From Anaerolineales bacterium (GTDB lineage Bacteria > Chloroflexota > Anaerolineae > Anaerolineales > E44-bin32), in the NCBI GenBank assembly GCA_036397095.1, contig DASWJQ010000039.1, positions 1,422-65,421 of the forward strand: a DNA stretch of 64,000 nucleotides, read 5' to 3'. Numbering within the stretch: the stretch's first letter is position 1; each line of letters opens with the position of its first letter. Below the pieces are notes generated by a model, which was not told the origin of the DNA, did no database searches, and saw only the letters and a list, made by a program, of their open reading frames with translations. Positions 1 to 64,000 of this stretch are shown in pieces. The translations under genes were made by a program, and so were the position numbers.

Positions 1-196
1 CGAGGATGCGGCCTTCGATGAAGGCCTGCTCGTTCTTGGCGGCCTCCATCTCGGCGTTTTCGATCAGTTCTCCACCTTCAAGCGCCTCGTGCAGCCGGAC
101 GGCCACTTCCTGGCGGCGCACGGTGCGGAGATGTTCCAGCTCGGCCGCCAGCTTGTGGCGGCCCTCTTCGGTCAAATAAACTGCGTGGTTCACCAT
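1..196 (-). CDS. greA: Transcription elongation factor GreA, N-terminal part (gene continues beyond the left edge)
   Basis: Reverse translation from the ATG at 196-194 gives MVNHAVYLTEEGRHKLAAELEHLRTVRRQEVAVRLHEALEGGELIENAEMEAAKNEQAFIEGRIL. This matches the GreA coiled-coil N-domain pattern (compare E. coli ...[23 protein letters not shown]). It is absent from the ORF track because there is no stop codon in the window. Confidence 0.85.
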   Translation of the reverse strand, partial: MVNHAVYLTEEGRHKLAAELEHLRTVRRQEVAVRLHEALEGGELIENAEMEAAKNEQAFIEGRIL

Positions 197-344
197 GAAT
201 CACCTGTTCTACGGGTTAGAAAGCGCAAGAAGGGTCCGGGGGGCGTACTTGGGATAAAAAAGAACTGAGAGTCGTCTCTCAGCCCGGGCCAGCTTGCTGC
301 CGCAGTAGATCATAGCACAGTCGTGCGGGGGTGTCCAGTTGTGG

Positions 345-353
345 CCGGTCGGT
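345..353. repeat. Left copy of the 9-bp target-site duplication CCGGTCGGT flanking the IS
   Basis: An identical 9-mer occurs at 1859-1867, directly outside the two imperfect terminal inverted repeats. Confidence 0.75.
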
Positions 354-1858
354 GGATGTGTCACTTTATTGCCGAGAGGAGGAAAGAGAAGTAGGCTCAC
401 TTGAGTAATCGCGAAATCACCAAGGGAGCCTACTATGACCCGCGTCGAAACGAAGGTCACACTTAGTATAGACGCAAAGGGAGTGAGTCTGCAGGATCTG
501 GAATGCGAAATCGGTGAAGCTCTGAAGCAAGCGGGACAGCAGCTCCTTCTGCAGGCTTGCCAGGTGCTGGAAGATCAACTGTTGGAGCAGGAGAAAGGCC
601 GGTATCTGCGAGACAAGCGCAGATCGCGGCACCTTCTGACTCGGTTCGGCTGGGTCCGCCTTCACCGCTGGCAGGCTCGGAAGAGGGACGGTGGCTACTG
701 CCGTCCGCTGGACGAACGGCTGGGGCTCGAACCGCACCAGCACGCCAGCCCCTGGATCCTCGCTCAGTCCGTGGCACTGGCCACGCGCCTGCCCTACCGT
801 CAGGCAACATCCTTGCTGGGCAGCTTTGTCGAGGCACCGATCGATCATCGCAGTTTGTACCGCTGGGTGCAGCGGGAAGGGGCAGCGATCGTCGCGGAAG
901 AAGACGATCTGCAGGAAGCCGTCTTTCAGCATGGCGAAGTGCCGGCTCGCGACCCCAAGGAGCGGGAACTGATCCTGGCGGAGGTGGATGGCACCTTCCT
1001 GCGTGCGCAGCGGGAAGAGGGCGACAAATTCGAGGTGCGTCTGGGTGTGCTCACGACAGGCAAGGAACTGGAAAGCCTCACGGCCAAAAACCGCCGCTAT
1101 CGGCTGCAGGAGCGGGTGCGTTATGGCGGGGCGGAAGCCGCCGGAGATTTCGGAGAACGCCTGTTCCTGAAAGGAGAAGCGCACCTCGGCCTCTCCCATG
1201 CTCAGCATCTGCTCCTGGTGGGGGACGGCGCCGAATGGATTGAAGCTCTGGCGGGTCATCGTCGCTGGCGTGCCACCTATCAGCTCGATTGGTGGCACCT
1301 GACCCATGCGTTCCACCGCACCTTCCCCGAGCATCCCAAGCTCGTCAAGCGGCTCAAGCGTGATCTCTACCGGGGCCAGGGGAAAAAGATCATCCCCGCC
1401 GTTCGCCTGGCCAGGCTGAGCGGCATCGGCGATCCGGAGCAGGTCGACAAGCTGCTGACGTACCTGGAGGCCAACCAGGCAGGTTTCTATGGCGCTCGCT
1501 CGCTGCGGCCGCTGCTCTCCGAAGAAGCCAAATTGGTTTGCGTGGAAGGTTCGGGCGCCGTTGAGAAGCACATTGATCTGTCCATCTGTCGGCGCTTCAA
1601 GGGTCAGGGTATGCGCTGGACACGGAAAGGAGCCAATCGCCTGCTCAAGCTTCGGATTCGGGAGTTGGATCGGGCAGCCTAGCCAAACAAGCACAACAGG
1701 CATGGTTCTCGTCCGACCGGTAGACATTGTTCAAGGGTGGAGGTGACGAAACCCCAGAAAATGAAAGCCGAAATACCGGAACCGTCTACCAAGGCCCTGT
1801 AAACTGGTTTCAGGTCGGTCTACTTCTGATTTTCCCTCGGCTAAAGTGAGACACTACT
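354..1858 (+). mobile_element. Intact insertion sequence (about 1505 bp), ISLre2-like (UPF0236-type DDE transposase)
   Basis: Imperfect terminal inverted repeats. Left end: GGATGTGTCACTTTATTGCCGAGAGG...GAAGTAGGC. Reverse complement of right end: AGTAGTGTCTCACTTTAGCCGAGGG...GAAGTAGACC. It carries a single transposase ORF and is flanked by a 9-bp direct repeat. As far as I recall, this size and a 9-bp duplication fit the ISLre2 family description. Confidence 0.75.
435..1682 (+). CDS. DDE transposase, ISLre2/ISKra4-like
   Basis: 415-aa ORF. Candidate catalytic motifs are AEVDGTF, LVGDGAEWI and YQLDWWHL. The C-terminal ...GMRWTRKGANRLLKLRI tail is typical of this transposase group. GGGAG lies 8 nt upstream of the ATG. 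Confidence 0.8.
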   Translation: MTRVETKVTLSIDAKGVSLQDLECEIGEALKQAGQQLLLQACQVLEDQLLEQEKGRYLRDKRRSRHLLTRFGWVRLHRWQARKRDGGYCRPLDERLGLEPHQHASPWILAQSVALATRLPYRQATSLLGSFVEAPIDHRSLYRWVQREGAAIVAEEDDLQEAVFQHGEVPARDPKERELILAEVDGTFLRAQREEGDKFEVRLGVLTTGKELESLTAKNRRYRLQERVRYGGAEAAGDFGERLFLKGEAHLGLSHAQHLLLVGDGAEWIEALAGHRRWRATYQLDWWHLTHAFHRTFPEHPKLVKRLKRDLYRGQGKKIIPAVRLARLSGIGDPEQVDKLLTYLEANQAGFYGARSLRPLLSEEAKLVCVEGSGAVEKHIDLSICRRFKGQGMRWTRKGANRLLKLRIRELDRAA

Positions 1859-1867
1859 CCGGTCGGT
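1859..1867. repeat. Right copy of the 9-bp target-site duplication CCGGTCGGT
   Basis: Identical to 345-353. Its last base overlaps the stop codon of the PIG-L gene. Confidence 0.75.
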
Positions 1868-2622
1868 TAGGGAATCCCCGGGCGATCACTCGGCGCCAGG
1901 ATCGGCACGCCGCTGTGTTCGGCCAAATAGGCTTCCAGTTCGCGCTGCAGCTGCGCCGGGTTCTGCCAGAAGGTCGAGCGCTGCGAGCGGTAGGTCCAAA
2001 TGGCCGAGGCCCAGGCGTCCTGCTCGGCCTCGTCGAGCGGCAGCACGCTGGCCAGACCGCCGGGGCGGCCAAAGCCCGCGGCCGGCTGCCCTTGGCGGGC
2101 GCTGTAAGGGAAGTCGTGGTAGCGCCAAAGTGGGCGGTCAAGCGCTTCGGCGGCCCGTCGCACCAACTGGTGGTCAACATGGCCACCGATGCCCAACGGG
2201 GCGTAGAGTTGGGCACTGTCGGAAGCGACTTCGTCCAGGGCGCCTGCCAACAGCTCGATCAACGGCTCGTCGACCGGATGCAGTCCACCAAACAAGCTAT
2301 TTTCGTCGGGATACAGGGGGTGGCCGTCTTCCTGCAACCGGTAGATGGCGTCGGGCAGCCCGATGTGGACGGCGGCAACGCCCAACAGGGCGCAGGCTTC
2401 CAGATCCTCCTGGCGCCGTTGCTCGACGGCCTGCTCGGCGGAGCCCCAGCGCACTTCGAGCTCGCGGGCCAACGGCGATCGCAAGCCCGGCGGCGGATCG
2501 CCGGCGCACACCGTCACCACCGTGACCGAAGCCCCCTGCCCGACCTGGCGGGCGATCAGCCCGCCGCACGAATAGACGGCGTCGTCGAGGTGGGGGGAGA
2601 GGTAGATGGCGCTCGGTGGCAT
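1867..2622 (-). CDS. PIG-L/LmbE family N-acetylglucosaminyl deacetylase
   Basis: 251 aa. N-terminal SPHLDDAVYSCGG and the downstream GGHVDH zinc-site motif are characteristic of the PIG-L family. Confidence 0.8.
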   Translation of the reverse strand: MPPSAIYLSPHLDDAVYSCGGLIARQVGQGASVTVVTVCAGDPPPGLRSPLARELEVRWGSAEQAVEQRRQEDLEACALLGVAAVHIGLPDAIYRLQEDGHPLYPDENSLFGGLHPVDEPLIELLAGALDEVASDSAQLYAPLGIGGHVDHQLVRRAAEALDRPLWRYHDFPYSARQGQPAAGFGRPGGLASVLPLDEAEQDAWASAIWTYRSQRSTFWQNPAQLQRELEAYLAEHSGVPILAPSDRPGIP

Positions 2623-2765
2623 GTTGGTGGGGATTATAGGGGAGCAAAGGCAGAGATCGCGGCCGATCAGTCGACGTCAGCGACTAGCTACTAGCCACTA
2701 GCAGAGAGATTGTCCGAATGGTGCCGCTCTGCATATCGGGGAAGGTCAACGCCCAGGAAAGGAGA

Positions 2766-2790
2766 ACGCCCAGGGGATTGCCCTGGGCGT
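2766..2790 (-). terminator. Putative rho-independent terminator of the hsp20 gene
   Basis: 10-bp stem ACGCCCAGGG/CCCTGGGCGT with a 5-nt loop, 44 nt past the stop. It is followed on the minus strand by TTCTCCTTTCC. Confidence 0.45.
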
Positions 2791-2833
2791 CCGTCTTCTG
2801 GCTATTTGCTAGGTGCTAGATGCCAGCGACTCG

Positions 2834-3277
2834 CTAACCCTTCTTTGCCTTAACCGTAATCTGCCGCGGCTTGGCGGCTTCGGCCTTGGGGATGCGCAGG
2901 GTCAGAATGCCGTTCTCGATCTCGGCCTGGGCCTTGCTCGAGTCGACCGTGGACGGCAGGGTCAGCGAGCGGGCGAAGCGGCGGTAGCGGCGCTCCCGGA
3001 CATGATAGTCGCGCTCGCCTTCGACCTCTTTCTCCTGGCGAATCTCGCCCCGCAGGGTCAGAGTGTCGCCGGTCACCGAAATCTCGATGTCATCCGGCTT
3101 CACGCCGGGCATGGCCGCCTCGATCACGACCTCGTCAGCGGTCTGGTAGACATCAATCGGGGCCAGCCCCTCGTACCAGCCGCCGTTGGTGCGCCCGGAC
3201 ATGCTGTCGTCCATCACCCTGTCGAGCATGTCGTGCATGCGGCGCATCTCGCGGAACGGTTCCCAACGTGTCAACAT
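2834..3277 (-). CDS. Hsp20/alpha-crystallin family small heat-shock protein
   Basis: 147 aa with an alpha-crystallin domain pattern (APIDVYQT.DEVVIEAAMPGVKPDDIEISV.GDTLTLRGE...RFARSLTLP...A...NGILTLRIPK). GAGGAGG RBS. Confidence 0.9.
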   Translation of the reverse strand: MLTRWEPFREMRRMHDMLDRVMDDSMSGRTNGGWYEGLAPIDVYQTADEVVIEAAMPGVKPDDIEISVTGDTLTLRGEIRQEKEVEGERDYHVRERRYRRFARSLTLPSTVDSSKAQAEIENGILTLRIPKAEAAKPRQITVKAKKG

Positions 3278-3402
3278 GGCAATTCCTCCTCGTCCTAAGT
3301 GCAGAACGTTGCTGGTTGATTCCAGTTATAGAAATCGTCCGTAGGAAGAGCGTTAAAGACGCCTAGGAAAGCCGTTAACGTGGAAGGGCAGCGCAGCGGC
3401 CG

Positions 3403-3411
3403 TGATAGAAT
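3403..3411 (+). promoter_or_regulatory. Extended -10 element TGaTAGAAT upstream of tRNA-Lys
   Basis: TGATAGAAT ends 8 nt before the mature tRNA 5' end. No good -35 was seen. Confidence 0.4.
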
Positions 3412-3419
3412 CGGCCTGC

Positions 3420-3492
3420 GCGCCGTTAGCTCAATTGGCAGAGCAGGGGCCTTTTAAGCCCACGGTTGCAGGTTCGAGTCCTGCACGGCGCA
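3420..3492 (+). tRNA. tRNA-Lys (anticodon UUU), no encoded CCA
   Basis: Hand-folded cloverleaf. Acceptor GCGCCGT/ACGGCGC; D stem GCTC/GAGC; anticodon loop CTTTTAA; T arm GCAGG-TTCGAGT-CCTGC; discriminator A. There is one G-A mismatch at the top of the anticodon stem. Confidence 0.9.
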
Positions 3493-3496
3493 TTGG

Positions 3497-3515
3497 ACCC
3501 GCCGACAAGGCGGGT
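3497..3515 (+). terminator. Hairpin after tRNA-Lys
   Basis: Stem ACCCGCC/GGCGGGT with loop GACAA, followed by TCTCCATT. Confidence 0.4.
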
Positions 3516-3560
3516 TCTCCATTGGTCGACACCGCACCAATCTGTGCGGTGAGGGGAACC

Positions 3561-3601
3561 GGACTTCCCGGAAGTCCTGAAGCTGGACTTCCGGGAAGTC
3601 C
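3561..3601. repeat. Nested palindrome: GGACTTCCCGGAAGTCC - 7 nt - GGACTTCCGGGAAGTCC
   Basis: The two 17-nt arms are exact reverse complements of each other, and each arm is itself a near-palindrome. Related CTTCCSGGAAG hairpins occur at 19565-19598 and 21812-21843. Confidence 0.8.
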
Positions 3602-3675
3602 GTCCTTTCTCCCCCTGCAGCCAGTCCTCTCATCGCCCTTGAAACAACCGATTCACAAATACGGGCACCCACCTT

Positions 3676-5280
3676 GTGCCCTCCCCTACTCCCGCCTATA
3701 GTCACGGTGTGACCCCCCACCACGACGGCGGACCGGCTTCGAGCCTGCGGACGATCCTTCGCCGAGACCCGATGCTCGCCGCCGAAATCACCCTACTATT
3801 GTTGGTCGGTTTCAGTCTGCGGTTCCTCAGGCTGGGCTACTCAGACTTTCAAGGCGACGAGATCAACGCCATCTGCCACGCCTCGGAATACGAGTCGCTG
3901 CTCAGCTTCGCCCGCTTCCTGCTCGACCAGCGCAAAGGCCCGGTTCAGTATCTGATCACCTGCGCCTACAGCCTGCTCGACCCGGCATTCAGCAGCGAGC
4001 TGGCGCTGCGGCTGCCGTTCGCCGTCGCCAGCGGGCTTGGCCTGGCTGCCTTCTATCTGCTGGTGTGGCGCTGGTTCGGCAAGCGAACTGCCGCCCTGGC
4101 CGGCTTCCTGCTGGCGACCAACGGGCTGTTCGTTGCCTTCGGCCGCATCGTGCAGTACCAGTCGGTCGTCCTGCTGACGACGACCGCCAGCCTGCTTCTC
4201 CTCACGCTGGCAATCGACCGGCCGCGTTGGAGGCTCGCCGGGCTGTACGCCAGTGCCACCCTGGCGGCCGTGGGCCTGCTGACCCATTTCGACGCCGTCT
4301 TCGCCCTGCTCCCGCTGGCCGTCCTGGCTGTCCTTTGGCAGCGCGCCTACCGCCAAGCCCAGGGCCGCGGCTGGCCCCACCTGGCGGCCGCCACGGTCTG
4401 GGCCGGGCTGCTGGTGCTGCCCTTCTATCTGGCCTACGCCCGCCGGCTCGGCCCATTCCAACTCGCCTACTGGGGCGATCGTGTGACGGCGGCCCCGACG
4501 GACACGCTCGGTCTCCTGCGTTTCTACAATCCGGGTCCTATTGTCTGGGTCTACCTGATTGCCGCCGCCCTTGCCGTCTTCCAGCTGCAACGCACGCGCG
4601 GCTGGGTGCTAACCCTGGCCTGGTTGTTGCCTCCCCTGGTCTTCATGGAGTTCGTCTTCCACGACTCACGCACCCATGTCTACACCTACCTACTGCCGCT
4701 CATGATCGTGGCAGGGCATGGCCTGGCGGGCGCACTTGCATGGGCCCGGTCCTATGCAGGCGACGTGCCGGGACGGATTGCACAGGTTGTGGTTGGGATG
4801 GTGGTTCTGGGGTTGGCCTGGGCCAGCTTTGCGGTGTTGATCGACCCCCAGCCAGAGTACCCATGGAGCCCGAAGCGCGTTCTATGGTGGCAGGCCGACG
4901 GCGGCTACCTGCAGGGCACCTTTGGCTTCCCTTACAACCGCCAGTGGCGCGCCATTGGCCAATGGTTCGAAACAGCCGCCGGGGAGGCGCCGATTGTGGT
5001 TACCAACGAAAAGTTGGTGATCACGACCTTCTATCTGCCGCCGGACTCAACCATCCACTACCGGTCCCGGGTTCAGCCGGAGTCGTTGGCCCCGGGGGAC
5101 CAAGTCTACGTGTTGGTTGTCGAGCGGCCCCAGAGCTGGGTCGACGGATTGTGGGGGTGGCCGCTGGCCCACTGGTCCGAAGAATTCACAGCCGTCGAGC
5201 AATTCAGCCGGACCGACGGCGGCTTGCAGGCGAGCGTCTACCGGCTGACCGCAGACCAGATCGCCGAATACTTCCCGTGA
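3676..5280 (+). CDS. GT-C fold glycosyltransferase, family 39/ArnT-PMT-like polytopic membrane protein (start uncertain: GTG 3676 or ATG 3772)
   Basis: More than 10 predicted hydrophobic helices. The first-loop motif YSDFQGDEINA carries the DE pair typical of ArnT/PMT-type enzymes. There is a large soluble C-terminal domain. Confidence 0.65.
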   Translation: MPSPTPAYSHGVTPHHDGGPASSLRTILRRDPMLAAEITLLLLVGFSLRFLRLGYSDFQGDEINAICHASEYESLLSFARFLLDQRKGPVQYLITCAYSLLDPAFSSELALRLPFAVASGLGLAAFYLLVWRWFGKRTAALAGFLLATNGLFVAFGRIVQYQSVVLLTTTASLLLLTLAIDRPRWRLAGLYASATLAAVGLLTHFDAVFALLPLAVLAVLWQRAYRQAQGRGWPHLAAATVWAGLLVLPFYLAYARRLGPFQLAYWGDRVTAAPTDTLGLLRFYNPGPIVWVYLIAAALAVFQLQRTRGWVLTLAWLLPPLVFMEFVFHDSRTHVYTYLLPLMIVAGHGLAGALAWARSYAGDVPGRIAQVVVGMVVLGLAWASFAVLIDPQPEYPWSPKRVLWWQADGGYLQGTFGFPYNRQWRAIGQWFETAAGEAPIVVTNEKLVITTFYLPPDSTIHYRSRVQPESLAPGDQVYVLVVERPQSWVDGLWGWPLAHWSEEFTAVEQFSRTDGGLQASVYRLTADQIAEYFP

Positions 5281-5338
5281 TGGCAAGAATCTCTCCCCGG
5301 AAGCCCTGAACTCGGAATGCCGGGAAGGATGCTTTCCG

Positions 5339-5572
5339 TTACCGCCGCCGGCCCACGGCCGCCAGGACGACCAGCAGCAGCGTCACGACGACCAAGATCA
5401 CAATCAACGGCTGCCACTGCGCCGCCGAGCCCTCCGAGCCCGACTGAAACGGCCACTGGAAATTCAGGCTGAATCCACCGCTGCAGCCGGCCAGAAAGAT
5501 TGCCCCGCCGGTCAACAGAAGCAGGATCCGCCGGGCCGAGTCTGTACCGCGCTCCACTCGTTGCCGCCACAT
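5339..5572 (-). CDS. Small hypothetical lipoprotein with a C-terminal TM helix
   Basis: 77 aa with a lipobox-like LLLLTGGAIFLAGC and a hydrophobic C-terminal segment ending in RRR. GAGGAGG lies upstream of the ATG. Confidence 0.45.
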   Translation of the reverse strand: MWRQRVERGTDSARRILLLLTGGAIFLAGCSGGFSLNFQWPFQSGSEGSAAQWQPLIVILVVVTLLLVVLAAVGRRR

Positions 5573-5730
5573 GATTTTGCCTCCTCAGCAATGCCCACCT
5601 TCACGAACGTCCGATCCCAAAGGAACGGACGCTGCGCTTGACACTAGCGTCGGCCAGCCTGGTGCGACAGGTATCGGAGGCACAATGCCTGTCCGGTGAC
5701 GGGCACAGCTACGGAAAGTCCACCCTCGAC

Positions 5731-5759
5731 GGTCGATTCAAGACGACGCAATTCGTTAA
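5731..5759 (+). promoter_or_regulatory. Candidate ECF-type promoter (GGTCGA-N17-CGTTAA) ahead of the SRPBCC/YciI/sigma genes
   Basis: It ends about 34 nt upstream of the ATG at 5793. It resembles the TGTCGA-like -35 / CGTC-like -10 that I recall for ECF42 sigma factors. That motif is from memory and needs verification. Confidence 0.25.
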
Positions 5760-5792
5760 CCCTACGAAACCACAAACAAGAATGGGAGACCC

Positions 5793-6245
5793 ATGGAACC
5801 GGTAATCCTTCAAACCATCGAAGTACATTGTTCGCCGCAAACTGCCTTTGACCACTTTACCCAGCAGGACCTGCTCGAGACGTTCTTCTGCGTTGAAGCC
5901 GAGGTTGAGGCCGTGGTCGGCGGCAAATACGAGTTGGCCTGGGACCCACCCAACAAGCCCGACAGCGCCACCATCGGCTGCCGCATTACCGCCCTGGCCG
6001 AGCCATCGCTGCTGGCATTCGACTGGAAGGGGCCGCCGCAATTTGAGGCGACGATGAACGTTGCCGAGCCGCTGACGCATGTCGTTGTCAGTTTCTACCC
6101 GCTGGCTGGCGACCGCACCCGCGTCCTCATCGTTCACAGTGGCTGGCGGCCAGGTGAAGAATGGCAGCAGGCGCGCGACTATTTTGACCGCGCCTGGCAG
6201 ATTGTGCTTGAGGCCCTAGAATCAACCATTGCCGGGGAAGAATGA
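5793..6245 (+). CDS. SRPBCC superfamily protein (AHSA1/START-like)
   Basis: 150 aa with the typical length and pattern (I.A.P..VFD..T....L..WF......E...GG.Y...W). Confidence 0.65.
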   Translation: MEPVILQTIEVHCSPQTAFDHFTQQDLLETFFCVEAEVEAVVGGKYELAWDPPNKPDSATIGCRITALAEPSLLAFDWKGPPQFEATMNVAEPLTHVVVSFYPLAGDRTRVLIVHSGWRPGEEWQQARDYFDRAWQIVLEALESTIAGEE

Positions 6246-6291
6246 GCGCCGTGCGCAAGCACTCGATCCGAGTTTCCAAGGAGGCAGAGTC

Positions 6292-6642
6292 ATGAAATAC
6301 GTCATGTTGGTCTACCAGAATGAACAGCGGGCGAAAGCCGCCACCGAACAGGAGATGGCCGAGTCGGTCGCGCTCTACAACGCTTTTCACGAGCAGGTAG
6401 CGGCCAGCGGTCAAATGGTCGATGGCACCCGGCTCCGGCACAGCGATACGGCGACCACGGTCAGCGTCCGCCAGGGGAAGACGATTACCACCGACGGTCC
6501 CTTCGCCGAGACCAAGGAGCAGCTGGGCGGTTTCTACCTGATGGACTGCACCGACCTCGACGAAGCCATCGAAGTGGCCGCCCGCATCCCGGGTGCGCTC
6601 AGCGGCCGTATTGAAATCCGGCCGGTGTACGGCGAGAGCTAG
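6292..6642 (+). CDS. YciI-like (DGPF domain) protein
   Basis: MKYVMLVY... with the hallmark TDGPFAETKEQLGGFY motif. An AAGGAGG RBS lies 7 nt upstream of ATG 6292. The ORF-track start at 6229 is an upstream extension. Confidence 0.85.
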   Translation: MKYVMLVYQNEQRAKAATEQEMAESVALYNAFHEQVAASGQMVDGTRLRHSDTATTVSVRQGKTITTDGPFAETKEQLGGFYLMDCTDLDEAIEVAARIPGALSGRIEIRPVYGES

Positions 6643-6942
6643 GAAGAGGACGGGGAGTAGGAGCCGCACGATGCCTGGGCTACTGATCCGTCGGCTGCCC
6701 CTCCTGGCCGGTGCGCTGTGCTCCAAATCGCCGTTGCCGTTGGCCGGCCGGACTGGGGCGATCACAAGGATCGCCCATACGAAGCGAGGCTCCAAGATGG
6801 AAGGCCTGACCGTCGAGTGAGGGCCGAGTCCCATGAGCCTGGTAAGGGAATCCTGGCAAGGGCGAAGCTTGTGTTCGTCCGACCTGAGCTGCAGGCGCGT
6901 TCGCGGTACAAACCGGCCGGCAGATCGGTACAATGGCCGGCG

Positions 6943-8202
6943 ATGGACGCAAGACGTCAAGCATTGGACCCGGCCTTCCGCCAACACCACGGCCGCGTGC
7001 TGGCCAACTTGATGGCCCGCTTTGGAGACCTTGACCTGGCCGAGGAGGCCCTGGCCGAAGCCTATCTGACTGCGCTGGAACGCTGGCCGGACGATGGCCA
7101 ACCGGCCAACCCGGGTGCTTGGCTGACGGTCACTGCCGGGCGCAAGGCGCTCGACCGGCTCCGACGTGAAGGTATCTATCAGAAAAAGCTCGCGGAGCTG
7201 GCCCACGACCCCAGCCAGTCTTCCCGGTCGGGTCCACCCGAGCTGCCGGACGAGTACCCCGACGAGCGTCTCAAACTGATTTTCACCTGTTGTCACCCGG
7301 CCCTGACAGTGGAAGCCCAGGTTGCCCTGACGCTGCGCTCGTTAGGCGGTCTGACCACCTGCGAAATCGCCCGAGCCTTCCTGGTGCCGGAGGCCACCAT
7401 GGCCCAGCGATTGGTACGGGCCAAGCGCAAGATCCGCCAAGCGGGGATTCCGTTTCGCGTGCCGGACCCGGCCGCCCTCTCCGACAGGCTGGGTGCGGTG
7501 TTGGTAGTTATTTATCTCGTCTACAACGAAGGCTACCGGGCCACCGGCGGCGGCGTGCTGGATCGGCCTGACTTGTCGGCCGAGGCCGTTCGGTTGGCCG
7601 GCTTGCTTGTCGCCCTCCTGCGCCAACAGGCGAAGGAAGAAGTTTTGGCCGAGCCGCTTGGTCTGCAGGCCCTGCTCCTGCTCATCGAGGCCCGCCGGCC
7701 CGCCCGCCTGGATGCAGCGGGGGATCTGGTGCTGCTGCGTGATCAGAACCGATCGCGTTGGGATCATGTGCAGATTGACCGGGGTCGCCGGCTACTGGCC
7801 CGGGCGGCCGCCCTGCGGGCCCCGGGTCCATACCAATTGCAGGCCGCCATCCAATTGGCCCACAACCAGGCCGCCAGCGCCGATGCCACGCCATGGGCCG
7901 AGATTGCTCGCCTCTACCAAAGCCTGGACTCCCTGCAGCCCACGCCCGTGGTTCAACTCAACTGGGCGGTGGCTCTGGCCTTCAACGGCGAGCATGGGCG
8001 CGCCTGGCACCTGCTCGAGGCCCTGGATCAATCCGGTTTGTTGGCCGACTACAGCCCGTACTACGTCGCCCGGGCCGAGCTGCTGCGCCAGCAGGGCGAC
8101 CTCGCCGCTGCCGCCGGCGCGCTGCGCAAGGCGGCCGCCGTCAGCACCAACCGGATCGAGCAGCGCCGGCTGCGGCAGCAAGCTGCCGAGTTGCAAGGCT
8201 AG
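6943..8202 (+). CDS. ECF sigma factor with a long C-terminal TPR-like extension (ECF42-type)
   Basis: Sigma-70 region 2 ([35 protein letters not shown]) and region 4 ([36 protein letters not shown]) are followed by about 230 aa of helical repeats. The gene is flanked by DGPF/YciI genes, the known ECF42 context. Start chosen at ATG 6943, where homology begins. Confidence 0.8.
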
Positions 8203-8216
8203 CCGGGAGAGTACCC

Positions 8217-8576
8217 ATGCATGCAAACCAACCACAGCCGGGTGATCCGCCGGCCCGCATGGTCCAACTGATCCTGGGCTTCTTCAAGAAGGGTCCAACC
8301 TGGAGCGCCGAGTCATCTCCCCAGGTCGAGGCCGACCAACGGCGTCACCTGGCGACCTTGCATGAGCTTCGCCAAAGCGGCATGCTGCTGTTGTCCGGCC
8401 CGACGCCGGAAAGCGGCGACCTGCGCGGCCTGGTGGTCTTCCGGCCTGGCAGCCGCCGGCAAGTCGAAGGCTGGCTGGCCGACGACGCCCACGTGCGCAG
8501 CGGCCGGCTGGTGATCGAGTTGCACGAATGGTGGCTGGATGCCGAAGTGGTGGAGCGGTTGGGGGCTGCGGAGTAG
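8217..8576 (+). CDS. YciI-like family protein (second copy)
   Basis: 119 aa: ...LILGFFKKGPTW...HLATLHELRQSGMLLLSGP...GLVVFR...EVEGWLADDAHVRSGRLVIELHEWW. The ORF-track start at 7893 overlaps the sigma gene. ATG 8217 has GGGAGA upstream. Confidence 0.65.
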   Translation: MHANQPQPGDPPARMVQLILGFFKKGPTWSAESSPQVEADQRRHLATLHELRQSGMLLLSGPTPESGDLRGLVVFRPGSRRQVEGWLADDAHVRSGRLVIELHEWWLDAEVVERLGAAE

Positions 8577-8948
8577 GGATTTGGGACTGGGGACTGGGGA
8601 TTGGGAGCGGTGATAAGTGACAGGTGAAAGGTGATATGCAAGAACGGTGAAGCGGGAATGGTGGGCCACATTGCCGAGCTCCCGCCCAACCCGAAGGGGA
8701 ATCCAGGCTACCGAAACTTGCAGGACGGTGAGTGGGTGTCTGCCCCTCTCTGTGCTCAGGGTGCTTCGCTTAGGGGCGGCACAAGTGCAGGGATTGGGGA
8801 TTGGGAGCGGTGATAAGTGATAAGTTACAGGTAATAGGTGATACGGAATACGGAAGCGCACGGAAGACCGAACGGGATAACGCCAACCTCGCGCAACCCG
8901 AAGGGGAATCCAGGCTACCGAAGCTTGCACGACGGTGAGTGGGGGTCT
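8577..8948. repeat. Repeat family A: two about 160-nt units spaced about 200 nt apart
   Basis: GGATTGGGAGCGGTGATAAGTGA recurs exactly at 8598 and 8798. CAACCCGAAGGGGAATCCAGGCTACCGAA(A/G)CTTGCA(G/C)GACGGTGAGTGGG recurs at 8687 and 8894. Each unit starts with a G-run tract. Confidence 0.85.
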
Positions 8949-8977
8949 GGGGTCGCACTACATCCCCGCCCCCAGGG

Positions 8978-9221
8978 CCCCCCCTTGAGGGGGGAGCTGT
9001 ATGGGGGGAGAAAGAGACAATCAACGTCGATAACGAGCTACGGTGTCGAACTGTCTGCACCGAGAGCAAGAAGCCCCGCCGCGGCAGCGGCATACCCCCC
9101 TCCCCCTTGAGGGGGGAGCTGTATGGGGGGAGAAAGAGACAATCAACGTCGATGACGAGCTGCGGTATGGAACTGTCTGCGTCGAGAGAAAGAAGCCCTG
9201 CCGCGGCAGCGCCTTAAACCC
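8978..9221. repeat. Repeat family B: 122-nt unit in two direct tandem copies
   Basis: CCCCCTTGAGGGGGGAGCTGTATGGGGGGAGAAAGAGACAATCAACGTCGAT.ACGAGCT.CGGT...GAACTGTCTGC..CGAGAG.AAGAAGCCC.GCCGCGGCAGCG occurs twice (TT anchors at 8985 and 9107). I count about 9 substitutions between the copies. Each unit opens with a C-run/G-run hairpin. Confidence 0.9.
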
Positions 9222-9230
9222 CCCTAAACA

Positions 9231-9950
9231 CTAACCCCTGGCACTGCGTTTGGACGTCTGCACGGGGAAGATCGCGCCAACAACACGGTAGATGCTCAAG
9301 AACAACAGCGATGCGCCGCTGGCCACATACGCCGCCTGCACCAGAAGCGAGCTGGAATCGCTGCCGCTGGTGATGCCGTGCAGCAAGGCCATGGCGAAAG
9401 CGCCAAACGTTAGAAAGTGGAGCCAGCGCCAGAGTTTGTGTCCGATTCGCTTACGAACGTAGAAGCTCAGGCTGATCACAATCAGGGCATAAAAGGCAAG
9501 TTGGCCCAGGCCGACCCACAACGGCTCATAGGCCGTACTCTGGAATGGCACCAGGACCTGACTCAGCGAGTACTGAATGTATCGGTCACCCAAAAGAATC
9601 AGTGCATGAAACAACGCCAGGTTGAGGCCCAGCAGGCTCAAGTACTGGTGGAGTTCGAAGGCCAGCGGGCCCCCGGGCCAAAGGCGCGCCAGCTTGTTGG
9701 AAATCGAGATGCCTAAGGCCATTGAAAGCCACATCAGCCCGTAGGCGGTCAGCCCGCTGGCACGTGACAGGTACCAATAGGCTTTCGGTGCGTCACCAAA
9801 GAGCGTGGCCGCCAGGTCCGGCGCCCAGGCCGGCACCAGTACAACCGCCAACAGCACCCCAAAGAGCACCGACAAGAACATGATGGCAACCGTCCCAAAT
9901 GGAACTGCCGTCTCCAGTTCGTCGAGATCCACCGTCGTCTGTTCAGCCAT
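9231..9950 (-). CDS. Ferric-reductase-like transmembrane domain protein (MsrQ-like, di-haem type)
   Basis: 239 aa, about 6 TM helices, with conserved His in LAFELHQYLS, LALFHALILL, WRWLHFLTF and AMALLHGI. There is no fused FAD/NAD domain. Confidence 0.7.
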   Translation of the reverse strand: MAEQTTVDLDELETAVPFGTVAIMFLSVLFGVLLAVVLVPAWAPDLAATLFGDAPKAYWYLSRASGLTAYGLMWLSMALGISISNKLARLWPGGPLAFELHQYLSLLGLNLALFHALILLGDRYIQYSLSQVLVPFQSTAYEPLWVGLGQLAFYALIVISLSFYVRKRIGHKLWRWLHFLTFGAFAMALLHGITSGSDSSSLLVQAAYVASGASLLFLSIYRVVGAIFPVQTSKRSARG

Positions 9951-10877
9951 CTAGCCCTTCCACACAAATGCATCCCAGCCACGAGACGCCCATGCTTGCC
10001 CATGGTCGCCGATCAGCAACCCCTCGGTTGCCGGCTGGCCGTGGAGCCAGCCGAGGCCCAACGAATGGCCAAGCAGCAGGGACGCCTTGGCAGCCGCTTC
10101 CGCCTGGAGCCCATCGGCGGCGATGACGGTTGACCGCACCACATCACTGCGTGACGGGGCTGCGGTGCGCGGATCGATCAAGTGATGCTGGTCGCCGGCC
10201 GGCCCAGACCAGCGCCGCCGGTCGCGGCCGGAGGTGGCGACAAAGCCGTCTTCGACCACGAGCAGGCCCAGGGGCTCGCCCGCCTCATCCCCCAACCCGT
10301 CGATGTCAATGGCCCAAGGATGACCATCGCGCCGCGGACCCCGGACGGCAATGTCGCCGCCGGCGTCGACCAAAGCCGGCCCAAGCCGAGAAAGGCGGTT
10401 GGCCGCCTGGTCGGCCGCCCAGCCTTTGGCAATGCCGCCCAGGTCGATCCGCACATCCGGCGGGAGCCAAATCCGGCTGTCAGCCTCATCAATCTTGACT
10501 GCCGACCACATGCCAGCCGGGATACCGTCCGGCGCCTCGCGAACCGGGCCTTGTCCCAGACCCAGCTCAAAGCCGCGGTCGTAACCAGCGAACTCGAGGG
10601 CAGGCAGCACCGTCGGATCCACCAATCCACCGGTAAGACCGGCCGCCCGCACGGCGGCAGTGGTGACGGCCAGCATCGTGTTGGACACACGCTGCCAGCC
10701 ACCGCCTCGAGCGTTGACGTGGCAAAGCTCGCTATCCGGCCGGAAGCGACTGAGCTTGGCCTCCCATTCCTCGAACCAGGCCGGCACCTGGCGCAGGGTG
10801 GCCTCCGCCACCGGGTTGTCGGCGTCCACGACGGCCTTCATTTGACAACCCATCGCACGGAACGTGATCTCAAGCAT
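9951..10877 (-). CDS. ApbE family FAD:protein FMN transferase
   Basis: 308 aa with F.AMGC...V at the N-terminus and the DLGGIAKGWAAD motif. No signal peptide is visible. Confidence 0.85.
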   Translation of the reverse strand: MLEITFRAMGCQMKAVVDADNPVAEATLRQVPAWFEEWEAKLSRFRPDSELCHVNARGGGWQRVSNTMLAVTTAAVRAAGLTGGLVDPTVLPALEFAGYDRGFELGLGQGPVREAPDGIPAGMWSAVKIDEADSRIWLPPDVRIDLGGIAKGWAADQAANRLSRLGPALVDAGGDIAVRGPRRDGHPWAIDIDGLGDEAGEPLGLLVVEDGFVATSGRDRRRWSGPAGDQHHLIDPRTAAPSRSDVVRSTVIAADGLQAEAAAKASLLLGHSLGLGWLHGQPATEGLLIGDHGQAWASRGWDAFVWKG

Positions 10878-10883
10878 CTAACC

Positions 10884-11240
10884 CTATCCGGACGAGCGTG
10901 TCGAGGCCGATGACGATGGCCGGGAAGACGATGAGGACGAGGCAGACGAGGCCGCCGGAGCACTGACGCGACGCAAAGCCGGGGGAGCTGCCGTCGGGGC
11001 GGCGTTGACAGCCGTCGTTTGAAGATCGTCGGGCGCCGGTATCACCGTCGGAACCGGCGGCAGCGCCAACACCAGCGGCGTCACGGTCGGCTCGGGCTGG
11101 CTCTCGCCCGCCCCTTCGGCCGAAAGCTTGGCCCACCCTCCAAGCGTTCCGGCCAACGCCAGTAGCGTCAGGAGGGTCTTACTCAGACCGCCGGCGATCG
11201 GGGGCTTGCGCCGCCTGGCGGCCGGGGAGGAGCTAGCCAC
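10884..11240 (-). CDS. Hypothetical membrane-anchored Pro/Ser-rich protein (GTG start, 8-nt overlap with the PepSY gene)
   Basis: In-operon ORF: VASSSPAARRRKPPIAGGLSKTLLTLLALAGTLGGWA..., then a Pro-rich spacer and an ...ASSASSSSSSRPSSSASTRSSG tail. It is low complexity, so coding status is uncertain. Confidence 0.3.
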   Translation of the reverse strand: MASSSPAARRRKPPIAGGLSKTLLTLLALAGTLGGWAKLSAEGAGESQPEPTVTPLVLALPPVPTVIPAPDDLQTTAVNAAPTAAPPALRRVSAPAASSASSSSSSRPSSSASTRSSG

Positions 11241-11799
11241 TGTCCTCGTCCTCGTCTTCGTGTTCATCTTCGTGCTCGTCATCGTCATCACCATCATGCT
11301 CGCCGTAGCTGCCGCCATCGTCCGCTGGCGGGCTGCTGGCGCCGTTGTAGAGCAGGATGGCGTCGGTGGCCGAGATATAGACCGGGCCGCCGTCCAGCAG
11401 CACCTCGTAGGCAACCGTGCCCCGGAAGTCGACAAGTTCCGGCCAGTGGCGCAGCTCACTGCCCGGCGCCAGATTCAACGCCAACCCGACGGCCAGTTCC
11501 GCAGACACCGGGTACACCGCAGTCTGAGGCTCAGCCGGCGGTTCGGCGATCCCGCTGGCGGCAATCGTCTCGTAGGCCTCCGCCAACTGGACGTTGGCCT
11601 GCTCGAGCGCCTGCTGGTATTCGGCCTCCCGTACCTGCCACTCGGCTTCGATCTCCGGCGGGAGCTCCACCGCCGGAGCCGGCCCGACTCCCTCGGCTTG
11701 TTGAGCGGCGACGGCCGCAACCGCCCCAATGGCGACCAGCAGAAAAGCAGTCAGCCCTACCGACAGAAAAAGCGCCGTTCTTTGACCCATGCTGTGCAC
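11233..11799 (-). CDS. PepSY domain-containing membrane-anchored protein with an acidic His/Asp/Glu tail
   Basis: 188 aa with an N-terminal TM helix, a PepSY-like core (...ELVDFRGTVAYEVLLDGGPVYISATDAILL) and a C-terminal DGDDDDEHEDEHEDEDEDSG. Confidence 0.6.
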   Translation of the reverse strand: MHSMGQRTALFLSVGLTAFLLVAIGAVAAVAAQQAEGVGPAPAVELPPEIEAEWQVREAEYQQALEQANVQLAEAYETIAASGIAEPPAEPQTAVYPVSAELAVGLALNLAPGSELRHWPELVDFRGTVAYEVLLDGGPVYISATDAILLYNGASSPPADDGGSYGEHDGDDDDEHEDEHEDEDEDSG

Positions 11800-11914
11800 C
11801 TCCCAGATACAGGCTGAAGCTTAGGTTTCGATGCTAAGATTCGTCTGGGAATGGCGACCCAACATTCCAAGGATTTTCCAATCCAACGCCGCTACCCTGC
11901 CACGGAGGTCGCCC

Positions 11915-12601
11915 ATGAAGCTGCTCGTTGTAGAAGACGATCCCAAACTGGGTCGGTTAATCCAGTCTGTCCTGGCTGAGTCTGGTTTTCCGGCGGAACT
12001 GGCGGCCGACGGCGACACCGGCCTCGATCTGGCGCTGCGCGGTCACTATGATGTTGCCGTTATTGACTGGATGCTGCCCGGGCGGGATGGCCCTGCCATT
12101 TGCCGGGCGGTTCGAGCGGCAGGCATTCCTACCGCCCTGATTCTTCTGACGGCCCGCAGCCAGATCGAGGACCGCGTTGCCGGTCTCGACAGCGGCGCCG
12201 ATGATTACCTGGTCAAACCGTTTGCCTTCGAGGAACTGCTGGCCAGGGTGCGGGCACTTGGCCGGCGCGGCGCCCCCTTAAACCGGGACACCTGGGAACT
12301 TCGGACAGGCCAGGTGGTGATGGATTTGGGCGCACACACTGCCCGGCGCGGCGAGACCCCGCTCGACCTGACCAAGACCGAGTGGTCACTGCTTGAGTTC
12401 TTCCTGCGTCACCCGGGCCAAATCCTGACCCGGCAGCAGATACTTGATTACGTTTGGTCTTACGACACCTCGGTCCAGCCGAGCCTGGTCGATGTGTACG
12501 TTTCCTACCTGCGCAAGAAGCTTGATCAACCTGGCCTGGGTGACCCCATTCTGACGGTCCGTGGCGTGGGCTACCGCTGGCAGGCACCCGATGTTCCATA
12601 A
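11915..12601 (+). CDS. OmpR/PhoB-family response regulator
   Basis: MKLLVVEDDPKLGRLI..., the phospho-acceptor context DVAVIDWMLPGRDG, ADDYLVKPF, and a winged-helix C-terminus (LTKTEWSLLEFF...VRGVGYRW). GGAGG RBS. Confidence 0.9.
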   Translation: MKLLVVEDDPKLGRLIQSVLAESGFPAELAADGDTGLDLALRGHYDVAVIDWMLPGRDGPAICRAVRAAGIPTALILLTARSQIEDRVAGLDSGADDYLVKPFAFEELLARVRALGRRGAPLNRDTWELRTGQVVMDLGAHTARRGETPLDLTKTEWSLLEFFLRHPGQILTRQQILDYVWSYDTSVQPSLVDVYVSYLRKKLDQPGLGDPILTVRGVGYRWQAPDVP

Positions 12602-13964
12602 CCTGCGTCTGCGCCTGACCCTGCTCTACCTGGCCGCCGGCGCCGGCCTTTCGCTGGCGATGGCGCTGACAGCCTATGGCCTGGTCAGCTATTACTTCCA
12701 GCGCACCACGGACCGCGCGCTGCAGCATGTGATGGCCGAGCATATGGAATTGCTGGGAGCCGAGCTGCCAACCGAATTGTGGCAAGCCGAGGAGACCTGG
12801 TACAGCGGCGCCGCCAGCTTGCTCCCCCCCCAAATCAGCGCCGCACTGCGCCCTGTGCTCGAGCAGGATCCATCCTTTGATCCGGGCCAAGTCGAATTTC
12901 ATGAGACCGCCGGCGAGCAGGCGCTCGATGCCGAATTGGCCGCCATTTTCGTACTGGCGCTCAATGAACGCGGCCGGCTCCTGCCCGGCTTCAACCTGGA
13001 AGCCTCCCCGCTGGCACCGGACACGGAAGCGGTTGAAGAGGCGCTGGAACACGGCCACGATTTCCGCACGGTCCGGGCCGGTGGCACACGAATCCGACTG
13101 TTGACCTACCAACTGCAGGGGATCGATCAACCCCGCATCCTGCAGGTCGGCCGCTCGCTGCGCGACCAGCAGCAACTGCTTGCCCTGCTGGGGGTCGGGC
13201 TATTTGTGTTTGGTGCTGTCACCCTGGCCGGGTTGGCCGCTGCTAGTTGGTGGCTGGCGGGCGAGAGCCTGCGTCCCACAGAACTCGCTTTCGAGCGCCA
13301 ACAGTCGTTCGTGGCCAACGCAAGCCATGAGCTGAGGGCGCCGTTGACGCTGATACGGTCGAGCGCCGAGGTTGCCAGGTCGAAAGCCAGCGGCAAACAG
13401 GCCTCACTGCTCGACGACATCCTGCACGAAGTCGATCACATGAGCCGCCTAATTGAGGACCAATTGCTCCTATCGCGACTGGATGTCGACCGGCTGCCAT
13501 TGACCCTGCAGCCGATCGCCTTGCACACGCTGGCAGGTGAATTGGTCCGCCAGGTACAAGACTTGCCGGCGGCAACCGGATTGGCCATTGGCTGCTCGGC
13601 CGAGCCCATCTGGACACAGGGCGATCCGACAAGGTTACGGCAAGTCCTTCACATCATTCTGGACAACGCCATCCAACACACACCGGATGGAGGCACCATT
13701 GACGTTCAGGTGTTGGCAAACGGCTCGGATGTTATCGTGCGGGTTGAGGATGATGGTCCGGGGATCCCGCCGGCCGACCTGGGGCACGTTCTTGACCGCT
13801 TCTACCGGGTGGACAAAGCCCGTCGTCGTGGCCAGGGATCTGGTCTTGGCTTGTCGATCGCAACGGCACTGGTGCGGGCACACCGGGGCGAACTCACCAT
13901 CGAAAGCCAGCCTGGCCAGGGAACGACCGTCAGCGTGCGGTTGCCAAGGCTGCACCGGAGCTGA
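12591..13964 (+). CDS. Sensor histidine kinase (two TM segments, HisKA + HATPase_c)
   Basis: H-box FVANASHELRAPLT, N-box ILDNAIQHTP, G-boxes EDDGPGI and GSGLGLSI. The ATG at 12591 overlaps the regulator stop codon. Confidence 0.9.
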   Translation: MFHNLRLRLTLLYLAAGAGLSLAMALTAYGLVSYYFQRTTDRALQHVMAEHMELLGAELPTELWQAEETWYSGAASLLPPQISAALRPVLEQDPSFDPGQVEFHETAGEQALDAELAAIFVLALNERGRLLPGFNLEASPLAPDTEAVEEALEHGHDFRTVRAGGTRIRLLTYQLQGIDQPRILQVGRSLRDQQQLLALLGVGLFVFGAVTLAGLAAASWWLAGESLRPTELAFERQQSFVANASHELRAPLTLIRSSAEVARSKASGKQASLLDDILHEVDHMSRLIEDQLLLSRLDVDRLPLTLQPIALHTLAGELVRQVQDLPAATGLAIGCSAEPIWTQGDPTRLRQVLHIILDNAIQHTPDGGTIDVQVLANGSDVIVRVEDDGPGIPPADLGHVLDRFYRVDKARRRGQGSGLGLSIATALVRAHRGELTIESQPGQGTTVSVRLPRLHRS

Positions 13965-14162
13965 TAGGTATTCCAAACCCAGATCAATAAGCCTACAAAA
14001 CACAAAGACTCAAAGACTCGAACAGAAACTAGCAGCCGGAGTCCGACATGCTTGGAGAACACCGTGTCTCGCCGTTGTCAAATCTAGAGCCCTTCCTGGC
14101 CCGGCGGATAGGCAAACCTTCCCACTAACTCTTCCACCGCAGGGGTGGTACCCTTACGCGCC

Positions 14163-15761
14163 ATGGCCCAGCTAAAGACCCCTCACCGAGTTCTCCATAC
14201 TCTCTTGCTGGTCACAGTACTGGCGGCCGGCGCAGCCGTGCCGGTGGCGGCCCAGGGCTGGACCCCCGTGGCGCCGGGCGTCGACTATCAGCAGTTCCGC
14301 GGCGCTGGCCCCAGCCGGGTCTTCGTCGTGCGCATGGACCGCTCCCAACCGAACCTCACGCTGGAAACGGCCATTGCGCAACGGCAGCTCGAGGACGGCA
14401 AGGCCACGGTCAGCGAAATGGTGGGCGTCTACGATCAATCCCTGACGGCCTGGGAGCCGGCCTGGGGTGCCCGCATGGACGTCATCGCCGCCATCAATGG
14501 ATCGTTCCATGACATCGAAACGGGCGTGCCGCAGAGCGGAATGGTCAGCGGCGGTTGGTACATCCGCCGCTTCGACGACCTGGGGGGCGGCAGCGGCTTC
14601 GCCTGGCGGCTGGACCGCTCGGCCATGATCGGCAGCTGTGTGCGCCATCCGCCCGATGGCCAGTTGCTGACCGTGATCGAAACCAATGCCAGCCATCGCC
14701 TGGCCAAAATCAACGGTCGACCCGCCGGCAACGAATTGGCCGTGTTCACCCACCATTATGGGCGGCGGATGCCGGCGGCGGGCAACCTGTCGGTGATGGT
14801 CCAGATGGATCAGCCACTGACCATTTTGGAATACCCGGAGATGGCCACCGGCACGGTCGTCGAGGTGGCCGCCGGCAGCGAGGGCCGGACGATTCCGTTC
14901 GACCAGGCGATTGTCACCGGCCGTGGCTCGGCCGCCAGCTGGCTGCGGGACAACGTCGAGGTCGGCGACCGGGTTGGCTTCTCTATGCGCATCGACCACT
15001 ACCAATCCGACTGTCAGGCTTGGCGGGGCGTGACCTGGGCGGAGACCTATGCCAGCCTGTCTGGCAGCTTTGAGTTCCTGATGGACGGTGAAATCCGGTC
15101 CTTCGATGACCTTGGGGCCACCGTCCGCAACCCGCGCACGGCCATCTGCTTCAACGACGACTACCTGTACTTTGTGGTCGTCGACGGCCGCAATCCAGGC
15201 ATGAGCGAAGGCATGACCATCGAAGAACTCGGGGCGTTCTGCCGCGATGATCTCGGGGCCAATTGGGGCATCAACCAGGACGGGGGTGGATCATCGGCCT
15301 TGTGGGTCGATGGCGACATCGTCAACAACCCCTCCGACGGCCACGAGCGCCCGGTAGCGAATGCGTTGATGTTGGTGGCGGTTGAACCCATAGAGCGATC
15401 GACCCGCTTCTCGCCGGGCGCGCAGATCGAGACGACCGGCCCTGTCGACCTGAGCGTCGGCCCTGGCCAAAACTTCCAGACGCCGCAAGATGTCGGCGCC
15501 GGCGAAGTCGGTACTGTCCTGGCCGATCCGCACGGCCTCGATGGCGTGCTGGCCACCGGCAGCTACTGGTGGAAGATCGGCTTCCAAGGCCGCGTAGGCT
15601 GGGTAGCGGAGCAAGACCTGGAGCTCGTAGGCGGCGAATCGGCGGCCGGCGCCAAGCCCCCGCAAGCCGAACTGGACGACGTCAAGAACCTGCTTGCCAG
15701 CCAGTTGTGGCTTCAGGCTCGCGCCGTGCACCTGCGTCAGATACTTCTGGGCGGTTGGTAG
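14163..15761 (+). CDS. Secreted phosphodiester glycosidase (NAGPA/DUF2233) family protein with a C-terminal SH3-like domain
   Basis: Signal peptide LLLVTVLAAGAAVPVAAQG, the AINGSF motif, RTAICFNDDYLYFVVVDGR...GMT..ELG, INQDGGGSS, and a GSYWWKIGFQGRVGWVAEQDL tail. An alternative GTG start lies at 14145. Confidence 0.7.
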   Translation: MAQLKTPHRVLHTLLLVTVLAAGAAVPVAAQGWTPVAPGVDYQQFRGAGPSRVFVVRMDRSQPNLTLETAIAQRQLEDGKATVSEMVGVYDQSLTAWEPAWGARMDVIAAINGSFHDIETGVPQSGMVSGGWYIRRFDDLGGGSGFAWRLDRSAMIGSCVRHPPDGQLLTVIETNASHRLAKINGRPAGNELAVFTHHYGRRMPAAGNLSVMVQMDQPLTILEYPEMATGTVVEVAAGSEGRTIPFDQAIVTGRGSAASWLRDNVEVGDRVGFSMRIDHYQSDCQAWRGVTWAETYASLSGSFEFLMDGEIRSFDDLGATVRNPRTAICFNDDYLYFVVVDGRNPGMSEGMTIEELGAFCRDDLGANWGINQDGGGSSALWVDGDIVNNPSDGHERPVANALMLVAVEPIERSTRFSPGAQIETTGPVDLSVGPGQNFQTPQDVGAGEVGTVLADPHGLDGVLATGSYWWKIGFQGRVGWVAEQDLELVGGESAAGAKPPQAELDDVKNLLASQLWLQARAVHLRQILLGGW

Positions 15762-15778
15762 GCTGGCGCGACGGGCGG

Positions 15779-17389
15779 CTACCAGCCATAGGACCCGCAG
15801 TAGTAGATCTCATCCTCGTCTAAGGTTATCTGGCTCGAGCCCCACTCATCCTCTTCAATTGGATAGTCTGCAAGCTGCCCGGCCACCGCCTCCAGTGCAG
15901 AGGCCGCCTGGGCAGCTGGCAGACGGAAAGATGGCCAGCTGCTGGTCTCGGCCCGTTCGGCCAGGATATGCCGGCGGCAAGAAAGCCCGGCCAACAGCGT
16001 TGGGCGCTCGTCGTCCGGCACGCGGTCGAGCCGCGCAACAATGGCAGGCACGGCGTCGTCCGATAGGGTGGTCAAGTACCACGCATCCAGCTGACCGATG
16101 GACTGCTGATGCTGGAAGTTCTGGCGAACGATGAAGTCGTCCACATTGAGGGCGGCCAGGCTCAGCGCAAAGCCTACAGCCGCCAGCAGGCTGGCGGGGG
16201 CAAAGCGGCGCAATTGATCGCGCACGAGCAGCACAACAAAGCCGGCGAAGAGCAGCCCCAACCACAGGATGAAAACGTGGGTGTAGCTGCGCAGCCGGGT
16301 GAAGCCGTAGGCCTGTTCGTAAAGCAGAAGCCGCTGGAATGCCGAGACCAGCATCACCATGACCATGGCCACCAGTCCCACGCTGAATCCATCGAACAGA
16401 CGGCGATCCCGCTGTGCCTCTCGTCGGCTGACCGCTGCCAGCGTGAAAATCAGACCTAACGCCAAGGCGCCGGCGAATACCAGTTCGCCGAAACCTTGCC
16501 GGGCGTACTCGGCGTAGGTGTAGGCGGTTGCCGTGATGTTGGCCTCCCCGCCAAAGAAGTAGCGGAACTGCACCGCCACAAACAGCAGAAAAATCAGGTC
16601 GACCGCTCCCAGCACGATCAGGGTCTCGATCATTCCCAGGAAGGCCGGCACCAACGGCTTGCCCTGGCGCACAACGGGCTCGTCTTCCGACCGTCGCAGC
16701 GCCGCTACCAGGGCGCCTAGCAGAAACAAGGCCGCCAGCAGCACGAAGGTGGCGCGCCCAAAGAATTCGAGCAGGCGCTCCAAGTTGAGCCAGGCCAATG
16801 CCTGCTCCACCATATCGCCAAACACCAGGTCGGCGGCGCTGAGCAAGGCTGTGAAGATGATGAGCACCGGCAGGGCCAGGATCAGGCCGCGCACAACGGA
16901 AACTGTGCGGGCCTTGGCTCGCTCGCCGCCGGTGGCCTTCTGCTCGACCGAGGCCAGTGTTGGCCAGGGTCGCAGCCAGGCCTCGAGCGGTACCCACACA
17001 CCCGCCAGGGCCAGATCGAGCCACCCCCAATGGAGGAAGCCGCCCGGTCGGAAAAGACGAACCTGGACAGCCAACAGCCCCAGAGTCAATACGACAGCCA
17101 GGAAGGTCGTCATTGGCTCGACGCGCAGCGGAACCAGCGCGGCTAGAGCCACCGTTGGCACCAGCAAGGCCAGGGCCGCGGGAGCCGGTCGGCGGTCCTC
17201 GTACCACGCGCTGACAAGCAGCGCAATCAAAATGGCCGCCACCCATAGCGGAAACGACACGCCGAGCGCCCGGTCGTAGAACAAACGCTCAGTGATCAGA
17301 CCAAGCAGCAGGCCAGCTCCGGCCAGGGCCAGCGGGCGCCGCGCATTCCACTCGGTGTCGGCGACGATGTTGGGCATTTCGGATTTCAT
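15779..17389 (-). CDS. Large polytopic membrane protein (DUF4153/DUF4173-like), function unknown
   Basis: About 536 aa from ATG 17389 (GGAGA RBS). More than 10 hydrophobic helices and a soluble C-terminal region. The family assignment comes from overall architecture only. Confidence 0.5.
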   Translation of the reverse strand: MKSEMPNIVADTEWNARRPLALAGAGLLLGLITERLFYDRALGVSFPLWVAAILIALLVSAWYEDRRPAPAALALLVPTVALAALVPLRVEPMTTFLAVVLTLGLLAVQVRLFRPGGFLHWGWLDLALAGVWVPLEAWLRPWPTLASVEQKATGGERAKARTVSVVRGLILALPVLIIFTALLSAADLVFGDMVEQALAWLNLERLLEFFGRATFVLLAALFLLGALVAALRRSEDEPVVRQGKPLVPAFLGMIETLIVLGAVDLIFLLFVAVQFRYFFGGEANITATAYTYAEYARQGFGELVFAGALALGLIFTLAAVSRREAQRDRRLFDGFSVGLVAMVMVMLVSAFQRLLLYEQAYGFTRLRSYTHVFILWLGLLFAGFVVLLVRDQLRRFAPASLLAAVGFALSLAALNVDDFIVRQNFQHQQSIGQLDAWYLTTLSDDAVPAIVARLDRVPDDERPTLLAGLSCRRHILAERAETSSWPSFRLPAAQAASALEAVAGQLADYPIEEDEWGSSQITLDEDEIYYCGSYGW

Positions 17390-17530
17390 TGCGATCTCCA
17401 GGGGGAAGCCGGCGCTGAACGCCGGTGGCGAAAGGATGGACCAACCATGCCAGCCGGGGCCTCTCAATCTCCCACACGAGCCTGTCAGAACCCGTCCGAT
17501 AGGTTTTGAGAGACTCTCCCGGTGAGCGGA

Positions 17531-18454
17531 CTACGGGAAGTTGGCCAGCACCGTCTCCGCCAGAAGCCGCAGGCCATCCAGGTCGTCCAACTCGAGCCAC
17601 TGCAGCATCATGCGCTGGGCGCCGGCCCGGCGGTAGGCCTCCAGCTGTTCGGGGATTTCGTCTGGGGTACCAACAATGGCCGGCCATGACCGAACCTCGT
17701 CCAGGCTTGTCCCGCGGGCCGCCGCCTTGGCTTCAAGTTCGGCCTGGCTGGCAGCCATGGTCACATTGACCATCACCGAACGCTGCACTGCGTCGGCCCC
17801 CCGGCCGTTCTCCTCGAGCAGCTCATTGAGCAGCCGGTTGCGCTGACCATACTCATCGGCGGCTAGGAAGACGCCGTTCCACTCATCGGCCCAACGGGCG
17901 GCCAGCGGCAGAGTGCGTTGGCGCCCATTGCCGCCGATCACGATCGGCGGCCGTCCCTGGTGGGCCGGTCTGGGCAACAAGACCGCTTTGTTCAACTGAT
18001 AGTAGTCGCCCTCAAAGAACTGCGGCTCGGATTGGCGCAGGAGACGATGGATGACCTCCGTGCCTTCGGCGAAGCGGTCGAAGCGATGCTTGGGCCCGAG
18101 CAGCGGAAAGCCGTACATCCGATGCTCCCGATCCTGCCAGCCGGCGCCAACGCCCAACTGGAATCTGCCCCCCGACAGCGCATCCAGGTCCTTGGCCCAG
18201 CGGGCCAGGAACACCGGATGGCGGAACGACACCGGCGAGACCAGCGGGCCGAACTCAATCCGGCGTGTGTTGTTCGCCAGCCAGGCGAGCGACAGCCAAC
18301 ACTCCAAGGAGTCTTTGGCCGGCGATCGGGCCCCGGTGAAATGGTCGGAACGGTACAGTCCGGCGAAGCCCAGCGATTCGGCGGCCTGCGCCAGCCGCTG
18401 CCAACGTTGCCAGGTAAGACCGTCCTGGCCTTCGATCATGAGGGCAAGGTCCAT
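17531..18454 (-). CDS. LLM-class (luciferase-like) flavin/F420-dependent oxidoreductase
   Basis: 307 aa: MDLALMIEGQDGLTW....LAQ.AE.LGF..L.RSDHF and LGVGAGW motifs typical of the LLM family. Confidence 0.75.
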   Translation of the reverse strand: MDLALMIEGQDGLTWQRWQRLAQAAESLGFAGLYRSDHFTGARSPAKDSLECWLSLAWLANNTRRIEFGPLVSPVSFRHPVFLARWAKDLDALSGGRFQLGVGAGWQDREHRMYGFPLLGPKHRFDRFAEGTEVIHRLLRQSEPQFFEGDYYQLNKAVLLPRPAHQGRPPIVIGGNGRQRTLPLAARWADEWNGVFLAADEYGQRNRLLNELLEENGRGADAVQRSVMVNVTMAASQAELEAKAAARGTSLDEVRSWPAIVGTPDEIPEQLEAYRRAGAQRMMLQWLELDDLDGLRLLAETVLANFP

Positions 18455-18520
18455 GGGGGCTCCTTTGGGAGGGTGATGACTTCATGATAATAGGTAGGGG
18501 TGTAAGGGACCATGGATGAT

Positions 18521-18579
18521 GGACCGCGGACGGCAGACCGCGGACGGGCAGACCGCGGACGAACAGACCGCCGACCGCG
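18521..18579. repeat. Short tandem repeat (14-15 nt unit CAGACCGCGGACGRR, about 4 copies)
   Basis: GGACCGCGGACGG CAGACCGCGGACGGG CAGACCGCGGACGAA CAGACCGCCGACCGCG, read directly from the sequence. Confidence 0.8.
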
Positions 18580-18588
18580 AATTCGCGC

Positions 18589-18616
18589 ACCCGTAGGGGC
18601 GCATGGCAATGCGCCC
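18589..18616. repeat. 28-mer ACCCGTAGGGGCGCATGGCAATGCGCCC, copy 1 (copy 2 at 18895-18922)
   Basis: The two 28-mers are identical and lie 306 nt apart in the same orientation. Each contains the hairpin GGGCGCAT-GGCA-ATGCGCCC. Similarity continues about 20 nt beyond (..GCG.A.GTCG...GATGACC). Confidence 0.85.
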
Positions 18617-18628
18617 AGCGTAGTCGAT

Positions 18629-18691
18629 GACCTCCGAGGTCCACACAGCGACTGGCGATTGCAAGCCCGGCCCAGGTGGACCTCGGAGGTC
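18629..18691. repeat. Long hairpin with self-palindromic arms GACCTCCGAGGTCCAC ... GTGGACCTCGGAGGTC
   Basis: 16-nt arms are exact reverse complements with a 31-nt loop. The same GACCTCSGAGGTC arms recur at 27701-27736. Confidence 0.8.
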
Positions 18692-18800
18692 GGGTGGATG
18701 TCGGTCGGCCCAGCACCGCAGCGGCTAAGCGGCTCCATGCGTGCCGACCAAGTCACAGGTTGACCAGTATCAGGTGCACGCGATCGCGCCTGCGCGATTC

Positions 18801-18866
18801 TCGACCCCGGGGGTCCGACAAGGGGCTGTTCGAATCGGACTGACCTCATCCGGACCCCCGGGGTCA
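18801..18866. repeat. Second long hairpin, arms CGACCCCGGGGGTCCG ... CGGACCCCCGGGGTC
   Basis: 15 of 16 arm positions are complementary. The arms are again near-palindromes of the form GACC..S..GGTC. Confidence 0.75.
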
Positions 18867-19015
18867 TGAGGAGGTCGGGCCGATCCCGAATGAAACCCGT
18901 AGGGGCGCATGGCAATGCGCCCGGCGATGTCGGGGCGATGACCGGCGGCCGGGAACCCAGCCCCGGCGGGATTCGTCATATGATTGGAACCGGCCCTAAC
19001 CCAAGGGAGCGCACC

Positions 19016-19555
19016 ATGACCTACAAACTTCACGCCCTGCTGGCGTTGCTATGTGTCCTGCTTCTGGCTGCTTGTGCCCCGGCGGCCGACCCACTTCCTA
19101 TGTCGGAGAATTTACCTACGCCGAGCGACACGTCACCTGTGGAGGGCTCCCCGCCGCCCGGCGGCGGACCGCAACTGCCAGTGCAGCCGGTCGATGATCC
19201 AGTCCCGGGCATCACTTCGGCCATGGTCAGCGATCTGGCCGCAATGCTTGCGCTGGCCGAGGACGCCGTCGTGGTTGAGTCGGTTGACCACGTGATCTGG
19301 CCGAGCGCCGCCCTGGGCTGCCCGCTGCCGACGGTTGACTACGCCCAGGTGGAGACGCCGGGCTACCTGGTGATCCTGCGAGCCAACGGCGCCCCTTACG
19401 AGTACCACACTGACGAAGCCGGCCGCTACATACTGTGCGCCGGCGGCCAGCCGTTCCTGCCCTTCCTACCGATCAAGCCGGGCGATATCGACGACGGCCG
19501 GCCGTGGATGCCGGCCGGCACGCCGCCGCCCGGAGATCCCGAACCGATCTACTAG
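19016..19555 (+). CDS. Hypothetical lipoprotein
   Basis: MTYKLHALLALLCVLLLAAC lipobox and an AAGGGAG RBS before ATG 19016. Pro-rich linker followed by a small globular domain. The ORF-track start at 18866 lies inside the repeat region. Confidence 0.6.
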   Translation: MTYKLHALLALLCVLLLAACAPAADPLPMSENLPTPSDTSPVEGSPPPGGGPQLPVQPVDDPVPGITSAMVSDLAAMLALAEDAVVVESVDHVIWPSAALGCPLPTVDYAQVETPGYLVILRANGAPYEYHTDEAGRYILCAGGQPFLPFLPIKPGDIDDGRPWMPAGTPPPGDPEPIY

Positions 19556-19564
19556 GCAATGAAA

Positions 19565-19598
19565 GACTTCCGGGAAGCCAGTTGGCTTCCCGGAAGTC
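19565..19598. terminator. Bidirectional terminator hairpin between convergent genes
   Basis: GACTTCCGGGAAGCCA-GT-TGGCTTCCCGGAAGTC forms a perfect 16-bp stem. TGTGTTT follows it on the plus strand. Confidence 0.65.
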
Positions 19599-19659
19599 TG
19601 TGTTTAGGCAACGAGCGCGCCGTTTGACGGGCTCGCTGGACCTCTCAGGATGGACTTGA

Positions 19660-21639
19660 CTACTTGGGCTTGCCTCCGCCTGAGATCAGATCGAAGCTGT
19701 AATCCGCGTAGGAAGTCACGCCCACTCCCGCGTCGTAGGTGACCATCAAGACCAGGCTCCGATAGTTGTCGAACATCTCGGCTATCGGTGCCCAATCCTG
19801 CATGTATCCTCCGCTCAGGATCGTCATAACCTCGTACTCGGATTGACCGCGGTGGTTGCGCTCACCGACCAGCTGGACGGTGAAGTCGTTGGAGATCCCA
19901 AGGACTTCGTTCAAGCTCTGGAAGCCATCCGTGGATGAACCGTCCGAGCTGAAGACGCCGGCGATATCGACATTGTCGATGTACCAGCCTTCCTCGTTGA
20001 CCGCCCAGTCGGTCATGTAGCGGAAAGCGACCAGAACGTCTTGGCCATCATAGGCCGACAGATCGTAAGTCAGGTTGATCCACCCGCCACTCGACCCAGT
20101 CAGGCCAGGCAACTGAGCGATGATGCCCTCAGTAGTCGCTTCATGATCCAGCGTCGTGTAGGGCGCGTTCTCGATCGTCTCCCATGTGTTGCCACCGTCG
20201 GTCGAAACCTGGACAAAGCCGAAGTCCCAGCCCGCCTCGATCTCGTACATGGTGTCGAAGTTGAGGCTGGCCCCGATGACGCCGGTCAGGTCAGCTTCGG
20301 CGATCAGGAAGTTGTCGACCAAGTTGCCCTCACCGCCCCACAGGACATCACCGTCCGAGGTCCATTGCGTGGGATTGAATTGCACGCCGTTGAACACCAG
20401 GTTCTTGACGCTTTCAAAGCCCCACATCAGGTGGTAGTCGGTGCCCCACGGCGGTGCACCCGGCGTGGCGAAGGCCTCAGGGTTCGGTTTGCCCGGATGC
20501 CCGACGTCGACAGAGAAGTCCGGCAGTGAGTTAAACGTGCCTTCTATGTACAGCCCAGGTGCGTATTGGTGATACACATCGGCAAACGTCGTTGACTCTC
20601 CAGACAACGCTGCGTCGGCTCCCACAATCCCGTTGCCCGGATTGAGGAATAGGTCCTGTAGCACGCCGCCGCCGAACTGCTCGAACAGATAGAGCATATA
20701 CAGGTAGGCGTGGCCATAATCCGACAGGATCTCCAACGGACCCTGGTCTTCCCACACGACCAGCGAGTTCTCCGGCAGCGCGGCGGTGTCGCGGACATGC
20801 GAATCCGGGTGGCCATAGCCAACCAGGAACTCGGCGAAGTCCGACAGGCCCTCATTCACCCAGTTCTCTTCGTCGCTGTCGTAGTCATCGTGGAGCAGAT
20901 GCTGGTACTCGTGGGCGAAGACCCCTTCGTACAGATTGGGCCGGGCGGCGTCGTCACCGACGCGGTTCTCCCAGTCGTAGGCATCAATCGAGATGACGTT
21001 GCGGTCAAGGTACAGTTCGAAGACCGCGCCCCAGTAGAAGCCAGCGATGTATAGCGGGTAGTTCGGGTCGTAGTAGTTTTCGTCGCCAACGTTCATGATC
21101 ATGGCGATCGAGCGCCCTTCGGGATCGTAGTAGTCGAAGGGCAGTGCGGCGTTGCTGCCATCATGGAAGTCCGGTGCGCCAAAGAAGGCGACTTCCTGCG
21201 GATAGATGGTGTTGTCGAACTCATCGACCAGGTAGTCGATCTGCTCGTCTGTGATCACCACCGGGTTGCGCGGGTCGCCATCAGGGAAGTTGAGGTCGGT
21301 CATAACCCAGACCTCGATATGCTCGCCGATGGCCCGCACCTCAAACGGCGCTAGGTACAGCCCAGACAGATCGTCGTACCAGATGGCGGTGATGACGTCC
21401 CCCTCTACGTATTCCTGTGGCTGCGTCGAGGAGGAGGCAGCTTGTTCGTAGGCTCCTTCAAACCCATTCAGGTGAAGCGGGACTTCACTGGGCGACAGGT
21501 CACGGAGCCTGGGGCCGACATCGACAGGCCGATAGGTAGGCCCAGGCGGGGCGGCCAGGGCCGGTGCGGCACTGCCAATAGAGCCGGCCAGCATGGCAAC
21601 GGCAGCGACGACATTCAGTAATCTTTGGTTCATTTCCAT
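19660..21639 (-). CDS. Secreted M6 family (immune inhibitor A-like) metalloprotease
   Basis: 659 aa with signal peptide ...GSAAPALAAPP and the zinc motif GVFAHEYQHLLHDDYD (HExxH). Size and architecture are typical of InhA-like enzymes. Confidence 0.75.
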   Translation of the reverse strand: MEMNQRLLNVVAAVAMLAGSIGSAAPALAAPPGPTYRPVDVGPRLRDLSPSEVPLHLNGFEGAYEQAASSSTQPQEYVEGDVITAIWYDDLSGLYLAPFEVRAIGEHIEVWVMTDLNFPDGDPRNPVVITDEQIDYLVDEFDNTIYPQEVAFFGAPDFHDGSNAALPFDYYDPEGRSIAMIMNVGDENYYDPNYPLYIAGFYWGAVFELYLDRNVISIDAYDWENRVGDDAARPNLYEGVFAHEYQHLLHDDYDSDEENWVNEGLSDFAEFLVGYGHPDSHVRDTAALPENSLVVWEDQGPLEILSDYGHAYLYMLYLFEQFGGGVLQDLFLNPGNGIVGADAALSGESTTFADVYHQYAPGLYIEGTFNSLPDFSVDVGHPGKPNPEAFATPGAPPWGTDYHLMWGFESVKNLVFNGVQFNPTQWTSDGDVLWGGEGNLVDNFLIAEADLTGVIGASLNFDTMYEIEAGWDFGFVQVSTDGGNTWETIENAPYTTLDHEATTEGIIAQLPGLTGSSGGWINLTYDLSAYDGQDVLVAFRYMTDWAVNEEGWYIDNVDIAGVFSSDGSSTDGFQSLNEVLGISNDFTVQLVGERNHRGQSEYEVMTILSGGYMQDWAPIAEMFDNYRSLVLMVTYDAGVGVTSYADYSFDLISGGGKPK

Positions 21640-21697
21640 CTCCCTACAATTGAAGGTTGGTCATCTCGGGTTGGAGCGTATCCGGTCTGGTGGTGCA

Positions 21698-21780
21698 CCA
21701 CCTCCTCCCGAACTCGGATTTAACTTCAAGATTCCAGCAGATCATACGCGGTGACAAAAGCTGGCGGCACACGCCGCCTG
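21698..21780 (-). promoter_or_regulatory. Conserved 83-nt upstream cassette, copy 1 (upstream of the M6 protease)
   Basis: 69 of 83 positions are identical to 22778-22860 by hand alignment. In gene orientation it reads: hairpin GGCGGC-GTGT-GCCGCC, then CTTTTGTCACCGCGTATGATCTGCTGGAAT..., ending in GGGAGGAGGTGG. Confidence 0.6.
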
Positions 21781-21811
21781 GATATCCCAAACCCAGCTAC
21801 TGACAAGGGCA

Positions 21812-21843
21812 ACTTCCGGGAAGCCAAACGGCCTCCCGGAAGT
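21812..21843 (-). terminator. Hairpin after the S1 protease gene
   Basis: ACTTCCGGGAAGCC-AAAC-GGCCTCCCGGAAGT, with one mismatch. It belongs to the same CTTCCSGGAAG family as 19565 and 3561. Confidence 0.5.
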
Positions 21844-21894
21844 CTATCCAACGATCATCGGCCCCATCGACCAAGTTGTTAAGGGTTGATAATC

Positions 21895-22710
21895 TTAGAA
21901 CCCGTTGATCCAGTCAAGAACCTCAGGGATGTCGACACGGCTCGAGTACCCAGTGCCGGAGCAGTTGGAATTCGTCACATATGAGTTGACGGCGAGCACT
22001 GTGTTAGTACCCCCAAGCAGGTTGGGGCCACCCGAATCACCAAAGCAAGTTCCACCCTTGCCTTGGCTGTGATTGAGCGAAATTCGCATGAACTCATCGC
22101 TGTGAGTGAAGTTGCCGGAGATCATCTGGCTGGGTGCGTACAACCGGACCCTAAGCCCTGCCCACAGCGGTGGACCGCCCCCGTGAATCTGCTCCTGCAC
22201 GCCGTATCCGACGTTGTCCAGTTCCGCCTTGTTGCGGAGTTCATCCACATCGCCGGCGTCCGGTAGTTGAGCGTATTCACTGACTACCGAATTCGGAACC
22301 GGCTCCGTCAGCACAACAATGCCGACATCGCGCAGTGCGAAGCCCGGCAAGCCGTTGCCGCAGCCGATGCAGAAGTCGGGATTGGTGTGGGGAACACCGT
22401 CATAGGACGTGGTACCGCTGAACGGGTATTCGGTGTTGCTTTGCACGTCCTCGTCAAACCAGATCCGGGCCGCCACCGTTCCATCGGTGCAGTGGCCAGC
22501 TGTCAGGACGACAGTGTCTGTCAGCAACGAAGCGGAGCAGCGATGGCTTGGAACTTGAACGCCATCAGAATTCAGGACATCAAAGACAATCAGCCCAACG
22601 TACGGATGATCGGTCCCATCGGGCTGCCCATTGGTGATCGCCGCCGCCGGCACAACCAGGGCCAGCGCCGCGATCAGGACCAGTGTCAGAACGATCGAAC
22701 TGCGTTTCAT
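21895..22710 (-). CDS. Secreted trypsin-like serine protease (S1 family)
   Basis: Signal peptide MKRSSIVLTLVLIAALALVVPAAA and the catalytic motifs LTAGHC and GDSGGP. GGAGGGAG RBS before ATG 22710. Confidence 0.85.
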   Translation of the reverse strand: MKRSSIVLTLVLIAALALVVPAAAITNGQPDGTDHPYVGLIVFDVLNSDGVQVPSHRCSASLLTDTVVLTAGHCTDGTVAARIWFDEDVQSNTEYPFSGTTSYDGVPHTNPDFCIGCGNGLPGFALRDVGIVVLTEPVPNSVVSEYAQLPDAGDVDELRNKAELDNVGYGVQEQIHGGGPPLWAGLRVRLYAPSQMISGNFTHSDEFMRISLNHSQGKGGTCFGDSGGPNLLGGTNTVLAVNSYVTNSNCSGTGYSSRVDIPEVLDWINGF

Positions 22711-22777
22711 TCCATCTCCCTCCAAAGTTGGCTCAACTATCCCCCCCGCTAGGCCTCCCATCGCAAACCCGGCCTAA

Positions 22778-22860
22778 CCACCTCCTCTCGGGCTCGGATT
22801 GGCCGTCAGAATTCCAGCAGGTCATACGCAGTGACGAAAGCAGGCGGCTCACGCCGCCTG
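22778..22860 (-). promoter_or_regulatory. Conserved 83-nt upstream cassette, copy 2 (upstream of the S1 protease)
   Basis: See 21698-21780. The 11-mer AGGGAGATGGA directly before the start codon is also shared by both genes. Confidence 0.6.
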
Positions 22861-23008
22861 CCCCTGCTAAATTCTTAGCACAAGGCTCTCAACCGAGGCT
22901 CATCGGCCGCGTGCGCAAATCCGACCCGACTTGTCTCAAATCAGTCGTTCTGGCACGTTTCATATCGATTCGCTCGGTTTCCACGTCCTTCTGACCGGGT
23001 GTCCAGCA

Positions 23009-26000
23009 CTATCTTCCTTTGCCCCGGCTCATGGGCACGGTCACAGTGGCGCTGGCCAGCGTGGTGTTGCCGCTGGCGTCCGTCGCCAGATATGTGATGG
23101 TGTAGGTCCTTCCATCGCCGCCGGCGGCGCGTTCGGCTCGCAGGCGGAAATGAGTCTCATCGACGACCACGATGTCGTTGATCGTATTGCCATCGCCGGG
23201 TCCATTATCGGGCTCATCCGAGAAGACCGAGATGAAGACCACCGTCGGATTAGGGTCCACGGCGTCCGAGACCGACAACGTGACCTCAACGTCGACGTAC
23301 TTGTGGTTGGCCGGCCACAGCTCCGACGGCTCGACACTGACGGTCAACTCCGGCGCGACCTGATCAGCCAGGGCTAGGCCGACGATCACCGGGTCGTGAT
23401 CCGACGAGCGGTAGGCGTTCGGTTCGTAGAGCGCATCTTGCGGCGGCTGCTTGAAGGTCGTGTCGTAGTCCAAGATGTCAGGTTCATCGGCGTTCACGTG
23501 CCAGATGGTGGTGCCGGTGATGCTGGCCAGCATTTCTCCGCTGGCCAGACCGTGGTCCAAGTAACCGAGCTGGCCGTCAAACACGTAGGAGTAGGCGTGC
23601 TCGCCCTGGTACAGATGCACCAGGTCGGTCCAGTCGTCGCTGGTGCCCGGCGTGTCGTCGGCGCCTTCCAGGATGGCATCGATCGGGTCTTCCTTATCGT
23701 AGGCATTCAGGTCGCCCATGATCAGGTAGTTGGGGCTGCCGGAGCCGGTTGGATCGGTGGCGACCCAGTCGACGAGGGCCTGGGCGGCCAGCGTTCGGGT
23801 TTGGTTGCAGTTGCCCTGTTGCGGGTCGTCATCGCCCGGGCCACATGCTGAGCCCTTCGATTTCAGGTGGTTGACCACCACCGTGAAAGTGCTGCCCGAG
23901 GCCTGCTCGAGGAAGGCCTGGGCCAGGGCCGGCCGGTTGCGGCTGTCGTCATAGCGGCTGTCCACCGCCGAGGTCAGCAGCTGATGGCTGCCGACGGGTT
24001 CGACCGAGGCCGGCCGGTAGATCAGGGCCTGCTTGATGGCATCGGTCCCGATGAAGCCCGTGCTGATGTAGTCGTAGGTGCCGGCGCCGAGCGCAGCATT
24101 CAAGCCAGCCACTAGGTCGGCGACGGACGTGTCATCATCATTTTGGATTTCGATCAAACCAACGACATCGGCCTGCATGGCCGCCAGGGCGGCCACGATC
24201 TTGGCCCGTTGACGCTCGAGCTCTTCGCTGTTATCGGCGCCGCGGCATTCTTGATTCCCAGCCGGTCCGCAGACAAAGGCGCCGGTGTCTATCGTCGTGA
24301 AGTAATTGAGCACATTGAAGCTGGCCACCGTCAGGCGGCCGCCGACGTCCTCCGGGGCCGCCGGACGCGGATTGGCCGCCGTGTAGCTGGCGCCGTCGGT
24401 TGGATGAATCCGGTACAGGCCAAAGGCGTAATCCATGACACCGGTCACGTTGGCTACGGTGTCACCACCACGGAATCGGTTGGCCAGCGTGAACTCGCTG
24501 CCATTGGGATGAATGGCCGGATCGGAGTTCTGGCTGGTGCGTCCATCGTCCAGCATGATGCGCCCCAGTGCGTTGTCGGCTGCAACGTCGGCCGCGGCCG
24601 CTGAGCCGGGATCCTCGATGGCCGTCGGCTGGAACTGGCGCTCCGTCGTTAGCACGATTTCGCCGAAGCGATCAAAGTTGAAGTACTCGGAGATGAACAG
24701 CGTTTGGGACAGGCTTATGCGCATGCCTTCGAACGCTTCGAAATCGTCCACGGCGGACACGGGCAAGGTCGGGCTGGCGGCTGATGGCAGCGGCTGTCCG
24801 CTGCCCATGAGCGTGACGCCGGCAAAGGATGTGATCTCGGTCAAGCCGTTGAACTCGGACACATCCCCTTCGACCCGGACCAGATCGCCGAGCTGCACAT
24901 CGACGGCCGGTGAGGTGCCGTCAAAGACGAAGATTCCTTCCGACGTTAGCGGATTGGCGTCAACGTCGGCGTCTTCCTCCTGAAGGTAGAAACCGTTCAG
25001 ATCACCATGCACCCCGCTGGCGGCGTCTTGGAAATCGCCAACGACGATGCCTTCGACAATCACCGTGCTGCCGACCAGCGGACTGGCCGCACCGCTGCCC
25101 TGCACCTCATGAATCTTGGCCTCAATGACAGCCGGCGCACAGGCGTTAGCCGCGCCTGGGGTGTCCTGTCCGCCTGAGAAGGAGCCGATCCGCCAACCGT
25201 CATCGCAAAGGAAGGCATGACCAGGCACAAAGGATCCGTCGGGCCCAATGGATGGTGGTCCGTAGTGGAACTCGGTGCCGCCTGGCGGGTTGGGCTCTTG
25301 GACGAGCGCGATCAGGTCAACCACCGACGTCCACGGGGTGGCGTCCAATATACCGTCGTCATCGGTGTCCAGGTCATCACCATTTGCGCCGCTGAACTCG
25401 AATACGAGCACATGGGTGACGTTGTCACCGTTCTCGAAGTTCAAGTCGGTCGTCAGATCCGCTGTTCCAAAGCTGAAGGTGCCCTCGGCGGCGACAAAGA
25501 AGCCCGAGGCTGAGATAACGCTGCCGGTAAGATCGGTGGCGTTTTCGATGACACCGCTGCCGCCCGTACCGTCGCCGATGACCAGATAGGTCAGGCCGTC
25601 CAGGGCCGTACCGGCTGCGCCGCCCAGTTCGAAGTACTCATCGTTGTCGGTGCTTGGTTGATCGATCCGGATTTCGCTGATGACCACGTCCGGCGCCCCA
25701 ATTGGCACGCATCCGGTACTGGCTTCGACATTGGTTTCGCCCGGTGTGCTGCAACGCAGGCTCAAGTCCACATTGTTGACATTTGTGTCGCTGCCATCGG
25801 GGAAGCGTGAGATGCCCGCCAATTCCACACTGGGGTCGTCTTCCAGCCCTATGCCCGAACCCTCCGTGTAGGGCGCACCCGTATCGCCCTCGTAACTGAC
25901 GGCGTCGATCAAGACGCTGTCGTCGCGCAAACCGACGGCGTCGGGCGCCCCGTTTTGCACCAGATTGGTGTCGGGTAAGACATCCAGGTCGCAGTTGGCG

Positions 26001-27406
26001 ACATTGGCCGCGTCGCCACAGACGACGAAGTAGTCGCCGGCAGCCAGCGTCACGGAAGGCAAAGCAAATGTTTGATACAGCACGGCACCGCCGCCGGTAC
26101 CGTTGACCAGCTCAAGGGTGACGGTTGACAGGTCGACAGGTTCGCTCCCTGTGTTCTTGATCTCGACGAACTCGGCTGTGTCGGTGCTCGGCTGGTCGTA
26201 GTCAATCTCATTGATGACCAAGCTGGCCGGCGCCGCCGGCACGCAGTCCGAGCTGTCACTGACGTTGGCCTCACCGGGCGTCGCACAACGCAGGCTCAAG
26301 TCCACATTGTTGACATCTGTGTCGCTGCCATCGGGGAAGCGTGAGATGCCGGCCAACTCCACACTGGGGTCATCTGCCAACCCTGTGCCCGAACCCTCGG
26401 TGTAGGGTGCGCCGGTGTTGCCCTCATAACTGACGGCATCAATCAGCGTGCCGCTATCCCGCAGCCCGACGGCATCCGGTGCGCCGTTCTGGACCAGATT
26501 CGTGTCGGGGACTACATCCAGATCACAGTTCGGCACGTTGGCCGCATCGCCACAGACAACGAAGTAGTCACCGGCCGCCAACATGGCCGCCGGCAATGCA
26601 AAGGACTGGTAGAGCAACGCACCGCCGCTGCTGCCGTTGACCAGTTCGAGCGTGATGGTTGAAAGATCGACGGTCGTTGTGCCGATATTCTTGATCTCAA
26701 CAAACTCGGCCGTGTCGGTGCTCGCCTGGTCATAGTCAATCTCATTGATGACCAGGCTGGCCGGCCCCGCCGGGACGTCGGTCGGCGTGGGTGTCGGAGT
26801 CGGTCCGCCCGTATCGAAGCTCTGGCCGCTGTTGACCGCGCCGAAAGTGTTCGGGGCTTCGGCAGCCCACGTGAAATCCTCGTACATCGTGCCCGTGCCG
26901 GTCAGCTGAAGGGAGTTACCGACCGCACCGGAGCCGTTCTGGGAGACCCCAATGTCGGTGCTGATCATGCCATCGGCGGGTCCGCCGACCGCCATGAACG
27001 AGCCTTCATAGCTGAGGAACTGAACGACACTGCTGGCAGCGTCCACCAGAGCCAGACCATCCGGCGCCCCGTTTTGAATCCCAGCAATGGCAACGGAAAG
27101 TGTGCCGTAGCCGGCCTCTTGATCCGGCAGGGTTCCCGCCAGGCCGGCGGTGTTATAAACGGCACCGCCATTGCCGTTGTACAGCACGATAGACCAGCCG
27201 GTCAGATCGGTGCCGGCAGGGCCGGCGACCTCGATCGCCTCGCCGGTATCGGTACCCGTATTGTCATAATGAATCTCGTTGATGAAGACAGCCGTCGCCG
27301 CCGAGGCCGGCATGGTCAGGATCGATCCGACCGGCAGCATGGCAACCAACAAGGCGACGATCGAGGCCAGCGCCCACAAGCGGTGCAGACGGGTTCGCGC
27401 GGTCAT
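23009..27406 (-). CDS. ExeM/NucH-type extracellular nuclease: signal peptide, four lamin-tail-domain (LTD) modules, EEP nuclease domain, Ig-like C-terminal domain
   Basis: 1465 aa. LTD signatures are FINEIHYDNTGTDTGEAIEV, LVINEIDYDQ.STDTAEFVEIKN (twice) and VISEIRIDQPSTDNDEYFEL. The endonuclease/exonuclease/phosphatase core runs from LTVASFNVLNYF to SDHDPVIVGL. Confidence 0.8.
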   Translation of the reverse strand: MTARTRLHRLWALASIVALLVAMLPVGSILTMPASAATAVFINEIHYDNTGTDTGEAIEVAGPAGTDLTGWSIVLYNGNGGAVYNTAGLAGTLPDQEAGYGTLSVAIAGIQNGAPDGLALVDAASSVVQFLSYEGSFMAVGGPADGMISTDIGVSQNGSGAVGNSLQLTGTGTMYEDFTWAAEAPNTFGAVNSGQSFDTGGPTPTPTPTDVPAGPASLVINEIDYDQASTDTAEFVEIKNIGTTTVDLSTITLELVNGSSGGALLYQSFALPAAMLAAGDYFVVCGDAANVPNCDLDVVPDTNLVQNGAPDAVGLRDSGTLIDAVSYEGNTGAPYTEGSGTGLADDPSVELAGISRFPDGSDTDVNNVDLSLRCATPGEANVSDSSDCVPAAPASLVINEIDYDQPSTDTAEFVEIKNTGSEPVDLSTVTLELVNGTGGGAVLYQTFALPSVTLAAGDYFVVCGDAANVANCDLDVLPDTNLVQNGAPDAVGLRDDSVLIDAVSYEGDTGAPYTEGSGIGLEDDPSVELAGISRFPDGSDTNVNNVDLSLRCSTPGETNVEASTGCVPIGAPDVVISEIRIDQPSTDNDEYFELGGAAGTALDGLTYLVIGDGTGGSGVIENATDLTGSVISASGFFVAAEGTFSFGTADLTTDLNFENGDNVTHVLVFEFSGANGDDLDTDDDGILDATPWTSVVDLIALVQEPNPPGGTEFHYGPPSIGPDGSFVPGHAFLCDDGWRIGSFSGGQDTPGAANACAPAVIEAKIHEVQGSGAASPLVGSTVIVEGIVVGDFQDAASGVHGDLNGFYLQEEDADVDANPLTSEGIFVFDGTSPAVDVQLGDLVRVEGDVSEFNGLTEITSFAGVTLMGSGQPLPSAASPTLPVSAVDDFEAFEGMRISLSQTLFISEYFNFDRFGEIVLTTERQFQPTAIEDPGSAAAADVAADNALGRIMLDDGRTSQNSDPAIHPNGSEFTLANRFRGGDTVANVTGVMDYAFGLYRIHPTDGASYTAANPRPAAPEDVGGRLTVASFNVLNYFTTIDTGAFVCGPAGNQECRGADNSEELERQRAKIVAALAAMQADVVGLIEIQNDDDTSVADLVAGLNAALGAGTYDYISTGFIGTDAIKQALIYRPASVEPVGSHQLLTSAVDSRYDDSRNRPALAQAFLEQASGSTFTVVVNHLKSKGSACGPGDDDPQQGNCNQTRTLAAQALVDWVATDPTGSGSPNYLIMGDLNAYDKEDPIDAILEGADDTPGTSDDWTDLVHLYQGEHAYSYVFDGQLGYLDHGLASGEMLASITGTTIWHVNADEPDILDYDTTFKQPPQDALYEPNAYRSSDHDPVIVGLALADQVAPELTVSVEPSELWPANHKYVDVEVTLSVSDAVDPNPTVVFISVFSDEPDNGPGDGNTINDIVVVDETHFRLRAERAAGGDGRTYTITYLATDASGNTTLASATVTVPMSRGKGR
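25697..26764 (-). repeat. Intragenic tandem duplication (2 x 534 nt = 2 x 178 aa LTD module)
   Basis: aa 215-392 versus 393-570 share about 83% identity by hand alignment (30 mismatches in 178). There are long identical DNA runs, for example CGCAGGCTCAAGTCCACATTGTTGACAT. Confidence 0.85.
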
Positions 27407-27700
27407 TTGGCAAGCTCCTTCAGAGTGGGGGATTCAAAACAAGCGCACGTTTGGCGTGCGCACAAATCGCAGTGCCCCCTCATCCACTGTGATCGGCTCG
27501 ACGGATTGTGGGCCGAACGACAGCTCAACGAGGGCGCCTCCGACAGGGACCCTACGTTCTTATGAACTCGACTGGAATCGACACCTTTGCAGGTGACAAA
27601 AGCATAGCAGGCCAGCAGTCTAGCGACAATCTATCCGGGACTCGAATCCCCTACGCTTTCCTTAAAGTCTAGATAGTTTGGATGGCTGGCGATGGCTATA

Positions 27701-27736
27701 CGACCTCGGAGGTCCGAATTCAGACCTCCGAGGTCG
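27701..27736. repeat. Nested palindrome CGACCTCGGAGGTC-CGAATTCA-GACCTCCGAGGTCG
   Basis: Perfect 14-bp arms. It lies directly downstream of the stop of the 27747-28025 gene and belongs to the same arm family as 18629-18691. Confidence 0.8.
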
Positions 27737-27746
27737 TGGGGAAAAG

Positions 27747-28025
27747 CTACTTCTCTTCAGACCGCTCGGCGCCCAAGCCCCAGATCAGCAGGCCGGCGCC
27801 GGCGCCCAAACCAAAGGCGCCCAGGGTGGCACCACCCTCGACCCAGTGGCCGAGCAGGGCGAATGTCCCCAGCAATCCGAGGACCGCGGCGATGGCAAAC
27901 TGCCAGCTGCCCATCTGCCACTTAATGGCGCGCAAACTCAACCAGCCGACAGCAACGCCAAAAACCAACGACCCCAGCACCCGCAGTACATACCCAAGGA
28001 GCTCAAGAACACCGTACAGGTCCAT
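27747..28025 (-). CDS. Small hypothetical membrane protein (3 predicted TM helices)
   Basis: 92 aa, Gly/Leu-rich and hydrophobic (…VLGSLVFGVAVGWLSL…FAIAAVLGLLGTFALLG…GLGAGAGLLIWGLG). Confidence 0.45.
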   Translation of the reverse strand: MDLYGVLELLGYVLRVLGSLVFGVAVGWLSLRAIKWQMGSWQFAIAAVLGLLGTFALLGHWVEGGATLGAFGLGAGAGLLIWGLGAERSEEK

Positions 28026-28141
28026 GCCGTCCTTCTCCCTTCACACCGTGTTTGGAGGAACAGCCGGATTATAGACCGCTTGGCACTGGCTGCAAGCCGG
28101 CGAGACGCATGGTAGGATGGGCCCCAGGAGGCCGAGCAATC

Positions 28142-28246
28142 ATGAGTCGCAAATCCCCCAACCGAGCTTCACCCGCCCAGATCGTGTTTGCCGTGATCGC
28201 GCTGCTGGTGATCGTCTCCTTTATCGTCAGTACGTTTGCCTTCTGA
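28142..28246 (+). CDS. Putative 34-aa single-TM micro-protein
   Basis: MSRKSPNRASPAQIVFAVIALLVIVSFIVSTFAF. An AGGAGG RBS lies 8 nt upstream, and a strong terminator follows at 28271. Confidence 0.4.
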   Translation: MSRKSPNRASPAQIVFAVIALLVIVSFIVSTFAF

Positions 28247-28270
28247 GCAAATCTGGCGCCCTTCATGCGA

Positions 28271-28293
28271 CGAGCCGGCCAGTGGCCGGCTCG
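28271..28293 (+). terminator. Rho-independent terminator
   Basis: CGAGCCGGCC-AGT-GGCCGGCTCG followed by TTCCTGTTTTCG. Confidence 0.65.
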
Positions 28294-28319
28294 TTCCTGT
28301 TTTCGTATGAATTCCTGTG

Positions 28320-28345
28320 CCGGGACATTGTATACAATGTCCCGG
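28320..28345. repeat. Perfect palindrome CCGGGACATTGTATACAATGTCCCGG (family GGGACRTTGTATACAAYGTCCC)
   Basis: 26-nt perfect palindrome at a convergent gene junction. A sister copy lies at 37957-37984. Confidence 0.8.
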
Positions 28346-28349
28346 CGAA

Positions 28350-28625
28350 TTAAGGACTGGGCAAGGTAAAAAACATGGCAACAATCGAAAGTGCGCCCGC
28401 CACCGCGTAACCCAGCATGGCCACACGGTCCCGGTTCAACCGGTTGGCGTTGACCGCTTCCAGGTATTGGTTCCAGTCCCGGACGAAATCGGCTAGGGCC
28501 TGGTTGGCCGTCTCGCCTTCTCGCATCCGGAAGGGCCGGACGGGCTGTTTGGAAAGGCGCCAGTGCTGGAAGGCAAAGGTGAAGAAGACCGCCGCCAAGA
28601 CCAACCAGATCGGATAGAGCAGCAT
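28350..28625 (-). CDS. Small hypothetical membrane protein (2 TM helices)
   Basis: 91 aa: N-terminal helix MLLYPIWLVLAAVFFTFAF, a soluble middle and a C-terminal helix MLGYAVAGALSIVAMFF. Confidence 0.45.
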   Translation of the reverse strand: MLLYPIWLVLAAVFFTFAFQHWRLSKQPVRPFRMREGETANQALADFVRDWNQYLEAVNANRLNRDRVAMLGYAVAGALSIVAMFFTLPSP

Positions 28626-28931
28626 TGCCTGCGCTCCTTCGCTAAATCAGTGCCGCGTGCCCAATGACGGACAAAGCGTACTCCAAGCTGCGTTGGCTGG
28701 CAATTGTCACCGAAGTCCCCCGCAGTACCAATATCCTAGGCAAGAGCGCGTAACGCCCGACGCCGCCGGCCGTTGTTACCGGTACATGCCCAGGCCGGCA
28801 CACCCGAACCCGCACCGGCGCTTGCAAGCAGGCTGTAAGGTGTGGACAAGCATGACCTGTGTTAAGCTTCGAGTGATAAAGGCCCCGCCGCACTTGCGGC
28901 GTAACTTCAGAAGGAAAGGAGGTTAATCCAA

Positions 28932-29078
28932 ATGCTGTACGCTCCGAAGGAAAGAGGTCAGGGATTGGTTGAGTATGCTTTGATCCTTGTTCTAGTTGCT
29001 GTCGTTGTGATCGTGATCCTGGCCCTGCTCGGACCCGCGATCGGCAACGTTTTCAGCAATATTGTCGAGAACATCTAA
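28932..29078 (+). CDS. flp: Flp/Fap family type IVb pilin (48 aa; absent from the ORF track)
   Basis: MLYAPKERGQGLVEYALILVLVAVVVIVILALLGPAIGNVFSNIVENI. It carries the Flp processing motif G-XXXX-EY followed by a hydrophobic helix. A strong RBS (GAAAGGAGG) lies 9 nt upstream, and a terminator follows. Confidence 0.8.
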   Translation: MLYAPKERGQGLVEYALILVLVAVVVIVILALLGPAIGNVFSNIVENI

Positions 29079-29117
29079 GCGGATCCAGTTACTCCGGAGG
29101 CATTCGCCTCCACCTGA

Positions 29118-29148
29118 CAAGAACAGGGCCCTTGCGGGCCCTTTCTTG
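29118..29148. terminator. Bidirectional terminator between flp and the SHMT-GcvT gene
   Basis: CAAGAA(C)AGGGCCC-TTGC-GGGCCCTTTCTTG, a 13-bp stem with one bulge. T-rich flanks on both strands. Confidence 0.65.
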
Positions 29149-29178
29149 TTGTCCCCTTCGCCTGGTTTCAACACCAGT

Positions 29179-32100
29179 TCAGCGCGGAAAGCGCGTGAGC
29201 ACAGTTGCTGGGGTCGGCACGGCCAACCGGTCGCCGATTTCCGCGCCTCGCCTTGACCCGTCATAGCCACCCTGGAAGATACCGATCGGGCTGTCGGGTT
29301 CGGTGTAGGCGAGTTCGAGGTACGCCTGCCCCAACAGGTAACCTTCCTTGTCAATGGCGCACGAAGTGACCCGTCCGATCACCCGGCCACGCCGGTCGAC
29401 CACAGGGTCGCCGTAGTGAGCCATGCGCACCCCCTTGTCATTGAACCGAAACCGGACCACCTCAGCCTTGCGCTCAGCCTCCTGCGCCAGCACGGCCGAC
29501 CGACCGATGAACCAGGGCTTATGCGTCTTAACATAGCCAATGAAGCCGGAGTCGCCGACCCCCAGATTCATCTCACCGGACATCTCATGGCCGTACAAGG
29601 GAAGTCCGGCCTCGGTCCGAAGTGAATCGCGCGCCCCCAGGCCCGTCGGCATCAGACCGAGCGGTTCGCCGGCCTGGAGCAGAGCCCGCCACAGGGCCGG
29701 CGCCTGCTCGGGGTGCACAAACAGCTCGTAGGCGATGCGCTCCCCCGTATAGCCCGTGCGGCTGACGATGAGGTCGATCCCGCCGAAGACTCCTTCCATC
29801 ACGCCCGCCCATGGCAGACGGGTGAGCGCGGCAGCGCTTTCCTCCGAAGCGCCCAACGCCAGCAAAATAGCGCGGCTCTTCGGACCCTGCAGTGCCAGAT
29901 CGACGCGTTGGTCCTTGCCCGCGGCCGGATCGCGCAGATTGCGCAGCCGGCAGCCACGGCCATACGCGCTCGCCCATGGCCGGTCAGGGTCAACCAACAC
30001 CTGGCCGGCGTGCACGGCGCTGAGCCAGGCCCAATCCTTATCGTCATTGGCCGCGTTGACAACCACCAGGTAGCTCGCCGGTCGCCGGTAGATCATCAGG
30101 TCGTCAATGACATTCCCGGCCGGGTCAATGAATTGCGTGTAGTGCGACTGGCCGACCCGCAGCGCCAGCACATCATTGCCCACAACCGAATCAAGAAAAG
30201 CAGCCGCGCCAGGTCCTTCGACGCCATACACACCCATGTGGCTGACATCGAACAACCCGGCGGCGGTGCGCACCGCTTGGTGCTCCTCGACGACCGAGCT
30301 GTACCAGACCGGCATCTCCCAGCCGGCGAACGGCACCATCTTGGCGCCGGCCTCCAGGTGATCTTCGTAGAGCGCTGTCCGGCGGAGCTCCTCGGATTCA
30401 CTCTGCTGCCAGGCAAAAGCGGGCAGAGCCTTAACCGAACCAGAGGCGCCAATGAACCATGGTTTGTCAAAACCCTCGTGTTCGAAGTCCGCCTTGGGCG
30501 CCTTGGCCTGGCCGCCGACCTGGCGCACGACGACTGGACCTGGGATCTTGCGCTGTAGGTCGTCGGGGTCGAGCAGGACAAAACCATCCGACAGGTCCCG
30601 CAGCCAGGCCCGGGTCCAGGCGGCCGCCCCACTGGGAAGCGTGAGCAGCCAGCGGTCGGTCGTCTGGCGCTTGGCCCACAGCTCGGTCGCCTCCTCGATG
30701 CCGTTCAGGATTCCATGCGCCGTTTGGCCGGTTTCGACGGCGGACGGTCGCAGGCTGGTTGCCCAACGCAGAACCGCATCGGCGTCATCCCCCTCGATCT
30801 CAAGTTCGGTGAAAGGTTCGGCCGCGACCGGGTCGTCCAGATAGTAGAAGTGAGGATAACCATGCTCGGGTGGATCGAAATCGATGCCGGCCGCCACGGC
30901 CATGTCGCGGATCTCGGATTTGGCCGCATGGAAGGCGTCGAACGGAACCTTGGCCCGGGCCACCTCGCGCTTACGCTTGGCGTAGCTGTAGGGCTGGCAG
31001 GCCATCAGCAGTCGACCGATTACATCGCCAAGACGCCGGCTGGCGGCTTCATCGAAGCCGCGCTGGGTAATCCACGGGGTACCCAGCCGGACGCCGCTCG
31101 GATAGAGGGCCGAGCTGTCCCCGGGGATGGTATTGCGGTTGCACACGATGCCGGCCAGGTCCAGGATGCGGGCCGCCATGTCGCCCGACAGCTCAGTGCC
31201 ATCGGACCCAACCACCGACTTGCAGTCGATATTGGTCAGATGCGTGTTGGTCCCGCCGAAGGCGATCCGGAGCCCTTGCGCCGCAATGCCCTCCGTCAGC
31301 GCCTGGCAGTTGTCGACCACTGCCTGCTGCATCTGCCGGAATGACTCGGTCTGGGCCAGCTTGAAGGTCAGCGCCTGCGCAGCAATCGTGTTGATGTGGG
31401 GACCACCCTGCTCGCCGGGGAAGACCGCCCGATCGAGCAACCGGGCCAGCTTCTTATCGGTCGTCAGCAGCGCGGCGCCGCGCGGCCCGCACAACGACTT
31501 GTGGGTGGTGAAGGAGATGACATGCGCATGGCCGACGGGTGATGGGTAGACGCCGGCCGCCACCAGGCCGGCCACATGGGCGATATCGGCCAGCAGGTAG
31601 GCGCCGACCGAGTCGGCAATCCGGCGGAACTCGGCCCAATCCACCGTCCACGGGTAGGACGAATAACCGCCAATGATCAGTTTAGGTTTGTGCGCCTGGG
31701 CCAGGGCTGCCATTTGGTCGTAGTCGATGCGCTCGGTCTCAGGATCGACGGTGTAATGGACCGCCTGATAATACTTGCCGGAGCGGTTGACCGGCGAACC
31801 GTGCGACAGGTGGCCGCCATGCTTCAAGTCCATGCCGAGCACGGTTTGGCCCGGCTCGATCAGCGCGTGGTACACGGCGTTGTTGGCCGGTCCACCGGAC
31901 AGCGGCTGGACGTTGACATACAGATCGTCGGGGGTGACGCCGTTGGCGGCGAAGGCCTCGGCACAGCGCCGGCGGGCCAGGGCTTCGACGATATCAACGT
32001 ACTCAACACCTTTGTAATAACGCGGATCCGAGTAGCGCCGGTAGTCGGCCAGCCGCGTTTCCAGGTCCAGGATTTCGTCCTCGGAAAACCAGCGGCTGTC

Positions 32101-32292
32101 CTCGTCTGGATAGCCCTCGGCGTAAATGTTGTGAAAAGCCGTCGCCAGCAGCTCGAGGACGGCCTTGGGGGCGGTGCTCTCCGACGGAATCAAGATCAAG
32201 CGCCGGTACTGGCGCTCGGCTTCGAGTTCGGTCAATTGGTGTAAGGCGGGGTCAAGGTCCTGGAGCGTGCCGCGGGTGAGAAAGTCGGCCAT
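29179..32292 (-). CDS. Fusion protein: serine hydroxymethyltransferase-like domain + about 150-aa linker domain + glycine-cleavage T protein (aminomethyltransferase) domain
   Basis: 1037 aa. aa 1-470 carry SHMT motifs (LIPSES.., VQPLSGGPANNAVY, ISFTTHKSLCGPRGA with the PLP lysine). aa ~637-1037 are GcvT-like (RRTALYEDHLEAGAKMVPFAGWEMPVWYSSVVEEHQAVRTAAGLFDVSHMG...). It is a single uninterrupted ORF with an AGGAG RBS. Confidence 0.8.
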   Translation of the reverse strand: MADFLTRGTLQDLDPALHQLTELEAERQYRRLILIPSESTAPKAVLELLATAFHNIYAEGYPDEDSRWFSEDEILDLETRLADYRRYSDPRYYKGVEYVDIVEALARRRCAEAFAANGVTPDDLYVNVQPLSGGPANNAVYHALIEPGQTVLGMDLKHGGHLSHGSPVNRSGKYYQAVHYTVDPETERIDYDQMAALAQAHKPKLIIGGYSSYPWTVDWAEFRRIADSVGAYLLADIAHVAGLVAAGVYPSPVGHAHVISFTTHKSLCGPRGAALLTTDKKLARLLDRAVFPGEQGGPHINTIAAQALTFKLAQTESFRQMQQAVVDNCQALTEGIAAQGLRIAFGGTNTHLTNIDCKSVVGSDGTELSGDMAARILDLAGIVCNRNTIPGDSSALYPSGVRLGTPWITQRGFDEAASRRLGDVIGRLLMACQPYSYAKRKREVARAKVPFDAFHAAKSEIRDMAVAAGIDFDPPEHGYPHFYYLDDPVAAEPFTELEIEGDDADAVLRWATSLRPSAVETGQTAHGILNGIEEATELWAKRQTTDRWLLTLPSGAAAWTRAWLRDLSDGFVLLDPDDLQRKIPGPVVVRQVGGQAKAPKADFEHEGFDKPWFIGASGSVKALPAFAWQQSESEELRRTALYEDHLEAGAKMVPFAGWEMPVWYSSVVEEHQAVRTAAGLFDVSHMGVYGVEGPGAAAFLDSVVGNDVLALRVGQSHYTQFIDPAGNVIDDLMIYRRPASYLVVVNAANDDKDWAWLSAVHAGQVLVDPDRPWASAYGRGCRLRNLRDPAAGKDQRVDLALQGPKSRAILLALGASEESAAALTRLPWAGVMEGVFGGIDLIVSRTGYTGERIAYELFVHPEQAPALWRALLQAGEPLGLMPTGLGARDSLRTEAGLPLYGHEMSGEMNLGVGDSGFIGYVKTHKPWFIGRSAVLAQEAERKAEVVRFRFNDKGVRMAHYGDPVVDRRGRVIGRVTSCAIDKEGYLLGQAYLELAYTEPDSPIGIFQGGYDGSRRGAEIGDRLAVPTPATVLTRFPR

Positions 32293-32348
32293 CGAGTCTC
32301 CTGGGGCAGTGGCAGGTGGGATCGAAAGCAGGAAAGGCCCCGCGCGTC

Positions 32349-32377
32349 ATTCTATGCCCCGGGCAGGGGGTGGTCAA
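32349..32377 (-). promoter_or_regulatory. Sigma-70-type promoter TTGACC-N17-TAGAAT for the SHMT-GcvT gene
   Basis: On the minus strand, the -35 is at 32377-32372 and the -10 at 32354-32349, with exact 17-nt spacing. The -10 lies about 55 nt upstream of the ATG. Confidence 0.6.
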
Positions 32378-32380
32378 GAA

Positions 32381-32458
32381 GGGATGGGGATTGGGGAGTA
32401 GGGATTGGGGATTGGGGATTCGTGAGTAGGGAGTGGTGAGAGGTGATAAGTGACAAGG
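32381..32458. repeat. G-run tract (GGGATGGGGATTGGGGAGTAGGGATTGGGGATTGGGG) plus a GGTGAGAGGTGATAAGTGACA module
   Basis: Same module order as at 8577 and 8790 (G-runs, then GGTGATAAGTGA). It has at least 6 G-runs with 2-4 nt loops. Confidence 0.8.
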
Positions 32459-32636
32459 GAAAGGTCGTACATGACCCAGGCAGATGGTTATGCGATTCGT
32501 CTTGCGCTCCCCCCATTCAGTAGGAGGCCGCCCCGTCGCTCCTCCCAAGAGGAATGCCGTTTGAGTCTTCGTGCCTTTGTGTTATCAGCATTTGATCTTG
32601 CTGACCGCTGATCGCTGAATGTTGACAGCTTATCGC

Positions 32637-32706
32637 TTGGTGCCTGGCGCTTGGCGCCCGGCGCTTGGTGCTTGGTGCCTGGCGCTCGGCGCCTGGCGCC
32701 TGGCGC
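32637..32706. repeat. Heptanucleotide microsatellite (YYGGYGC) x 10
   Basis: TTGGTGC CTGGCGC TTGGCGC CCGGCGC TTGGTGC TTGGTGC CTGGCGC TCGGCGC CTGGCGC CTGGCGC. It ends 4 nt from the M1 peptidase stop codon. Confidence 0.85.
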
Positions 32707-32710
32707 ACGC

Positions 32711-34276
32711 TTACTCCAGCCCCGGTACCGGCCCGCCCTCAAACACCCACAGGTCGAACAGGTCGTCGAGCTGGCAGCCGCAGGTCGCCTCAGCGCTACG
32801 TTCGAAATCGGCGGAACTGGCGATCAGGTAACGGTATTCCTGGAAGAAGCTGCGCAGGAAATCGAAGAAGACGTCGTCGCCAAGCTCCTGGCGCAGCGCG
32901 TCGTAAAATAACGACCCCTTGAGGTAGACGAACAAACCGTACTCTCGACCGCCGTACTCACCGACACCCCGTCCGATCGGCATGTCCGGCTGCGGGTGCG
33001 TGCGCAAAGCATCGCGGTGGTCGGACAGGTAGCCGGTGTAACGGCCCGTCCCGATGGATCGCTCGTAGTACAGCGCGGTGGCGTAGGTGGCAAAGGCTTC
33101 ATCCAGCCACGGCTCGGCAATCTGGTCATCGCCGACCAGCCCATAGAACCACTGATGCGCCACCTCGTGAACAACCGGCTCGATCACCCACGAACCGCCC
33201 AACGTGCCAACCGTCACCAGCGATGGGTACTCGATGCCGCCATACGCTCCCGGAACATCGACAATGTCCAGCTCGGTGTAGGGATAGGGCCCAACCAGCT
33301 CCGTCAGCAGCCCGACCTGGATGCGGGCCGCTTGCAGGACCTTGTCGAACTCGAATTCGTGCTGCGGCAGCACCCACACCCGTATCGCCACCCCGTTGGA
33401 CGTCGTCTCCTCCATCACCAGACTGCCGAGGGCAAAGGCGAAGTCGCGCACCGGGCCGGAGACATAGGTCACGGCAACTTGGCCATCTTCCACCGGCTGG
33501 CGGGTGATCTCGGTCCCGGTGGCCACCAACGCCAAGTCGTCAGGCACCGTCAGTTCGACCCGGTAGCCGGCCACCGCCGAGGTCGTGGTGTCCCCGCCCG
33601 GTGGGGCGTCGGCCACCTGCCAGGCGCCGTCGAGGCGCAGCGGGACCAACGGGTAGAACGTCGGGGCGAACAGCACACCCTCGGTGATGCCAAATCGGTG
33701 CGGCGTCGATCCGCCGATCGGCCCCTCGGCCACGACGCGGAAGGGCACGCTCACATCGACCGAATCACCGGCGGCCAGCGGCGCCGGCAGGGAGTAGCGC
33801 ATCGCCAGTCCGCCGCCCAACGGCTCGCCCTGCACCACCGCACCGCCAATCGCCGCCGGCCCGGCAGTCATGCTTGCCCGGTACTGGTCATTGTTGGGCC
33901 ACAACATAACCACCAGATCTTCCAGCATGTCAGGCCCCGGATGGCGGTAGACAATGCGGGCCACTCCCTCGATCTCGGCCTGGCTGGTGCGGCCTTCGAA
34001 CACGACGCGGGCTTGAATGGAGTAGGCGGTCGCTGCGTCCAACAAGGCAACATCCTCAACGAAAGCCTCAAGCATGGCCGCCCGCTGATCCTCATCCTCG
34101 AGGGCCGCCGGCGTCATCGCCAGCGTCGGCAGCGGTCGAGGGGTGCGGGTGGCGGTCGGCGCGTGCGTCGCAGGATCCGGGTCCAAAACCGGCGTGACCG
34201 TTGCCTGTCCCAATGGAAACTGGCTGCAGGCCAGCAGGGCAGTCCCGACCGCCAGCAATGCCATCAGCTTGCGCAT
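32711..34276 (-). CDS. M1 family zinc metallopeptidase (aminopeptidase N-like), lipoprotein
   Basis: Start at ATG 34276 (GGAGG RBS), MRKLMALLAVGTALLACS lipobox, and the zinc site VHEVAHQWFYGLVGDDQIAEPWLDEAFATY (HExxH-18-E). The ORF-track start at 34390 reads through tRNA-Val. Confidence 0.85.
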   Translation of the reverse strand: MRKLMALLAVGTALLACSQFPLGQATVTPVLDPDPATHAPTATRTPRPLPTLAMTPAALEDEDQRAAMLEAFVEDVALLDAATAYSIQARVVFEGRTSQAEIEGVARIVYRHPGPDMLEDLVVMLWPNNDQYRASMTAGPAAIGGAVVQGEPLGGGLAMRYSLPAPLAAGDSVDVSVPFRVVAEGPIGGSTPHRFGITEGVLFAPTFYPLVPLRLDGAWQVADAPPGGDTTTSAVAGYRVELTVPDDLALVATGTEITRQPVEDGQVAVTYVSGPVRDFAFALGSLVMEETTSNGVAIRVWVLPQHEFEFDKVLQAARIQVGLLTELVGPYPYTELDIVDVPGAYGGIEYPSLVTVGTLGGSWVIEPVVHEVAHQWFYGLVGDDQIAEPWLDEAFATYATALYYERSIGTGRYTGYLSDHRDALRTHPQPDMPIGRGVGEYGGREYGLFVYLKGSLFYDALRQELGDDVFFDFLRSFFQEYRYLIASSADFERSAEATCGCQLDDLFDLWVFEGGPVPGLE

Positions 34277-34331
34277 GCCGCCTCCATCTCTCGCCTTGTG
34301 AAGAAAACGGCGCCCGCTTGGGACGCCGCAG

Positions 34332-34405
34332 TGGGCGGAACAGGGCTCGAACCTGCGACCTCTTCCTTGTAAGGGAAGCGCTCTAACCAACTGAGCTATC
34401 CGCCC
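34332..34405 (-). tRNA. tRNA-Val (anticodon UAC), no encoded CCA
   Basis: Hand fold. Acceptor GGGCGGA/TCCGCCC; D arm GCTC-AGTTGGTTA-GAGC; anticodon arm CTTCC-CTTACAA-GGAAG; T arm GCAGG-TTCGAGC-CCTGT; discriminator A. Confidence 0.9.
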
Positions 34406-34410
34406 ACCCC

Positions 34411-34416
34411 ATTATA
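34411..34416 (-). promoter_or_regulatory. Perfect TATAAT -10 box 5 nt upstream of the mature tRNA-Val 5' end
   Basis: The minus strand reads GGCTATAATGGGGT-GGGCGGA. No convincing -35 was seen. Confidence 0.35.
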
Positions 34417-34474
34417 GCCATAGACCCCAACACAGGTCGGCCAGACACCGGACCCAGGACTCTCTTAGACTACA

Positions 34475-35215
34475 ATGGTACGTCTCATTTCGTTCGGTCG
34501 ATCCCACCCGGAGCCGTTTCGACCCACCTTGGCCCTCGCACTGGCAACCGCCGCAATCGTCCTGCTTGTCTGGGAACTGTACATCTGTGAGGGTGCCCAC
34601 CTGGGTCGCCGCTTCGTGGTTTGGCTCTACGATCTGACGGCTGATCGCTACAATCAGATCAAAGGGTTCGATAGGGCCTGGGAGAAGCGCTTCCTAGGTG
34701 AGCCCGTCGCCCAGGTCATTGGAACGCTGCCCGGTGCCAGGCTGCTCGACGCCGGCGCCGGCACCGGCCGGCTCGCCTGGGCCCTGGAGGCCGGCGGGAA
34801 CTATGCCGCACCTATTGTCTGCCTCGAACCCTCCCGACCGATGATCGGCCGCCAGCTGCCGACGGACGGTCGTGTGCGGCGCGATTGGGCGCAGGGAACA
34901 CTCGAACGGCTGCCCTTTGACAACGCGACCTTTGACCTGGTTAGCAGCCTGGAGGTGCTCGAATTCACCCCCAGCCCACGCCATACGCTGGCCGAACTTG
35001 TACGTGTGCTGCGCCCCGGCGGTTGGCTGTTGGTCACCAACCGCATCGGCTGGCAGGCGCCGCTGATCCTGGGCCGTACCTGCCCCCGCGGCCGCTTCGC
35101 CCAGATGCTGGCCGGCCATGGCCTGACCGAGGTGGAAGTCTTCCCATGGCAGAAGGACTATGACCTGGCCTGGGCGCGCAAGCCAGACGCCCTGCCGGAG
35201 GTTGAGCTCCCATGA
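34475..35215 (+). CDS. Class I SAM-dependent methyltransferase
   Basis: Motif I LLDAGAGTGRLAWAL and the post-I/II pattern (FDLVSSLEVLEF...RVLRPGGWLLV). Confidence 0.75.
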   Translation: MVRLISFGRSHPEPFRPTLALALATAAIVLLVWELYICEGAHLGRRFVVWLYDLTADRYNQIKGFDRAWEKRFLGEPVAQVIGTLPGARLLDAGAGTGRLAWALEAGGNYAAPIVCLEPSRPMIGRQLPTDGRVRRDWAQGTLERLPFDNATFDLVSSLEVLEFTPSPRHTLAELVRVLRPGGWLLVTNRIGWQAPLILGRTCPRGRFAQMLAGHGLTEVEVFPWQKDYDLAWARKPDALPEVELP

Positions 35216-36000
35216 AGATCCTGCGTTACCGCACCCAAGCCGACCCGGCGCCGCAGTGGGGCTGGCTCGATGAAGACAAAGTTGGGGCCCTCGACGGTTC
35301 GCCGTTCGAGAGCTACCGGCGCCGGGATGCCAAGACCCCCCTGGCAACGGTCGAGATCTTGCCAGCGTCCTCGCCCAGCAAGATCATCTGCGTCGGCCGC
35401 AACTATGCAGCCCATGCCGCCGAGCACGACTCCGAAGTTCCATCGCTGCCGCTGTTGTTTCTCAAGCCACCCAGCAGTCTGCTGGCCCATGGCCAGCCGA
35501 TCCTGCTCCCTCCGCAATCGTCGCGCGTCGAACACGAAGCCGAGCTGGCCATTGTGATCGGGCGCGGCGGCCGTTGGATCCACCCGGACTCGGTCGACCA
35601 GATGATCCTTGGCTACACCATCGCCAACGACGTTACTGCCCGCGACCTGCAGCGGGCCGATGGCCAGTGGACACGCGGCAAAGGGTTCGATACTTTCTGT
35701 CCGATTGGACCCTGGATCGAGACCGAACTCGATCCGGCCGACAGCTTGATCACCTGCACCGTGAATGGCTTGCCGCGCCAGATGGGCTCGACGCGCGACA
35801 TGATCTATCCGGCACGCCAGCTGATCGCCTTCGCCTCCTCGGTCATGTCGCTGGCCGCCGGTGACGTTATCCTGACCGGTACGCCAAGCGGCGTCGGCCC
35901 GCTGCAGCCGGGCGACGAGGTTAACGTCGAGATCGAGGGGATTGGCCTGCTGACCAATCCGGTGGAGGCCGACACCCAGACCAGGCCGCCTGGATACTGA
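35212..36000 (+). CDS. Fumarylacetoacetate hydrolase (FAH) family protein
   Basis: KIICVGRNYAAHAAE, PLLFLKPPSS, EAELAIVIG, TIANDVTARD, KGFDTFCPIGP and GTPSGVG motifs. ATGA overlap with the upstream gene. Confidence 0.85.
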   Translation: MKILRYRTQADPAPQWGWLDEDKVGALDGSPFESYRRRDAKTPLATVEILPASSPSKIICVGRNYAAHAAEHDSEVPSLPLLFLKPPSSLLAHGQPILLPPQSSRVEHEAELAIVIGRGGRWIHPDSVDQMILGYTIANDVTARDLQRADGQWTRGKGFDTFCPIGPWIETELDPADSLITCTVNGLPRQMGSTRDMIYPARQLIAFASSVMSLAAGDVILTGTPSGVGPLQPGDEVNVEIEGIGLLTNPVEADTQTRPPGY

Positions 36001-36012
36001 GAGGAGCGCTGC

Positions 36013-36567
36013 ATGGGACTCAAGCCAGATCACTGGATCACCAAGATGGCCCGGGAACACAAGATGATTGAGCCGTTCGTTGAGGGTCAGGTCCGCGATG
36101 GGGTTATCTCGTACGGGGTGTCATCCTATGGGTACGACATCCGCGTCGCCGACGAGTTCAAGATCTTCACCAATGTCTTCTCGGCTGTGGTCGACCCGAA
36201 ACAGTTCGACAGCCGGTCGATGGTCGATTTCCGGGGTGAAGTTTGCACGATCCCTCCGAACTCATTTGCGCTGGCACGCACGGTCGAGTACTTCCGCATC
36301 CCGCGCTCGGTCCTGACGGTTTGCTTGGGCAAGTCAACCTACGCCCGCTGCGGCATCATCGTCAACGTCACCCCGTTCGAGCCGGAGTGGGAAGGGTTCG
36401 TCACACTCGAGATCTCCAACACCACGCCGCTGCCGGCGCGCATTTACGCCAACGAGGGCATCGCCCAGGTCCTTTTCTTCGAAGGGGACGAGACTTGTTC
36501 CGTCTCCTATGCCGACAAGAAGGGGAAGTATCAATCCCAACAGCGCATCGAACTGCCCCGGTTGTGA
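36013..36567 (+). CDS. dcd: dCTP deaminase
   Basis: [75 protein letters not shown]. Confidence 0.9.
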
Positions 36568-36654
36568 GCCGGCCCGCCGCGCTGCCCGGTCCGACGAAAT
36601 GGGGCAACAGCCATTCATAGCCCAGGTACGAGGGATACGGAAAGCACAAACGCC

Positions 36655-37035
36655 ATGACCAATCCACGCACGATCATCGCCGTTGGTGCGCTGGCCGCCC
36701 TGTTGGCGGTGACGCTGGGCGCGTTCGGGGCCCATGCGCTGCGGCCGCGTTTCGAGGCCGAGCCGCGCCTGGCCGACACTTATCAGACCGCGGTCCGCTA
36801 TCACTTCTACCACGCGCTGGCACTGGTGGCGGTCGGGGTTGTGGCCGCCCTATGGCCCTCCCAATTGCTGAGCTACGCCGCCTGGGCCTTTCTCGGCGGT
36901 CTACTTCTGTTTTCGGGCAGCCTTTACCTGCTCAGCCTGACCGGCGCCAGTTGGCTGGGGATGGTGGCCCCCATCGGCGGGCTGGCCTATGTGGCCGGTT
37001 GGGGTTTGTTGGCCGCCGCCGCGCTGCGAGGCTAG
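36655..37035 (+). CDS. DUF423 (YgdD/TMEM256-like) membrane protein
   Basis: 126 aa, 4 TM helices, with the GAFGAHAL and YHF.HALAL motifs. Confidence 0.8.
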   Translation: MTNPRTIIAVGALAALLAVTLGAFGAHALRPRFEAEPRLADTYQTAVRYHFYHALALVAVGVVAALWPSQLLSYAAWAFLGGLLLFSGSLYLLSLTGASWLGMVAPIGGLAYVAGWGLLAAAALRG

Positions 37036-37040
37036 CGGCG

Positions 37041-37928
37041 GTGCCAGACGCAGACCGCGCCGGGCAATCCGGCCCGCTCGCTCCGCTCGTTGTGCTCCTG
37101 ACCCAGGACCTTTTCCTGCAGCCGCGTTTTAGCGATGTCCTGCACGCGGCCGGCTTCCGGCTGCAAGTCGTAGAGTCACCGGCCGACCTGTCGGCCGAAG
37201 GCGAGGTATCCGACCGGCCGGTGCCACTGACCGAGCCACTGACTGGCGCCGATGCCGGACTGGTGCGGACGTTGACCGAATGGCGGCCGGCGCTGATGCT
37301 TGTCGATCTGACTGCCGGGGGCCTGCCCTGGGCGCGCTGGATCCACACGCTCAAGACCTCGGCCGCCACCCGCCGCATTCCCATCCTGGCATTCGGTCCG
37401 CATGTGGAGGCCGACAAGCTGGCGCAGGCCAAACTGGCCGGCGCCGATCGTGCGCTGCCTCGTGGGCAAATGGTGCGCCAGCTGGCCGAATTGGCCCAGC
37501 GTTATGCTCGCACCGATGACCTGGGGCGCTTGCGCTCGGGCTGCCGCCAGCCTTTGTCCGAGCTGGCCCGCCAGGGGGTCCAACTGCACAACGCCGGTGA
37601 GTACTTCGAGGCCCACGAGGCGCTCGAGCATGCCTGGCTGCAGATGCAGGACGAAGCCGGCTACCTATACCGGGCGCTGCTCCAGGTGACCGTCGCCTAC
37701 CTACACATCGAGCGCGGGAATTACCGGGGCGCCAGCAAGATGCTGCTGCGCATCCGTCAATGGCTCGACCCGCTGCCGGACGAATGCCGCGGCGTCGACG
37801 TGGTTGCATTGAAGGCGATGGTCGAAGAGCTGCGCCAGGAGGTGCAGCGGGTCGGTCCCGACGGATTGGATCAGCTGGACCGCAATTTGCTTCGGCCCTT
37901 CCCTATTGAATTACCGCCCTCGAAATGA
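37041..37928 (+). CDS. Receiver-like domain fused to a DUF309 domain (start uncertain; GTG 37041 or GTG 37092)
   Basis: The N-terminal part is CheY-like (VVLLTQD...LMLVDL...PILAFGPHV). The C-terminal part carries DUF309 signatures (GVQLHNAGEYFEAHEALEHAW...YRALLQVTVAYLHIERGNYRGA). The ORF-track start at 36852 overlaps the DUF423 gene. Confidence 0.55.
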   Translation: MPDADRAGQSGPLAPLVVLLTQDLFLQPRFSDVLHAAGFRLQVVESPADLSAEGEVSDRPVPLTEPLTGADAGLVRTLTEWRPALMLVDLTAGGLPWARWIHTLKTSAATRRIPILAFGPHVEADKLAQAKLAGADRALPRGQMVRQLAELAQRYARTDDLGRLRSGCRQPLSELARQGVQLHNAGEYFEAHEALEHAWLQMQDEAGYLYRALLQVTVAYLHIERGNYRGASKMLLRIRQWLDPLPDECRGVDVVALKAMVEELRQEVQRVGPDGLDQLDRNLLRPFPIELPPSK

Positions 37929-37956
37929 ATGCCTCGGTCGCCTGCAATTAATCGGT

Positions 37957-37984
37957 GTAGGGACGTTGTATACAACGTCCCTAC
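37957..37984. repeat. Perfect 28-nt palindrome GTAGGGACGTTGTATACAACGTCCCTAC
   Basis: Located at a convergent gene junction. The core matches 28320-28345 apart from one R/Y pair of changes that preserves pairing. Confidence 0.8.
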
Positions 37985-38030
37985 AGGGTTCGGTTGAAGC
38001 CGGGGTCCGGAAACCGCGCCAAGTATTGCG

Positions 38031-39191
38031 TCACGCGTGGCGCGCTTCCTCGGTCTTGCGCCTCGCCGGCTGGCGCCAGGCGAAACGGGCCAGGTCAGGA
38101 TTGCCGACGCCTTCGACGGCGTCGGCGATCCAATCGCCGAGCAGGGGGGCGAACTTGAAGGCGTGACCGGATCCGCCGCTGGCCACCACCAGCCCCGACC
38201 GGCCGGGCACCCTGTCAATGTAGAAGTCACCGTCCCAACTGTCGGCGTAGTAGCAAACGCGGGCGCCGATACGCTCGGCGCCGGCCAGGTCCGGCAGGGA
38301 CTCGGCCAGGAATCGCCTGAACTTGTACTCATCGGCCGCTGTGATCTGCAATCCGGCGCCCGGCGCCTGGCGAACACCTGGCCCATGGTTGGCCAGCTTG
38401 AGGGTTCCATCCTCCAGCGCCGGGAAACCGTACCAGCCGGTCTCGGCGATATCCACGGCCCAGGTGACAAATTTGGGAGATTGAAACCGAGCCAGATCCG
38501 GAACTCGGAAGTGCAGCACCGGCTGGCCAACCGGCCAGACGCAGCCCGCCAACTCGGGCAAGAGCGCAGGTGTCCAGGCGCCGGCGGCCAGCACGCTCCA
38601 GTCGGCGTGCAAATCGCCCTGATCGGTGCGCACGCCGAGCACGCGCTCACCATCGATCCGCCATCCCCGCAGGGAGATCCCCGGCCGCAGGTCGACGCCT
38701 GCCTGCTCGGCCTCGGCCAGCAGTTGGGCCACCACCCGGCCCGAGGAGGCCCAACCACCCTGGGGGTTGTAGTAGCCGTCAACCAAGCCGGCCTCGGACC
38801 AGGCCGGGAACCGGCGCCGGATGCTGCCGGCATCCAGTCGCTCCGGCTGGTGTCCGCGCGCCTGCAACAGGGCAAAGCTGGCGCCTTCATACGACGCCGG
38901 TTGCATTGGGCTGTGTTTCAGCAGACTGAAGCCGATCTCATGGAACAAGGGCTCAGGCCAGACAGCGCTCCACTGGCGCCAGCCGAGCAGCGCCCGCTCC
39001 ATCGCTTCCATATAGAAGGCATCGGCCCCGTAGTCCATCCGGATGACTTTGCTGATATCGGTCGAGGCCGCCGCTGGATGGGGCAATGGCCCCGGATCGA
39101 CCAGCGTCACCCGCCAGCCGCGCCGGCGCAGGCTGAGGGCGGCGGTCACACCGAAGACGCCACCGCCAACGACCAGGACCGAATCCCTCAT
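38031..39191 (-). CDS. FAD-dependent oxidoreductase (DAO family; sarcosine/glycine/D-amino-acid oxidase-like)
   Basis: N-terminal dinucleotide fold VLVVGGGVFGVTAALSL.RRG..V.LVD, length 386 aa, and a C-terminal GGSGHAFKFAP motif. Confidence 0.75.
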   Translation of the reverse strand: MRDSVLVVGGGVFGVTAALSLRRRGWRVTLVDPGPLPHPAAASTDISKVIRMDYGADAFYMEAMERALLGWRQWSAVWPEPLFHEIGFSLLKHSPMQPASYEGASFALLQARGHQPERLDAGSIRRRFPAWSEAGLVDGYYNPQGGWASSGRVVAQLLAEAEQAGVDLRPGISLRGWRIDGERVLGVRTDQGDLHADWSVLAAGAWTPALLPELAGCVWPVGQPVLHFRVPDLARFQSPKFVTWAVDIAETGWYGFPALEDGTLKLANHGPGVRQAPGAGLQITAADEYKFRRFLAESLPDLAGAERIGARVCYYADSWDGDFYIDRVPGRSGLVVASGGSGHAFKFAPLLGDWIADAVEGVGNPDLARFAWRQPARRKTEEARHA

Positions 39192-39210
39192 GGGGCCACC
39201 GCCCTCGGTT

Positions 39211-40278
39211 TCACCGTTCAGCCACCTGCTTCAGGTAGTCCAGCAGCGCAGCTGGCGCCGTCTCATCGTGCAGGCTCATCGCTCGCAGCAAGCCCTTCTG
39301 ACGCAGCTGCTTCGCCAGCTCACGCTGCTCGACCAGCAGCGTGAGGCAGGCCGCGCCCAGCGCCCGGCTGTCCGCCTCGGCCACCAAGTAGCCGGCGTCG
39401 CCCATCACGGCCGAGGCCAACGGGAGGGCAATGCCGGCCACCGGGGTGCCGCTGGCCAGCGCCCAGCGCAGCTCCTGGCCGTTGGCACTGGGTCCGGGAT
39501 GCAGCATGGCGGCGGCCCCGCGCAGCAACGCCGGCAGGTCGGTCCAGGAAATCGGCGGCAGGATGTGCAGGCTGTCCGCCAGGTCGAGCGACGCAGCCCA
39601 GTGCCGGGCGTGGTCGGCCACCGACGGGTCAAGACCGGCCAAGACCAGTGGGTGGGAGTCCCCGACCGAGGCGTCGACCCAGGTCCAGGCCGCCAGCAGC
39701 AGTTCGAGTTCGGCCCGTGACGGCTCGAGCGCCAACACGTAACCGTCAAACAGATCAAAGCGCAGGCGTATCCCCCGGTCATCGTCGCCGGCGGTCGGGC
39801 GAAACTGGCTAGCAACAAACGGCGGTAGCAGGCGATCCGGAGGGGGGCCTAAATCGACGCCGGCCAGATCCTGCCAGCGGTAGCGGCCGGCAGCCCCCAA
39901 GGCCCCGGCGCTGGCCATGGCCCGACGCAAACGCTCGGCCAGGCCGCTCTCCCGGGGAGGCCAGCCAGTCTGCTCGATGAGGACAGGCAACGGGCTGCGC
40001 AAGGGCGCCGACGCCTCCAAGCTGAGCAACAGGTCGGCGCCCGCTCGCTGGGCAGCCGGCGCCAACCGCCATTGTTGGAACCTCCAATGGCCAAGTGACC
40101 CAGGGCCAACCGGAACCTGCTCGACGTGCCCCTCCGCGTCCATCGGGCCCGGGGTTATCCAGCTGACTTGCAGGTCGGGCTCGTGCGCCCGCAGTTGAGC
40201 TAGCAGCTCAGCCGCCCGCCAGGCCAGCCGACCCGAAGGCTTGTGCGCCACCCCCCAGCCATCCACTGCCAGATGCAT
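39211..40278 (-). CDS. GT-B fold glycosyltransferase-like protein (GT4-like)
   Basis: MHLAVDGWG... N-terminus and a C-terminal GT1/GT4 pattern (LPALLRGAAAMLHP....NGQELRWALASGTPVAGI). The usual EX7E glutamates are not obvious. An alternative start lies at 40302. Confidence 0.5.
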   Translation of the reverse strand: MHLAVDGWGVAHKPSGRLAWRAAELLAQLRAHEPDLQVSWITPGPMDAEGHVEQVPVGPGSLGHWRFQQWRLAPAAQRAGADLLLSLEASAPLRSPLPVLIEQTGWPPRESGLAERLRRAMASAGALGAAGRYRWQDLAGVDLGPPPDRLLPPFVASQFRPTAGDDDRGIRLRFDLFDGYVLALEPSRAELELLLAAWTWVDASVGDSHPLVLAGLDPSVADHARHWAASLDLADSLHILPPISWTDLPALLRGAAAMLHPGPSANGQELRWALASGTPVAGIALPLASAVMGDAGYLVAEADSRALGAACLTLLVEQRELAKQLRQKGLLRAMSLHDETAPAALLDYLKQVAER

Positions 40279-40374
40279 TGCCACCGCCCGCGAACACGCC
40301 ACCGGTTGGCCCCAGTGTACGCCAGGCCCTCCTCCGCCTCCACTGTCGGCGCCTCCATTTTGCGGGCCAACTAC

Positions 40375-40403
40375 TTGACAGGCGCCCAGAATCTGTCTAT
40401 AGT
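40375..40403 (+). promoter_or_regulatory. Sigma-70 promoter TTGACA-N17-TATAGT
   Basis: Consensus -35 (40375-40380), 17-nt spacer and -10 TATAGT (40398-40403), about 90 nt upstream of the GntR start codon. Confidence 0.7.
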
Positions 40404-40409
40404 GGTTCC

Positions 40410-40444
40410 GTTGACATGTAACATTTCAGATGTAACATGTCAAC
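40410..40444 (+). promoter_or_regulatory. Candidate GntR operator: inverted repeat GTTGACATGTAACAT-TTCAG-ATGTAACATGTCAAC
   Basis: 15-nt arms are complementary at 14 of 15 positions. It starts 7 nt downstream of the -10 box and contains GT..AC half-sites typical of GntR/FadR-type operators. Confidence 0.55.
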
Positions 40445-40491
40445 TTTGCCCCTGAGGTCAGGTACCCACCCTGGAGGGAGGGACCGGGACG

Positions 40492-41181
40492 ATGAGCGAA
40501 TTGTTCTCCGAGCTCAAATCAACCGATCTGACCGAACAGACCTACTCCGTCATCAAGGACCGGATTCTCGCCCGACAACTGCATCCGGGCGAGCGCATTT
40601 CGGTGGCCGACGTGGCCCATGCGCTGGGGGTCAGCCGTACGCCAGTCACCGTGGCGCTCAAGCAGCTGGCCGCCGAAGGCCTGGTGGCCATCGTGCCGCG
40701 CGTCGGCACCTTCGTCAGCCGGCTGACCGAGCGCGATGTCGAAGAGATTTTCGAGACCCGCCGGCTGATCGAAGGCTACGCCATCCGTCGCCTGTTTGAG
40801 TTGGGCAAGGTCGACGAGTACCTGCAGGCGATCGAAGGGCCGCTGGCCCGCATGGATCATGCTACCGAGGACGACGACTACGCGGACTACCAGACCTTCA
40901 TCGATGCCGACCGCGATCTGCACATGATTCTGGTCGAGTTCTCGGGCAATCAGCGTCTGATCGAGATTTACCGCGAACTTAACGTGCACGTCCATATCAC
41001 TCGCGCCCACTATATGCAAAGCATCGAAAACGCGCGCGAGGCTCGGCAGGAGCACGACTCCGTGATTGATGCGCTCTCCCACGCCGGCCCGGCCGAAGCC
41101 GAAAGCCGGCTTCTGACCCACATTGACAACGTCTGCCGACGCATCCTCGACCTGGTCGAGGAATTGGGTGGCGAGCTGTAA
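40492..41181 (+). CDS. GntR family transcriptional regulator (FadR/FCD subfamily)
   Basis: N-terminal winged helix (YSVIKDRILARQLHPGERISVADVAHALGVSRTPVTVALKQLAAEGLV) and a C-terminal all-helical FCD-like domain. Confidence 0.9.
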   Translation: MSELFSELKSTDLTEQTYSVIKDRILARQLHPGERISVADVAHALGVSRTPVTVALKQLAAEGLVAIVPRVGTFVSRLTERDVEEIFETRRLIEGYAIRRLFELGKVDEYLQAIEGPLARMDHATEDDDYADYQTFIDADRDLHMILVEFSGNQRLIEIYRELNVHVHITRAHYMQSIENAREARQEHDSVIDALSHAGPAEAESRLLTHIDNVCRRILDLVEELGGEL

Positions 41182-41987
41182 TGGGCCGAGCGGCCGACCG
41201 CGTAATGACCGGACTGCCTTCCCTCTTCCGGCTCGACCAGCAGGTTGCCATCGTCACCGGCGGCGGCCGCGGGCTGGGTCTGGCGATGGCACAGGCGCTT
41301 AGTGAGGCCGGCGCCGCCGTCGCCATCTTCGAGGTCGACCGGGAGACGGGCCAGGCCGCCGCCGAGGGCCTGACGGCCGCCGGCGGGCGATCATGGGCCA
41401 TGCCGGTGGACGTCGGCCGGGCCGACCAAATCGAAGCGGCGCTCGATCGATGCGAAGCCGAGTTGGGACAACCCACCATTCTGGTCAACAACGCCGGCGT
41501 CACCAGCAACTCGCCGTTCGAAGATCTACCGGCCGACGATTGGCAACGAGTCATCGACATCAATCTGGGCGGTGTTTTCCGCACCACGCAGGCGCTAGGC
41601 CGGCGGTTGATGGAAGGCGGCGCCGGCGGTTCGATCATCAACGTCGCTTCCATTTCGGGTCTGGTCGGCAATCGTGGCGGCAACAACAGCCACTACTGCG
41701 CCAGCAAGGGCGGCGTCATCGCATTGACCCGCTCGCTCGCAATCGAGTGGGCGCCGCACGGCATCCGCTTGAACGCCATCGCACCCGGCTACTTCGTCAC
41801 CCCCATGACCGACCAGCTCAGAATCCGAGATGCCCGCTTTTATCAGGAGCTGGTCGACCGTGTGCCGCTTGGCCGTTTTGGTCAGGGGTCGGATCTGGCC
41901 GGCGCCGTTGTCTTCCTGGCCAGCCAGGCGTCGGCCTTTGTCACCGGCCACACCCTGGTCGTCGACGGCGGCTACACGGCCTGGTAG
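41181..41987 (+). CDS. SDR family oxidoreductase (KduD / gluconate 5-dehydrogenase-like)
   Basis: VAIVTGGGRGLG, LVNNAGV, INVASISG, YCASKGGV, and a tail GHTLVVDGGYTAW closely resembling KduD/IdnO. Confidence 0.8.
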   Translation: MGRAADRVMTGLPSLFRLDQQVAIVTGGGRGLGLAMAQALSEAGAAVAIFEVDRETGQAAAEGLTAAGGRSWAMPVDVGRADQIEAALDRCEAELGQPTILVNNAGVTSNSPFEDLPADDWQRVIDINLGGVFRTTQALGRRLMEGGAGGSIINVASISGLVGNRGGNNSHYCASKGGVIALTRSLAIEWAPHGIRLNAIAPGYFVTPMTDQLRIRDARFYQELVDRVPLGRFGQGSDLAGAVVFLASQASAFVTGHTLVVDGGYTAW

Positions 41988-41999
41988 GGAGGAGTACGG

Positions 42000-43001
42000 A
42001 TGACCAGCAGCCTCGTCCCCGAACCCGCCGGCATCGCCAGCGTCCCCATGTTGCGGGCGCCCAGCGACCGGCGCAACCGGATCTTGTCGGCGGCTGCCAT
42101 CTGGGTGGTGTTGGCGATCTTGATAGTTGCAGCCTCGCTGGTGTCCCCCAACTTCCTGACCACCCGCAACCTGACCGTGCTGCTCAAACAGGCCGCCCCG
42201 CTCGGCGTCCTGGCCGTCGGACAGACAATTGTCATCCTGACCGGCGGCATCGACCTGTCGGTCGCCTCGGTCATGGCCACCGTTTCCATCTTCGCCGCCG
42301 GCATCACCAATGGCCGGGAGGAATTGGTATGGCCGGTGGTCGCCTTTTGTTTGGTATTCTCGGCGGCCGTTGGTCTGGCCAACGGCCTGATTGTCACCAA
42401 GCTCAAGATCCCGCCCTTCATTGCCACCCTCGGCATGATTCTGATCGTGCAGGGCATCCGCTTCTCCTACTCGGGTGGCACGCCGAAAACCTACATTCCT
42501 GATGTGCTCCGTTTCTGGGGGCGGGATTCGATTGGACCGGTGCCGATGGCCCTGATCACCTGGCTGCTGATCGCCGGCATCGCCACCTTTGTGCTGGCCC
42601 GCACGACCTTTGGCCGCCGCTTGTACGCCGTCGGCGGCAACGTGCGGGCAGCCTACCTGGCCGGCGTCAGCGTTGACCGCATCAAGATCGCCGCCTACAC
42701 GGTGTGCAGCTTCCTGGCGGGCATCGCCGGTCTGGTGCTGGTCGGCTACGTCGGCACCGCCGACAACTGGCTCGGGGAAGGCTATGAGCTGAACGCCATC
42801 GCCGCCGTCGTCGTCGGCGGCGCCGCCTTTGAGGGCGGCAAGGGCAGCCAACTTGGCACAATCGGCGGCGTGCTCATTCTGACAGTGCTTTTCAACCTGG
42901 TGCTCATGCTCCAGTTTCAGGAGGAATCGCGCAGGATCGTGAAAGGTCTGGTGATCCTGTTTGCGGTCGCCCTCTACGCCCGCCTACGAACGCGGCGCTA
43001 G
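42000..43001 (+). CDS. Sugar ABC transporter permease (RbsC/AraH-type)
   Basis: 333 aa, about 10 TM helices, with the GGIDLSVASVMA motif of the ribose-type permease family. Confidence 0.85.
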   Translation: MTSSLVPEPAGIASVPMLRAPSDRRNRILSAAAIWVVLAILIVAASLVSPNFLTTRNLTVLLKQAAPLGVLAVGQTIVILTGGIDLSVASVMATVSIFAAGITNGREELVWPVVAFCLVFSAAVGLANGLIVTKLKIPPFIATLGMILIVQGIRFSYSGGTPKTYIPDVLRFWGRDSIGPVPMALITWLLIAGIATFVLARTTFGRRLYAVGGNVRAAYLAGVSVDRIKIAAYTVCSFLAGIAGLVLVGYVGTADNWLGEGYELNAIAAVVVGGAAFEGGKGSQLGTIGGVLILTVLFNLVLMLQFQEESRRIVKGLVILFAVALYARLRTRR

Positions 43002-43130
43002 AGGTTGGTCCACGGCTGGGGGCAGCCAATTCATCATCGGAAGGAGGCACCAACTACTACTCTGGCTGGCAATGCACTACCCACAACGTGCAAGCGTTGC
43101 ACCCAATGACCCCCTAGGAGGACGAGAAAG

Positions 43131-44264
43131 ATGTCTATCCGCAAAAGCATGACTCTGCTGTCCCTGCTCGTGGTGCTGGCCTTACTGCTGGCAGCCTGCG
43201 GGACCGCAACGCAAGCTCCGGCCCCGGTAGTTGAAGAGCCCGCTGCCGAAGAGCCGATGGAAGAGCCGGCCGCAGGGCCGATCTCGGTTGAGCCCGATGC
43301 CGACGGCATGATCGACACCACGCCGTTTGCCAAGGACCCGCCGTACACCATCTGCTTCAGCAACGCCTCGATTGCCAATGCCTGGCGCGTCGCCATGGTG
43401 CAAAACTTCGAATATGGCATTCAGGAGGCCGAAGAGGCCGGCCTGATCGAGGAGTACCTGTACACCGACGCCAATGACGACCCCAACAAGCAGATCGGTG
43501 ACATCGAAGACCTGCTGACCAAGGGCTGTGACGTGCTGATTATCAGCGCGGCTGCCCAGGATGTGGTCGACCCCGGTGCCAAGCAAGCGATGGACCAGGG
43601 TGTGCCGGTCATCACACTTGACCGTGACGTCAGCAGCCCGGCTAACCGGGTTGCCTACGTTGATGGCGACTCCTGCTTCATGGGCACCGCCCAGGCGGAG
43701 TGGCTGGTCGAGGAACTGGGCGGCGAGGGCGATATCGTCCTGCTGTCCGGTGTGGCTGGCGCCAGCCCCGCTGAAGAGCGGCTGCGCTGCGCCCGCGAAG
43801 TCTTCGCCGCCAACCCCGGCATCGTTGAACTGGCCCATGCCTACACGGACTGGTCGCCGACTGGCGGTCAGGCCCAGATGGAAGCCTGGATCACCCAGTT
43901 TGGCGAGCAGATCGACGGCATCTGGTCCGACAGTGCGCTGCAAACCGTGGGCGCAGTCGAGGCCCTGCTGGCCGCCGAAATGACGGTCCCACCGATCACC
44001 GGTGAGGACTGGGCGCTGTTCCTGCACCAGGCGGTGGACAACGACTTCCCGTTCGCCGGAGTCAGCTTCCCCAACCGCATGGGCTACTTTGCAGTCGTCG
44101 ATGCGCTGGCGCTGCTCCAGGGCGAGCCGATCCCGTTCCACCATCAGGTGGTGGGCATCGTGATCACCATCGAGAACCTGGACGAGTACTACAACACCAG
44201 CATGTCGGATGAGCTTTGGCTCGACATGCTGCCCGAGGTTCGCGAGGAGTTCTACGGCGGCTAA
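43131..44264 (+). CDS. Sugar ABC transporter substrate-binding lipoprotein (periplasmic-binding protein type I)
   Basis: LLAACG lipobox, a Pro/Glu-rich linker and a type I PBP pattern (ICFSNASIANAWR..., DVLIISAA, VPVITLDRDV). Confidence 0.8.
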   Translation: MSIRKSMTLLSLLVVLALLLAACGTATQAPAPVVEEPAAEEPMEEPAAGPISVEPDADGMIDTTPFAKDPPYTICFSNASIANAWRVAMVQNFEYGIQEAEEAGLIEEYLYTDANDDPNKQIGDIEDLLTKGCDVLIISAAAQDVVDPGAKQAMDQGVPVITLDRDVSSPANRVAYVDGDSCFMGTAQAEWLVEELGGEGDIVLLSGVAGASPAEERLRCAREVFAANPGIVELAHAYTDWSPTGGQAQMEAWITQFGEQIDGIWSDSALQTVGAVEALLAAEMTVPPITGEDWALFLHQAVDNDFPFAGVSFPNRMGYFAVVDALALLQGEPIPFHHQVVGIVITIENLDEYYNTSMSDELWLDMLPEVREEFYGG

Positions 44265-44289
44265 ATCCCGCCGGCAAGACCGAACAAGT

Positions 44290-44324
44290 CTGCTGGCCGG
44301 AAGGCTCGGCCTTCCGGCCAGCAG
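44290..44324 (+). terminator. Intra-operon hairpin after the binding-protein gene
   Basis: CTGCTGGCCGGAAGGC-TCG-GCCTTCCGGCCAGCAG forms a 16-bp perfect stem, followed by GTTTCACC (weak T tract). Confidence 0.5.
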
Positions 44325-44358
44325 GTTTCACCAATCATCTTGGCGTGAGGTGCACGGC

Positions 44359-45858
44359 GTGACCGACCTGATTGAGATGCGGAACATAACCAAATCCTTC
44401 CCTGGCGTGGTCGCCTTGGAAGACGTCTCCTTCAGCTGCCGCGCCGGCGAAGTGCATGCCGTCGTCGGTGAAAACGGCGCCGGTAAGTCGACCTTGATGA
44501 AGGTCCTGGCCGGGGTATACCAACCCGACAGCGGCCAGATCTTGATCGACGGCCAACCTGTGCATATGGCCAGCCCGCACGCGGCCCAAGGGCTGGGCAT
44601 CAGCATCATCTATCAGGAGCTCAATCTGCTGGCCGATATGAACCTGGCCCAAAACGTCTTCCTCGGGCGCGAGCCGCACAGCCGGCTCGGCTTGACCGAT
44701 GACAAAGAACTCGAGGTTCGGGCGCGTGACATCCTTCGCCGGCTGGGTATCGACCTCGATCCCCGCACCCGGCTCGGCCGGCTCAGCGTCGCCCAGCAGC
44801 AGATGGTCGAAATCGCCAAGGCCCTGTCCCTCAACGCCCGTGTGGTCATTATGGACGAGCCGTCGGCCGCCCTTGGTGGCCGCGACCTGGATTACCTCTT
44901 CGACGTCATCCGCGCCCTCAAGGAACAAGGCGTCGGTGTGATCTACATTTCCCACCGCATCGCCGAGGTCTTCACGGTGGCCGACCGCGTCACGGTCTTC
45001 AAGGACGCCAAGGTCGTCGGCACCCACAGCGTCAGCCAGATCGACCGGGGCACCCTGGTACGGCTGATGATCGGCAAGACCTTCTCCGAAACCTTCCCGC
45101 CGCGCGGCGCTGAGGCCGGACCGGAGGTGCTGCGCGTCGAAAAGCTGTCGGTCAACACCGAGCTGCGCGATGTCAACCTGGTCGTGCGCGGCGGTGAAAT
45201 CGTCGGCATCGCCGGACTGGTCGGCGCCGGCCGGACCAAACTGGCTCATGCCATCTTCGGCACCTGCAAATTGGACCATGGACTTATTCACATTAATGGC
45301 ATGCCGAGCCGGATCTCCTCCCCGCGCCATGCGTTGCGCCATCGCATGGGCTTTCTGACGGAAGACCGCAACGCCGAAGGACTGGTGCTGGGCCAGACCG
45401 TGCTGCACAACGCGGCCCTGCCCAGCCTGGGCAATCGCCAGCGCTGGGGGGTAGTCAACCGCAAAGTCGAGCGCGACGTGATCAACCAGACCACCAGCGG
45501 TTTGCGCTTGCGGGCGCCCAGCCTGGCGGCCGAGGTTGAGAACCTGAGCGGTGGCAACCGGCAGAAGGTCGTGCTGGCCAAGTGGCTGATCAGCCAGCCA
45601 GAGCTGCTCATTTTCGATGAGCCAACCCGCGGCATTGACGTCGGCGCCAAGGGCGATATCTGGCAGCTGATGCGCGACCTGGCCAACGAGGGCAAAGCCA
45701 TCCTGATGATCTCATCCGAGCTGCCCGAGATTATTGGCATGAGCGACCGGATTTACGTGATGCACAGCGGCACGATCGTCGGCGAACGCCGGGGGGCCGA
45801 AGCCAACGAAGAGGACGTCATGATGCTCGCCACCTACGGCCAAGATCATGGCCACTGA
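44359..45858 (+). CDS. Sugar ABC transporter ATP-binding protein (duplicated ATPase, RbsA-type)
   Basis: Two Walker A sites (GENGAGKST; GLVGAGRT), signature motifs (LSVAQQQ; LSGGNRQK) and Walker B (VIMDEPS; LIFDEPT). GTG 44359 was chosen because GAGG lies 8 nt upstream. Confidence 0.85.
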   Translation: MTDLIEMRNITKSFPGVVALEDVSFSCRAGEVHAVVGENGAGKSTLMKVLAGVYQPDSGQILIDGQPVHMASPHAAQGLGISIIYQELNLLADMNLAQNVFLGREPHSRLGLTDDKELEVRARDILRRLGIDLDPRTRLGRLSVAQQQMVEIAKALSLNARVVIMDEPSAALGGRDLDYLFDVIRALKEQGVGVIYISHRIAEVFTVADRVTVFKDAKVVGTHSVSQIDRGTLVRLMIGKTFSETFPPRGAEAGPEVLRVEKLSVNTELRDVNLVVRGGEIVGIAGLVGAGRTKLAHAIFGTCKLDHGLIHINGMPSRISSPRHALRHRMGFLTEDRNAEGLVLGQTVLHNAALPSLGNRQRWGVVNRKVERDVINQTTSGLRLRAPSLAAEVENLSGGNRQKVVLAKWLISQPELLIFDEPTRGIDVGAKGDIWQLMRDLANEGKAILMISSELPEIIGMSDRIYVMHSGTIVGERRGAEANEEDVMMLATYGQDHGH

Positions 45859-46849
45859 GATCATCCGGGCCCGACCTCCAGCCAGCCGGTTTCAGCGGTT
45901 GTGGGATGAGCAGCGCGACGTCATCATCATTTACGGCTTGCTGCTGACCATGGTGCTGCTGGCGGCCATCTTCCTGCCCGACTTCAGGCTCGGCCGCAAT
46001 CTGTCCAACGTACTGCGCCAGAGCGTGGCGCTGGGTATTGTCAGCATCGGCCAAACGGTCGGTATCCTGATCGGGGGCATCGACCTGTCTGTCGGCGCCA
46101 CCATCAGCCTGGTCAACGTCTACGCCACCGGCTTCATGGCCAACTACACCACGCCGGTCCAGGTGGCCGGCATGGTGGTGGCCCTGCTGGCACTGGGGTT
46201 GGTCATCGGCGCCGTCAACGCCACCGTCATCACCCGGCTGCAGGTGGCCCCTTTCATTGCCACCATGGGCATAGGCGCCATCCTGCAGGGCATGGTGCTG
46301 CTGTACGCCAAGAAGCCCGGCGGCAGCATCGCCCCCGGCTGGGATTTCTTCGCCTTTGGCATGGTTGGCCCGGTGCCGTTCCCGGTGATCTTTACCGCGG
46401 TGCTGGTGGGCATCACCTGGCTGGCGCTGACTAAGACCGTCTGGGGCCGACACGTCAAAGCCACTGGCGGCAGCGAGCTGATCGCTCGCCTGTCGGGTGT
46501 TGAAACCCGCCGCGTGATGACCTATGCCTATATGTTCTGCAGCTTCATGGCCGCCATGACCGGGCTCTACCTGGCGAGCCGGATGGGGGCCGGCGACCCC
46601 GGTGTCGGCGGTCTCAACTACGACCGCTTCGACCTGGATTCGATTGCCGCTGTGCTGATTGGCGGTACCCGCCTCGGTGGCGGCAAGGGGAGCGTAATCG
46701 GCACGATTGCCGGTGTCCTGATTGTCTCGGTCCTGAACAACATTTTCAACCTGGTCGGCGTCAACCCCTACATTCAATGGATCATCAAGGGCTTGATCCT
46801 GTTGGGCGCGGTCGCTATCTACTCGGCACGCAGCAGCTCCCGGTCGTGA
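45848..46849 (+). CDS. Sugar ABC transporter permease (second RbsC-type subunit)
   Basis: 333 aa with the GGIDLSVGATISL motif. Overlaps the ATPase stop codon. Confidence 0.85.
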   Translation: MATEIIRARPPASRFQRLWDEQRDVIIIYGLLLTMVLLAAIFLPDFRLGRNLSNVLRQSVALGIVSIGQTVGILIGGIDLSVGATISLVNVYATGFMANYTTPVQVAGMVVALLALGLVIGAVNATVITRLQVAPFIATMGIGAILQGMVLLYAKKPGGSIAPGWDFFAFGMVGPVPFPVIFTAVLVGITWLALTKTVWGRHVKATGGSELIARLSGVETRRVMTYAYMFCSFMAAMTGLYLASRMGAGDPGVGGLNYDRFDLDSIAAVLIGGTRLGGGKGSVIGTIAGVLIVSVLNNIFNLVGVNPYIQWIIKGLILLGAVAIYSARSSSRS

Positions 46850-46860
46850 ATCCTTGGCCA

Positions 46861-47697
46861 ATGGACGCCGCCCGCAACTACGCCCCAAACGTCAGCTGGC
46901 TTTTCCCCGAGCTGCCCTTCGCCGAGCGCCTGGCCTCGGTGAGTGCCTTGGGCTTTCGGGCGATCGAATTCGGTTTCCCAAGTCAGGCTGATATCGAGGC
47001 GCTGGCAGCCGCCCAGCGGCACGACGGGTTGACCATCGTGCTCTTCAACCAGGATGTGCCGGTGTGGGATGGGGCCAACCGCGGCTACCTGGTCGACCCG
47101 GCCCGCCGCCATGAATTCGATCGCCAGCTCGACCGCGCCCTGGATATCGCCGAGCGGCTGCACGTTGCCAAGATCATGCTGCCGGCTGGCGTTCGCCTAC
47201 CGGCGCTTGCTCGGCAAGCCCAGGTCGATTGCCTGCTCGCCAATCTGGCCCTTGCCGCGCCGCGGGCCGCTTCGGCCGGCGTGCTGCTTACCTTGGAAAT
47301 GCTCAACCCGGCCGATAACCCGGGCTATTTTCTGGACAGCACCAGCGAAACACTCGATCTGGTCAAGCAAGTTAATCATCCCAACATCCGATTTCAATTT
47401 GACAGCTACCATGTCCAGCGAATGGAAGGCGACCCAGTCGAGCGGCTGGCGGGCATCGGCCCCTGGTTGGGCCACGTGCAGTTCGCCGATGAGCCGGGAC
47501 GACACGAGCCGGGCACTGGCAAAATCGATTTCAACCGCCTGACCAGATGGCTGGCCGATGAGGGCTACCACGATTGGATCGGGCTTGAGTACGTACCCCA
47601 ACAACCCGGGGCGGCCGCGCTGGCCTGGTGCTTGCCGGCCACCCCGGCCTCCGACCCCACCAACATCCAAGCAAACGCCACAAGGAGGCAAGAATGA
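46861..47697 (+). CDS. Hydroxypyruvate isomerase family TIM-barrel enzyme (Hyi/OtnI-like)
   Basis: Collinear with E. coli Hyi: N.SWLF.E..F..R...A...GF...EF.FP, LEMLN, IRFQFDSYHVQRMEGD, HVQFAD.PGRHEPGTG.IDF and WIGLEY.P. Confidence 0.8.
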   Translation: MDAARNYAPNVSWLFPELPFAERLASVSALGFRAIEFGFPSQADIEALAAAQRHDGLTIVLFNQDVPVWDGANRGYLVDPARRHEFDRQLDRALDIAERLHVAKIMLPAGVRLPALARQAQVDCLLANLALAAPRAASAGVLLTLEMLNPADNPGYFLDSTSETLDLVKQVNHPNIRFQFDSYHVQRMEGDPVERLAGIGPWLGHVQFADEPGRHEPGTGKIDFNRLTRWLADEGYHDWIGLEYVPQQPGAAALAWCLPATPASDPTNIQANATRRQE

Positions 47698-48518
47698 GTC
47701 CGCTGTACAAGGCGCCGTCAGAGCACGGCCACCACACTGTGTTTAAGCCTGGCCAGGACGGCATCGAGTGGCTTGGCCTTGATATGCTCCGTCTGAAAGC
47801 CGGCGAGAGATGGCAAGGTTCCTTCGGCCAGGTCGAGACTGCTTTCGTGATCCTGGGCGGCCGCTGCCATCTCACCCTGGCCGGCCCCCAGCCCAATACA
47901 TGGCACAACTTGGGCGGCCGGGCCGACGTCTTTAGCGGCGCCGGCACCACCGTCTACCTGCCGCCTAAGGCCGAGATCGAGGTCGAGGCCGTCAGCGGGC
48001 TGGAAGTTGCGCTGGCCAGCTCACCGTGCGACGTAGAACTGCCGCCAGTTGTGATCGGACCAGATGACGTCAAAGTGATCTCGGCTGGCGCCTCGAACTG
48101 GCGCCGCGACGTTCGGCTGATGATTCCGCCGGGCTCCCCCATCAGCCAGCGCATGATCGTCGGCGAAACGCTCAACCCGCCAGGCAATTGGTCGGGCGTG
48201 CCGCCGCACAAGCACGACCTGAACTCCGACATTGAGAACTTCCTCGAGGAGTTCTACCTGTTCAAGGCCAGGCCGGGCGACGGCTACGGGGTCCAACTGA
48301 TGTACCACGATGACCAGGGCGAAGGCCTGCTGGTTGGCGACAACAGGGTCAGCGTTATGCTCAAGGGCTACCACCCGACGGTGGCCGCCCCCGGCGTTAC
48401 CCTGTGCTACCTGTGGGTGCTGGCCGGCGAGGTGAAGGACTACGACATCACGATCGATCCGCGCTTCGGCTGGGTCGCCCAGACCGAATCCGTGCTGCGC
48501 GAGAACCGCAACGGCTAG
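47694..48518 (+). CDS. iolB: IolB family isomerase (5-deoxy-glucuronate isomerase-like)
   Basis: GNWSGVPPHKHD, FLEEFYLF and GYHPTVAAPG match B. subtilis IolB (GNWSSYPPHKHD, FLEETYYH, GYHPV). AAGGAGG RBS. ATGA overlap with the upstream gene. Confidence 0.75.
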   Translation: MSPLYKAPSEHGHHTVFKPGQDGIEWLGLDMLRLKAGERWQGSFGQVETAFVILGGRCHLTLAGPQPNTWHNLGGRADVFSGAGTTVYLPPKAEIEVEAVSGLEVALASSPCDVELPPVVIGPDDVKVISAGASNWRRDVRLMIPPGSPISQRMIVGETLNPPGNWSGVPPHKHDLNSDIENFLEEFYLFKARPGDGYGVQLMYHDDQGEGLLVGDNRVSVMLKGYHPTVAAPGVTLCYLWVLAGEVKDYDITIDPRFGWVAQTESVLRENRNG

Positions 48519-48527
48519 GGCGGGACG

Positions 48528-49427
48528 ATGGCCAAGACCTTTCAACCCCGCGGCATCATCCCGGCGATGGTCACGCCGCTGACCAGCGACGACACGATCG
48601 ACGTCGCCGGCCTGACCGCCCTGACCCGCCACCTGATCGAAGGCGGCTGTCATGGCTTGTTCAGCGTCGGCAGCCAAGGGGAGTTCTGGGCGTTGACGGC
48701 CGAGGAAAAACAGCTGACCTGGGAAACGGTCGTGGCCGAGACCAACGGCCAGATCCCGGTGTACGCCGGCAGCAACGCCGTCACCACTCGCGAAGCGGTC
48801 GTCCTGACGCAGCTGGCCGAGCGCTGCGGCGTAGACGCCGTGTCGGTGCTCACACCGTTTTTCATATCACCGACCGATGATCAACTGTTCGCCCATTACC
48901 GGGCGATTGCTGACGCCAGTTCCCTGCCGGTCGTCCTGTACGCCAACCCGGCCCGCACGGCCGTCAAGCTGTCCGTCGATCTGGTCGCCCGGCTGGCCGA
49001 AGTGCCGGGGATCGTCGGCATTAAGGACTCGAGCGGCGATTTGGGCCTGACCGCCGCCTACATCGGTGCCGTTCCCGCCACCTTTTCCGTCTTGATGGGC
49101 AACGACGCACTGATCCTGGCCAGTCTGATTTACGGCACCAAGGGCGCCATCGCCGCCACCGCCAACGTCGTGCCGGACATGGTGGTGGCCATCTACGACC
49201 TGTTCTTGCAGGGAGACATTGGCGGGGCCCGCCAGGCGCAGGACCGGCTGGCAGCGCTGCGGCGGGCCTTCACCTGGGGCACCTTCCCCGTGGTTATCAA
49301 AGAAGCACTGGACTTGATCGGGCTGCCGGCCGGACCGGCGCGGGCCCCGGTCGGTCCCCTTACCGACGACCAACGCCAGCGGCTGCGCCAGCTGCTGGTC
49401 AGCCTGGATCAGGCTGTTGTCGCCTGA
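48528..49427 (+). CDS. DapA/NAL family lyase (dihydrodipicolinate synthase-like; probable 2-keto-3-deoxy-acid aldolase or dehydratase)
   Basis: GIIPAMVTPL....ID...L..L...LI..G.HGLF..GS.GEF, and the GIKDSSGD Schiff-base lysine motif. Confidence 0.8.
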   Translation: MAKTFQPRGIIPAMVTPLTSDDTIDVAGLTALTRHLIEGGCHGLFSVGSQGEFWALTAEEKQLTWETVVAETNGQIPVYAGSNAVTTREAVVLTQLAERCGVDAVSVLTPFFISPTDDQLFAHYRAIADASSLPVVLYANPARTAVKLSVDLVARLAEVPGIVGIKDSSGDLGLTAAYIGAVPATFSVLMGNDALILASLIYGTKGAIAATANVVPDMVVAIYDLFLQGDIGGARQAQDRLAALRRAFTWGTFPVVIKEALDLIGLPAGPARAPVGPLTDDQRQRLRQLLVSLDQAVVA

Positions 49428-49460
49428 CCGGCCTGTGACATAAGGGAGACGATTGCGCTC

Positions 49461-50507
49461 ATGAAGATGAAGGCCGTTCGCAAAACCAGGGCAGAGCCGG
49501 GGCTGGACCTGGTTGAGATCGAGGTCCCTCGGATCCAGCCGGACGAAGTGCTGGTCAAGGTCGAAGCCACTGCCATCTGTGGCACCGATGTCCACTTTTA
49601 CAACTGGGACGCATTTGCCCAGTCCAAGCTCAAGCCGCCAATCACACTCGGCCACGAATTCGCCGGGGAAATTGTCGAAGTTGGTGCGCAGGTCGCCGGG
49701 TACCAGCTTGGCGACTACGTGGCGGCCGATAGCCACATTGTCGACAGCGTTTGCGCCATGTGCCGGATGGGACTACAGCACATCTGCCAAAACCTGAAGA
49801 TCTTCGGCAACGAGGTCGACGGCAGCTTTGCCGAGTACGTCGCCGTCCCCGAAACCTCGCTCTGGCGCCTGTCACGCGACGTCCCGTCGGAGATCGGCGC
49901 CATTATGGAACCGCTGGGTGGCGCTGTGCAGGCCGTATTGATTGAACCGGTGACGGCCCAGAACGTGGTCATCTTTGGCGATGGGCCCATCGGCTTGTTC
50001 GCCGTCGGTGTGGCCAAGGCGGCCGGCGCCCGCAGTGTCACCATGGTCGGCGTCATTGAAACCCGCCTCGAGATCGCCAAGCAGATGGGCGCAGACCGTG
50101 TCTTCAACAACCGGGAGGGGGAGGTTGATCCGGTCGAGGCCATTATGCAGGCAACCGGCGGCCTCGGCGCCGATGTGGTCATCGAGATGTCGGGGGCGCC
50201 CCAGGCGTTCCGGCAGGCCTTCGATACCGTGCGCAAAGGGGGGCGTGTCAGCCTGTTTGGCATTTCATCCGATCCGATGACATTCGACTTCAACTACACC
50301 GTAATCCTGCGCCAGGTGCGCGTCTTTGGTGTGGCCGGCCGCCACATGTGGGACACCTGGTTCATGATGGACGGTTTGCTGGCCTCGGGCAAGCTCGATC
50401 CGAGGCCGGTCATCACCTGCGAACTCAAGCTCGAGGACTTCGACAAGGGATTTGAGCAGATGGTTTCGAAGGAGTGCGGCAAGGTCATTCTGCGGCCGTT
50501 TGCCTAG
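49461..50507 (+). CDS. Zn-dependent MDR dehydrogenase (threonine/sorbitol dehydrogenase-like)
   Basis: ICGTDVHFYNWD......PPITLGHEFAGEIVEVG closely resembles the L-threonine 3-dehydrogenase signature. Structural zinc Cys cluster (CAMCRMGLQHIC) and GDGPIG Rossmann motif. Confidence 0.75.
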   Translation: MKMKAVRKTRAEPGLDLVEIEVPRIQPDEVLVKVEATAICGTDVHFYNWDAFAQSKLKPPITLGHEFAGEIVEVGAQVAGYQLGDYVAADSHIVDSVCAMCRMGLQHICQNLKIFGNEVDGSFAEYVAVPETSLWRLSRDVPSEIGAIMEPLGGAVQAVLIEPVTAQNVVIFGDGPIGLFAVGVAKAAGARSVTMVGVIETRLEIAKQMGADRVFNNREGEVDPVEAIMQATGGLGADVVIEMSGAPQAFRQAFDTVRKGGRVSLFGISSDPMTFDFNYTVILRQVRVFGVAGRHMWDTWFMMDGLLASGKLDPRPVITCELKLEDFDKGFEQMVSKECGKVILRPFA

Positions 50508-50537
50508 GCCGGAAGACGCAGTCACAAGGAGCGTGCA

Positions 50538-51683
50538 ATGGAGACCGACGGAAAGATCAACTACGACGACATCCAGATTGTGGGCGACGGCCGCGGCACG
50601 ATGCAGGGCGACTACCTGCTCAACAAGGACCGTCCGATGGACCGCACCCGCTGGCTGCTCGAGTGCTTCCCCGAATGGGGCCGCTACCTGAACCGCCAAA
50701 TCGAGGAAACGGTCGTCGAGAAGGGCACCTACGCCATGTGGTGGACCGGCGGTATGGGCTTCGTGCTCAAGTCGCCCGGCGGCGCAGTGCTGCTGGTCGA
50801 CAACTACGCCGGTCCGGCTCACTACACCGAGTACGAGTACTGCGGCGTGTGCCGCACCTCGGGCTCGCCAACGATCGACTGGCTGCGGCTCAACCCGCAA
50901 GTGATCGACATCTTCGGCTTCGAAACGCTGGACGCTGTGTTCTGCAGCCACCAGCACGCCGACCACACCGACATCTACACGCTGAAGGCCGCCACCCAGA
51001 CGACCGAGGCCCAGTTTTATGCCCCCTTGTCGTCGGTCGAGCGCATGCGCAATTTCAAGGTGCCGGAAGATCGCATTACTGTCGTGCGGCCCGGCCAGTC
51101 GTACAAGATCAAGGACGTCGAAGTCCAGATCCTGCCCAATTACGACCGTATCGCCACCATGACCGGCGGCCCCGGCGTCGAGGTTCAACCGGGCGTGCGC
51201 CGGCCCTACGACGACGTCGCCGTCACCTTCTTTTTCAAGTTCCCCGGCGGCGTCAATCTGTGCCACCTGGCCGACACCCTGTTCCAGAACGCCTACGTTA
51301 CCTTCAAGCAGTACGACGTCGACGTAATTACATTCAATATCGGTTCGAATGCCCCCGGCGCCACCGACAAGATGACCCCCTGGGACTCGGTGCGGGTGGC
51401 CGAAGCCATCGGCGCCAAGGTGCTTATGCCGATGCACTGGGACAACTGGGGCAACACCTACATCGATCCGGCGACCGTTCCGATGGTCGCTGACAAGATC
51501 TTGCCGCAGGCCAAGGTGGTGATTCCGGCCTGGGGCGTAAAGTGGGTCTACCCGGCCCAGGCCGGCATCGGCCGCATGCGCTGGCCCGACTGGCGCGAGC
51601 GCTACCGGCCCGAGCACTCGTGGGAGTATGGCCAGCCGGCGCAAGAGGCGGCCGACGCCCGCGGCGAGTTCATCCCGTACTAG
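50538..51683 (+). CDS. UlaG-like metallo-beta-lactamase-fold lactonase
   Basis: Collinear with E. coli UlaG. WLLECFPEWGRYLNRQIEE..VEKGTYAMWWTGGMGFVLKSPGG aligns with [42 protein letters not shown]. It also has the HQHADH metal motif and ATDKMTPWDSVRVAEAIGAKVLMPMHWD. Confidence 0.75.
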   Translation: METDGKINYDDIQIVGDGRGTMQGDYLLNKDRPMDRTRWLLECFPEWGRYLNRQIEETVVEKGTYAMWWTGGMGFVLKSPGGAVLLVDNYAGPAHYTEYEYCGVCRTSGSPTIDWLRLNPQVIDIFGFETLDAVFCSHQHADHTDIYTLKAATQTTEAQFYAPLSSVERMRNFKVPEDRITVVRPGQSYKIKDVEVQILPNYDRIATMTGGPGVEVQPGVRRPYDDVAVTFFFKFPGGVNLCHLADTLFQNAYVTFKQYDVDVITFNIGSNAPGATDKMTPWDSVRVAEAIGAKVLMPMHWDNWGNTYIDPATVPMVADKILPQAKVVIPAWGVKWVYPAQAGIGRMRWPDWRERYRPEHSWEYGQPAQEAADARGEFIPY

Positions 51684-51714
51684 CCATGATGTCCAACGGA
51701 TTGAGGTTCAACCC

Positions 51715-52626
51715 GTGCCCGCGTTGACAAAAGTCGGATTCATCGGCCTGGGCCTGATGGGCGCGCCGATGGCGGCCAACATCGCCCGCGCCGGCTACCC
51801 GCTGACGGTCTACAACCGGTCGGCGGACAAGGCCAAGCCACTTTTGGCGCTGGGGGCTTCGCTGGCGGACACACCGGCGGCGCTCGCCGCCGCCAGCAAT
51901 GTCGTCATCAGCATGTTGGCCGATGCCGCCGCCGTCCACCAGGTTGCCTTCGGCGCCGGTGGTCTGACCAGCATCCCCGGCGGCTGCCTGACCGACATGA
52001 GCACGATTGCCCCCGACCAATCTCAGGAGCACGCCCGCCGTTTGGCAGAACACGGGTGGTCGATGATCGACGCCCCCGTCATCGGCAGCACAGGCCCGGC
52101 CGAGGCCGGCACCCTGGGCATCCTGTCCGGCGGCGAGCTTGACCTGGTCGAACAACACCGGGATCTGCTTGAAACCCTGGGCGCGCTCCACTACCTGGGC
52201 GCCCAGGGCGCCGGCGCGCTGGCCAAGATGTGCTTCAACTTGATGGTGGCCGCCCAGGTTGGCTCGCTGGCCGAAGCCATGTTCTTAGGGGCCGCCGGTG
52301 GACTGGACATTGGCCAACTGGCCGACATCATCAGCGGCAGTGGCATCGCCTCCAGTTTGATCCAGCGCAAAGCGGCCAATATGGTCGCCGGCGACTTCCC
52401 GCCGGCTTTCCCGCTCAACCATATGCAGAAGGACCTGGGCTTAATGATCCGCACTTCGGACCGGCTCGGTGCCTTCCTGCCGGGCACAGCCAGTTATCAC
52501 CAGCTTTACAGCGCCGCCCGCGGCAAGGGAATGGGTGACCTCGACTTCTCGGCGGTCTACCGTTTCTTGGTCGGGGCCGTCAGCAACGGCCAGCCGGCGG
52601 CATCATCGGACTTACGAGGAGACTAG
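51715..52626 (+). CDS. HIBADH-family NAD(P)-dependent dehydrogenase (tartronate-semialdehyde reductase / L-threonate dehydrogenase-like)
   Basis: KVGFIGLGLMGAPMAANIARAG Rossmann motif, DAPV.GS, and the length and pattern of 3-hydroxyisobutyrate dehydrogenase relatives. GTG 51715 has GAGG 8 nt upstream. Confidence 0.75.
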   Translation: MPALTKVGFIGLGLMGAPMAANIARAGYPLTVYNRSADKAKPLLALGASLADTPAALAAASNVVISMLADAAAVHQVAFGAGGLTSIPGGCLTDMSTIAPDQSQEHARRLAEHGWSMIDAPVIGSTGPAEAGTLGILSGGELDLVEQHRDLLETLGALHYLGAQGAGALAKMCFNLMVAAQVGSLAEAMFLGAAGGLDIGQLADIISGSGIASSLIQRKAANMVAGDFPPAFPLNHMQKDLGLMIRTSDRLGAFLPGTASYHQLYSAARGKGMGDLDFSAVYRFLVGAVSNGQPAASSDLRGD

Positions 52627-52629
52627 GCA

Positions 52630-53511
52630 ATGGCATCAACCAAGCAAGAAGTCCTTTACTTCGCACCCGCCAGCCTGGAAGCGGCCCTCGAACTATTGGA
52701 CCAGCACGCTGGCAAACTAAACGTGCTGGCGGGCGGCACCGACCTGGTGCGGGATATGAACCTCAAGTTCAAGGTCCCGCCTGGCTTCATGTGGATCGGC
52801 AAGATCGGGCTGGAGTACGTCGAACGCCAGAACGGTCATCTGCGGGTTGGGGCCGCCACCCGCATGCAGACCGCCGGCAGTTCCGAAGTGCTGCGCCAGC
52901 AGGGCGCCGCCGTCGCCCGGGCCGCCGGCAAGCTGGCCAGTCCGCCAGTGCGTTCGCTGGCCACCCTGGGCGGCAATCTGGTCAACGCCTCTCCGGGCGC
53001 CGACACCGCCTGCGCCTTGCTCGGATTGGGCGCCGAGGTCGTGCTCACATCCAAGGGCGGCAGCCGGACGGTTCTGCTCGAGGCGTTCTTCACCGGCCCC
53101 GGCGAGACGGTCATCAAGCCCAACGAGCTGATGACCGAGATCGTGTTCAAGCCAACCGGCAAGGGGCAGGGCTCGGCCTACGCCAAGGTCGGGCGCCGTC
53201 AGGCGATGACGCTGGCGGTGCTCAACGCCGCCGCTCGCGTCGAGCTTGATGGCGATGGAAAATGCAGCGATGTTCGCATCGCCGTCGGCGCTGCCGCGCC
53301 GACCCCGCTGCGGGCGGTCGAAGCCGAAACGCTGCTGCGCGGCCAGCCCTGGACGGAAGAGGCCATTGAGGCCGCCGCCGCCAAGGCCGCCGAAGAGATC
53401 AAACCGATCGATGATGTACACGGCACCGCCTGGTACCGGCGTAAGTTGGCCCGCGTTTTGGTCGGGCGCACCTTGCGCGAGGCCGGCGAGATCGCCCAAG
53501 GAGCGAGGTAG
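52630..53511 (+). CDS. Molybdenum hydroxylase FAD-binding subunit (CoxM/XdhB/NdhF-like)
   Basis: 293 aa: ...LAGGTDL..., the ATLGGNL motif and a C-terminal CO-dehydrogenase flavoprotein domain (PIDDVHGTAWYRR). Confidence 0.85.
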   Translation: MASTKQEVLYFAPASLEAALELLDQHAGKLNVLAGGTDLVRDMNLKFKVPPGFMWIGKIGLEYVERQNGHLRVGAATRMQTAGSSEVLRQQGAAVARAAGKLASPPVRSLATLGGNLVNASPGADTACALLGLGAEVVLTSKGGSRTVLLEAFFTGPGETVIKPNELMTEIVFKPTGKGQGSAYAKVGRRQAMTLAVLNAAARVELDGDGKCSDVRIAVGAAAPTPLRAVEAETLLRGQPWTEEAIEAAAAKAAEEIKPIDDVHGTAWYRRKLARVLVGRTLREAGEIAQGAR

Positions 53512-53517
53512 ACACCG

Positions 53518-53988
53518 ATGGACTACCCGATCAAGTTCACCCTTAACAGCGCCGAAGTCGAAGTGGAAGCGCCGGCCACCATCAACTTGCTGCGCTTGCT
53601 GCGCGACTACCTCGATGTCACCGGCCCCAAGTTTGGTTGCGAGCAAGGCAACTGCGGCGCCTGTACCGTGCATATTGACGGCGAAGCCGCCAACGCCTGC
53701 CTGGTTCACGGCCTGACAATCGACGGGCGTGAAGTGACCACTGTTGAGGGGCTGGGAACGATGGAGGCGCCCGATCCACTGCAGCTGGCTTTCTACGAGC
53801 ATTACGGCGCCCAGTGCGGCTTCTGCACGCCGGGCATGCTGATGGCCTCCAAGGCCCTGCTCGACCATAACCCCCACCCCACGCGCGACGACGTGGTTGA
53901 AGCCATCGTCGGCAACGTCTGCCGCTGCACCGGCTACAACAAGATCATCGAATCGGTGCTAGCAGCGGCCGACGCGGCGCGCGAATAG
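53518..53988 (+). CDS. Molybdenum hydroxylase [2Fe-2S] subunit (CoxS/NdhS-like)
   Basis: GCEQGNCGACTV and CGFCTPG...C.CTGY cysteine clusters. 156 aa. Confidence 0.9.
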   Translation: MDYPIKFTLNSAEVEVEAPATINLLRLLRDYLDVTGPKFGCEQGNCGACTVHIDGEAANACLVHGLTIDGREVTTVEGLGTMEAPDPLQLAFYEHYGAQCGFCTPGMLMASKALLDHNPHPTRDDVVEAIVGNVCRCTGYNKIIESVLAAADAARE

Positions 53989-54005
53989 GCCGAGGGAGGA
54001 CAACC

Positions 54006-55316
54006 ATGACCGAACACAAGTATGTAGGCCAGCGGCTGCCGCGCTACGACGGCATGCAGCATGTCACCGGCAAGACCCAGTTCGTCGGCGACATGCGGAT
54101 GCACGGCATGCTCTACGTCAAAGCCTGGCGATCCCCGGTGGCCTCGGCCACCATTAGCCGGATCGATGTCAGCCAGGCGAAGGCACTTCCCGGTGTGGTC
54201 GCCGTCATCACCCATGAGCAAGTGCCCAATAACCGCTACGGCTTTGCCGGCGACTTTCCGGTCCTGGCCGACACGGAAATCCGCTACAAGGGTCAGGAAG
54301 TGGCGGCCGTTGCCGCCGAGACCGAGGAGATCGCCCGCCAAGCCGTCGAACTGATCAAGGTCGACTACAAGGAACGGCCGGCCGTCCTCGATCCGTTCGA
54401 GGCCATGCGGCCCGATTCGGCCAAGGTCAGCCCAACGGGCAACTTCGTGATGTTCGACGGCAAGCCCTACCGGCCGGTGATCCGCGGCGATGTCGAGGCC
54501 GCCTTCGCACAGGCTGATCACATCATCGAAGGCTACTTCCGTACCGCCGCCCAAGAACATTGCCCGATCGAAACGCAAACCAGCGTGGTCCAAACCGACT
54601 CGATGGGCCGCACCCACATCCATACCGTCACCCAGGCGGTGTTCTTCAACCAGGGTACGCTGGCATCCATCCTGAAGAAGCCGCAATCCATGGTTCATAT
54701 GCTGGGCGGCATCGTCGGGGGCGGTTTCGGCGCCAAGAACGACCCTCACACCGATCACATCTGCGCCGTCCTGTCGCTCTACACCAACGGGCGGCCGGTG
54801 CGTTGGATCTGGACGCGCGAGGAAGAGTTCGTGGCCTCCACCCAACGCGGCGCCACCCACATGTTCTTCAAAGATGCAGTCACCAACGACGGGCACATCA
54901 TTGGCCGCCAGGTGCGCAGTGTGCGCGACGGCGGGGCTTATGTGTTGACCAACGACTATGTGGCGGCCAAGCACGCCTTCGCCGTCTCGGGCCCGTACAA
55001 CATCCCCAATATCCGGACGCACGCCTATGCCGTCCTGACCAATCGGCGGCCAACCAGTTCGATGCGCGGCTTTGGCATCTACCAGGCCTCGATTGGCCAT
55101 GAACTGCAGATCGAGCACATCGCCAAGCAACTGGGGATGGACTCGTGGCGCATCCGGTTCCTCAACGCCGTCCATGACGGCGATCTGTCCGCGACGCAGG
55201 CCGTGCTCAAAAACTGCGGGCTGATCGAATCGCTGCAGCAGACGGCCGAGCGGGCCGGTGTGAAGCTTGACGACGAGTTTCTACAACTGTCGTCGAAAGC
55301 AGTCAGGGAGGCATAA
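54006..55316 (+). CDS. Molybdopterin-binding subunit, N-terminal half (NdhL-like)
   Basis: 436 aa: an a/b-hammerhead region (VTGKTQFVGDM...GMLY.K..RSP.A.A.I..ID.S.A..LPGV) and the first MoCo-binding segment. Ends with TAA directly abutting the next ATG. Confidence 0.8.
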   Translation: MTEHKYVGQRLPRYDGMQHVTGKTQFVGDMRMHGMLYVKAWRSPVASATISRIDVSQAKALPGVVAVITHEQVPNNRYGFAGDFPVLADTEIRYKGQEVAAVAAETEEIARQAVELIKVDYKERPAVLDPFEAMRPDSAKVSPTGNFVMFDGKPYRPVIRGDVEAAFAQADHIIEGYFRTAAQEHCPIETQTSVVQTDSMGRTHIHTVTQAVFFNQGTLASILKKPQSMVHMLGGIVGGGFGAKNDPHTDHICAVLSLYTNGRPVRWIWTREEEFVASTQRGATHMFFKDAVTNDGHIIGRQVRSVRDGGAYVLTNDYVAAKHAFAVSGPYNIPNIRTHAYAVLTNRRPTSSMRGFGIYQASIGHELQIEHIAKQLGMDSWRIRFLNAVHDGDLSATQAVLKNCGLIESLQQTAERAGVKLDDEFLQLSSKAVREA

Positions 55317-56378
55317 ATGGCGAAGAAACGAGGCGTAGGCATCTCCGCCGTCTGGTATCCAACCGGCATGAGCGGCGGCGGCGATCCCAGCCAGGCCATC
55401 ATCAAGATGCAGCCGGACGGCAGCGTGGATGTGTTGATTGGCACGGTCGATATCGGCCAAGGCGTGCGGACTGTCGTGCGCCAAATCGCCGCCGAGGAAC
55501 TGGGCGTGCCGATCGAGCGAGTAAGCGTGACCGTCGTCGATACGGATTCCAGCCCACTAGACACCGGTACGTTTGCCAGCCGTGCCACCCACCAGACGGG
55601 CAATGCCGTGCTGCAAGCGGCGGCCGAGGCTCGCCAGGTGCTGCTCGAGGTCGGCGCCCAACAACTGGGCGTTGAACCCGAAGCGTTGGTGCTGGAGAAT
55701 GACACGGTTGTCGTCAAGGATCACCCCGAGCAGGCCATCCCGATTCCCGACGTGGCCAGTCATGCCACTTGGGCGGAACGCCGGCTGATCGCTGGCCGGG
55801 GGGCCTTTGGCTGGGCGGTGGCCAAGGTCGACAGTGAAACCGGCCAAGGCGAACCGCTCCACACCATGGCCTACGGCGCCACCTTGGCCGAGGTCGAGGT
55901 CGACACCGAGACCGGCGAGGTCAAGGTGCTCAAGCTGGTCAGCGCTTACGACTGCGGCAAGGCGATCAACCGCTTGCTGGTCGAAGGCCAAATCGACGGG
56001 GGCGCCGCCATGGGCCTGGGGTCGGCCTTGATGGAGGAGCTACACCCCTACTACCCGTCCCTCGAGCACCACCCGACCGGATTCTTCTCGTACATGCTGC
56101 CAACGGCCAAGGACGTACCGCCACTGGAGGCCGTGATCGTCGAGATGAATTCCGACACCGGTCCCTATGGCGCCAAGGGGATCGGCGAGATGACGGCCAA
56201 TTCGCAAGCACCGGCCATCATCAACGCCATCCACGACGCTATCGGAGTCTGGATCACCGACATCCCCGCCACCTCGGAAAAGGTGCTGCGGGCGATCGAG
56301 GCCCAGGCCGGCGAAGACATCCAGCCGGGCTATGTACCACCCGAGCCGTACTGGCCGCATGAAGCCATTGCCGGCTGA
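55317..56378 (+). CDS. Molybdopterin-binding subunit, C-terminal half (NdhM-like)
   Basis: 353 aa: IGQG..T...QIAAEELG....V.V...DT, GTFASRAT, and the GAKGIGEMT.....PAI.NAIHDA active-site Glu loop. AGGGAGG RBS 5 nt upstream. Confidence 0.8.
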   Translation: MAKKRGVGISAVWYPTGMSGGGDPSQAIIKMQPDGSVDVLIGTVDIGQGVRTVVRQIAAEELGVPIERVSVTVVDTDSSPLDTGTFASRATHQTGNAVLQAAAEARQVLLEVGAQQLGVEPEALVLENDTVVVKDHPEQAIPIPDVASHATWAERRLIAGRGAFGWAVAKVDSETGQGEPLHTMAYGATLAEVEVDTETGEVKVLKLVSAYDCGKAINRLLVEGQIDGGAAMGLGSALMEELHPYYPSLEHHPTGFFSYMLPTAKDVPPLEAVIVEMNSDTGPYGAKGIGEMTANSQAPAIINAIHDAIGVWITDIPATSEKVLRAIEAQAGEDIQPGYVPPEPYWPHEAIAG

Positions 56379-56418
56379 TCGAAGCAACTTCCAGATACCG
56401 GGAGACGGATTGAGTCCT

Positions 56419-57315
56419 ATGTCGAAGACCCCGAGGAAGCGAGCCCCCAGCGCGGACCAAGGCGAGACCTTCTGCGTCGGCTCGGTCTGTCTCCCGGTTC
56501 ACCTTGGCAACGACAGCCAGTTCATCCCGCACCCCCAGGTGTATGTCGAACCGTCCCAGGGCTACCTGGAGAAACTGGCCTACGCCGTGGAAACTAACTT
56601 GCCGGCGCTGTTGATCGGCGAGACCGGCGTCGGCAAGACGCTGGCGGTGCGCCACCTGGCGTCCAAAACCAACAACGGGCTGCGCCGGGTCAACCTGAAC
56701 GGTGCGACCACCGTCGACGAGTTCCTCGGCAAGCTGCTGATCAACGAGCAGGGCACCTACTGGGTCAATGGGGTACTCGTCGATGCCATGCTGGCGGGCG
56801 ACTGGATTCTGCTTGACGAGATCAACGCCACCCTGCCCGAGATCGCCTTCTGTCTTCACTCGCTGCTGGATGACGATCGTATGGTGGTCCTGATGGAATA
56901 CGACGGTCGGATCGTGCGGCCGCATCCCAACTTCCGCTTATTCGCCAGCATGAACCCCAGCGAGCAGGCTCGTTACGGCGGCACCAAGACGCTCAATGAG
57001 GCGTTGCTCGACCGCTTCCCGGTCGTCATTCGGATGGACTACCTGTCGGAGAACGAGGAAGTGGCCGCCGTCATCGCCCAATCCGGCCAAAAGGACGAAG
57101 GGGTGGTGCGGCGCATGGTGCGCTGTGCCAACGAGGTGCGGGCCGCCATCGGCCAAGAAAAGGTGTTCGGCTCCTTCAGCACCCGGCGAGTCACCGACTG
57201 GGCTCGGATGAGCCTGCAGTTCGATGTGCGCGAAAGCGCCGATGTGACCGTGCTCAGCAAGCTGAACCCGTTCGACGCCGAGGTGGTGGAGGACATCGTT
57301 GACAACTACTTCTGA
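56419..57315 (+). CDS. AAA_5-type ATPase (CbbQ/NorQ/CoxD-like)
   Basis: Walker A LLIGETGVGKT, Walker B WILLDEINA, and the HPNFRLFASMNP and LLDRF sensor motifs. Confidence 0.8.
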   Translation: MSKTPRKRAPSADQGETFCVGSVCLPVHLGNDSQFIPHPQVYVEPSQGYLEKLAYAVETNLPALLIGETGVGKTLAVRHLASKTNNGLRRVNLNGATTVDEFLGKLLINEQGTYWVNGVLVDAMLAGDWILLDEINATLPEIAFCLHSLLDDDRMVVLMEYDGRIVRPHPNFRLFASMNPSEQARYGGTKTLNEALLDRFPVVIRMDYLSENEEVAAVIAQSGQKDEGVVRRMVRCANEVRAAIGQEKVFGSFSTRRVTDWARMSLQFDVRESADVTVLSKLNPFDAEVVEDIVDNYF

Positions 57316-59038
57316 GCCGGCCGCCGACCCCCGGCTCGAGTCCTTGCGCCTGCGCCTCGAACGGCTGCTTCAGGTCACGGCCGGTCAATTCGACCTGCGA
57401 TTTGCCTTCGGAGACCGTGATTGGCTGGGGGTGGGCGAACTCCAGCTCAATGCCGATCCGGCCCAGGTGATTGCCCTGCCCTACGCGCACCTCAAGGGCC
57501 GGGCGCTGCATTTGTTCGGCCACTTGCGCGAAGAGAGTCATCGCTGGCTTCCCCGGGCCCAGCAGCTGGAAGCCGCCGGCCGGCCGCATTTCGCCCGCCT
57601 GTGGCACGCACTCGAAGACGCCCGGCTCGAAAACCGGTTGATCGCCCGTTGGCCGGGGATGGCCAAACACCTGGATGCCAAGATCCCGCCCAAGTTGGGC
57701 GGCAGCTTGCTCCGCCTGGCCACACCCACCCGCCAGATTGAGCTGGGCCTGTATTACCTGGGACGCGGCCTGGCCGGCGCCCAATTCAGCCGGCGAGTTG
57801 CCCGGTTGTTTGACCAGGCCGGGACCCTGATCCAGTCCGCCTGCCAAGCCGAAACGGCCGAAGCCACCGTGGCCGCCGCCGAAGCCTTGTATCCGTTGGC
57901 CGTCCCCTTCTTGCGCGGCCAAATGGCCGAATCCGATGAACTGCCCCAGAGCCATCCGCTGCCAAGTGATCCAGCGGAAGACCCGTCGGAGCCTGAAGCC
58001 GACCGCTCCCAACCAGCGCCGCTCATCGGGCTCGACAATGACTTGCTTGGGGCCGGTGATCCCGCCGATGTGCCCCAGGCTGACCGCTTTGCAGTCGGCA
58101 GCCTGCCCTGGTTCGAGCGCGGCTTGGGCGCCAAACAAGTCCACCCGAGTGTGGTGCAGAGTGACCGGCAGACGATCGTGCTGCCTCCGCCACACGATCC
58201 CGCAGCCTACCGAAGCATGCTGGCCGACGTCCAGGGCGATGCCCGCCGCCTGGCCCAACGTCTTCGCCTGGTCTACCAGGAGAGCCAGTACCTTCGTTTT
58301 GGCGGCCGCTTCCGCAGCGGCAAGCTCGACAACGCCCGCCTGTGGCGCCAGCGCAGTGGCAGCTACCGCTTGTTCCAGCGACGCCTGGAACCGCTCGACC
58401 GCCAGTGGGCGGTCAGCCTGCTGATCGATGAGAGCGCCAGCATGCGATCCGACGCCAGGTGCCGAGTGGCCGCGCTGGCCGCGGTGCTCATTGGCGAGGC
58501 GCTGGCCGAGCTCGAGATTCCATTCGAAATCATCGGCTTCAGCACCGACCAGTTCGAGGCCGAAGCCGCCCTGGGCCTTGGCCTGCGGCCGGCGCACGCC
58601 TACCGCACCACCCGCTGCAGCCGCCTCGAACACCGGCTCTACAAGAGCTACGACGAGCCATATCGCCTGGCGGCTCGCCGGCTTCCCGGCATCGAAGCCC
58701 GGCACAACAACTGGGATGAAGAACACCTGTGGTTTGCCTTCCGTCGGCTCCAAGGAAGGCGCGCCGCCCACCGCATGATGCTGGTCGTCTGCGATGGCCA
58801 GCCGAACGGTGATGCCGATCACCTGATCGCCACGGTCCGCCAGCTCGAACGGCTTGGTACGACCGTCATCGGCATCGGGATCGGCGAGGACTTCGTGCGC
58901 CGCGCTTATCGGCGCGCCATTGTCGCAACCGATATTCCTTCGCTCGCCCGGGCGCTGATGGAAATCCTGGCGCGCGAGCTAGGGCGCAGCCCGACGGCTG
59001 TTCGGGGCGCCGCTCCCGCAGGGGTCGGGCTTCCATAG
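57299..59038 (+). CDS. VWA domain protein (NorD/CbbO/CoxE-like partner of the AAA_5 ATPase)
   Basis: 579 aa. The C-terminal VWA domain has MIDAS residues (LLIDESASMRS ... VVCDGQPNGD). The N-terminal region contains the LWHALEDARLE motif seen in NorD/CobT-like proteins. TTG start with GGAGG 7 nt upstream. Confidence 0.7.
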   Translation: MTTTSEPAADPRLESLRLRLERLLQVTAGQFDLRFAFGDRDWLGVGELQLNADPAQVIALPYAHLKGRALHLFGHLREESHRWLPRAQQLEAAGRPHFARLWHALEDARLENRLIARWPGMAKHLDAKIPPKLGGSLLRLATPTRQIELGLYYLGRGLAGAQFSRRVARLFDQAGTLIQSACQAETAEATVAAAEALYPLAVPFLRGQMAESDELPQSHPLPSDPAEDPSEPEADRSQPAPLIGLDNDLLGAGDPADVPQADRFAVGSLPWFERGLGAKQVHPSVVQSDRQTIVLPPPHDPAAYRSMLADVQGDARRLAQRLRLVYQESQYLRFGGRFRSGKLDNARLWRQRSGSYRLFQRRLEPLDRQWAVSLLIDESASMRSDARCRVAALAAVLIGEALAELEIPFEIIGFSTDQFEAEAALGLGLRPAHAYRTTRCSRLEHRLYKSYDEPYRLAARRLPGIEARHNNWDEEHLWFAFRRLQGRRAAHRMMLVVCDGQPNGDADHLIATVRQLERLGTTVIGIGIGEDFVRRAYRRAIVATDIPSLARALMEILARELGRSPTAVRGAAPAGVGLP

Positions 59039-60099
59039 TGAAGTCAGTCCCAGCCGGCCAGCCGGCGCGCCAGCGGCGGGAACCCACACTAAATGCCGTT
59101 CGGGTGCCGCGGCCGGGCGTCGTCGAATTCGTGGACCTGGAGCGGCGCCCACTGGCCGAGGGCGAAGTCCGGCTGCAGGTCGAGGCGATCGGGATCTGCG
59201 GATCGGACGTGGCGCTGCTGGCCGGGCGGCATCCATACGCGGCGTATCCGGTCGTCCCCGGGCATGAGGTCGGCGGTCGCGTGCTCGAGGCCGGGCCTGG
59301 TGTGGTGCTGGAGATTGGGCAGCGGGTGGCGGTCCGACCGCTACTGACCTGCGGAATCTGCCGGGCCTGCCGCGAAGGCCGCGTGAACCACTGCGCCGAG
59401 GTTCGTGTGCTGGGGGTGCACCTGGACGGGGGCATGGCCGAAGAGTTCGTCGTCCCACAGGAGCTGCTGTTCCCGGTGCCGGAGGGGATGAGCGGAGAGT
59501 GGGCGGCGCTGGCCGAGCCCACCGCGGTGGCAGTGCACCTGTGCCATCGGGCCGGCATCGGACCGGGCAGCAGTGTCGCGATCCTGGGGACCGGCGTGAT
59601 CGGGCTGCTGGCGCTGCAGGTGGCCCGGGCCTGGGGTGCGCAGGCCGTACTGGCGGTGGATCAAGTGCCGGAGCGCCTAGAGCTTGCCATGCGGCTGGGC
59701 GCCGCCCAGGCGCTAGACAACCGGCAGGAAGACGTCCTGGACGCCGGCCGCCGATTGTGCCCGGACGGGTTTGATGTGGTCCTCGAAATGGTGGGCGCCG
59801 AGGCCACCCTGGCCAGTGCGCTGGAGCTCACCCGCCGTGGGGGCGGTATTGTGTTCGTGGCGCTGCCCCACGGGAAGATCGCACTCGATTTTGAGCCGGT
59901 CTATCGCAAGGAGCTCTCCCTGCTCGCCACGCGGCTGTATGCAGCGGATTTCGCCGAGGCGATCCCGCTGCTGGCCTCCGGACTGGTGCAGGTGGATCCG
60001 ATCATCACCCACCGCTTCGGGCTGGCCCAGGCAGCCGAGGCGCTGGCCCTGCCGGGCCAGCGCCCAAGTGAAGCCATCAAGGTCATGGTCATCCCATGA
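59038..60099 (+). CDS. Zn-dependent MDR alcohol/polyol dehydrogenase
   Basis: ICGSD....G......YP.VPGHE..G.V.E.G, the CG.C..C..G..N.C cluster and GTGVIGL Rossmann motif. The GTG start overlaps the upstream TAG. Confidence 0.75.
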   Translation: MKSVPAGQPARQRREPTLNAVRVPRPGVVEFVDLERRPLAEGEVRLQVEAIGICGSDVALLAGRHPYAAYPVVPGHEVGGRVLEAGPGVVLEIGQRVAVRPLLTCGICRACREGRVNHCAEVRVLGVHLDGGMAEEFVVPQELLFPVPEGMSGEWAALAEPTAVAVHLCHRAGIGPGSSVAILGTGVIGLLALQVARAWGAQAVLAVDQVPERLELAMRLGAAQALDNRQEDVLDAGRRLCPDGFDVVLEMVGAEATLASALELTRRGGGIVFVALPHGKIALDFEPVYRKELSLLATRLYAADFAEAIPLLASGLVQVDPIITHRFGLAQAAEALALPGQRPSEAIKVMVIP

Positions 60100-60154
60100 A
60101 TGCAATCCCAGGCCCTGAACCCAGGGCACAACCTAGTTGAGAAGGAAGAGGATC

Positions 60155-61657
60155 ATGGAAATCACCGGTGAAGTGCAGAAGATGGCGATGCTGATCGACG
60201 GGCAACCTGTCGTTGGCAACGGCGACGCGGTCGTCGAGGTGTTCAACCCTTCGACCGGCGAGTTGGTCGGCCGGGTGCCGATCGCCTCGGAGGCCGAGAT
60301 CAACCTGGCGGTCGAAGCGGCCGACCGCGCCTTCAAAACATGGCGAGACACGCCGGCTGTCGAGCGCGCTGCCCATATACGGGCGCTGATCGCCATCGTG
60401 CGTCAGAATATCGATGACCTGGCCCGTACCCTGACCATGGAACAGGGCAAGCCCTTTCCACAAGCCAAGGGCGAGATCAACGGCTTTTGCGCTGTGCTCG
60501 AGTTCTACGCCGAGGAAGCCCGCCGCATCAGCGGCATGGTGCTCGAATCGGACCAAACCGACCGCTTCGTGTACGTTCTGCGCCATCCAGTTGGCGTGAT
60601 CGCCGCCATCCCACCGTGGAATGATCCGCTCCACCTGTTGAGCCGGATGATCGGCCCGGCGCTGGCTGCCGGCTGCACCGTCGTCGCCAAACCCAGCTCC
60701 GACACGCCGCTGACCACGCTCCAGATGGCCGAACTGGCCCATAAGGCCGGTTTGCCGGCCGGTGTGTTCAACGTCATCACCGGGCCGGGCGGCCGCGTCG
60801 GTGAAGCATTGGTGCGCCATCCAAAGGTGCGCAAGGCCTCGCTGACCGGCAGCCTGGCCGGCGGCCAATCGGTCATGCAGACGGCAGCCGAGGGCATCAA
60901 GAGTGTCACGCTGGAATTGGGCGGCCAGTGCCCATGCATCGTGTGGCACGACGCCGATCTGGACAAGGCCGTCGAGGCCCTGACCTTCCAGGCGTTCCGC
61001 GGCTGTGGCCAGGTATGCAACCGCGTCAACCGTGTTTACGCCCACGCCGATATTTACGACGAGCTTGTCAACCGGGTTGCCGAGTTGGCCGGGCGCATCC
61101 ATGTCGGCGATGGCTTTGCCGACGATATCGACATTGGCCCGCTGGTCAACGAACGACAGCTCGCGTGGGTCACTGGACAGGTCGCCGACGCCCTCAATAA
61201 GGGCGCCCGGCTTTTGGCCGGCGGCCAGCGCAAGGCCGGCGACGGCTACGACAACGGCTTCTTCTTCGAGCCGACCGTGCTGGCCGACTGCAACCACCAG
61301 ATGGGTGTGATGACCGAAGAGACTTTCGGGCCGGTGCTGGCCTTCGCCAAGGTTGACGGCGAGCTGGAAGCGGTTATCGACATGGCCAACGACAGCTGGA
61401 ATGGCTTGAGCGCTTACTTCTTCAGCGCCAACCAGCGCAACTGCTATCTGGCCGCCCGGCGGCTTGAAGCCGGCTCGATCTGGATCAACGATATCCACGG
61501 CTCGATGGTGCAGGCCCCCTACGGCGGGATGAAGCTGAGCGGCATCGGCCGCGAGCAGGGCTCGATCGCCATCGACGAGTATCTGGAATGGAAGACCGTT
61601 TACCAGGAGATGAGCGAGGAGTCGCGCGGCGCCCGCTTATGCGTCCGCCCTGCCTAA
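60155..61657 (+). CDS. NAD(P)-dependent aldehyde dehydrogenase
   Basis: FNPSTGE, the IPPWN.P motif, KPSSDTPLT, LELGGQCP and a catalytic Cys context (RGCGQVCN), and EETFGPV. GAAGGAAGAGG RBS. Confidence 0.85.
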   Translation: MEITGEVQKMAMLIDGQPVVGNGDAVVEVFNPSTGELVGRVPIASEAEINLAVEAADRAFKTWRDTPAVERAAHIRALIAIVRQNIDDLARTLTMEQGKPFPQAKGEINGFCAVLEFYAEEARRISGMVLESDQTDRFVYVLRHPVGVIAAIPPWNDPLHLLSRMIGPALAAGCTVVAKPSSDTPLTTLQMAELAHKAGLPAGVFNVITGPGGRVGEALVRHPKVRKASLTGSLAGGQSVMQTAAEGIKSVTLELGGQCPCIVWHDADLDKAVEALTFQAFRGCGQVCNRVNRVYAHADIYDELVNRVAELAGRIHVGDGFADDIDIGPLVNERQLAWVTGQVADALNKGARLLAGGQRKAGDGYDNGFFFEPTVLADCNHQMGVMTEETFGPVLAFAKVDGELEAVIDMANDSWNGLSAYFFSANQRNCYLAARRLEAGSIWINDIHGSMVQAPYGGMKLSGIGREQGSIAIDEYLEWKTVYQEMSEESRGARLCVRPA

Positions 61658-61658
61658 C

Positions 61659-62618
61659 ATGAGCGATCCGTCCCGTCGGCCGGTCGTCCTGCTTTTCGAA
61701 GAAATCCACCCCAAGGCCGTCGAACGGCTGACGGCCAAGGCCGAGGTGCGCCTGGCGACCAGCCTGGCCCCGGAGGCCCTGCTCCACCAAGTGGCCGACG
61801 TCGACGGCATCATCATCCGCGCCAACGGCAAGGTCGACCGGCGCCTGATGGAGGCTGCTCCAAGGCTCAAGGTGGTGGGTCGCCATGGCACCGGCGTCGA
61901 GGCCATTGACCTGGAGGCTGCCGTCGAACGCAGCATTGCCATCGTGAACACCCCCTTGGCCAACGTCGAGTCGGTCGCCGAACACGCCCTGGGCATGATG
62001 ATCGCCCTGGCCAAACGGCTGCCCGAGGCCGACCGGGCCATCCGCGCCGGCGACTGGGACGCCCGCTACCGCTTGACCGGCCGCGAGCTGGCCGGCAAGA
62101 CGCTGGGGCTGGTCGGGATGGGCCGCATCGGCGGCCGCCTGGCCGAGCTAGCCCACGGTGCATTTGCCATGCGCCTGCTCTACCGCGATATCCAACCGTA
62201 CCCGGATTATGAGGCCCGTCTCAAAGCCGAACGAGTCGAACTTGACCAACTGCTGGTCGAATCGGATGTGGTTTCGGTCCATGTTCCGCTGCTGCCTGAG
62301 ACCCACAGCCTGATTGGCGAAGCCGAGCTGCGGTCCATGCGCTCGACTGCATTCCTGCTCAACACGGCGCGCGGCGCCGTTGTCGACAGCCAAGCGCTGC
62401 TGCAAGCGCTAACCGAGGGTTGGATTGCTGGCGCCGGCCTGGACGTATTCGAGCCAGAGCCGCTGCCGCCCGACCACCCGCTGCTGGCGCTCGAGAATGT
62501 CATCCTGTCGCCGCACATGGCGGCGCACACCGATGAGGCGCTGCTGCGCATGGCCCTGGTGGCCGACGACATCCTGGCCGTCCTCGACGGCCGTGAACCG
62601 ACCCATCGCGTCGCCTGA
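61659..62618 (+). CDS. D-isomer-specific 2-hydroxyacid dehydrogenase (SerA/GhrA-like)
   Basis: GLVGMGRIGGRLA NAD motif, LLNTARG, and the SPHMAAHT catalytic His context. Confidence 0.8.
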   Translation: MSDPSRRPVVLLFEEIHPKAVERLTAKAEVRLATSLAPEALLHQVADVDGIIIRANGKVDRRLMEAAPRLKVVGRHGTGVEAIDLEAAVERSIAIVNTPLANVESVAEHALGMMIALAKRLPEADRAIRAGDWDARYRLTGRELAGKTLGLVGMGRIGGRLAELAHGAFAMRLLYRDIQPYPDYEARLKAERVELDQLLVESDVVSVHVPLLPETHSLIGEAELRSMRSTAFLLNTARGAVVDSQALLQALTEGWIAGAGLDVFEPEPLPPDHPLLALENVILSPHMAAHTDEALLRMALVADDILAVLDGREPTHRVA

Positions 62619-62654
62619 CGGGCGGCACGTCCTTAGCTGCAAGGAGTATTCATC

Positions 62655-63572
62655 GTGGACCCCAACTGGCAAGATTTCTGCACACTGAGCATCGTCCACT
62701 TCATGGCCTTCCCCAAGGTCATGCCAGGCGACGGGCCGATCGTAGAGACTGTTCAACAGATCGCCGAAGATCCGTTCTTCCAAGGGATCGAAATCGGGTG
62801 GATTAAGGATCCGGCCGTGCGGCGTGAAGTAAAGGCCGTCCTGGATGCCAACGACATGAAGGTCGGTCATGGTGCGCAATCGGCCCTGCTCATCGGCAAG
62901 CACAATCTCAACAGCCTAGACGCGGCCGAACGCCAGGCCGCCGTCGGCCAGCTCAAGGCCAATATCGATGAGGCCGCCGAGCTGGGCGCCAAGCGGGTTG
63001 CCTTCCTGTCGGGAAAGGACCCGGGGGATGAGCTTCGCGCCGAGGCGCTCGAGGCGCTCGTCGCCTCGCTCGAGGAAGCCTGTGCCTATGGCCAGGAGCG
63101 CGCCATCGCCCTTGCCTGCGAGACCTTCGACCGCACCGTGGACAAGAAGTGCCTGATCGGCCCCAGCCCATACGCTGCCGAGTTTGCCCGCCGCGTGCGT
63201 CAGAAGTACCCTGACTTCGGCCTGATGTACGACCTGAGCCACATGCCGCTGCTGTACGAGGAGCCGCTTCCCGCGCTGGCCACTCTCAAGGACGTCCTGG
63301 TTCACATTCACGTAGGCAACTGCGTGCTCGACCCAGCTAGCCCGGCTTACGGCGATTTGCACCCCCGTTTTGGATTTCCAGGCGGGGAAAACGACGTTGA
63401 CGAGCTGACCGCCTTCCTTAAGGCGCTGTTCGAGATTGGCTACCTGGCCGAGGGCAAGCAGGACAAACCGTGGGTCGGGTTTGAGGTCAAACCGCAGAGC
63501 GAAGCGGAAAGCTCCACCGAACTGATCGAGGCCACCAAAGACGTCTGGCGCCGGGCCTGGTCGCGCCTGTAG
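62655..63572 (+). CDS. Xylose-isomerase-like TIM-barrel protein (sugar phosphate isomerase/epimerase family)
   Basis: 305 aa with alternating beta/alpha motifs and metal ligands (E in CETFDR, D in YDLSHM, HIHVGN, E in FEVKP). AAGGAG RBS 8 nt before the GTG. Confidence 0.6.
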   Translation: MDPNWQDFCTLSIVHFMAFPKVMPGDGPIVETVQQIAEDPFFQGIEIGWIKDPAVRREVKAVLDANDMKVGHGAQSALLIGKHNLNSLDAAERQAAVGQLKANIDEAAELGAKRVAFLSGKDPGDELRAEALEALVASLEEACAYGQERAIALACETFDRTVDKKCLIGPSPYAAEFARRVRQKYPDFGLMYDLSHMPLLYEEPLPALATLKDVLVHIHVGNCVLDPASPAYGDLHPRFGFPGGENDVDELTAFLKALFEIGYLAEGKQDKPWVGFEVKPQSEAESSTELIEATKDVWRRAWSRL

Positions 63573-63598
63573 CCACTGGTTGAAAGTAAGGAGTCGTG

Positions 63599-64000
63599 AT
63601 GACCAAACCCAAGGTTTTTGTGTCGCGCATCATCCCGGACAAGGGCTTGGAGCGTCTGCAAGCACTGGCCGAAGCCGAGATTTGGCCGGGCGACGAACCG
63701 CCACCCTATGAGACTTTGATCGACAAGGTCAAGGGAGTCGACGGCCTGGTTTGTCTGTTGACCGACCGAATCGATGGTTCGTTGATGGACGCCGCCGGCA
63801 ACCAGCTTAAGGTCATCTCGCAGATGGCCGTTGGCTTCGACAATATCGACGTCGCCGCCGCCACTGAGCGCGGCATCCCGGTCGGACACACACCCGGCGT
63901 GCTGACCGACACGACCGCCGATTTCGCCTTCAGTCTGTTGATGACAGCCGCACGCCGCATTACGGAGGGGGTCGACTACGTCAGGGCCGGCAAGTGGAAG
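63599..64000 (+). CDS. Glyoxylate/hydroxypyruvate reductase B-like D-2-hydroxyacid dehydrogenase, N-terminal part (runs off the right edge)
   Basis: MTKPKVFVSRIIPDKGLERL...VDGLVCLLTDRID..L.DAAG.QLKVISQMAVGFDNIDV.AATERGIPVGHTPGVLTDTTADFAFSLLM.AARRI is the typical GhrB N-terminus. AAGGAG RBS. Absent from the ORF track because there is no stop codon in the window. Confidence 0.8.
   Translation, partial: MTKPKVFVSRIIPDKGLERLQALAEAEIWPGDEPPPYETLIDKVKGVDGLVCLLTDRIDGSLMDAAGNQLKVISQMAVGFDNIDVAAATERGIPVGHTPGVLTDTTADFAFSLLMTAARRITEGVDYVRAGKWK

Follow-up and report, generated by a model that had tools for sequence, protein, structure and literature searches.

Nicotinate dehydrogenase (Ndh) of Eubacterium barkeri is encoded by four genes in the order ndhF, ndhS, ndhL and ndhM. 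The molybdenum subunit is cut at a linker into NdhL and NdhM, which form separate chains in the crystal structure (3HRD). Tyr13 of NdhM (Tyr13M) was modelled as binding the ring nitrogen of nicotinate (PMC5746545). The large subunit of the unsplit three-subunit molybdenum hydroxylases, e.g. HcrABC (1RM6), quinoline 2-oxidoreductase (Qor, 1T3Q), CO dehydrogenase (CODH) and XdhABC/PucCDE, is one chain of 700-800 aa. HcrB possesses a [4Fe-4S] loop. CODH is characterized by the loop AYRCSF with the copper-binding cysteine (PMC8305194). The archaeal glyceraldehyde oxidoreductase (Sulfolobus CutABC type; NF041018-20; 4ZOH relative), also with an unsplit large subunit, is a sugar-catabolic molybdenum hydroxylase encoded beside a DHDPS-family aldolase. 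A MoxR-class AAA+ ATPase and a VWA protein are encoded beside a presumed client in CoxD/CoxE (CODH maturation), NorQ/NorD, CbbQ/CbbO and CobS/CobT (PMC4240915, PMC9976466).

The window, i.e. the whole DNA stretch of 64,000 nt analyzed here, encodes an enzyme that shares the domains and the cofactor chain (Moco, 2x[2Fe-2S], FAD) with the unsplit hydroxylases, but its large subunit is split. The locus is read as coding for a genuine four-polypeptide molybdenum hydroxylase of the xanthine oxidase family and not for a pseudogene, with a probability of about 0.8, a figure that does not extend to the substrate.

The F-S-L-M genes and the junction between L and M

The enzyme is encoded by four tightly packed ORFs on the + strand. 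The FAD-binding subunit F (52630-53511, 293 aa) comprises the domains FAD_binding_5 (1.6e-39) and CO_deh_flav_C (6e-31) with the motifs AGGTDL and TLGGNL. It contains only two cysteines, so a [4Fe-4S] insertion of the HcrB type is absent. The 2x[2Fe-2S] subunit S (53518-53988, 156 aa; Fer2 and Fer2_2) carries both cysteine motifs, CEQGNCGAC...C and CGFCTPG...CRCTGY. L (54006-55316, 436 aa) represents the N-terminal half of the molybdenum subunit with the domains Ald_Xan_dh_C (hammerhead) and MoCoBD_1, and contains Gln210, GGGFGAKN and the active-site loop SMRGFG. The C-terminal half, M (55317-56378, 353 aa), comprises MoCoBD_2 (4.8e-77) and the loop GAKGIGEMT with the catalytic glutamate, residue 291. 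L and M together are the Moco-binding catalytic unit, and its catalytic and molybdenum-site residues are conserved. A preliminary description of this DNA had proposed the F-S-L-M layout with a large subunit on two ORFs and an intact catalytic loop; ORFs, domains and the motif in M bear this out.

The L/M junction (55305-55319, + strand) consists of AGGGAGG (55305-55311), the stop codon TAA of L (55314-55316) and the start codon ATG of M (55317-55319). Direct reading (tc AGGGAGG cataa ATG gcg; as codons GAG GCA TAA ATG GCG) agreed with the described in-frame abutment and with AGGGAGG located 5 nt ahead of the ATG. Both ORFs share the frame, as 54006 and 55317 are 0 mod 3. In a comparison of 25 Anaerolineae loci, F-S-L-M was present wherever the contig spans those genes. 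Twenty-three loci contain the junction, and a survey for conservation of the stop codon found it retained, together with GGAGG and ATG, in 23/23. Spacing and frame differ among them: in the window and 8 relatives the two ORFs abut in frame, while the others have spacers of 9-24 nt or other frames. Since spacing and frame vary, the abutment in the window is incidental. The in-frame split junction exists as described, but no special meaning attaches to the abutment. Across these loci, protein identities are 63-70% for L, 76-85% for M and 61-67% for F; the values for L and M indicate purifying selection on both halves.

Split and fused forms are interleaved within the family. Ndh had been regarded as the sole well-known split case; the split is far commoner, for of the 150 best-matching clusters (50% identity level) 41 are split and 71 fused. 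The motif (K/R)(K/R)RGxG forms the start of all split M homologues and follows a variable linker in the fused ones. A neighbor-joining tree of these proteins, about 40% identical, is noisy on a single versus a multiple origin of the split. The split layout is thus an old one, both conserved and common.

A nonsense mutation or a sequencing or assembly error in a gene of ~790 aa could explain the shared frame and direct abutment of L and M, and fused homologues do exist at 40-47% identity (L026, L028, L029; P0123, P0128). An uninterrupted gene was sought in the closest clusters and in the Anaerolineae loci and was not found: in each of the 120 closest clusters (76-100% identity) M stands alone with a length of 326-365 aa, and none of them is fused. 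The 23 independent junctions have a stop, an own Shine-Dalgarno sequence (SD) and an ATG in several spacings and frames, both halves are well conserved, and the crystallized enzyme has the identical split. Mis-assembly of relatives from one template is implausible at 76-85% identity. The TAA as a mutation or an error is thereby effectively refuted by the conserved junction and the stand-alone M of the relatives. A programmed read-through of the TAA, by which a fused L-M protein would be made in addition to the separate subunits, would suit the in-frame abutting junctions. It cannot be a conserved feature, because L and M are 9-24 nt apart or in different frames in other relatives; with a strong SD ahead of the ATG at every locus and separate chains in the Ndh crystal, it is highly improbable.

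The preferred reading is a synthesis of L and M as two separate polypeptides. The large-subunit gene would have been split long ago at a variable surface linker between MoCoBD_1 and MoCoBD_2. M would be translated independently from an ATG served by GGAGG, and read-through would not be needed for its production. As this GGAGG is part of the final codons of L, translation of the two genes is probably coupled.

Relation to nicotinate dehydrogenase and to unsplit hydroxylases

The best PDB match of L is NdhL (3hrd_A, 5.8e-67; residues 4-417 versus 5-415 of 425; 34.5% identity), and the best match of M is NdhM (3hrd_B, 3.7e-70; residues 3-330 versus 2-328 of 330; 40.2% identity). Among about 40 PDB relatives, no entry other than 3HRD is split. 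HcrA ranks second for both L and M. Because L and M match the Ndh chains end to end, the break falls at the same point as in E. barkeri; the gene order is identical as well. The size resemblance noted earlier was likewise found (436/353 aa versus 425/330 aa). M begins with MAKKRG, NdhM with (M)KKRG.

A true nicotinate dehydrogenase, an NdhFSLM orthologue hydroxylating nicotinate at C6, would share this order and break point. The equivalents of Gln208L, Arg351L/Phe353L, Tyr13M (Tyr14 of M) and Glu289M are all conserved (PMC5746545), and the HIBADH-family gene ahead of F recalls the position of hgd in the nicotinate cluster. This identity is nevertheless improbable. The sequence identities are low, and motif-aligned positions differ (L243 to N245, N17M to M18, T18M to S19). 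For P0187, the nearest NdhM-like homologue, the neighborhood is a complete cluster for nicotinate fermentation (enamidase-like, B12 mutase, PrpF, aconitase-family and ICL-family genes); none of these nicotinate-fermentation genes occurs in the window, and the transporter in the window is of the sugar type. The HIBADH is not Hgd-like, as 3cky is only its 10th PDB match and the identity to the Hgd homologue of the nicotinate cluster is 35%. Judged by sequence, the shared break point does not make the enzyme an Ndh orthologue, because the halves are only 34.5/40.2% identical, split and fused forms are interleaved, and Ndh-like genes reside in nicotinate clusters.

The generic name "CO/xanthine dehydrogenase Mo-binding subunit", given to M clusters by JGI, suggests a CODH or a xanthine dehydrogenase (XDH), as do partial NCBIfam matches to the XdhA, PucD and CoxL models. 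Such an assignment is very unlikely. Every NCBIfam equivalog score falls far short of its cut-off (XdhA, 262.7 and 247.1 versus 780; CoxL, 180.5 and 143.3 versus 991). The position of XDH Glu802 (GGGFGGKE) is presumably that of Asn245 (GGGFGAKN), and XDH Arg880 is presumably replaced by Phe, by motif alignment. The loop SMRGFG lacks the copper-binding cysteine; inspection of the class-specific residues found both the XDH and the CODH signatures absent. Genes of the coxD/E/F/G type or xdhC were not found in the window. The models of glyceraldehyde oxidoreductase all match partially, with scores far under the cut-offs (alpha, 210.1 for L and 169.6 for M versus 790; beta, 180.7 versus 350; gamma, 154.4 versus 290), and other relatives are closer in sequence than this archaeal enzyme. 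Neither nicotinate dehydrogenase nor xanthine dehydrogenase nor CO dehydrogenase is an orthologue of the window enzyme.

Gene neighborhood and candidate substrates

The cluster is encoded on the + strand. Its head (40492-46849) comprises a GntR/FCD regulator, an SDR (gluconate-5-DH/KduD-like) and a sugar-type ABC transporter. Upstream of F follow a hydroxypyruvate/2-oxo-tetronate-isomerase-like TIM barrel (46777-47697), an IolB/KduI-like protein (47628-48518), a DHDPS-family protein (48528-49427), a Zn-ADH (49461-50507), a UlaG-like MBL protein (50538-51683) and the HIBADH-family protein (51628-52626, start uncertain). A second Zn-ADH (59038-60099), an NAD(P)-type aldehyde dehydrogenase (60137-61657), a D-2-hydroxyacid dehydrogenase (61659-62618) and a TIM barrel (62655-63572) are located downstream. 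Both flanks are syntenic in Anaerolineae loci, where two cluster layouts occur; for the ABC and permease genes, synteny was seen in layout-1 loci. The neighbor that recurs most constantly and is best conserved is the UlaG-like lactonase (75-83% identity). Internal promoter and terminator signals did not exceed background. With sugar and sugar-acid enzymes and a sugar ABC transporter as neighbors, the sugar-acid-like context claimed in the preliminary description was confirmed, whereas the context of Ndh is nicotinate fermentation. The enzyme represents an uncharacterized clade, fixed within a sugar/sugar-acid catabolic operon in Anaerolineae.

By analogy with the family, the substrate would be hydroxylated at the molybdenum with water, Glu291 of M acting as base, at a site lined by Gln210, Arg354 and Phe356 of L. 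Electrons would pass from the molybdenum via the two [2Fe-2S] clusters to FAD. A tentative best guess from the gene context, short of even odds, is the oxidation of an aldehyde intermediate of the sugar/sugar-acid pathway to the acid. Glyceraldehyde, a uronate-type aldehyde or a semialdehyde may serve as examples, with the archaeal glyceraldehyde oxidoreductase as analogue. The NAD(P)-type aldehyde dehydrogenase could cover aldehyde oxidation in this cluster. That separate enzyme also speaks for a ring substrate: a C-H hydroxylation of an O- or N-heterocycle or enol-lactone of the sugar pathway, or the reverse, a dehydroxylation as by 4-hydroxybenzoyl-CoA reductase. The nearest characterized relatives (Ndh, HcrA, Qor) are ring hydroxylases or dehydroxylases, M retains the equivalent of the ring-binding tyrosine, and the lactonase is the steadiest neighbor. 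However, genes for a CoA ligase or an aromatic pathway are absent, and F is devoid of the HcrB insertion; a ring substrate is somewhat less likely than an aldehyde. A known pathway for sugar-derived heterocycles with the gene set of the window was not found in the literature searched.

The AAA+/VWA gene pair

M is followed by a AAA+ ATPase of the CobS/CbbQ/NorQ (MoxR) type (56419-57315, + strand, alternative start 56332; AAA_5 and CbbQ_C), a candidate maturation factor, and its partner, a CobT/NorD-like VWA protein (57299-59038, + strand; CobT_C, 5e-19). PDB matches of the ATPase are CobS (3e-23), CbbQ (5e-22) and NorQ (4e-21), with a score of 81.5 versus the CobS cut-off of 558. The VWA protein matches CobT (1e-20; score 79 versus a cut-off of 759). 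By sequence, the pair is nearest to CobS/CobT, CbbQ and NorQ and not to CoxD/CoxE, as a VWA_CoxE match is missing and AAA_3 is a weak secondary match only.

By analogy with CoxD/CoxE and NorQ/NorD, the pair may help to mature or assemble the molybdenum hydroxylase. The split clades P0122, P0125 and P0126 lack the pair, so split enzymes do not in general depend on it, and its client could be a different gene in this cluster. The Ndh-like loci that were compared are also without AAA+/VWA genes. In every Anaerolineae locus with downstream sequence, the pair stands after M, and its other neighbor differs between the two cluster layouts. The two genes overlap by 17 nt and are conserved as a pair.

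Subunit genes and the L/M junction

The molybdenum hydroxylase is encoded by four ORFs on the plus strand, at exactly the coordinates of the preliminary description. F (52630-53511, +) encodes the FAD subunit of 293 aa (Pfam FAD_binding_5 and CO_deh_flav_C) and S (53518-53988, +) the 2x[2Fe-2S] subunit of 156 aa (Fer2 and Fer2_2). The molybdenum subunit is divided between L (54006-55316, +; 436 aa), with Ald_Xan_dh_C (hammerhead) and MoCoBD_1, and M (55317-56378, +; 353 aa), with MoCoBD_2. The Pfam matches range from 1e-28 to 5e-77 and all exceed the gathering scores by far; the domain assignment places the L/M boundary between the two Moco-binding domains. Both genes share one reading frame in the window. 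Their junction reads TC AGGGAGG CATAA ATG GCG on the plus strand, with AGGGAGG at 55305-55311, TAA at 55314-55316 and ATG at 55317-55319. The C-terminal tail of M is about 20 aa longer than in relatives of about 334 aa.

A search with M as query yielded 4831 relatives. The best 120 clusters (90% identity) were 76-100% identical to M, had a length of 326-365 aa and contained MoCoBD_2 as sole domain; the named sources among them were Anaerolineales or Chloroflexi MAGs. A locus survey with one genome per species comprised 29 loci, 25 from Anaerolineae or Chloroflexota MAGs. As far as the contigs reach, these 25 loci have F, S, L and M as separate, adjacent genes, with full-length identities to the window proteins of 61-67% (F), 66-78% (S), 63-70% (L) and 76-85% (M). 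Each of the 23 loci containing the junction has a stop codon, GGAGG and ATG there (23/23). An in-frame stop abutting the ATG is present in the window and eight loci (TAA; TAG in L001). The remaining junction loci have the stop of L 9-24 nt before the ATG, or L ends in a different frame. Since every junction has a stop and spacing and frame vary, the split is of old date in this lineage, and the window shows one incidental variant, with stop and start abutting in frame. Fused versions in the 29-locus survey were only distant, 40-45% identical, and originated from Deltaproteobacteria (L026), Betaproteobacteria (L028) and Cyanobacteria (L029). The survey for an uninterrupted gene thus bore out the earlier reading of the junction as a real gene boundary. 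The conserved junction elements exclude a nonsense mutation as well as a sequencing error, and the upstream or out-of-frame L stops in other loci exclude a conserved read-through of the TAA. The split of the Mo subunit is genuine, and the F-S-L-M layout is ancient in this lineage. The conserved stop, Shine-Dalgarno motif and ATG support a prediction of separate L and M polypeptides in the mature enzyme.

Recurrence of the split and relation to nicotinate dehydrogenase

The best PDB matches of both halves are subunits of the Eubacterium barkeri nicotinate dehydrogenase (Ndh, structure 3HRD). L 4-417 aligns to residues 5-415 of 425 in NdhL (3hrd_A, 5.8e-67), and M 3-330 to residues 2-328 of 330 in NdhM (3hrd_B, 3.7e-70). 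The other approximately 40 PDB matches of L and M are all unsplit chains of 706-1338 aa. M starts with MAKKRGVG and NdhM with (M)KKRGKG, so that the break points coincide to within a residue. The likeness to the Ndh architecture proposed in the preliminary description was therefore confirmed by end-to-end alignment, by the gene order and by the position of the cut, which separates MoCoBD_1 from MoCoBD_2 at the boundary of NdhL and NdhM, and the relatives keep this architecture. The layout is already known (Ndh type) and widespread. The order F-S-L-M is retained in other split clades as well, in unrelated surroundings that contain an Fe-ADH with a branched-chain-type ABC transporter, an isochorismatase, or an MBL with a TPP enzyme.

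At E <= 1e-30, 2231 matches were obtained when 1.84 billion representatives at 50% identity were searched exhaustively with HMMER. The best 150 of these comprised 41 M-only proteins, 71 full fused large subunits, 37 proteins with partial N-terminal extensions, mostly fragments, and one unclassed protein, the match of which was too short. Every complete M-only protein starts with (K/R)(K/R)RGxG; the fused proteins have a variable hydrophilic linker ahead of this motif. A neighbour-joining tree built on the M domains places the window protein among split forms. NdhM is found elsewhere, in a mixture of split and fused forms with split P0187 and fused P0179 among its nearest neighbours, and fused forms lie between the two groups. 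Parsimony required 16-21 split/fused changes in this tree and 30 bootstrap replicates, a rough count from a tree that is noisy at about 40% identity. Judged by these sequences, the split is common and labile, and the linker in which it lies is permissive. A break point in common does not argue for orthology to Ndh, and a split that recurs in the family says nothing for a common substrate. A literature search on split large subunits gave no usable result, and the nearest split and fused clusters, looked up by name, had generic names only.

Two variants were observed among the M homologues. P0175 (646 aa) has an FAD-subunit-like N-terminus (MREFEYVAPKS...AGGTDVL) apparently fused straight to an M-type MoCoBD_2 and is a candidate for an F-M fusion. 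Some eight homologues of 384-402 aa (P0190, P0222, P0174, P0137, P0234, P0256, P0258, P0218) start 51-68 residues before KKRG with a conserved M(D)xIAexLGxDP helix; this could be a second split point or else an internal Met wrongly called as the gene start.

Orthology to Ndh was rejected on the identities of 34.5% to NdhL and 40.2% to NdhM and on the separate tree positions. P0187, which of the sequences compared is the M-type protein closest to NdhM, is located in a complete nicotinate-fermentation cluster. This cluster encodes an amidohydrolase, an Fe-S protein, a HIBADH, F-S-L-M, aconitase-family subunits, a B12-binding mutase, PrpF, MutL and a PEP-mutase/ICL family protein. Genes for enamidase, 6-hydroxynicotinate reductase, the B12 mutase, methylitaconate isomerase, dimethylmaleate hydratase and dimethylmalate lyase are present beside P0187 and absent from the window and the 25 related loci. 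Nicotinate is an unlikely substrate. A HIBADH-family gene lies directly upstream of F both in the window (51628-52626, +) and in a nicotinate-fermentation cluster (L036, 6360-7256). The window protein as remnant of an hgd-ndhFSLM module was rejected: it is closest to glyoxylate/succinic-semialdehyde-type reductases, and Hgd (3cky) is only its tenth PDB match. With 35% identity to the nicotinate-cluster homologue and a protein that is not Hgd-like, the adjacency looks coincidental.

Active site and family membership

The domain set of the xanthine oxidase / Mo hydroxylase family is complete, with hammerhead, MoCoBD_1 and MoCoBD_2, 2x[2Fe-2S] and FAD_binding_5/CO_deh_flav_C. Family catalytic residues are present: Gln210(L) at the apical oxo ligand (Ndh Gln208L), the xxRGxG loop as SMRGFG 352-357(L), and Glu291(M), which aligns to Ndh Glu289M and is the counterpart of bovine Glu1261. 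By analogy to the family, the substrate would be hydroxylated at the Mo from water with Glu291 as base, and electrons would pass via two [2Fe-2S] clusters to the FAD.

Several active-site positions agree with Ndh and others differ. Arg354 and Phe356(L) are shared, although the loop reads AFRGFG in Ndh. Asn245(L) replaces Leu243L, and Met18 and Ser19(M) replace Asn17M and Thr18M. In a motif alignment to the bovine xanthine dehydrogenase (XDH), Asn245 in GGGFGAKN and a Phe are found instead of the purine-binding residues Glu802 and Arg880, respectively; Ndh has a His at the latter position. Tyr14(M) corresponds to Ndh Tyr13M, which has been modelled to bind the pyridine nitrogen of nicotinate (PMC5746545). 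This residue is not specific to Ndh, since many fused homologues also have a Tyr there.

None of the NCBIfam equivalog cut-offs tested for enzyme subunits was reached. L and M scored 262.7 and 247.1 for XdhA (cut-off 780), 292.8 and 178.3 for PucD (783.65), 180.5 and 143.3 for CoxL (991), and 256.9 and 229.8 for the 4-hydroxybenzoyl-CoA reductase alpha subunit HcrA (994.55). The beta and gamma models of the latter enzyme gave 90.5 (404.55) and 166.8 (257.8), and L scored 210.1 for the glyceraldehyde dehydrogenase alpha subunit (790). A xanthine dehydrogenase (XdhABC/PucCDE) was rejected on the XdhA and PucD scores together with the unmatched Glu802/Arg880 pair. Aerobic CO dehydrogenase has the active-site loop AYxCSFR (AYRCSF in PMC8305194) with the Cu-binding Cys. 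This Cys loop is absent from L, where SMRGFG is found, and with the CoxL score below the cut-off, a form I CoxL was rejected. The [4Fe-4S] insertion of HcrB was not found in F, which has only 2 Cys; on this and the three subunit scores, a 4-hydroxybenzoyl-CoA reductase was rejected. The protein comparisons thus indicate a new member of the xanthine oxidase family from an uncharacterised clade, predicted not to be a nicotinate, xanthine or CO dehydrogenase. The current labels of these genes are 'CO/xanthine dehydrogenase' or 'hypothetical'; in MAGs of Chloroflexota, they should be taken neither for CO oxidation or purine catabolism nor for pseudogenes.

Gene cluster, candidate substrates and the AAA+/VWA pair

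The genes are tightly packed, 0-40 nt apart, in a run that starts with a GntR/FCD regulator at 40492 and reaches at least 63572. The regulator is followed by a gluconate-5-DH/KduD-like SDR. The next genes encode, in this order, a sugar-type ABC transporter (Peripla_BP_4, double ABC ATPase, two permeases), a hydroxypyruvate/2-oxo-tetronate-isomerase-like TIM barrel, an IolB/KduI-family protein followed by a DHDPS-family protein, and a Tdh/IolM-like Zn-ADH followed by a UlaG-like metallo-beta-lactamase. The HIBADH-family dehydrogenase directly before F, S, L and M is tartronate-semialdehyde/L-threonate-DH-like. M is followed by an AAA+ ATPase, a VWA protein, a second Zn-ADH, an aldehyde dehydrogenase, a glyoxylate/hydroxypyruvate-reductase-like 2-hydroxyacid dehydrogenase and another TIM barrel. 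The sugar-acid-like context noted earlier is thus borne out by sugar and sugar-acid enzymes and the transporter around F-S-L-M.

About 17 related loci keep the gene order of the window. A second layout, TIM-IolB-MBL-(HIBADH)-F-S-L-M...AAA-VWA, occurs in six loci (L011, L012, L014, L016, L017, L018), and the gene downstream of the AAA+/VWA pair differs between the two layouts. In L012, L014 and L018, M and the AAA+ gene are separated by approximately 1.5-2.5 kb, which in L014 code for a protein with a Gfo/Idh/MocA-like N-terminus and a further TIM barrel, both assigned by eye. Several xylose-isomerase-type TIM-barrel-like ORFs, also called by eye, surround F-S-L-M in L014 (11026-13177 and 2547-5133), L012 and L018. 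These calls by eye point to an inositol- or rare-sugar-like pathway in these three loci.

An aldehyde intermediate of the pathway is favoured as candidate substrate, with a probability of about 0.4. Two positions charged in XDH carry polar or hydrophobic residues, and the cluster contains a DHDPS-family aldolase or dehydratase together with many C3/C4 acid-sugar enzymes. A precedent is Sulfolobus, which pairs a KDG-aldolase with a glyceraldehyde oxidoreductase. The separate NAD(P) aldehyde dehydrogenase in the cluster supports another reaction, the hydroxylation of a ring or lactone C-H bond, as do the conserved Tyr14(M) and the lactonase as invariant neighbour; this reaction is possible, though somewhat less probable. 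Literature searches on Mo hydroxylases in sugar-acid clusters and on links to UlaG, ascorbate or threonate gave nothing usable.

The AAA+ ATPase (56419-57315, +; AAA_5/CbbQ_C) has CobS, CbbQ and NorQ as nearest PDB relatives, and the VWA protein (57299-59038, +) is of the CobT_C type. The AAA+ ORF is extendable by 87 nt upstream (56332-56418) and would then share 47 nt with the 3' end of M. Scores against the CobS and CobT equivalog cut-offs were 81.5 vs 558.55 and 79.4 vs 759.05; the pair is related to the cobaltochelatase CobS/CobT but does not belong to it. A CoxD/CoxE type, which combines an AAA_3-type MoxR ATPase with a VWA_CoxE protein, was rejected, since the best Pfam matches were AAA_5/CbbQ_C and CobT_C and VWA_CoxE was not matched. 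Downstream of M, the pair is present in all Anaerolineae loci among L001-L027 that have downstream sequence; the distant fused loci and the other split clades studied lack it. A homologue search with the AAA+ protein found close Anaerolineae orthologues only (75-100% identity). Genes for XdhC, CoxF, SelD and YqeB/C were not found in the 64-kb window; SelD, YqeB and YqeC form the system that goes with selenium as terminal Mo ligand in Ndh. By analogy to CoxD/CoxE and NorQ/NorD, it is reasonable to propose that the pair helps to mature or assemble the Mo enzyme. The pair and the strict conservation of the sugar-acid context are leads to a possible bacterial Mo enzyme of carbohydrate catabolism and to its maturation. 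It is rather doubtful that this Anaerolineae clade is a carbohydrate-pathway Mo hydroxylase that depends, for assembly or active-site maturation, on a dedicated CobS/CobT- or NorQ/NorD-like AAA+/VWA pair and not on an XdhC-type chaperone or CoxD/E/F. If true, this would add a maturation system of a new type to the xanthine oxidase family and give such an enzyme a new role in the breakdown of sugars or sugar acids by bacteria.

A promoter/terminator scan of the run gave no signal above background, and an Rfam scan revealed no Moco riboswitch or other element near the operon. Rfam matches in the window are limited to two tRNA genes at 3420-3492 (+) and 34332-34405 (-). The GC content is uniform at about 64% and gives no sign of a recent island. 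Elsewhere, a single ORF of 1037 aa (29179-32292, -) combines an SHMT domain (87-425) with a GCV_T aminomethyltransferase domain (641-908) and looks like a GlyA-GcvT fusion. An ORF of the UPF0236 family, which is transposase-like, is located at the window edge (435-1682, +).
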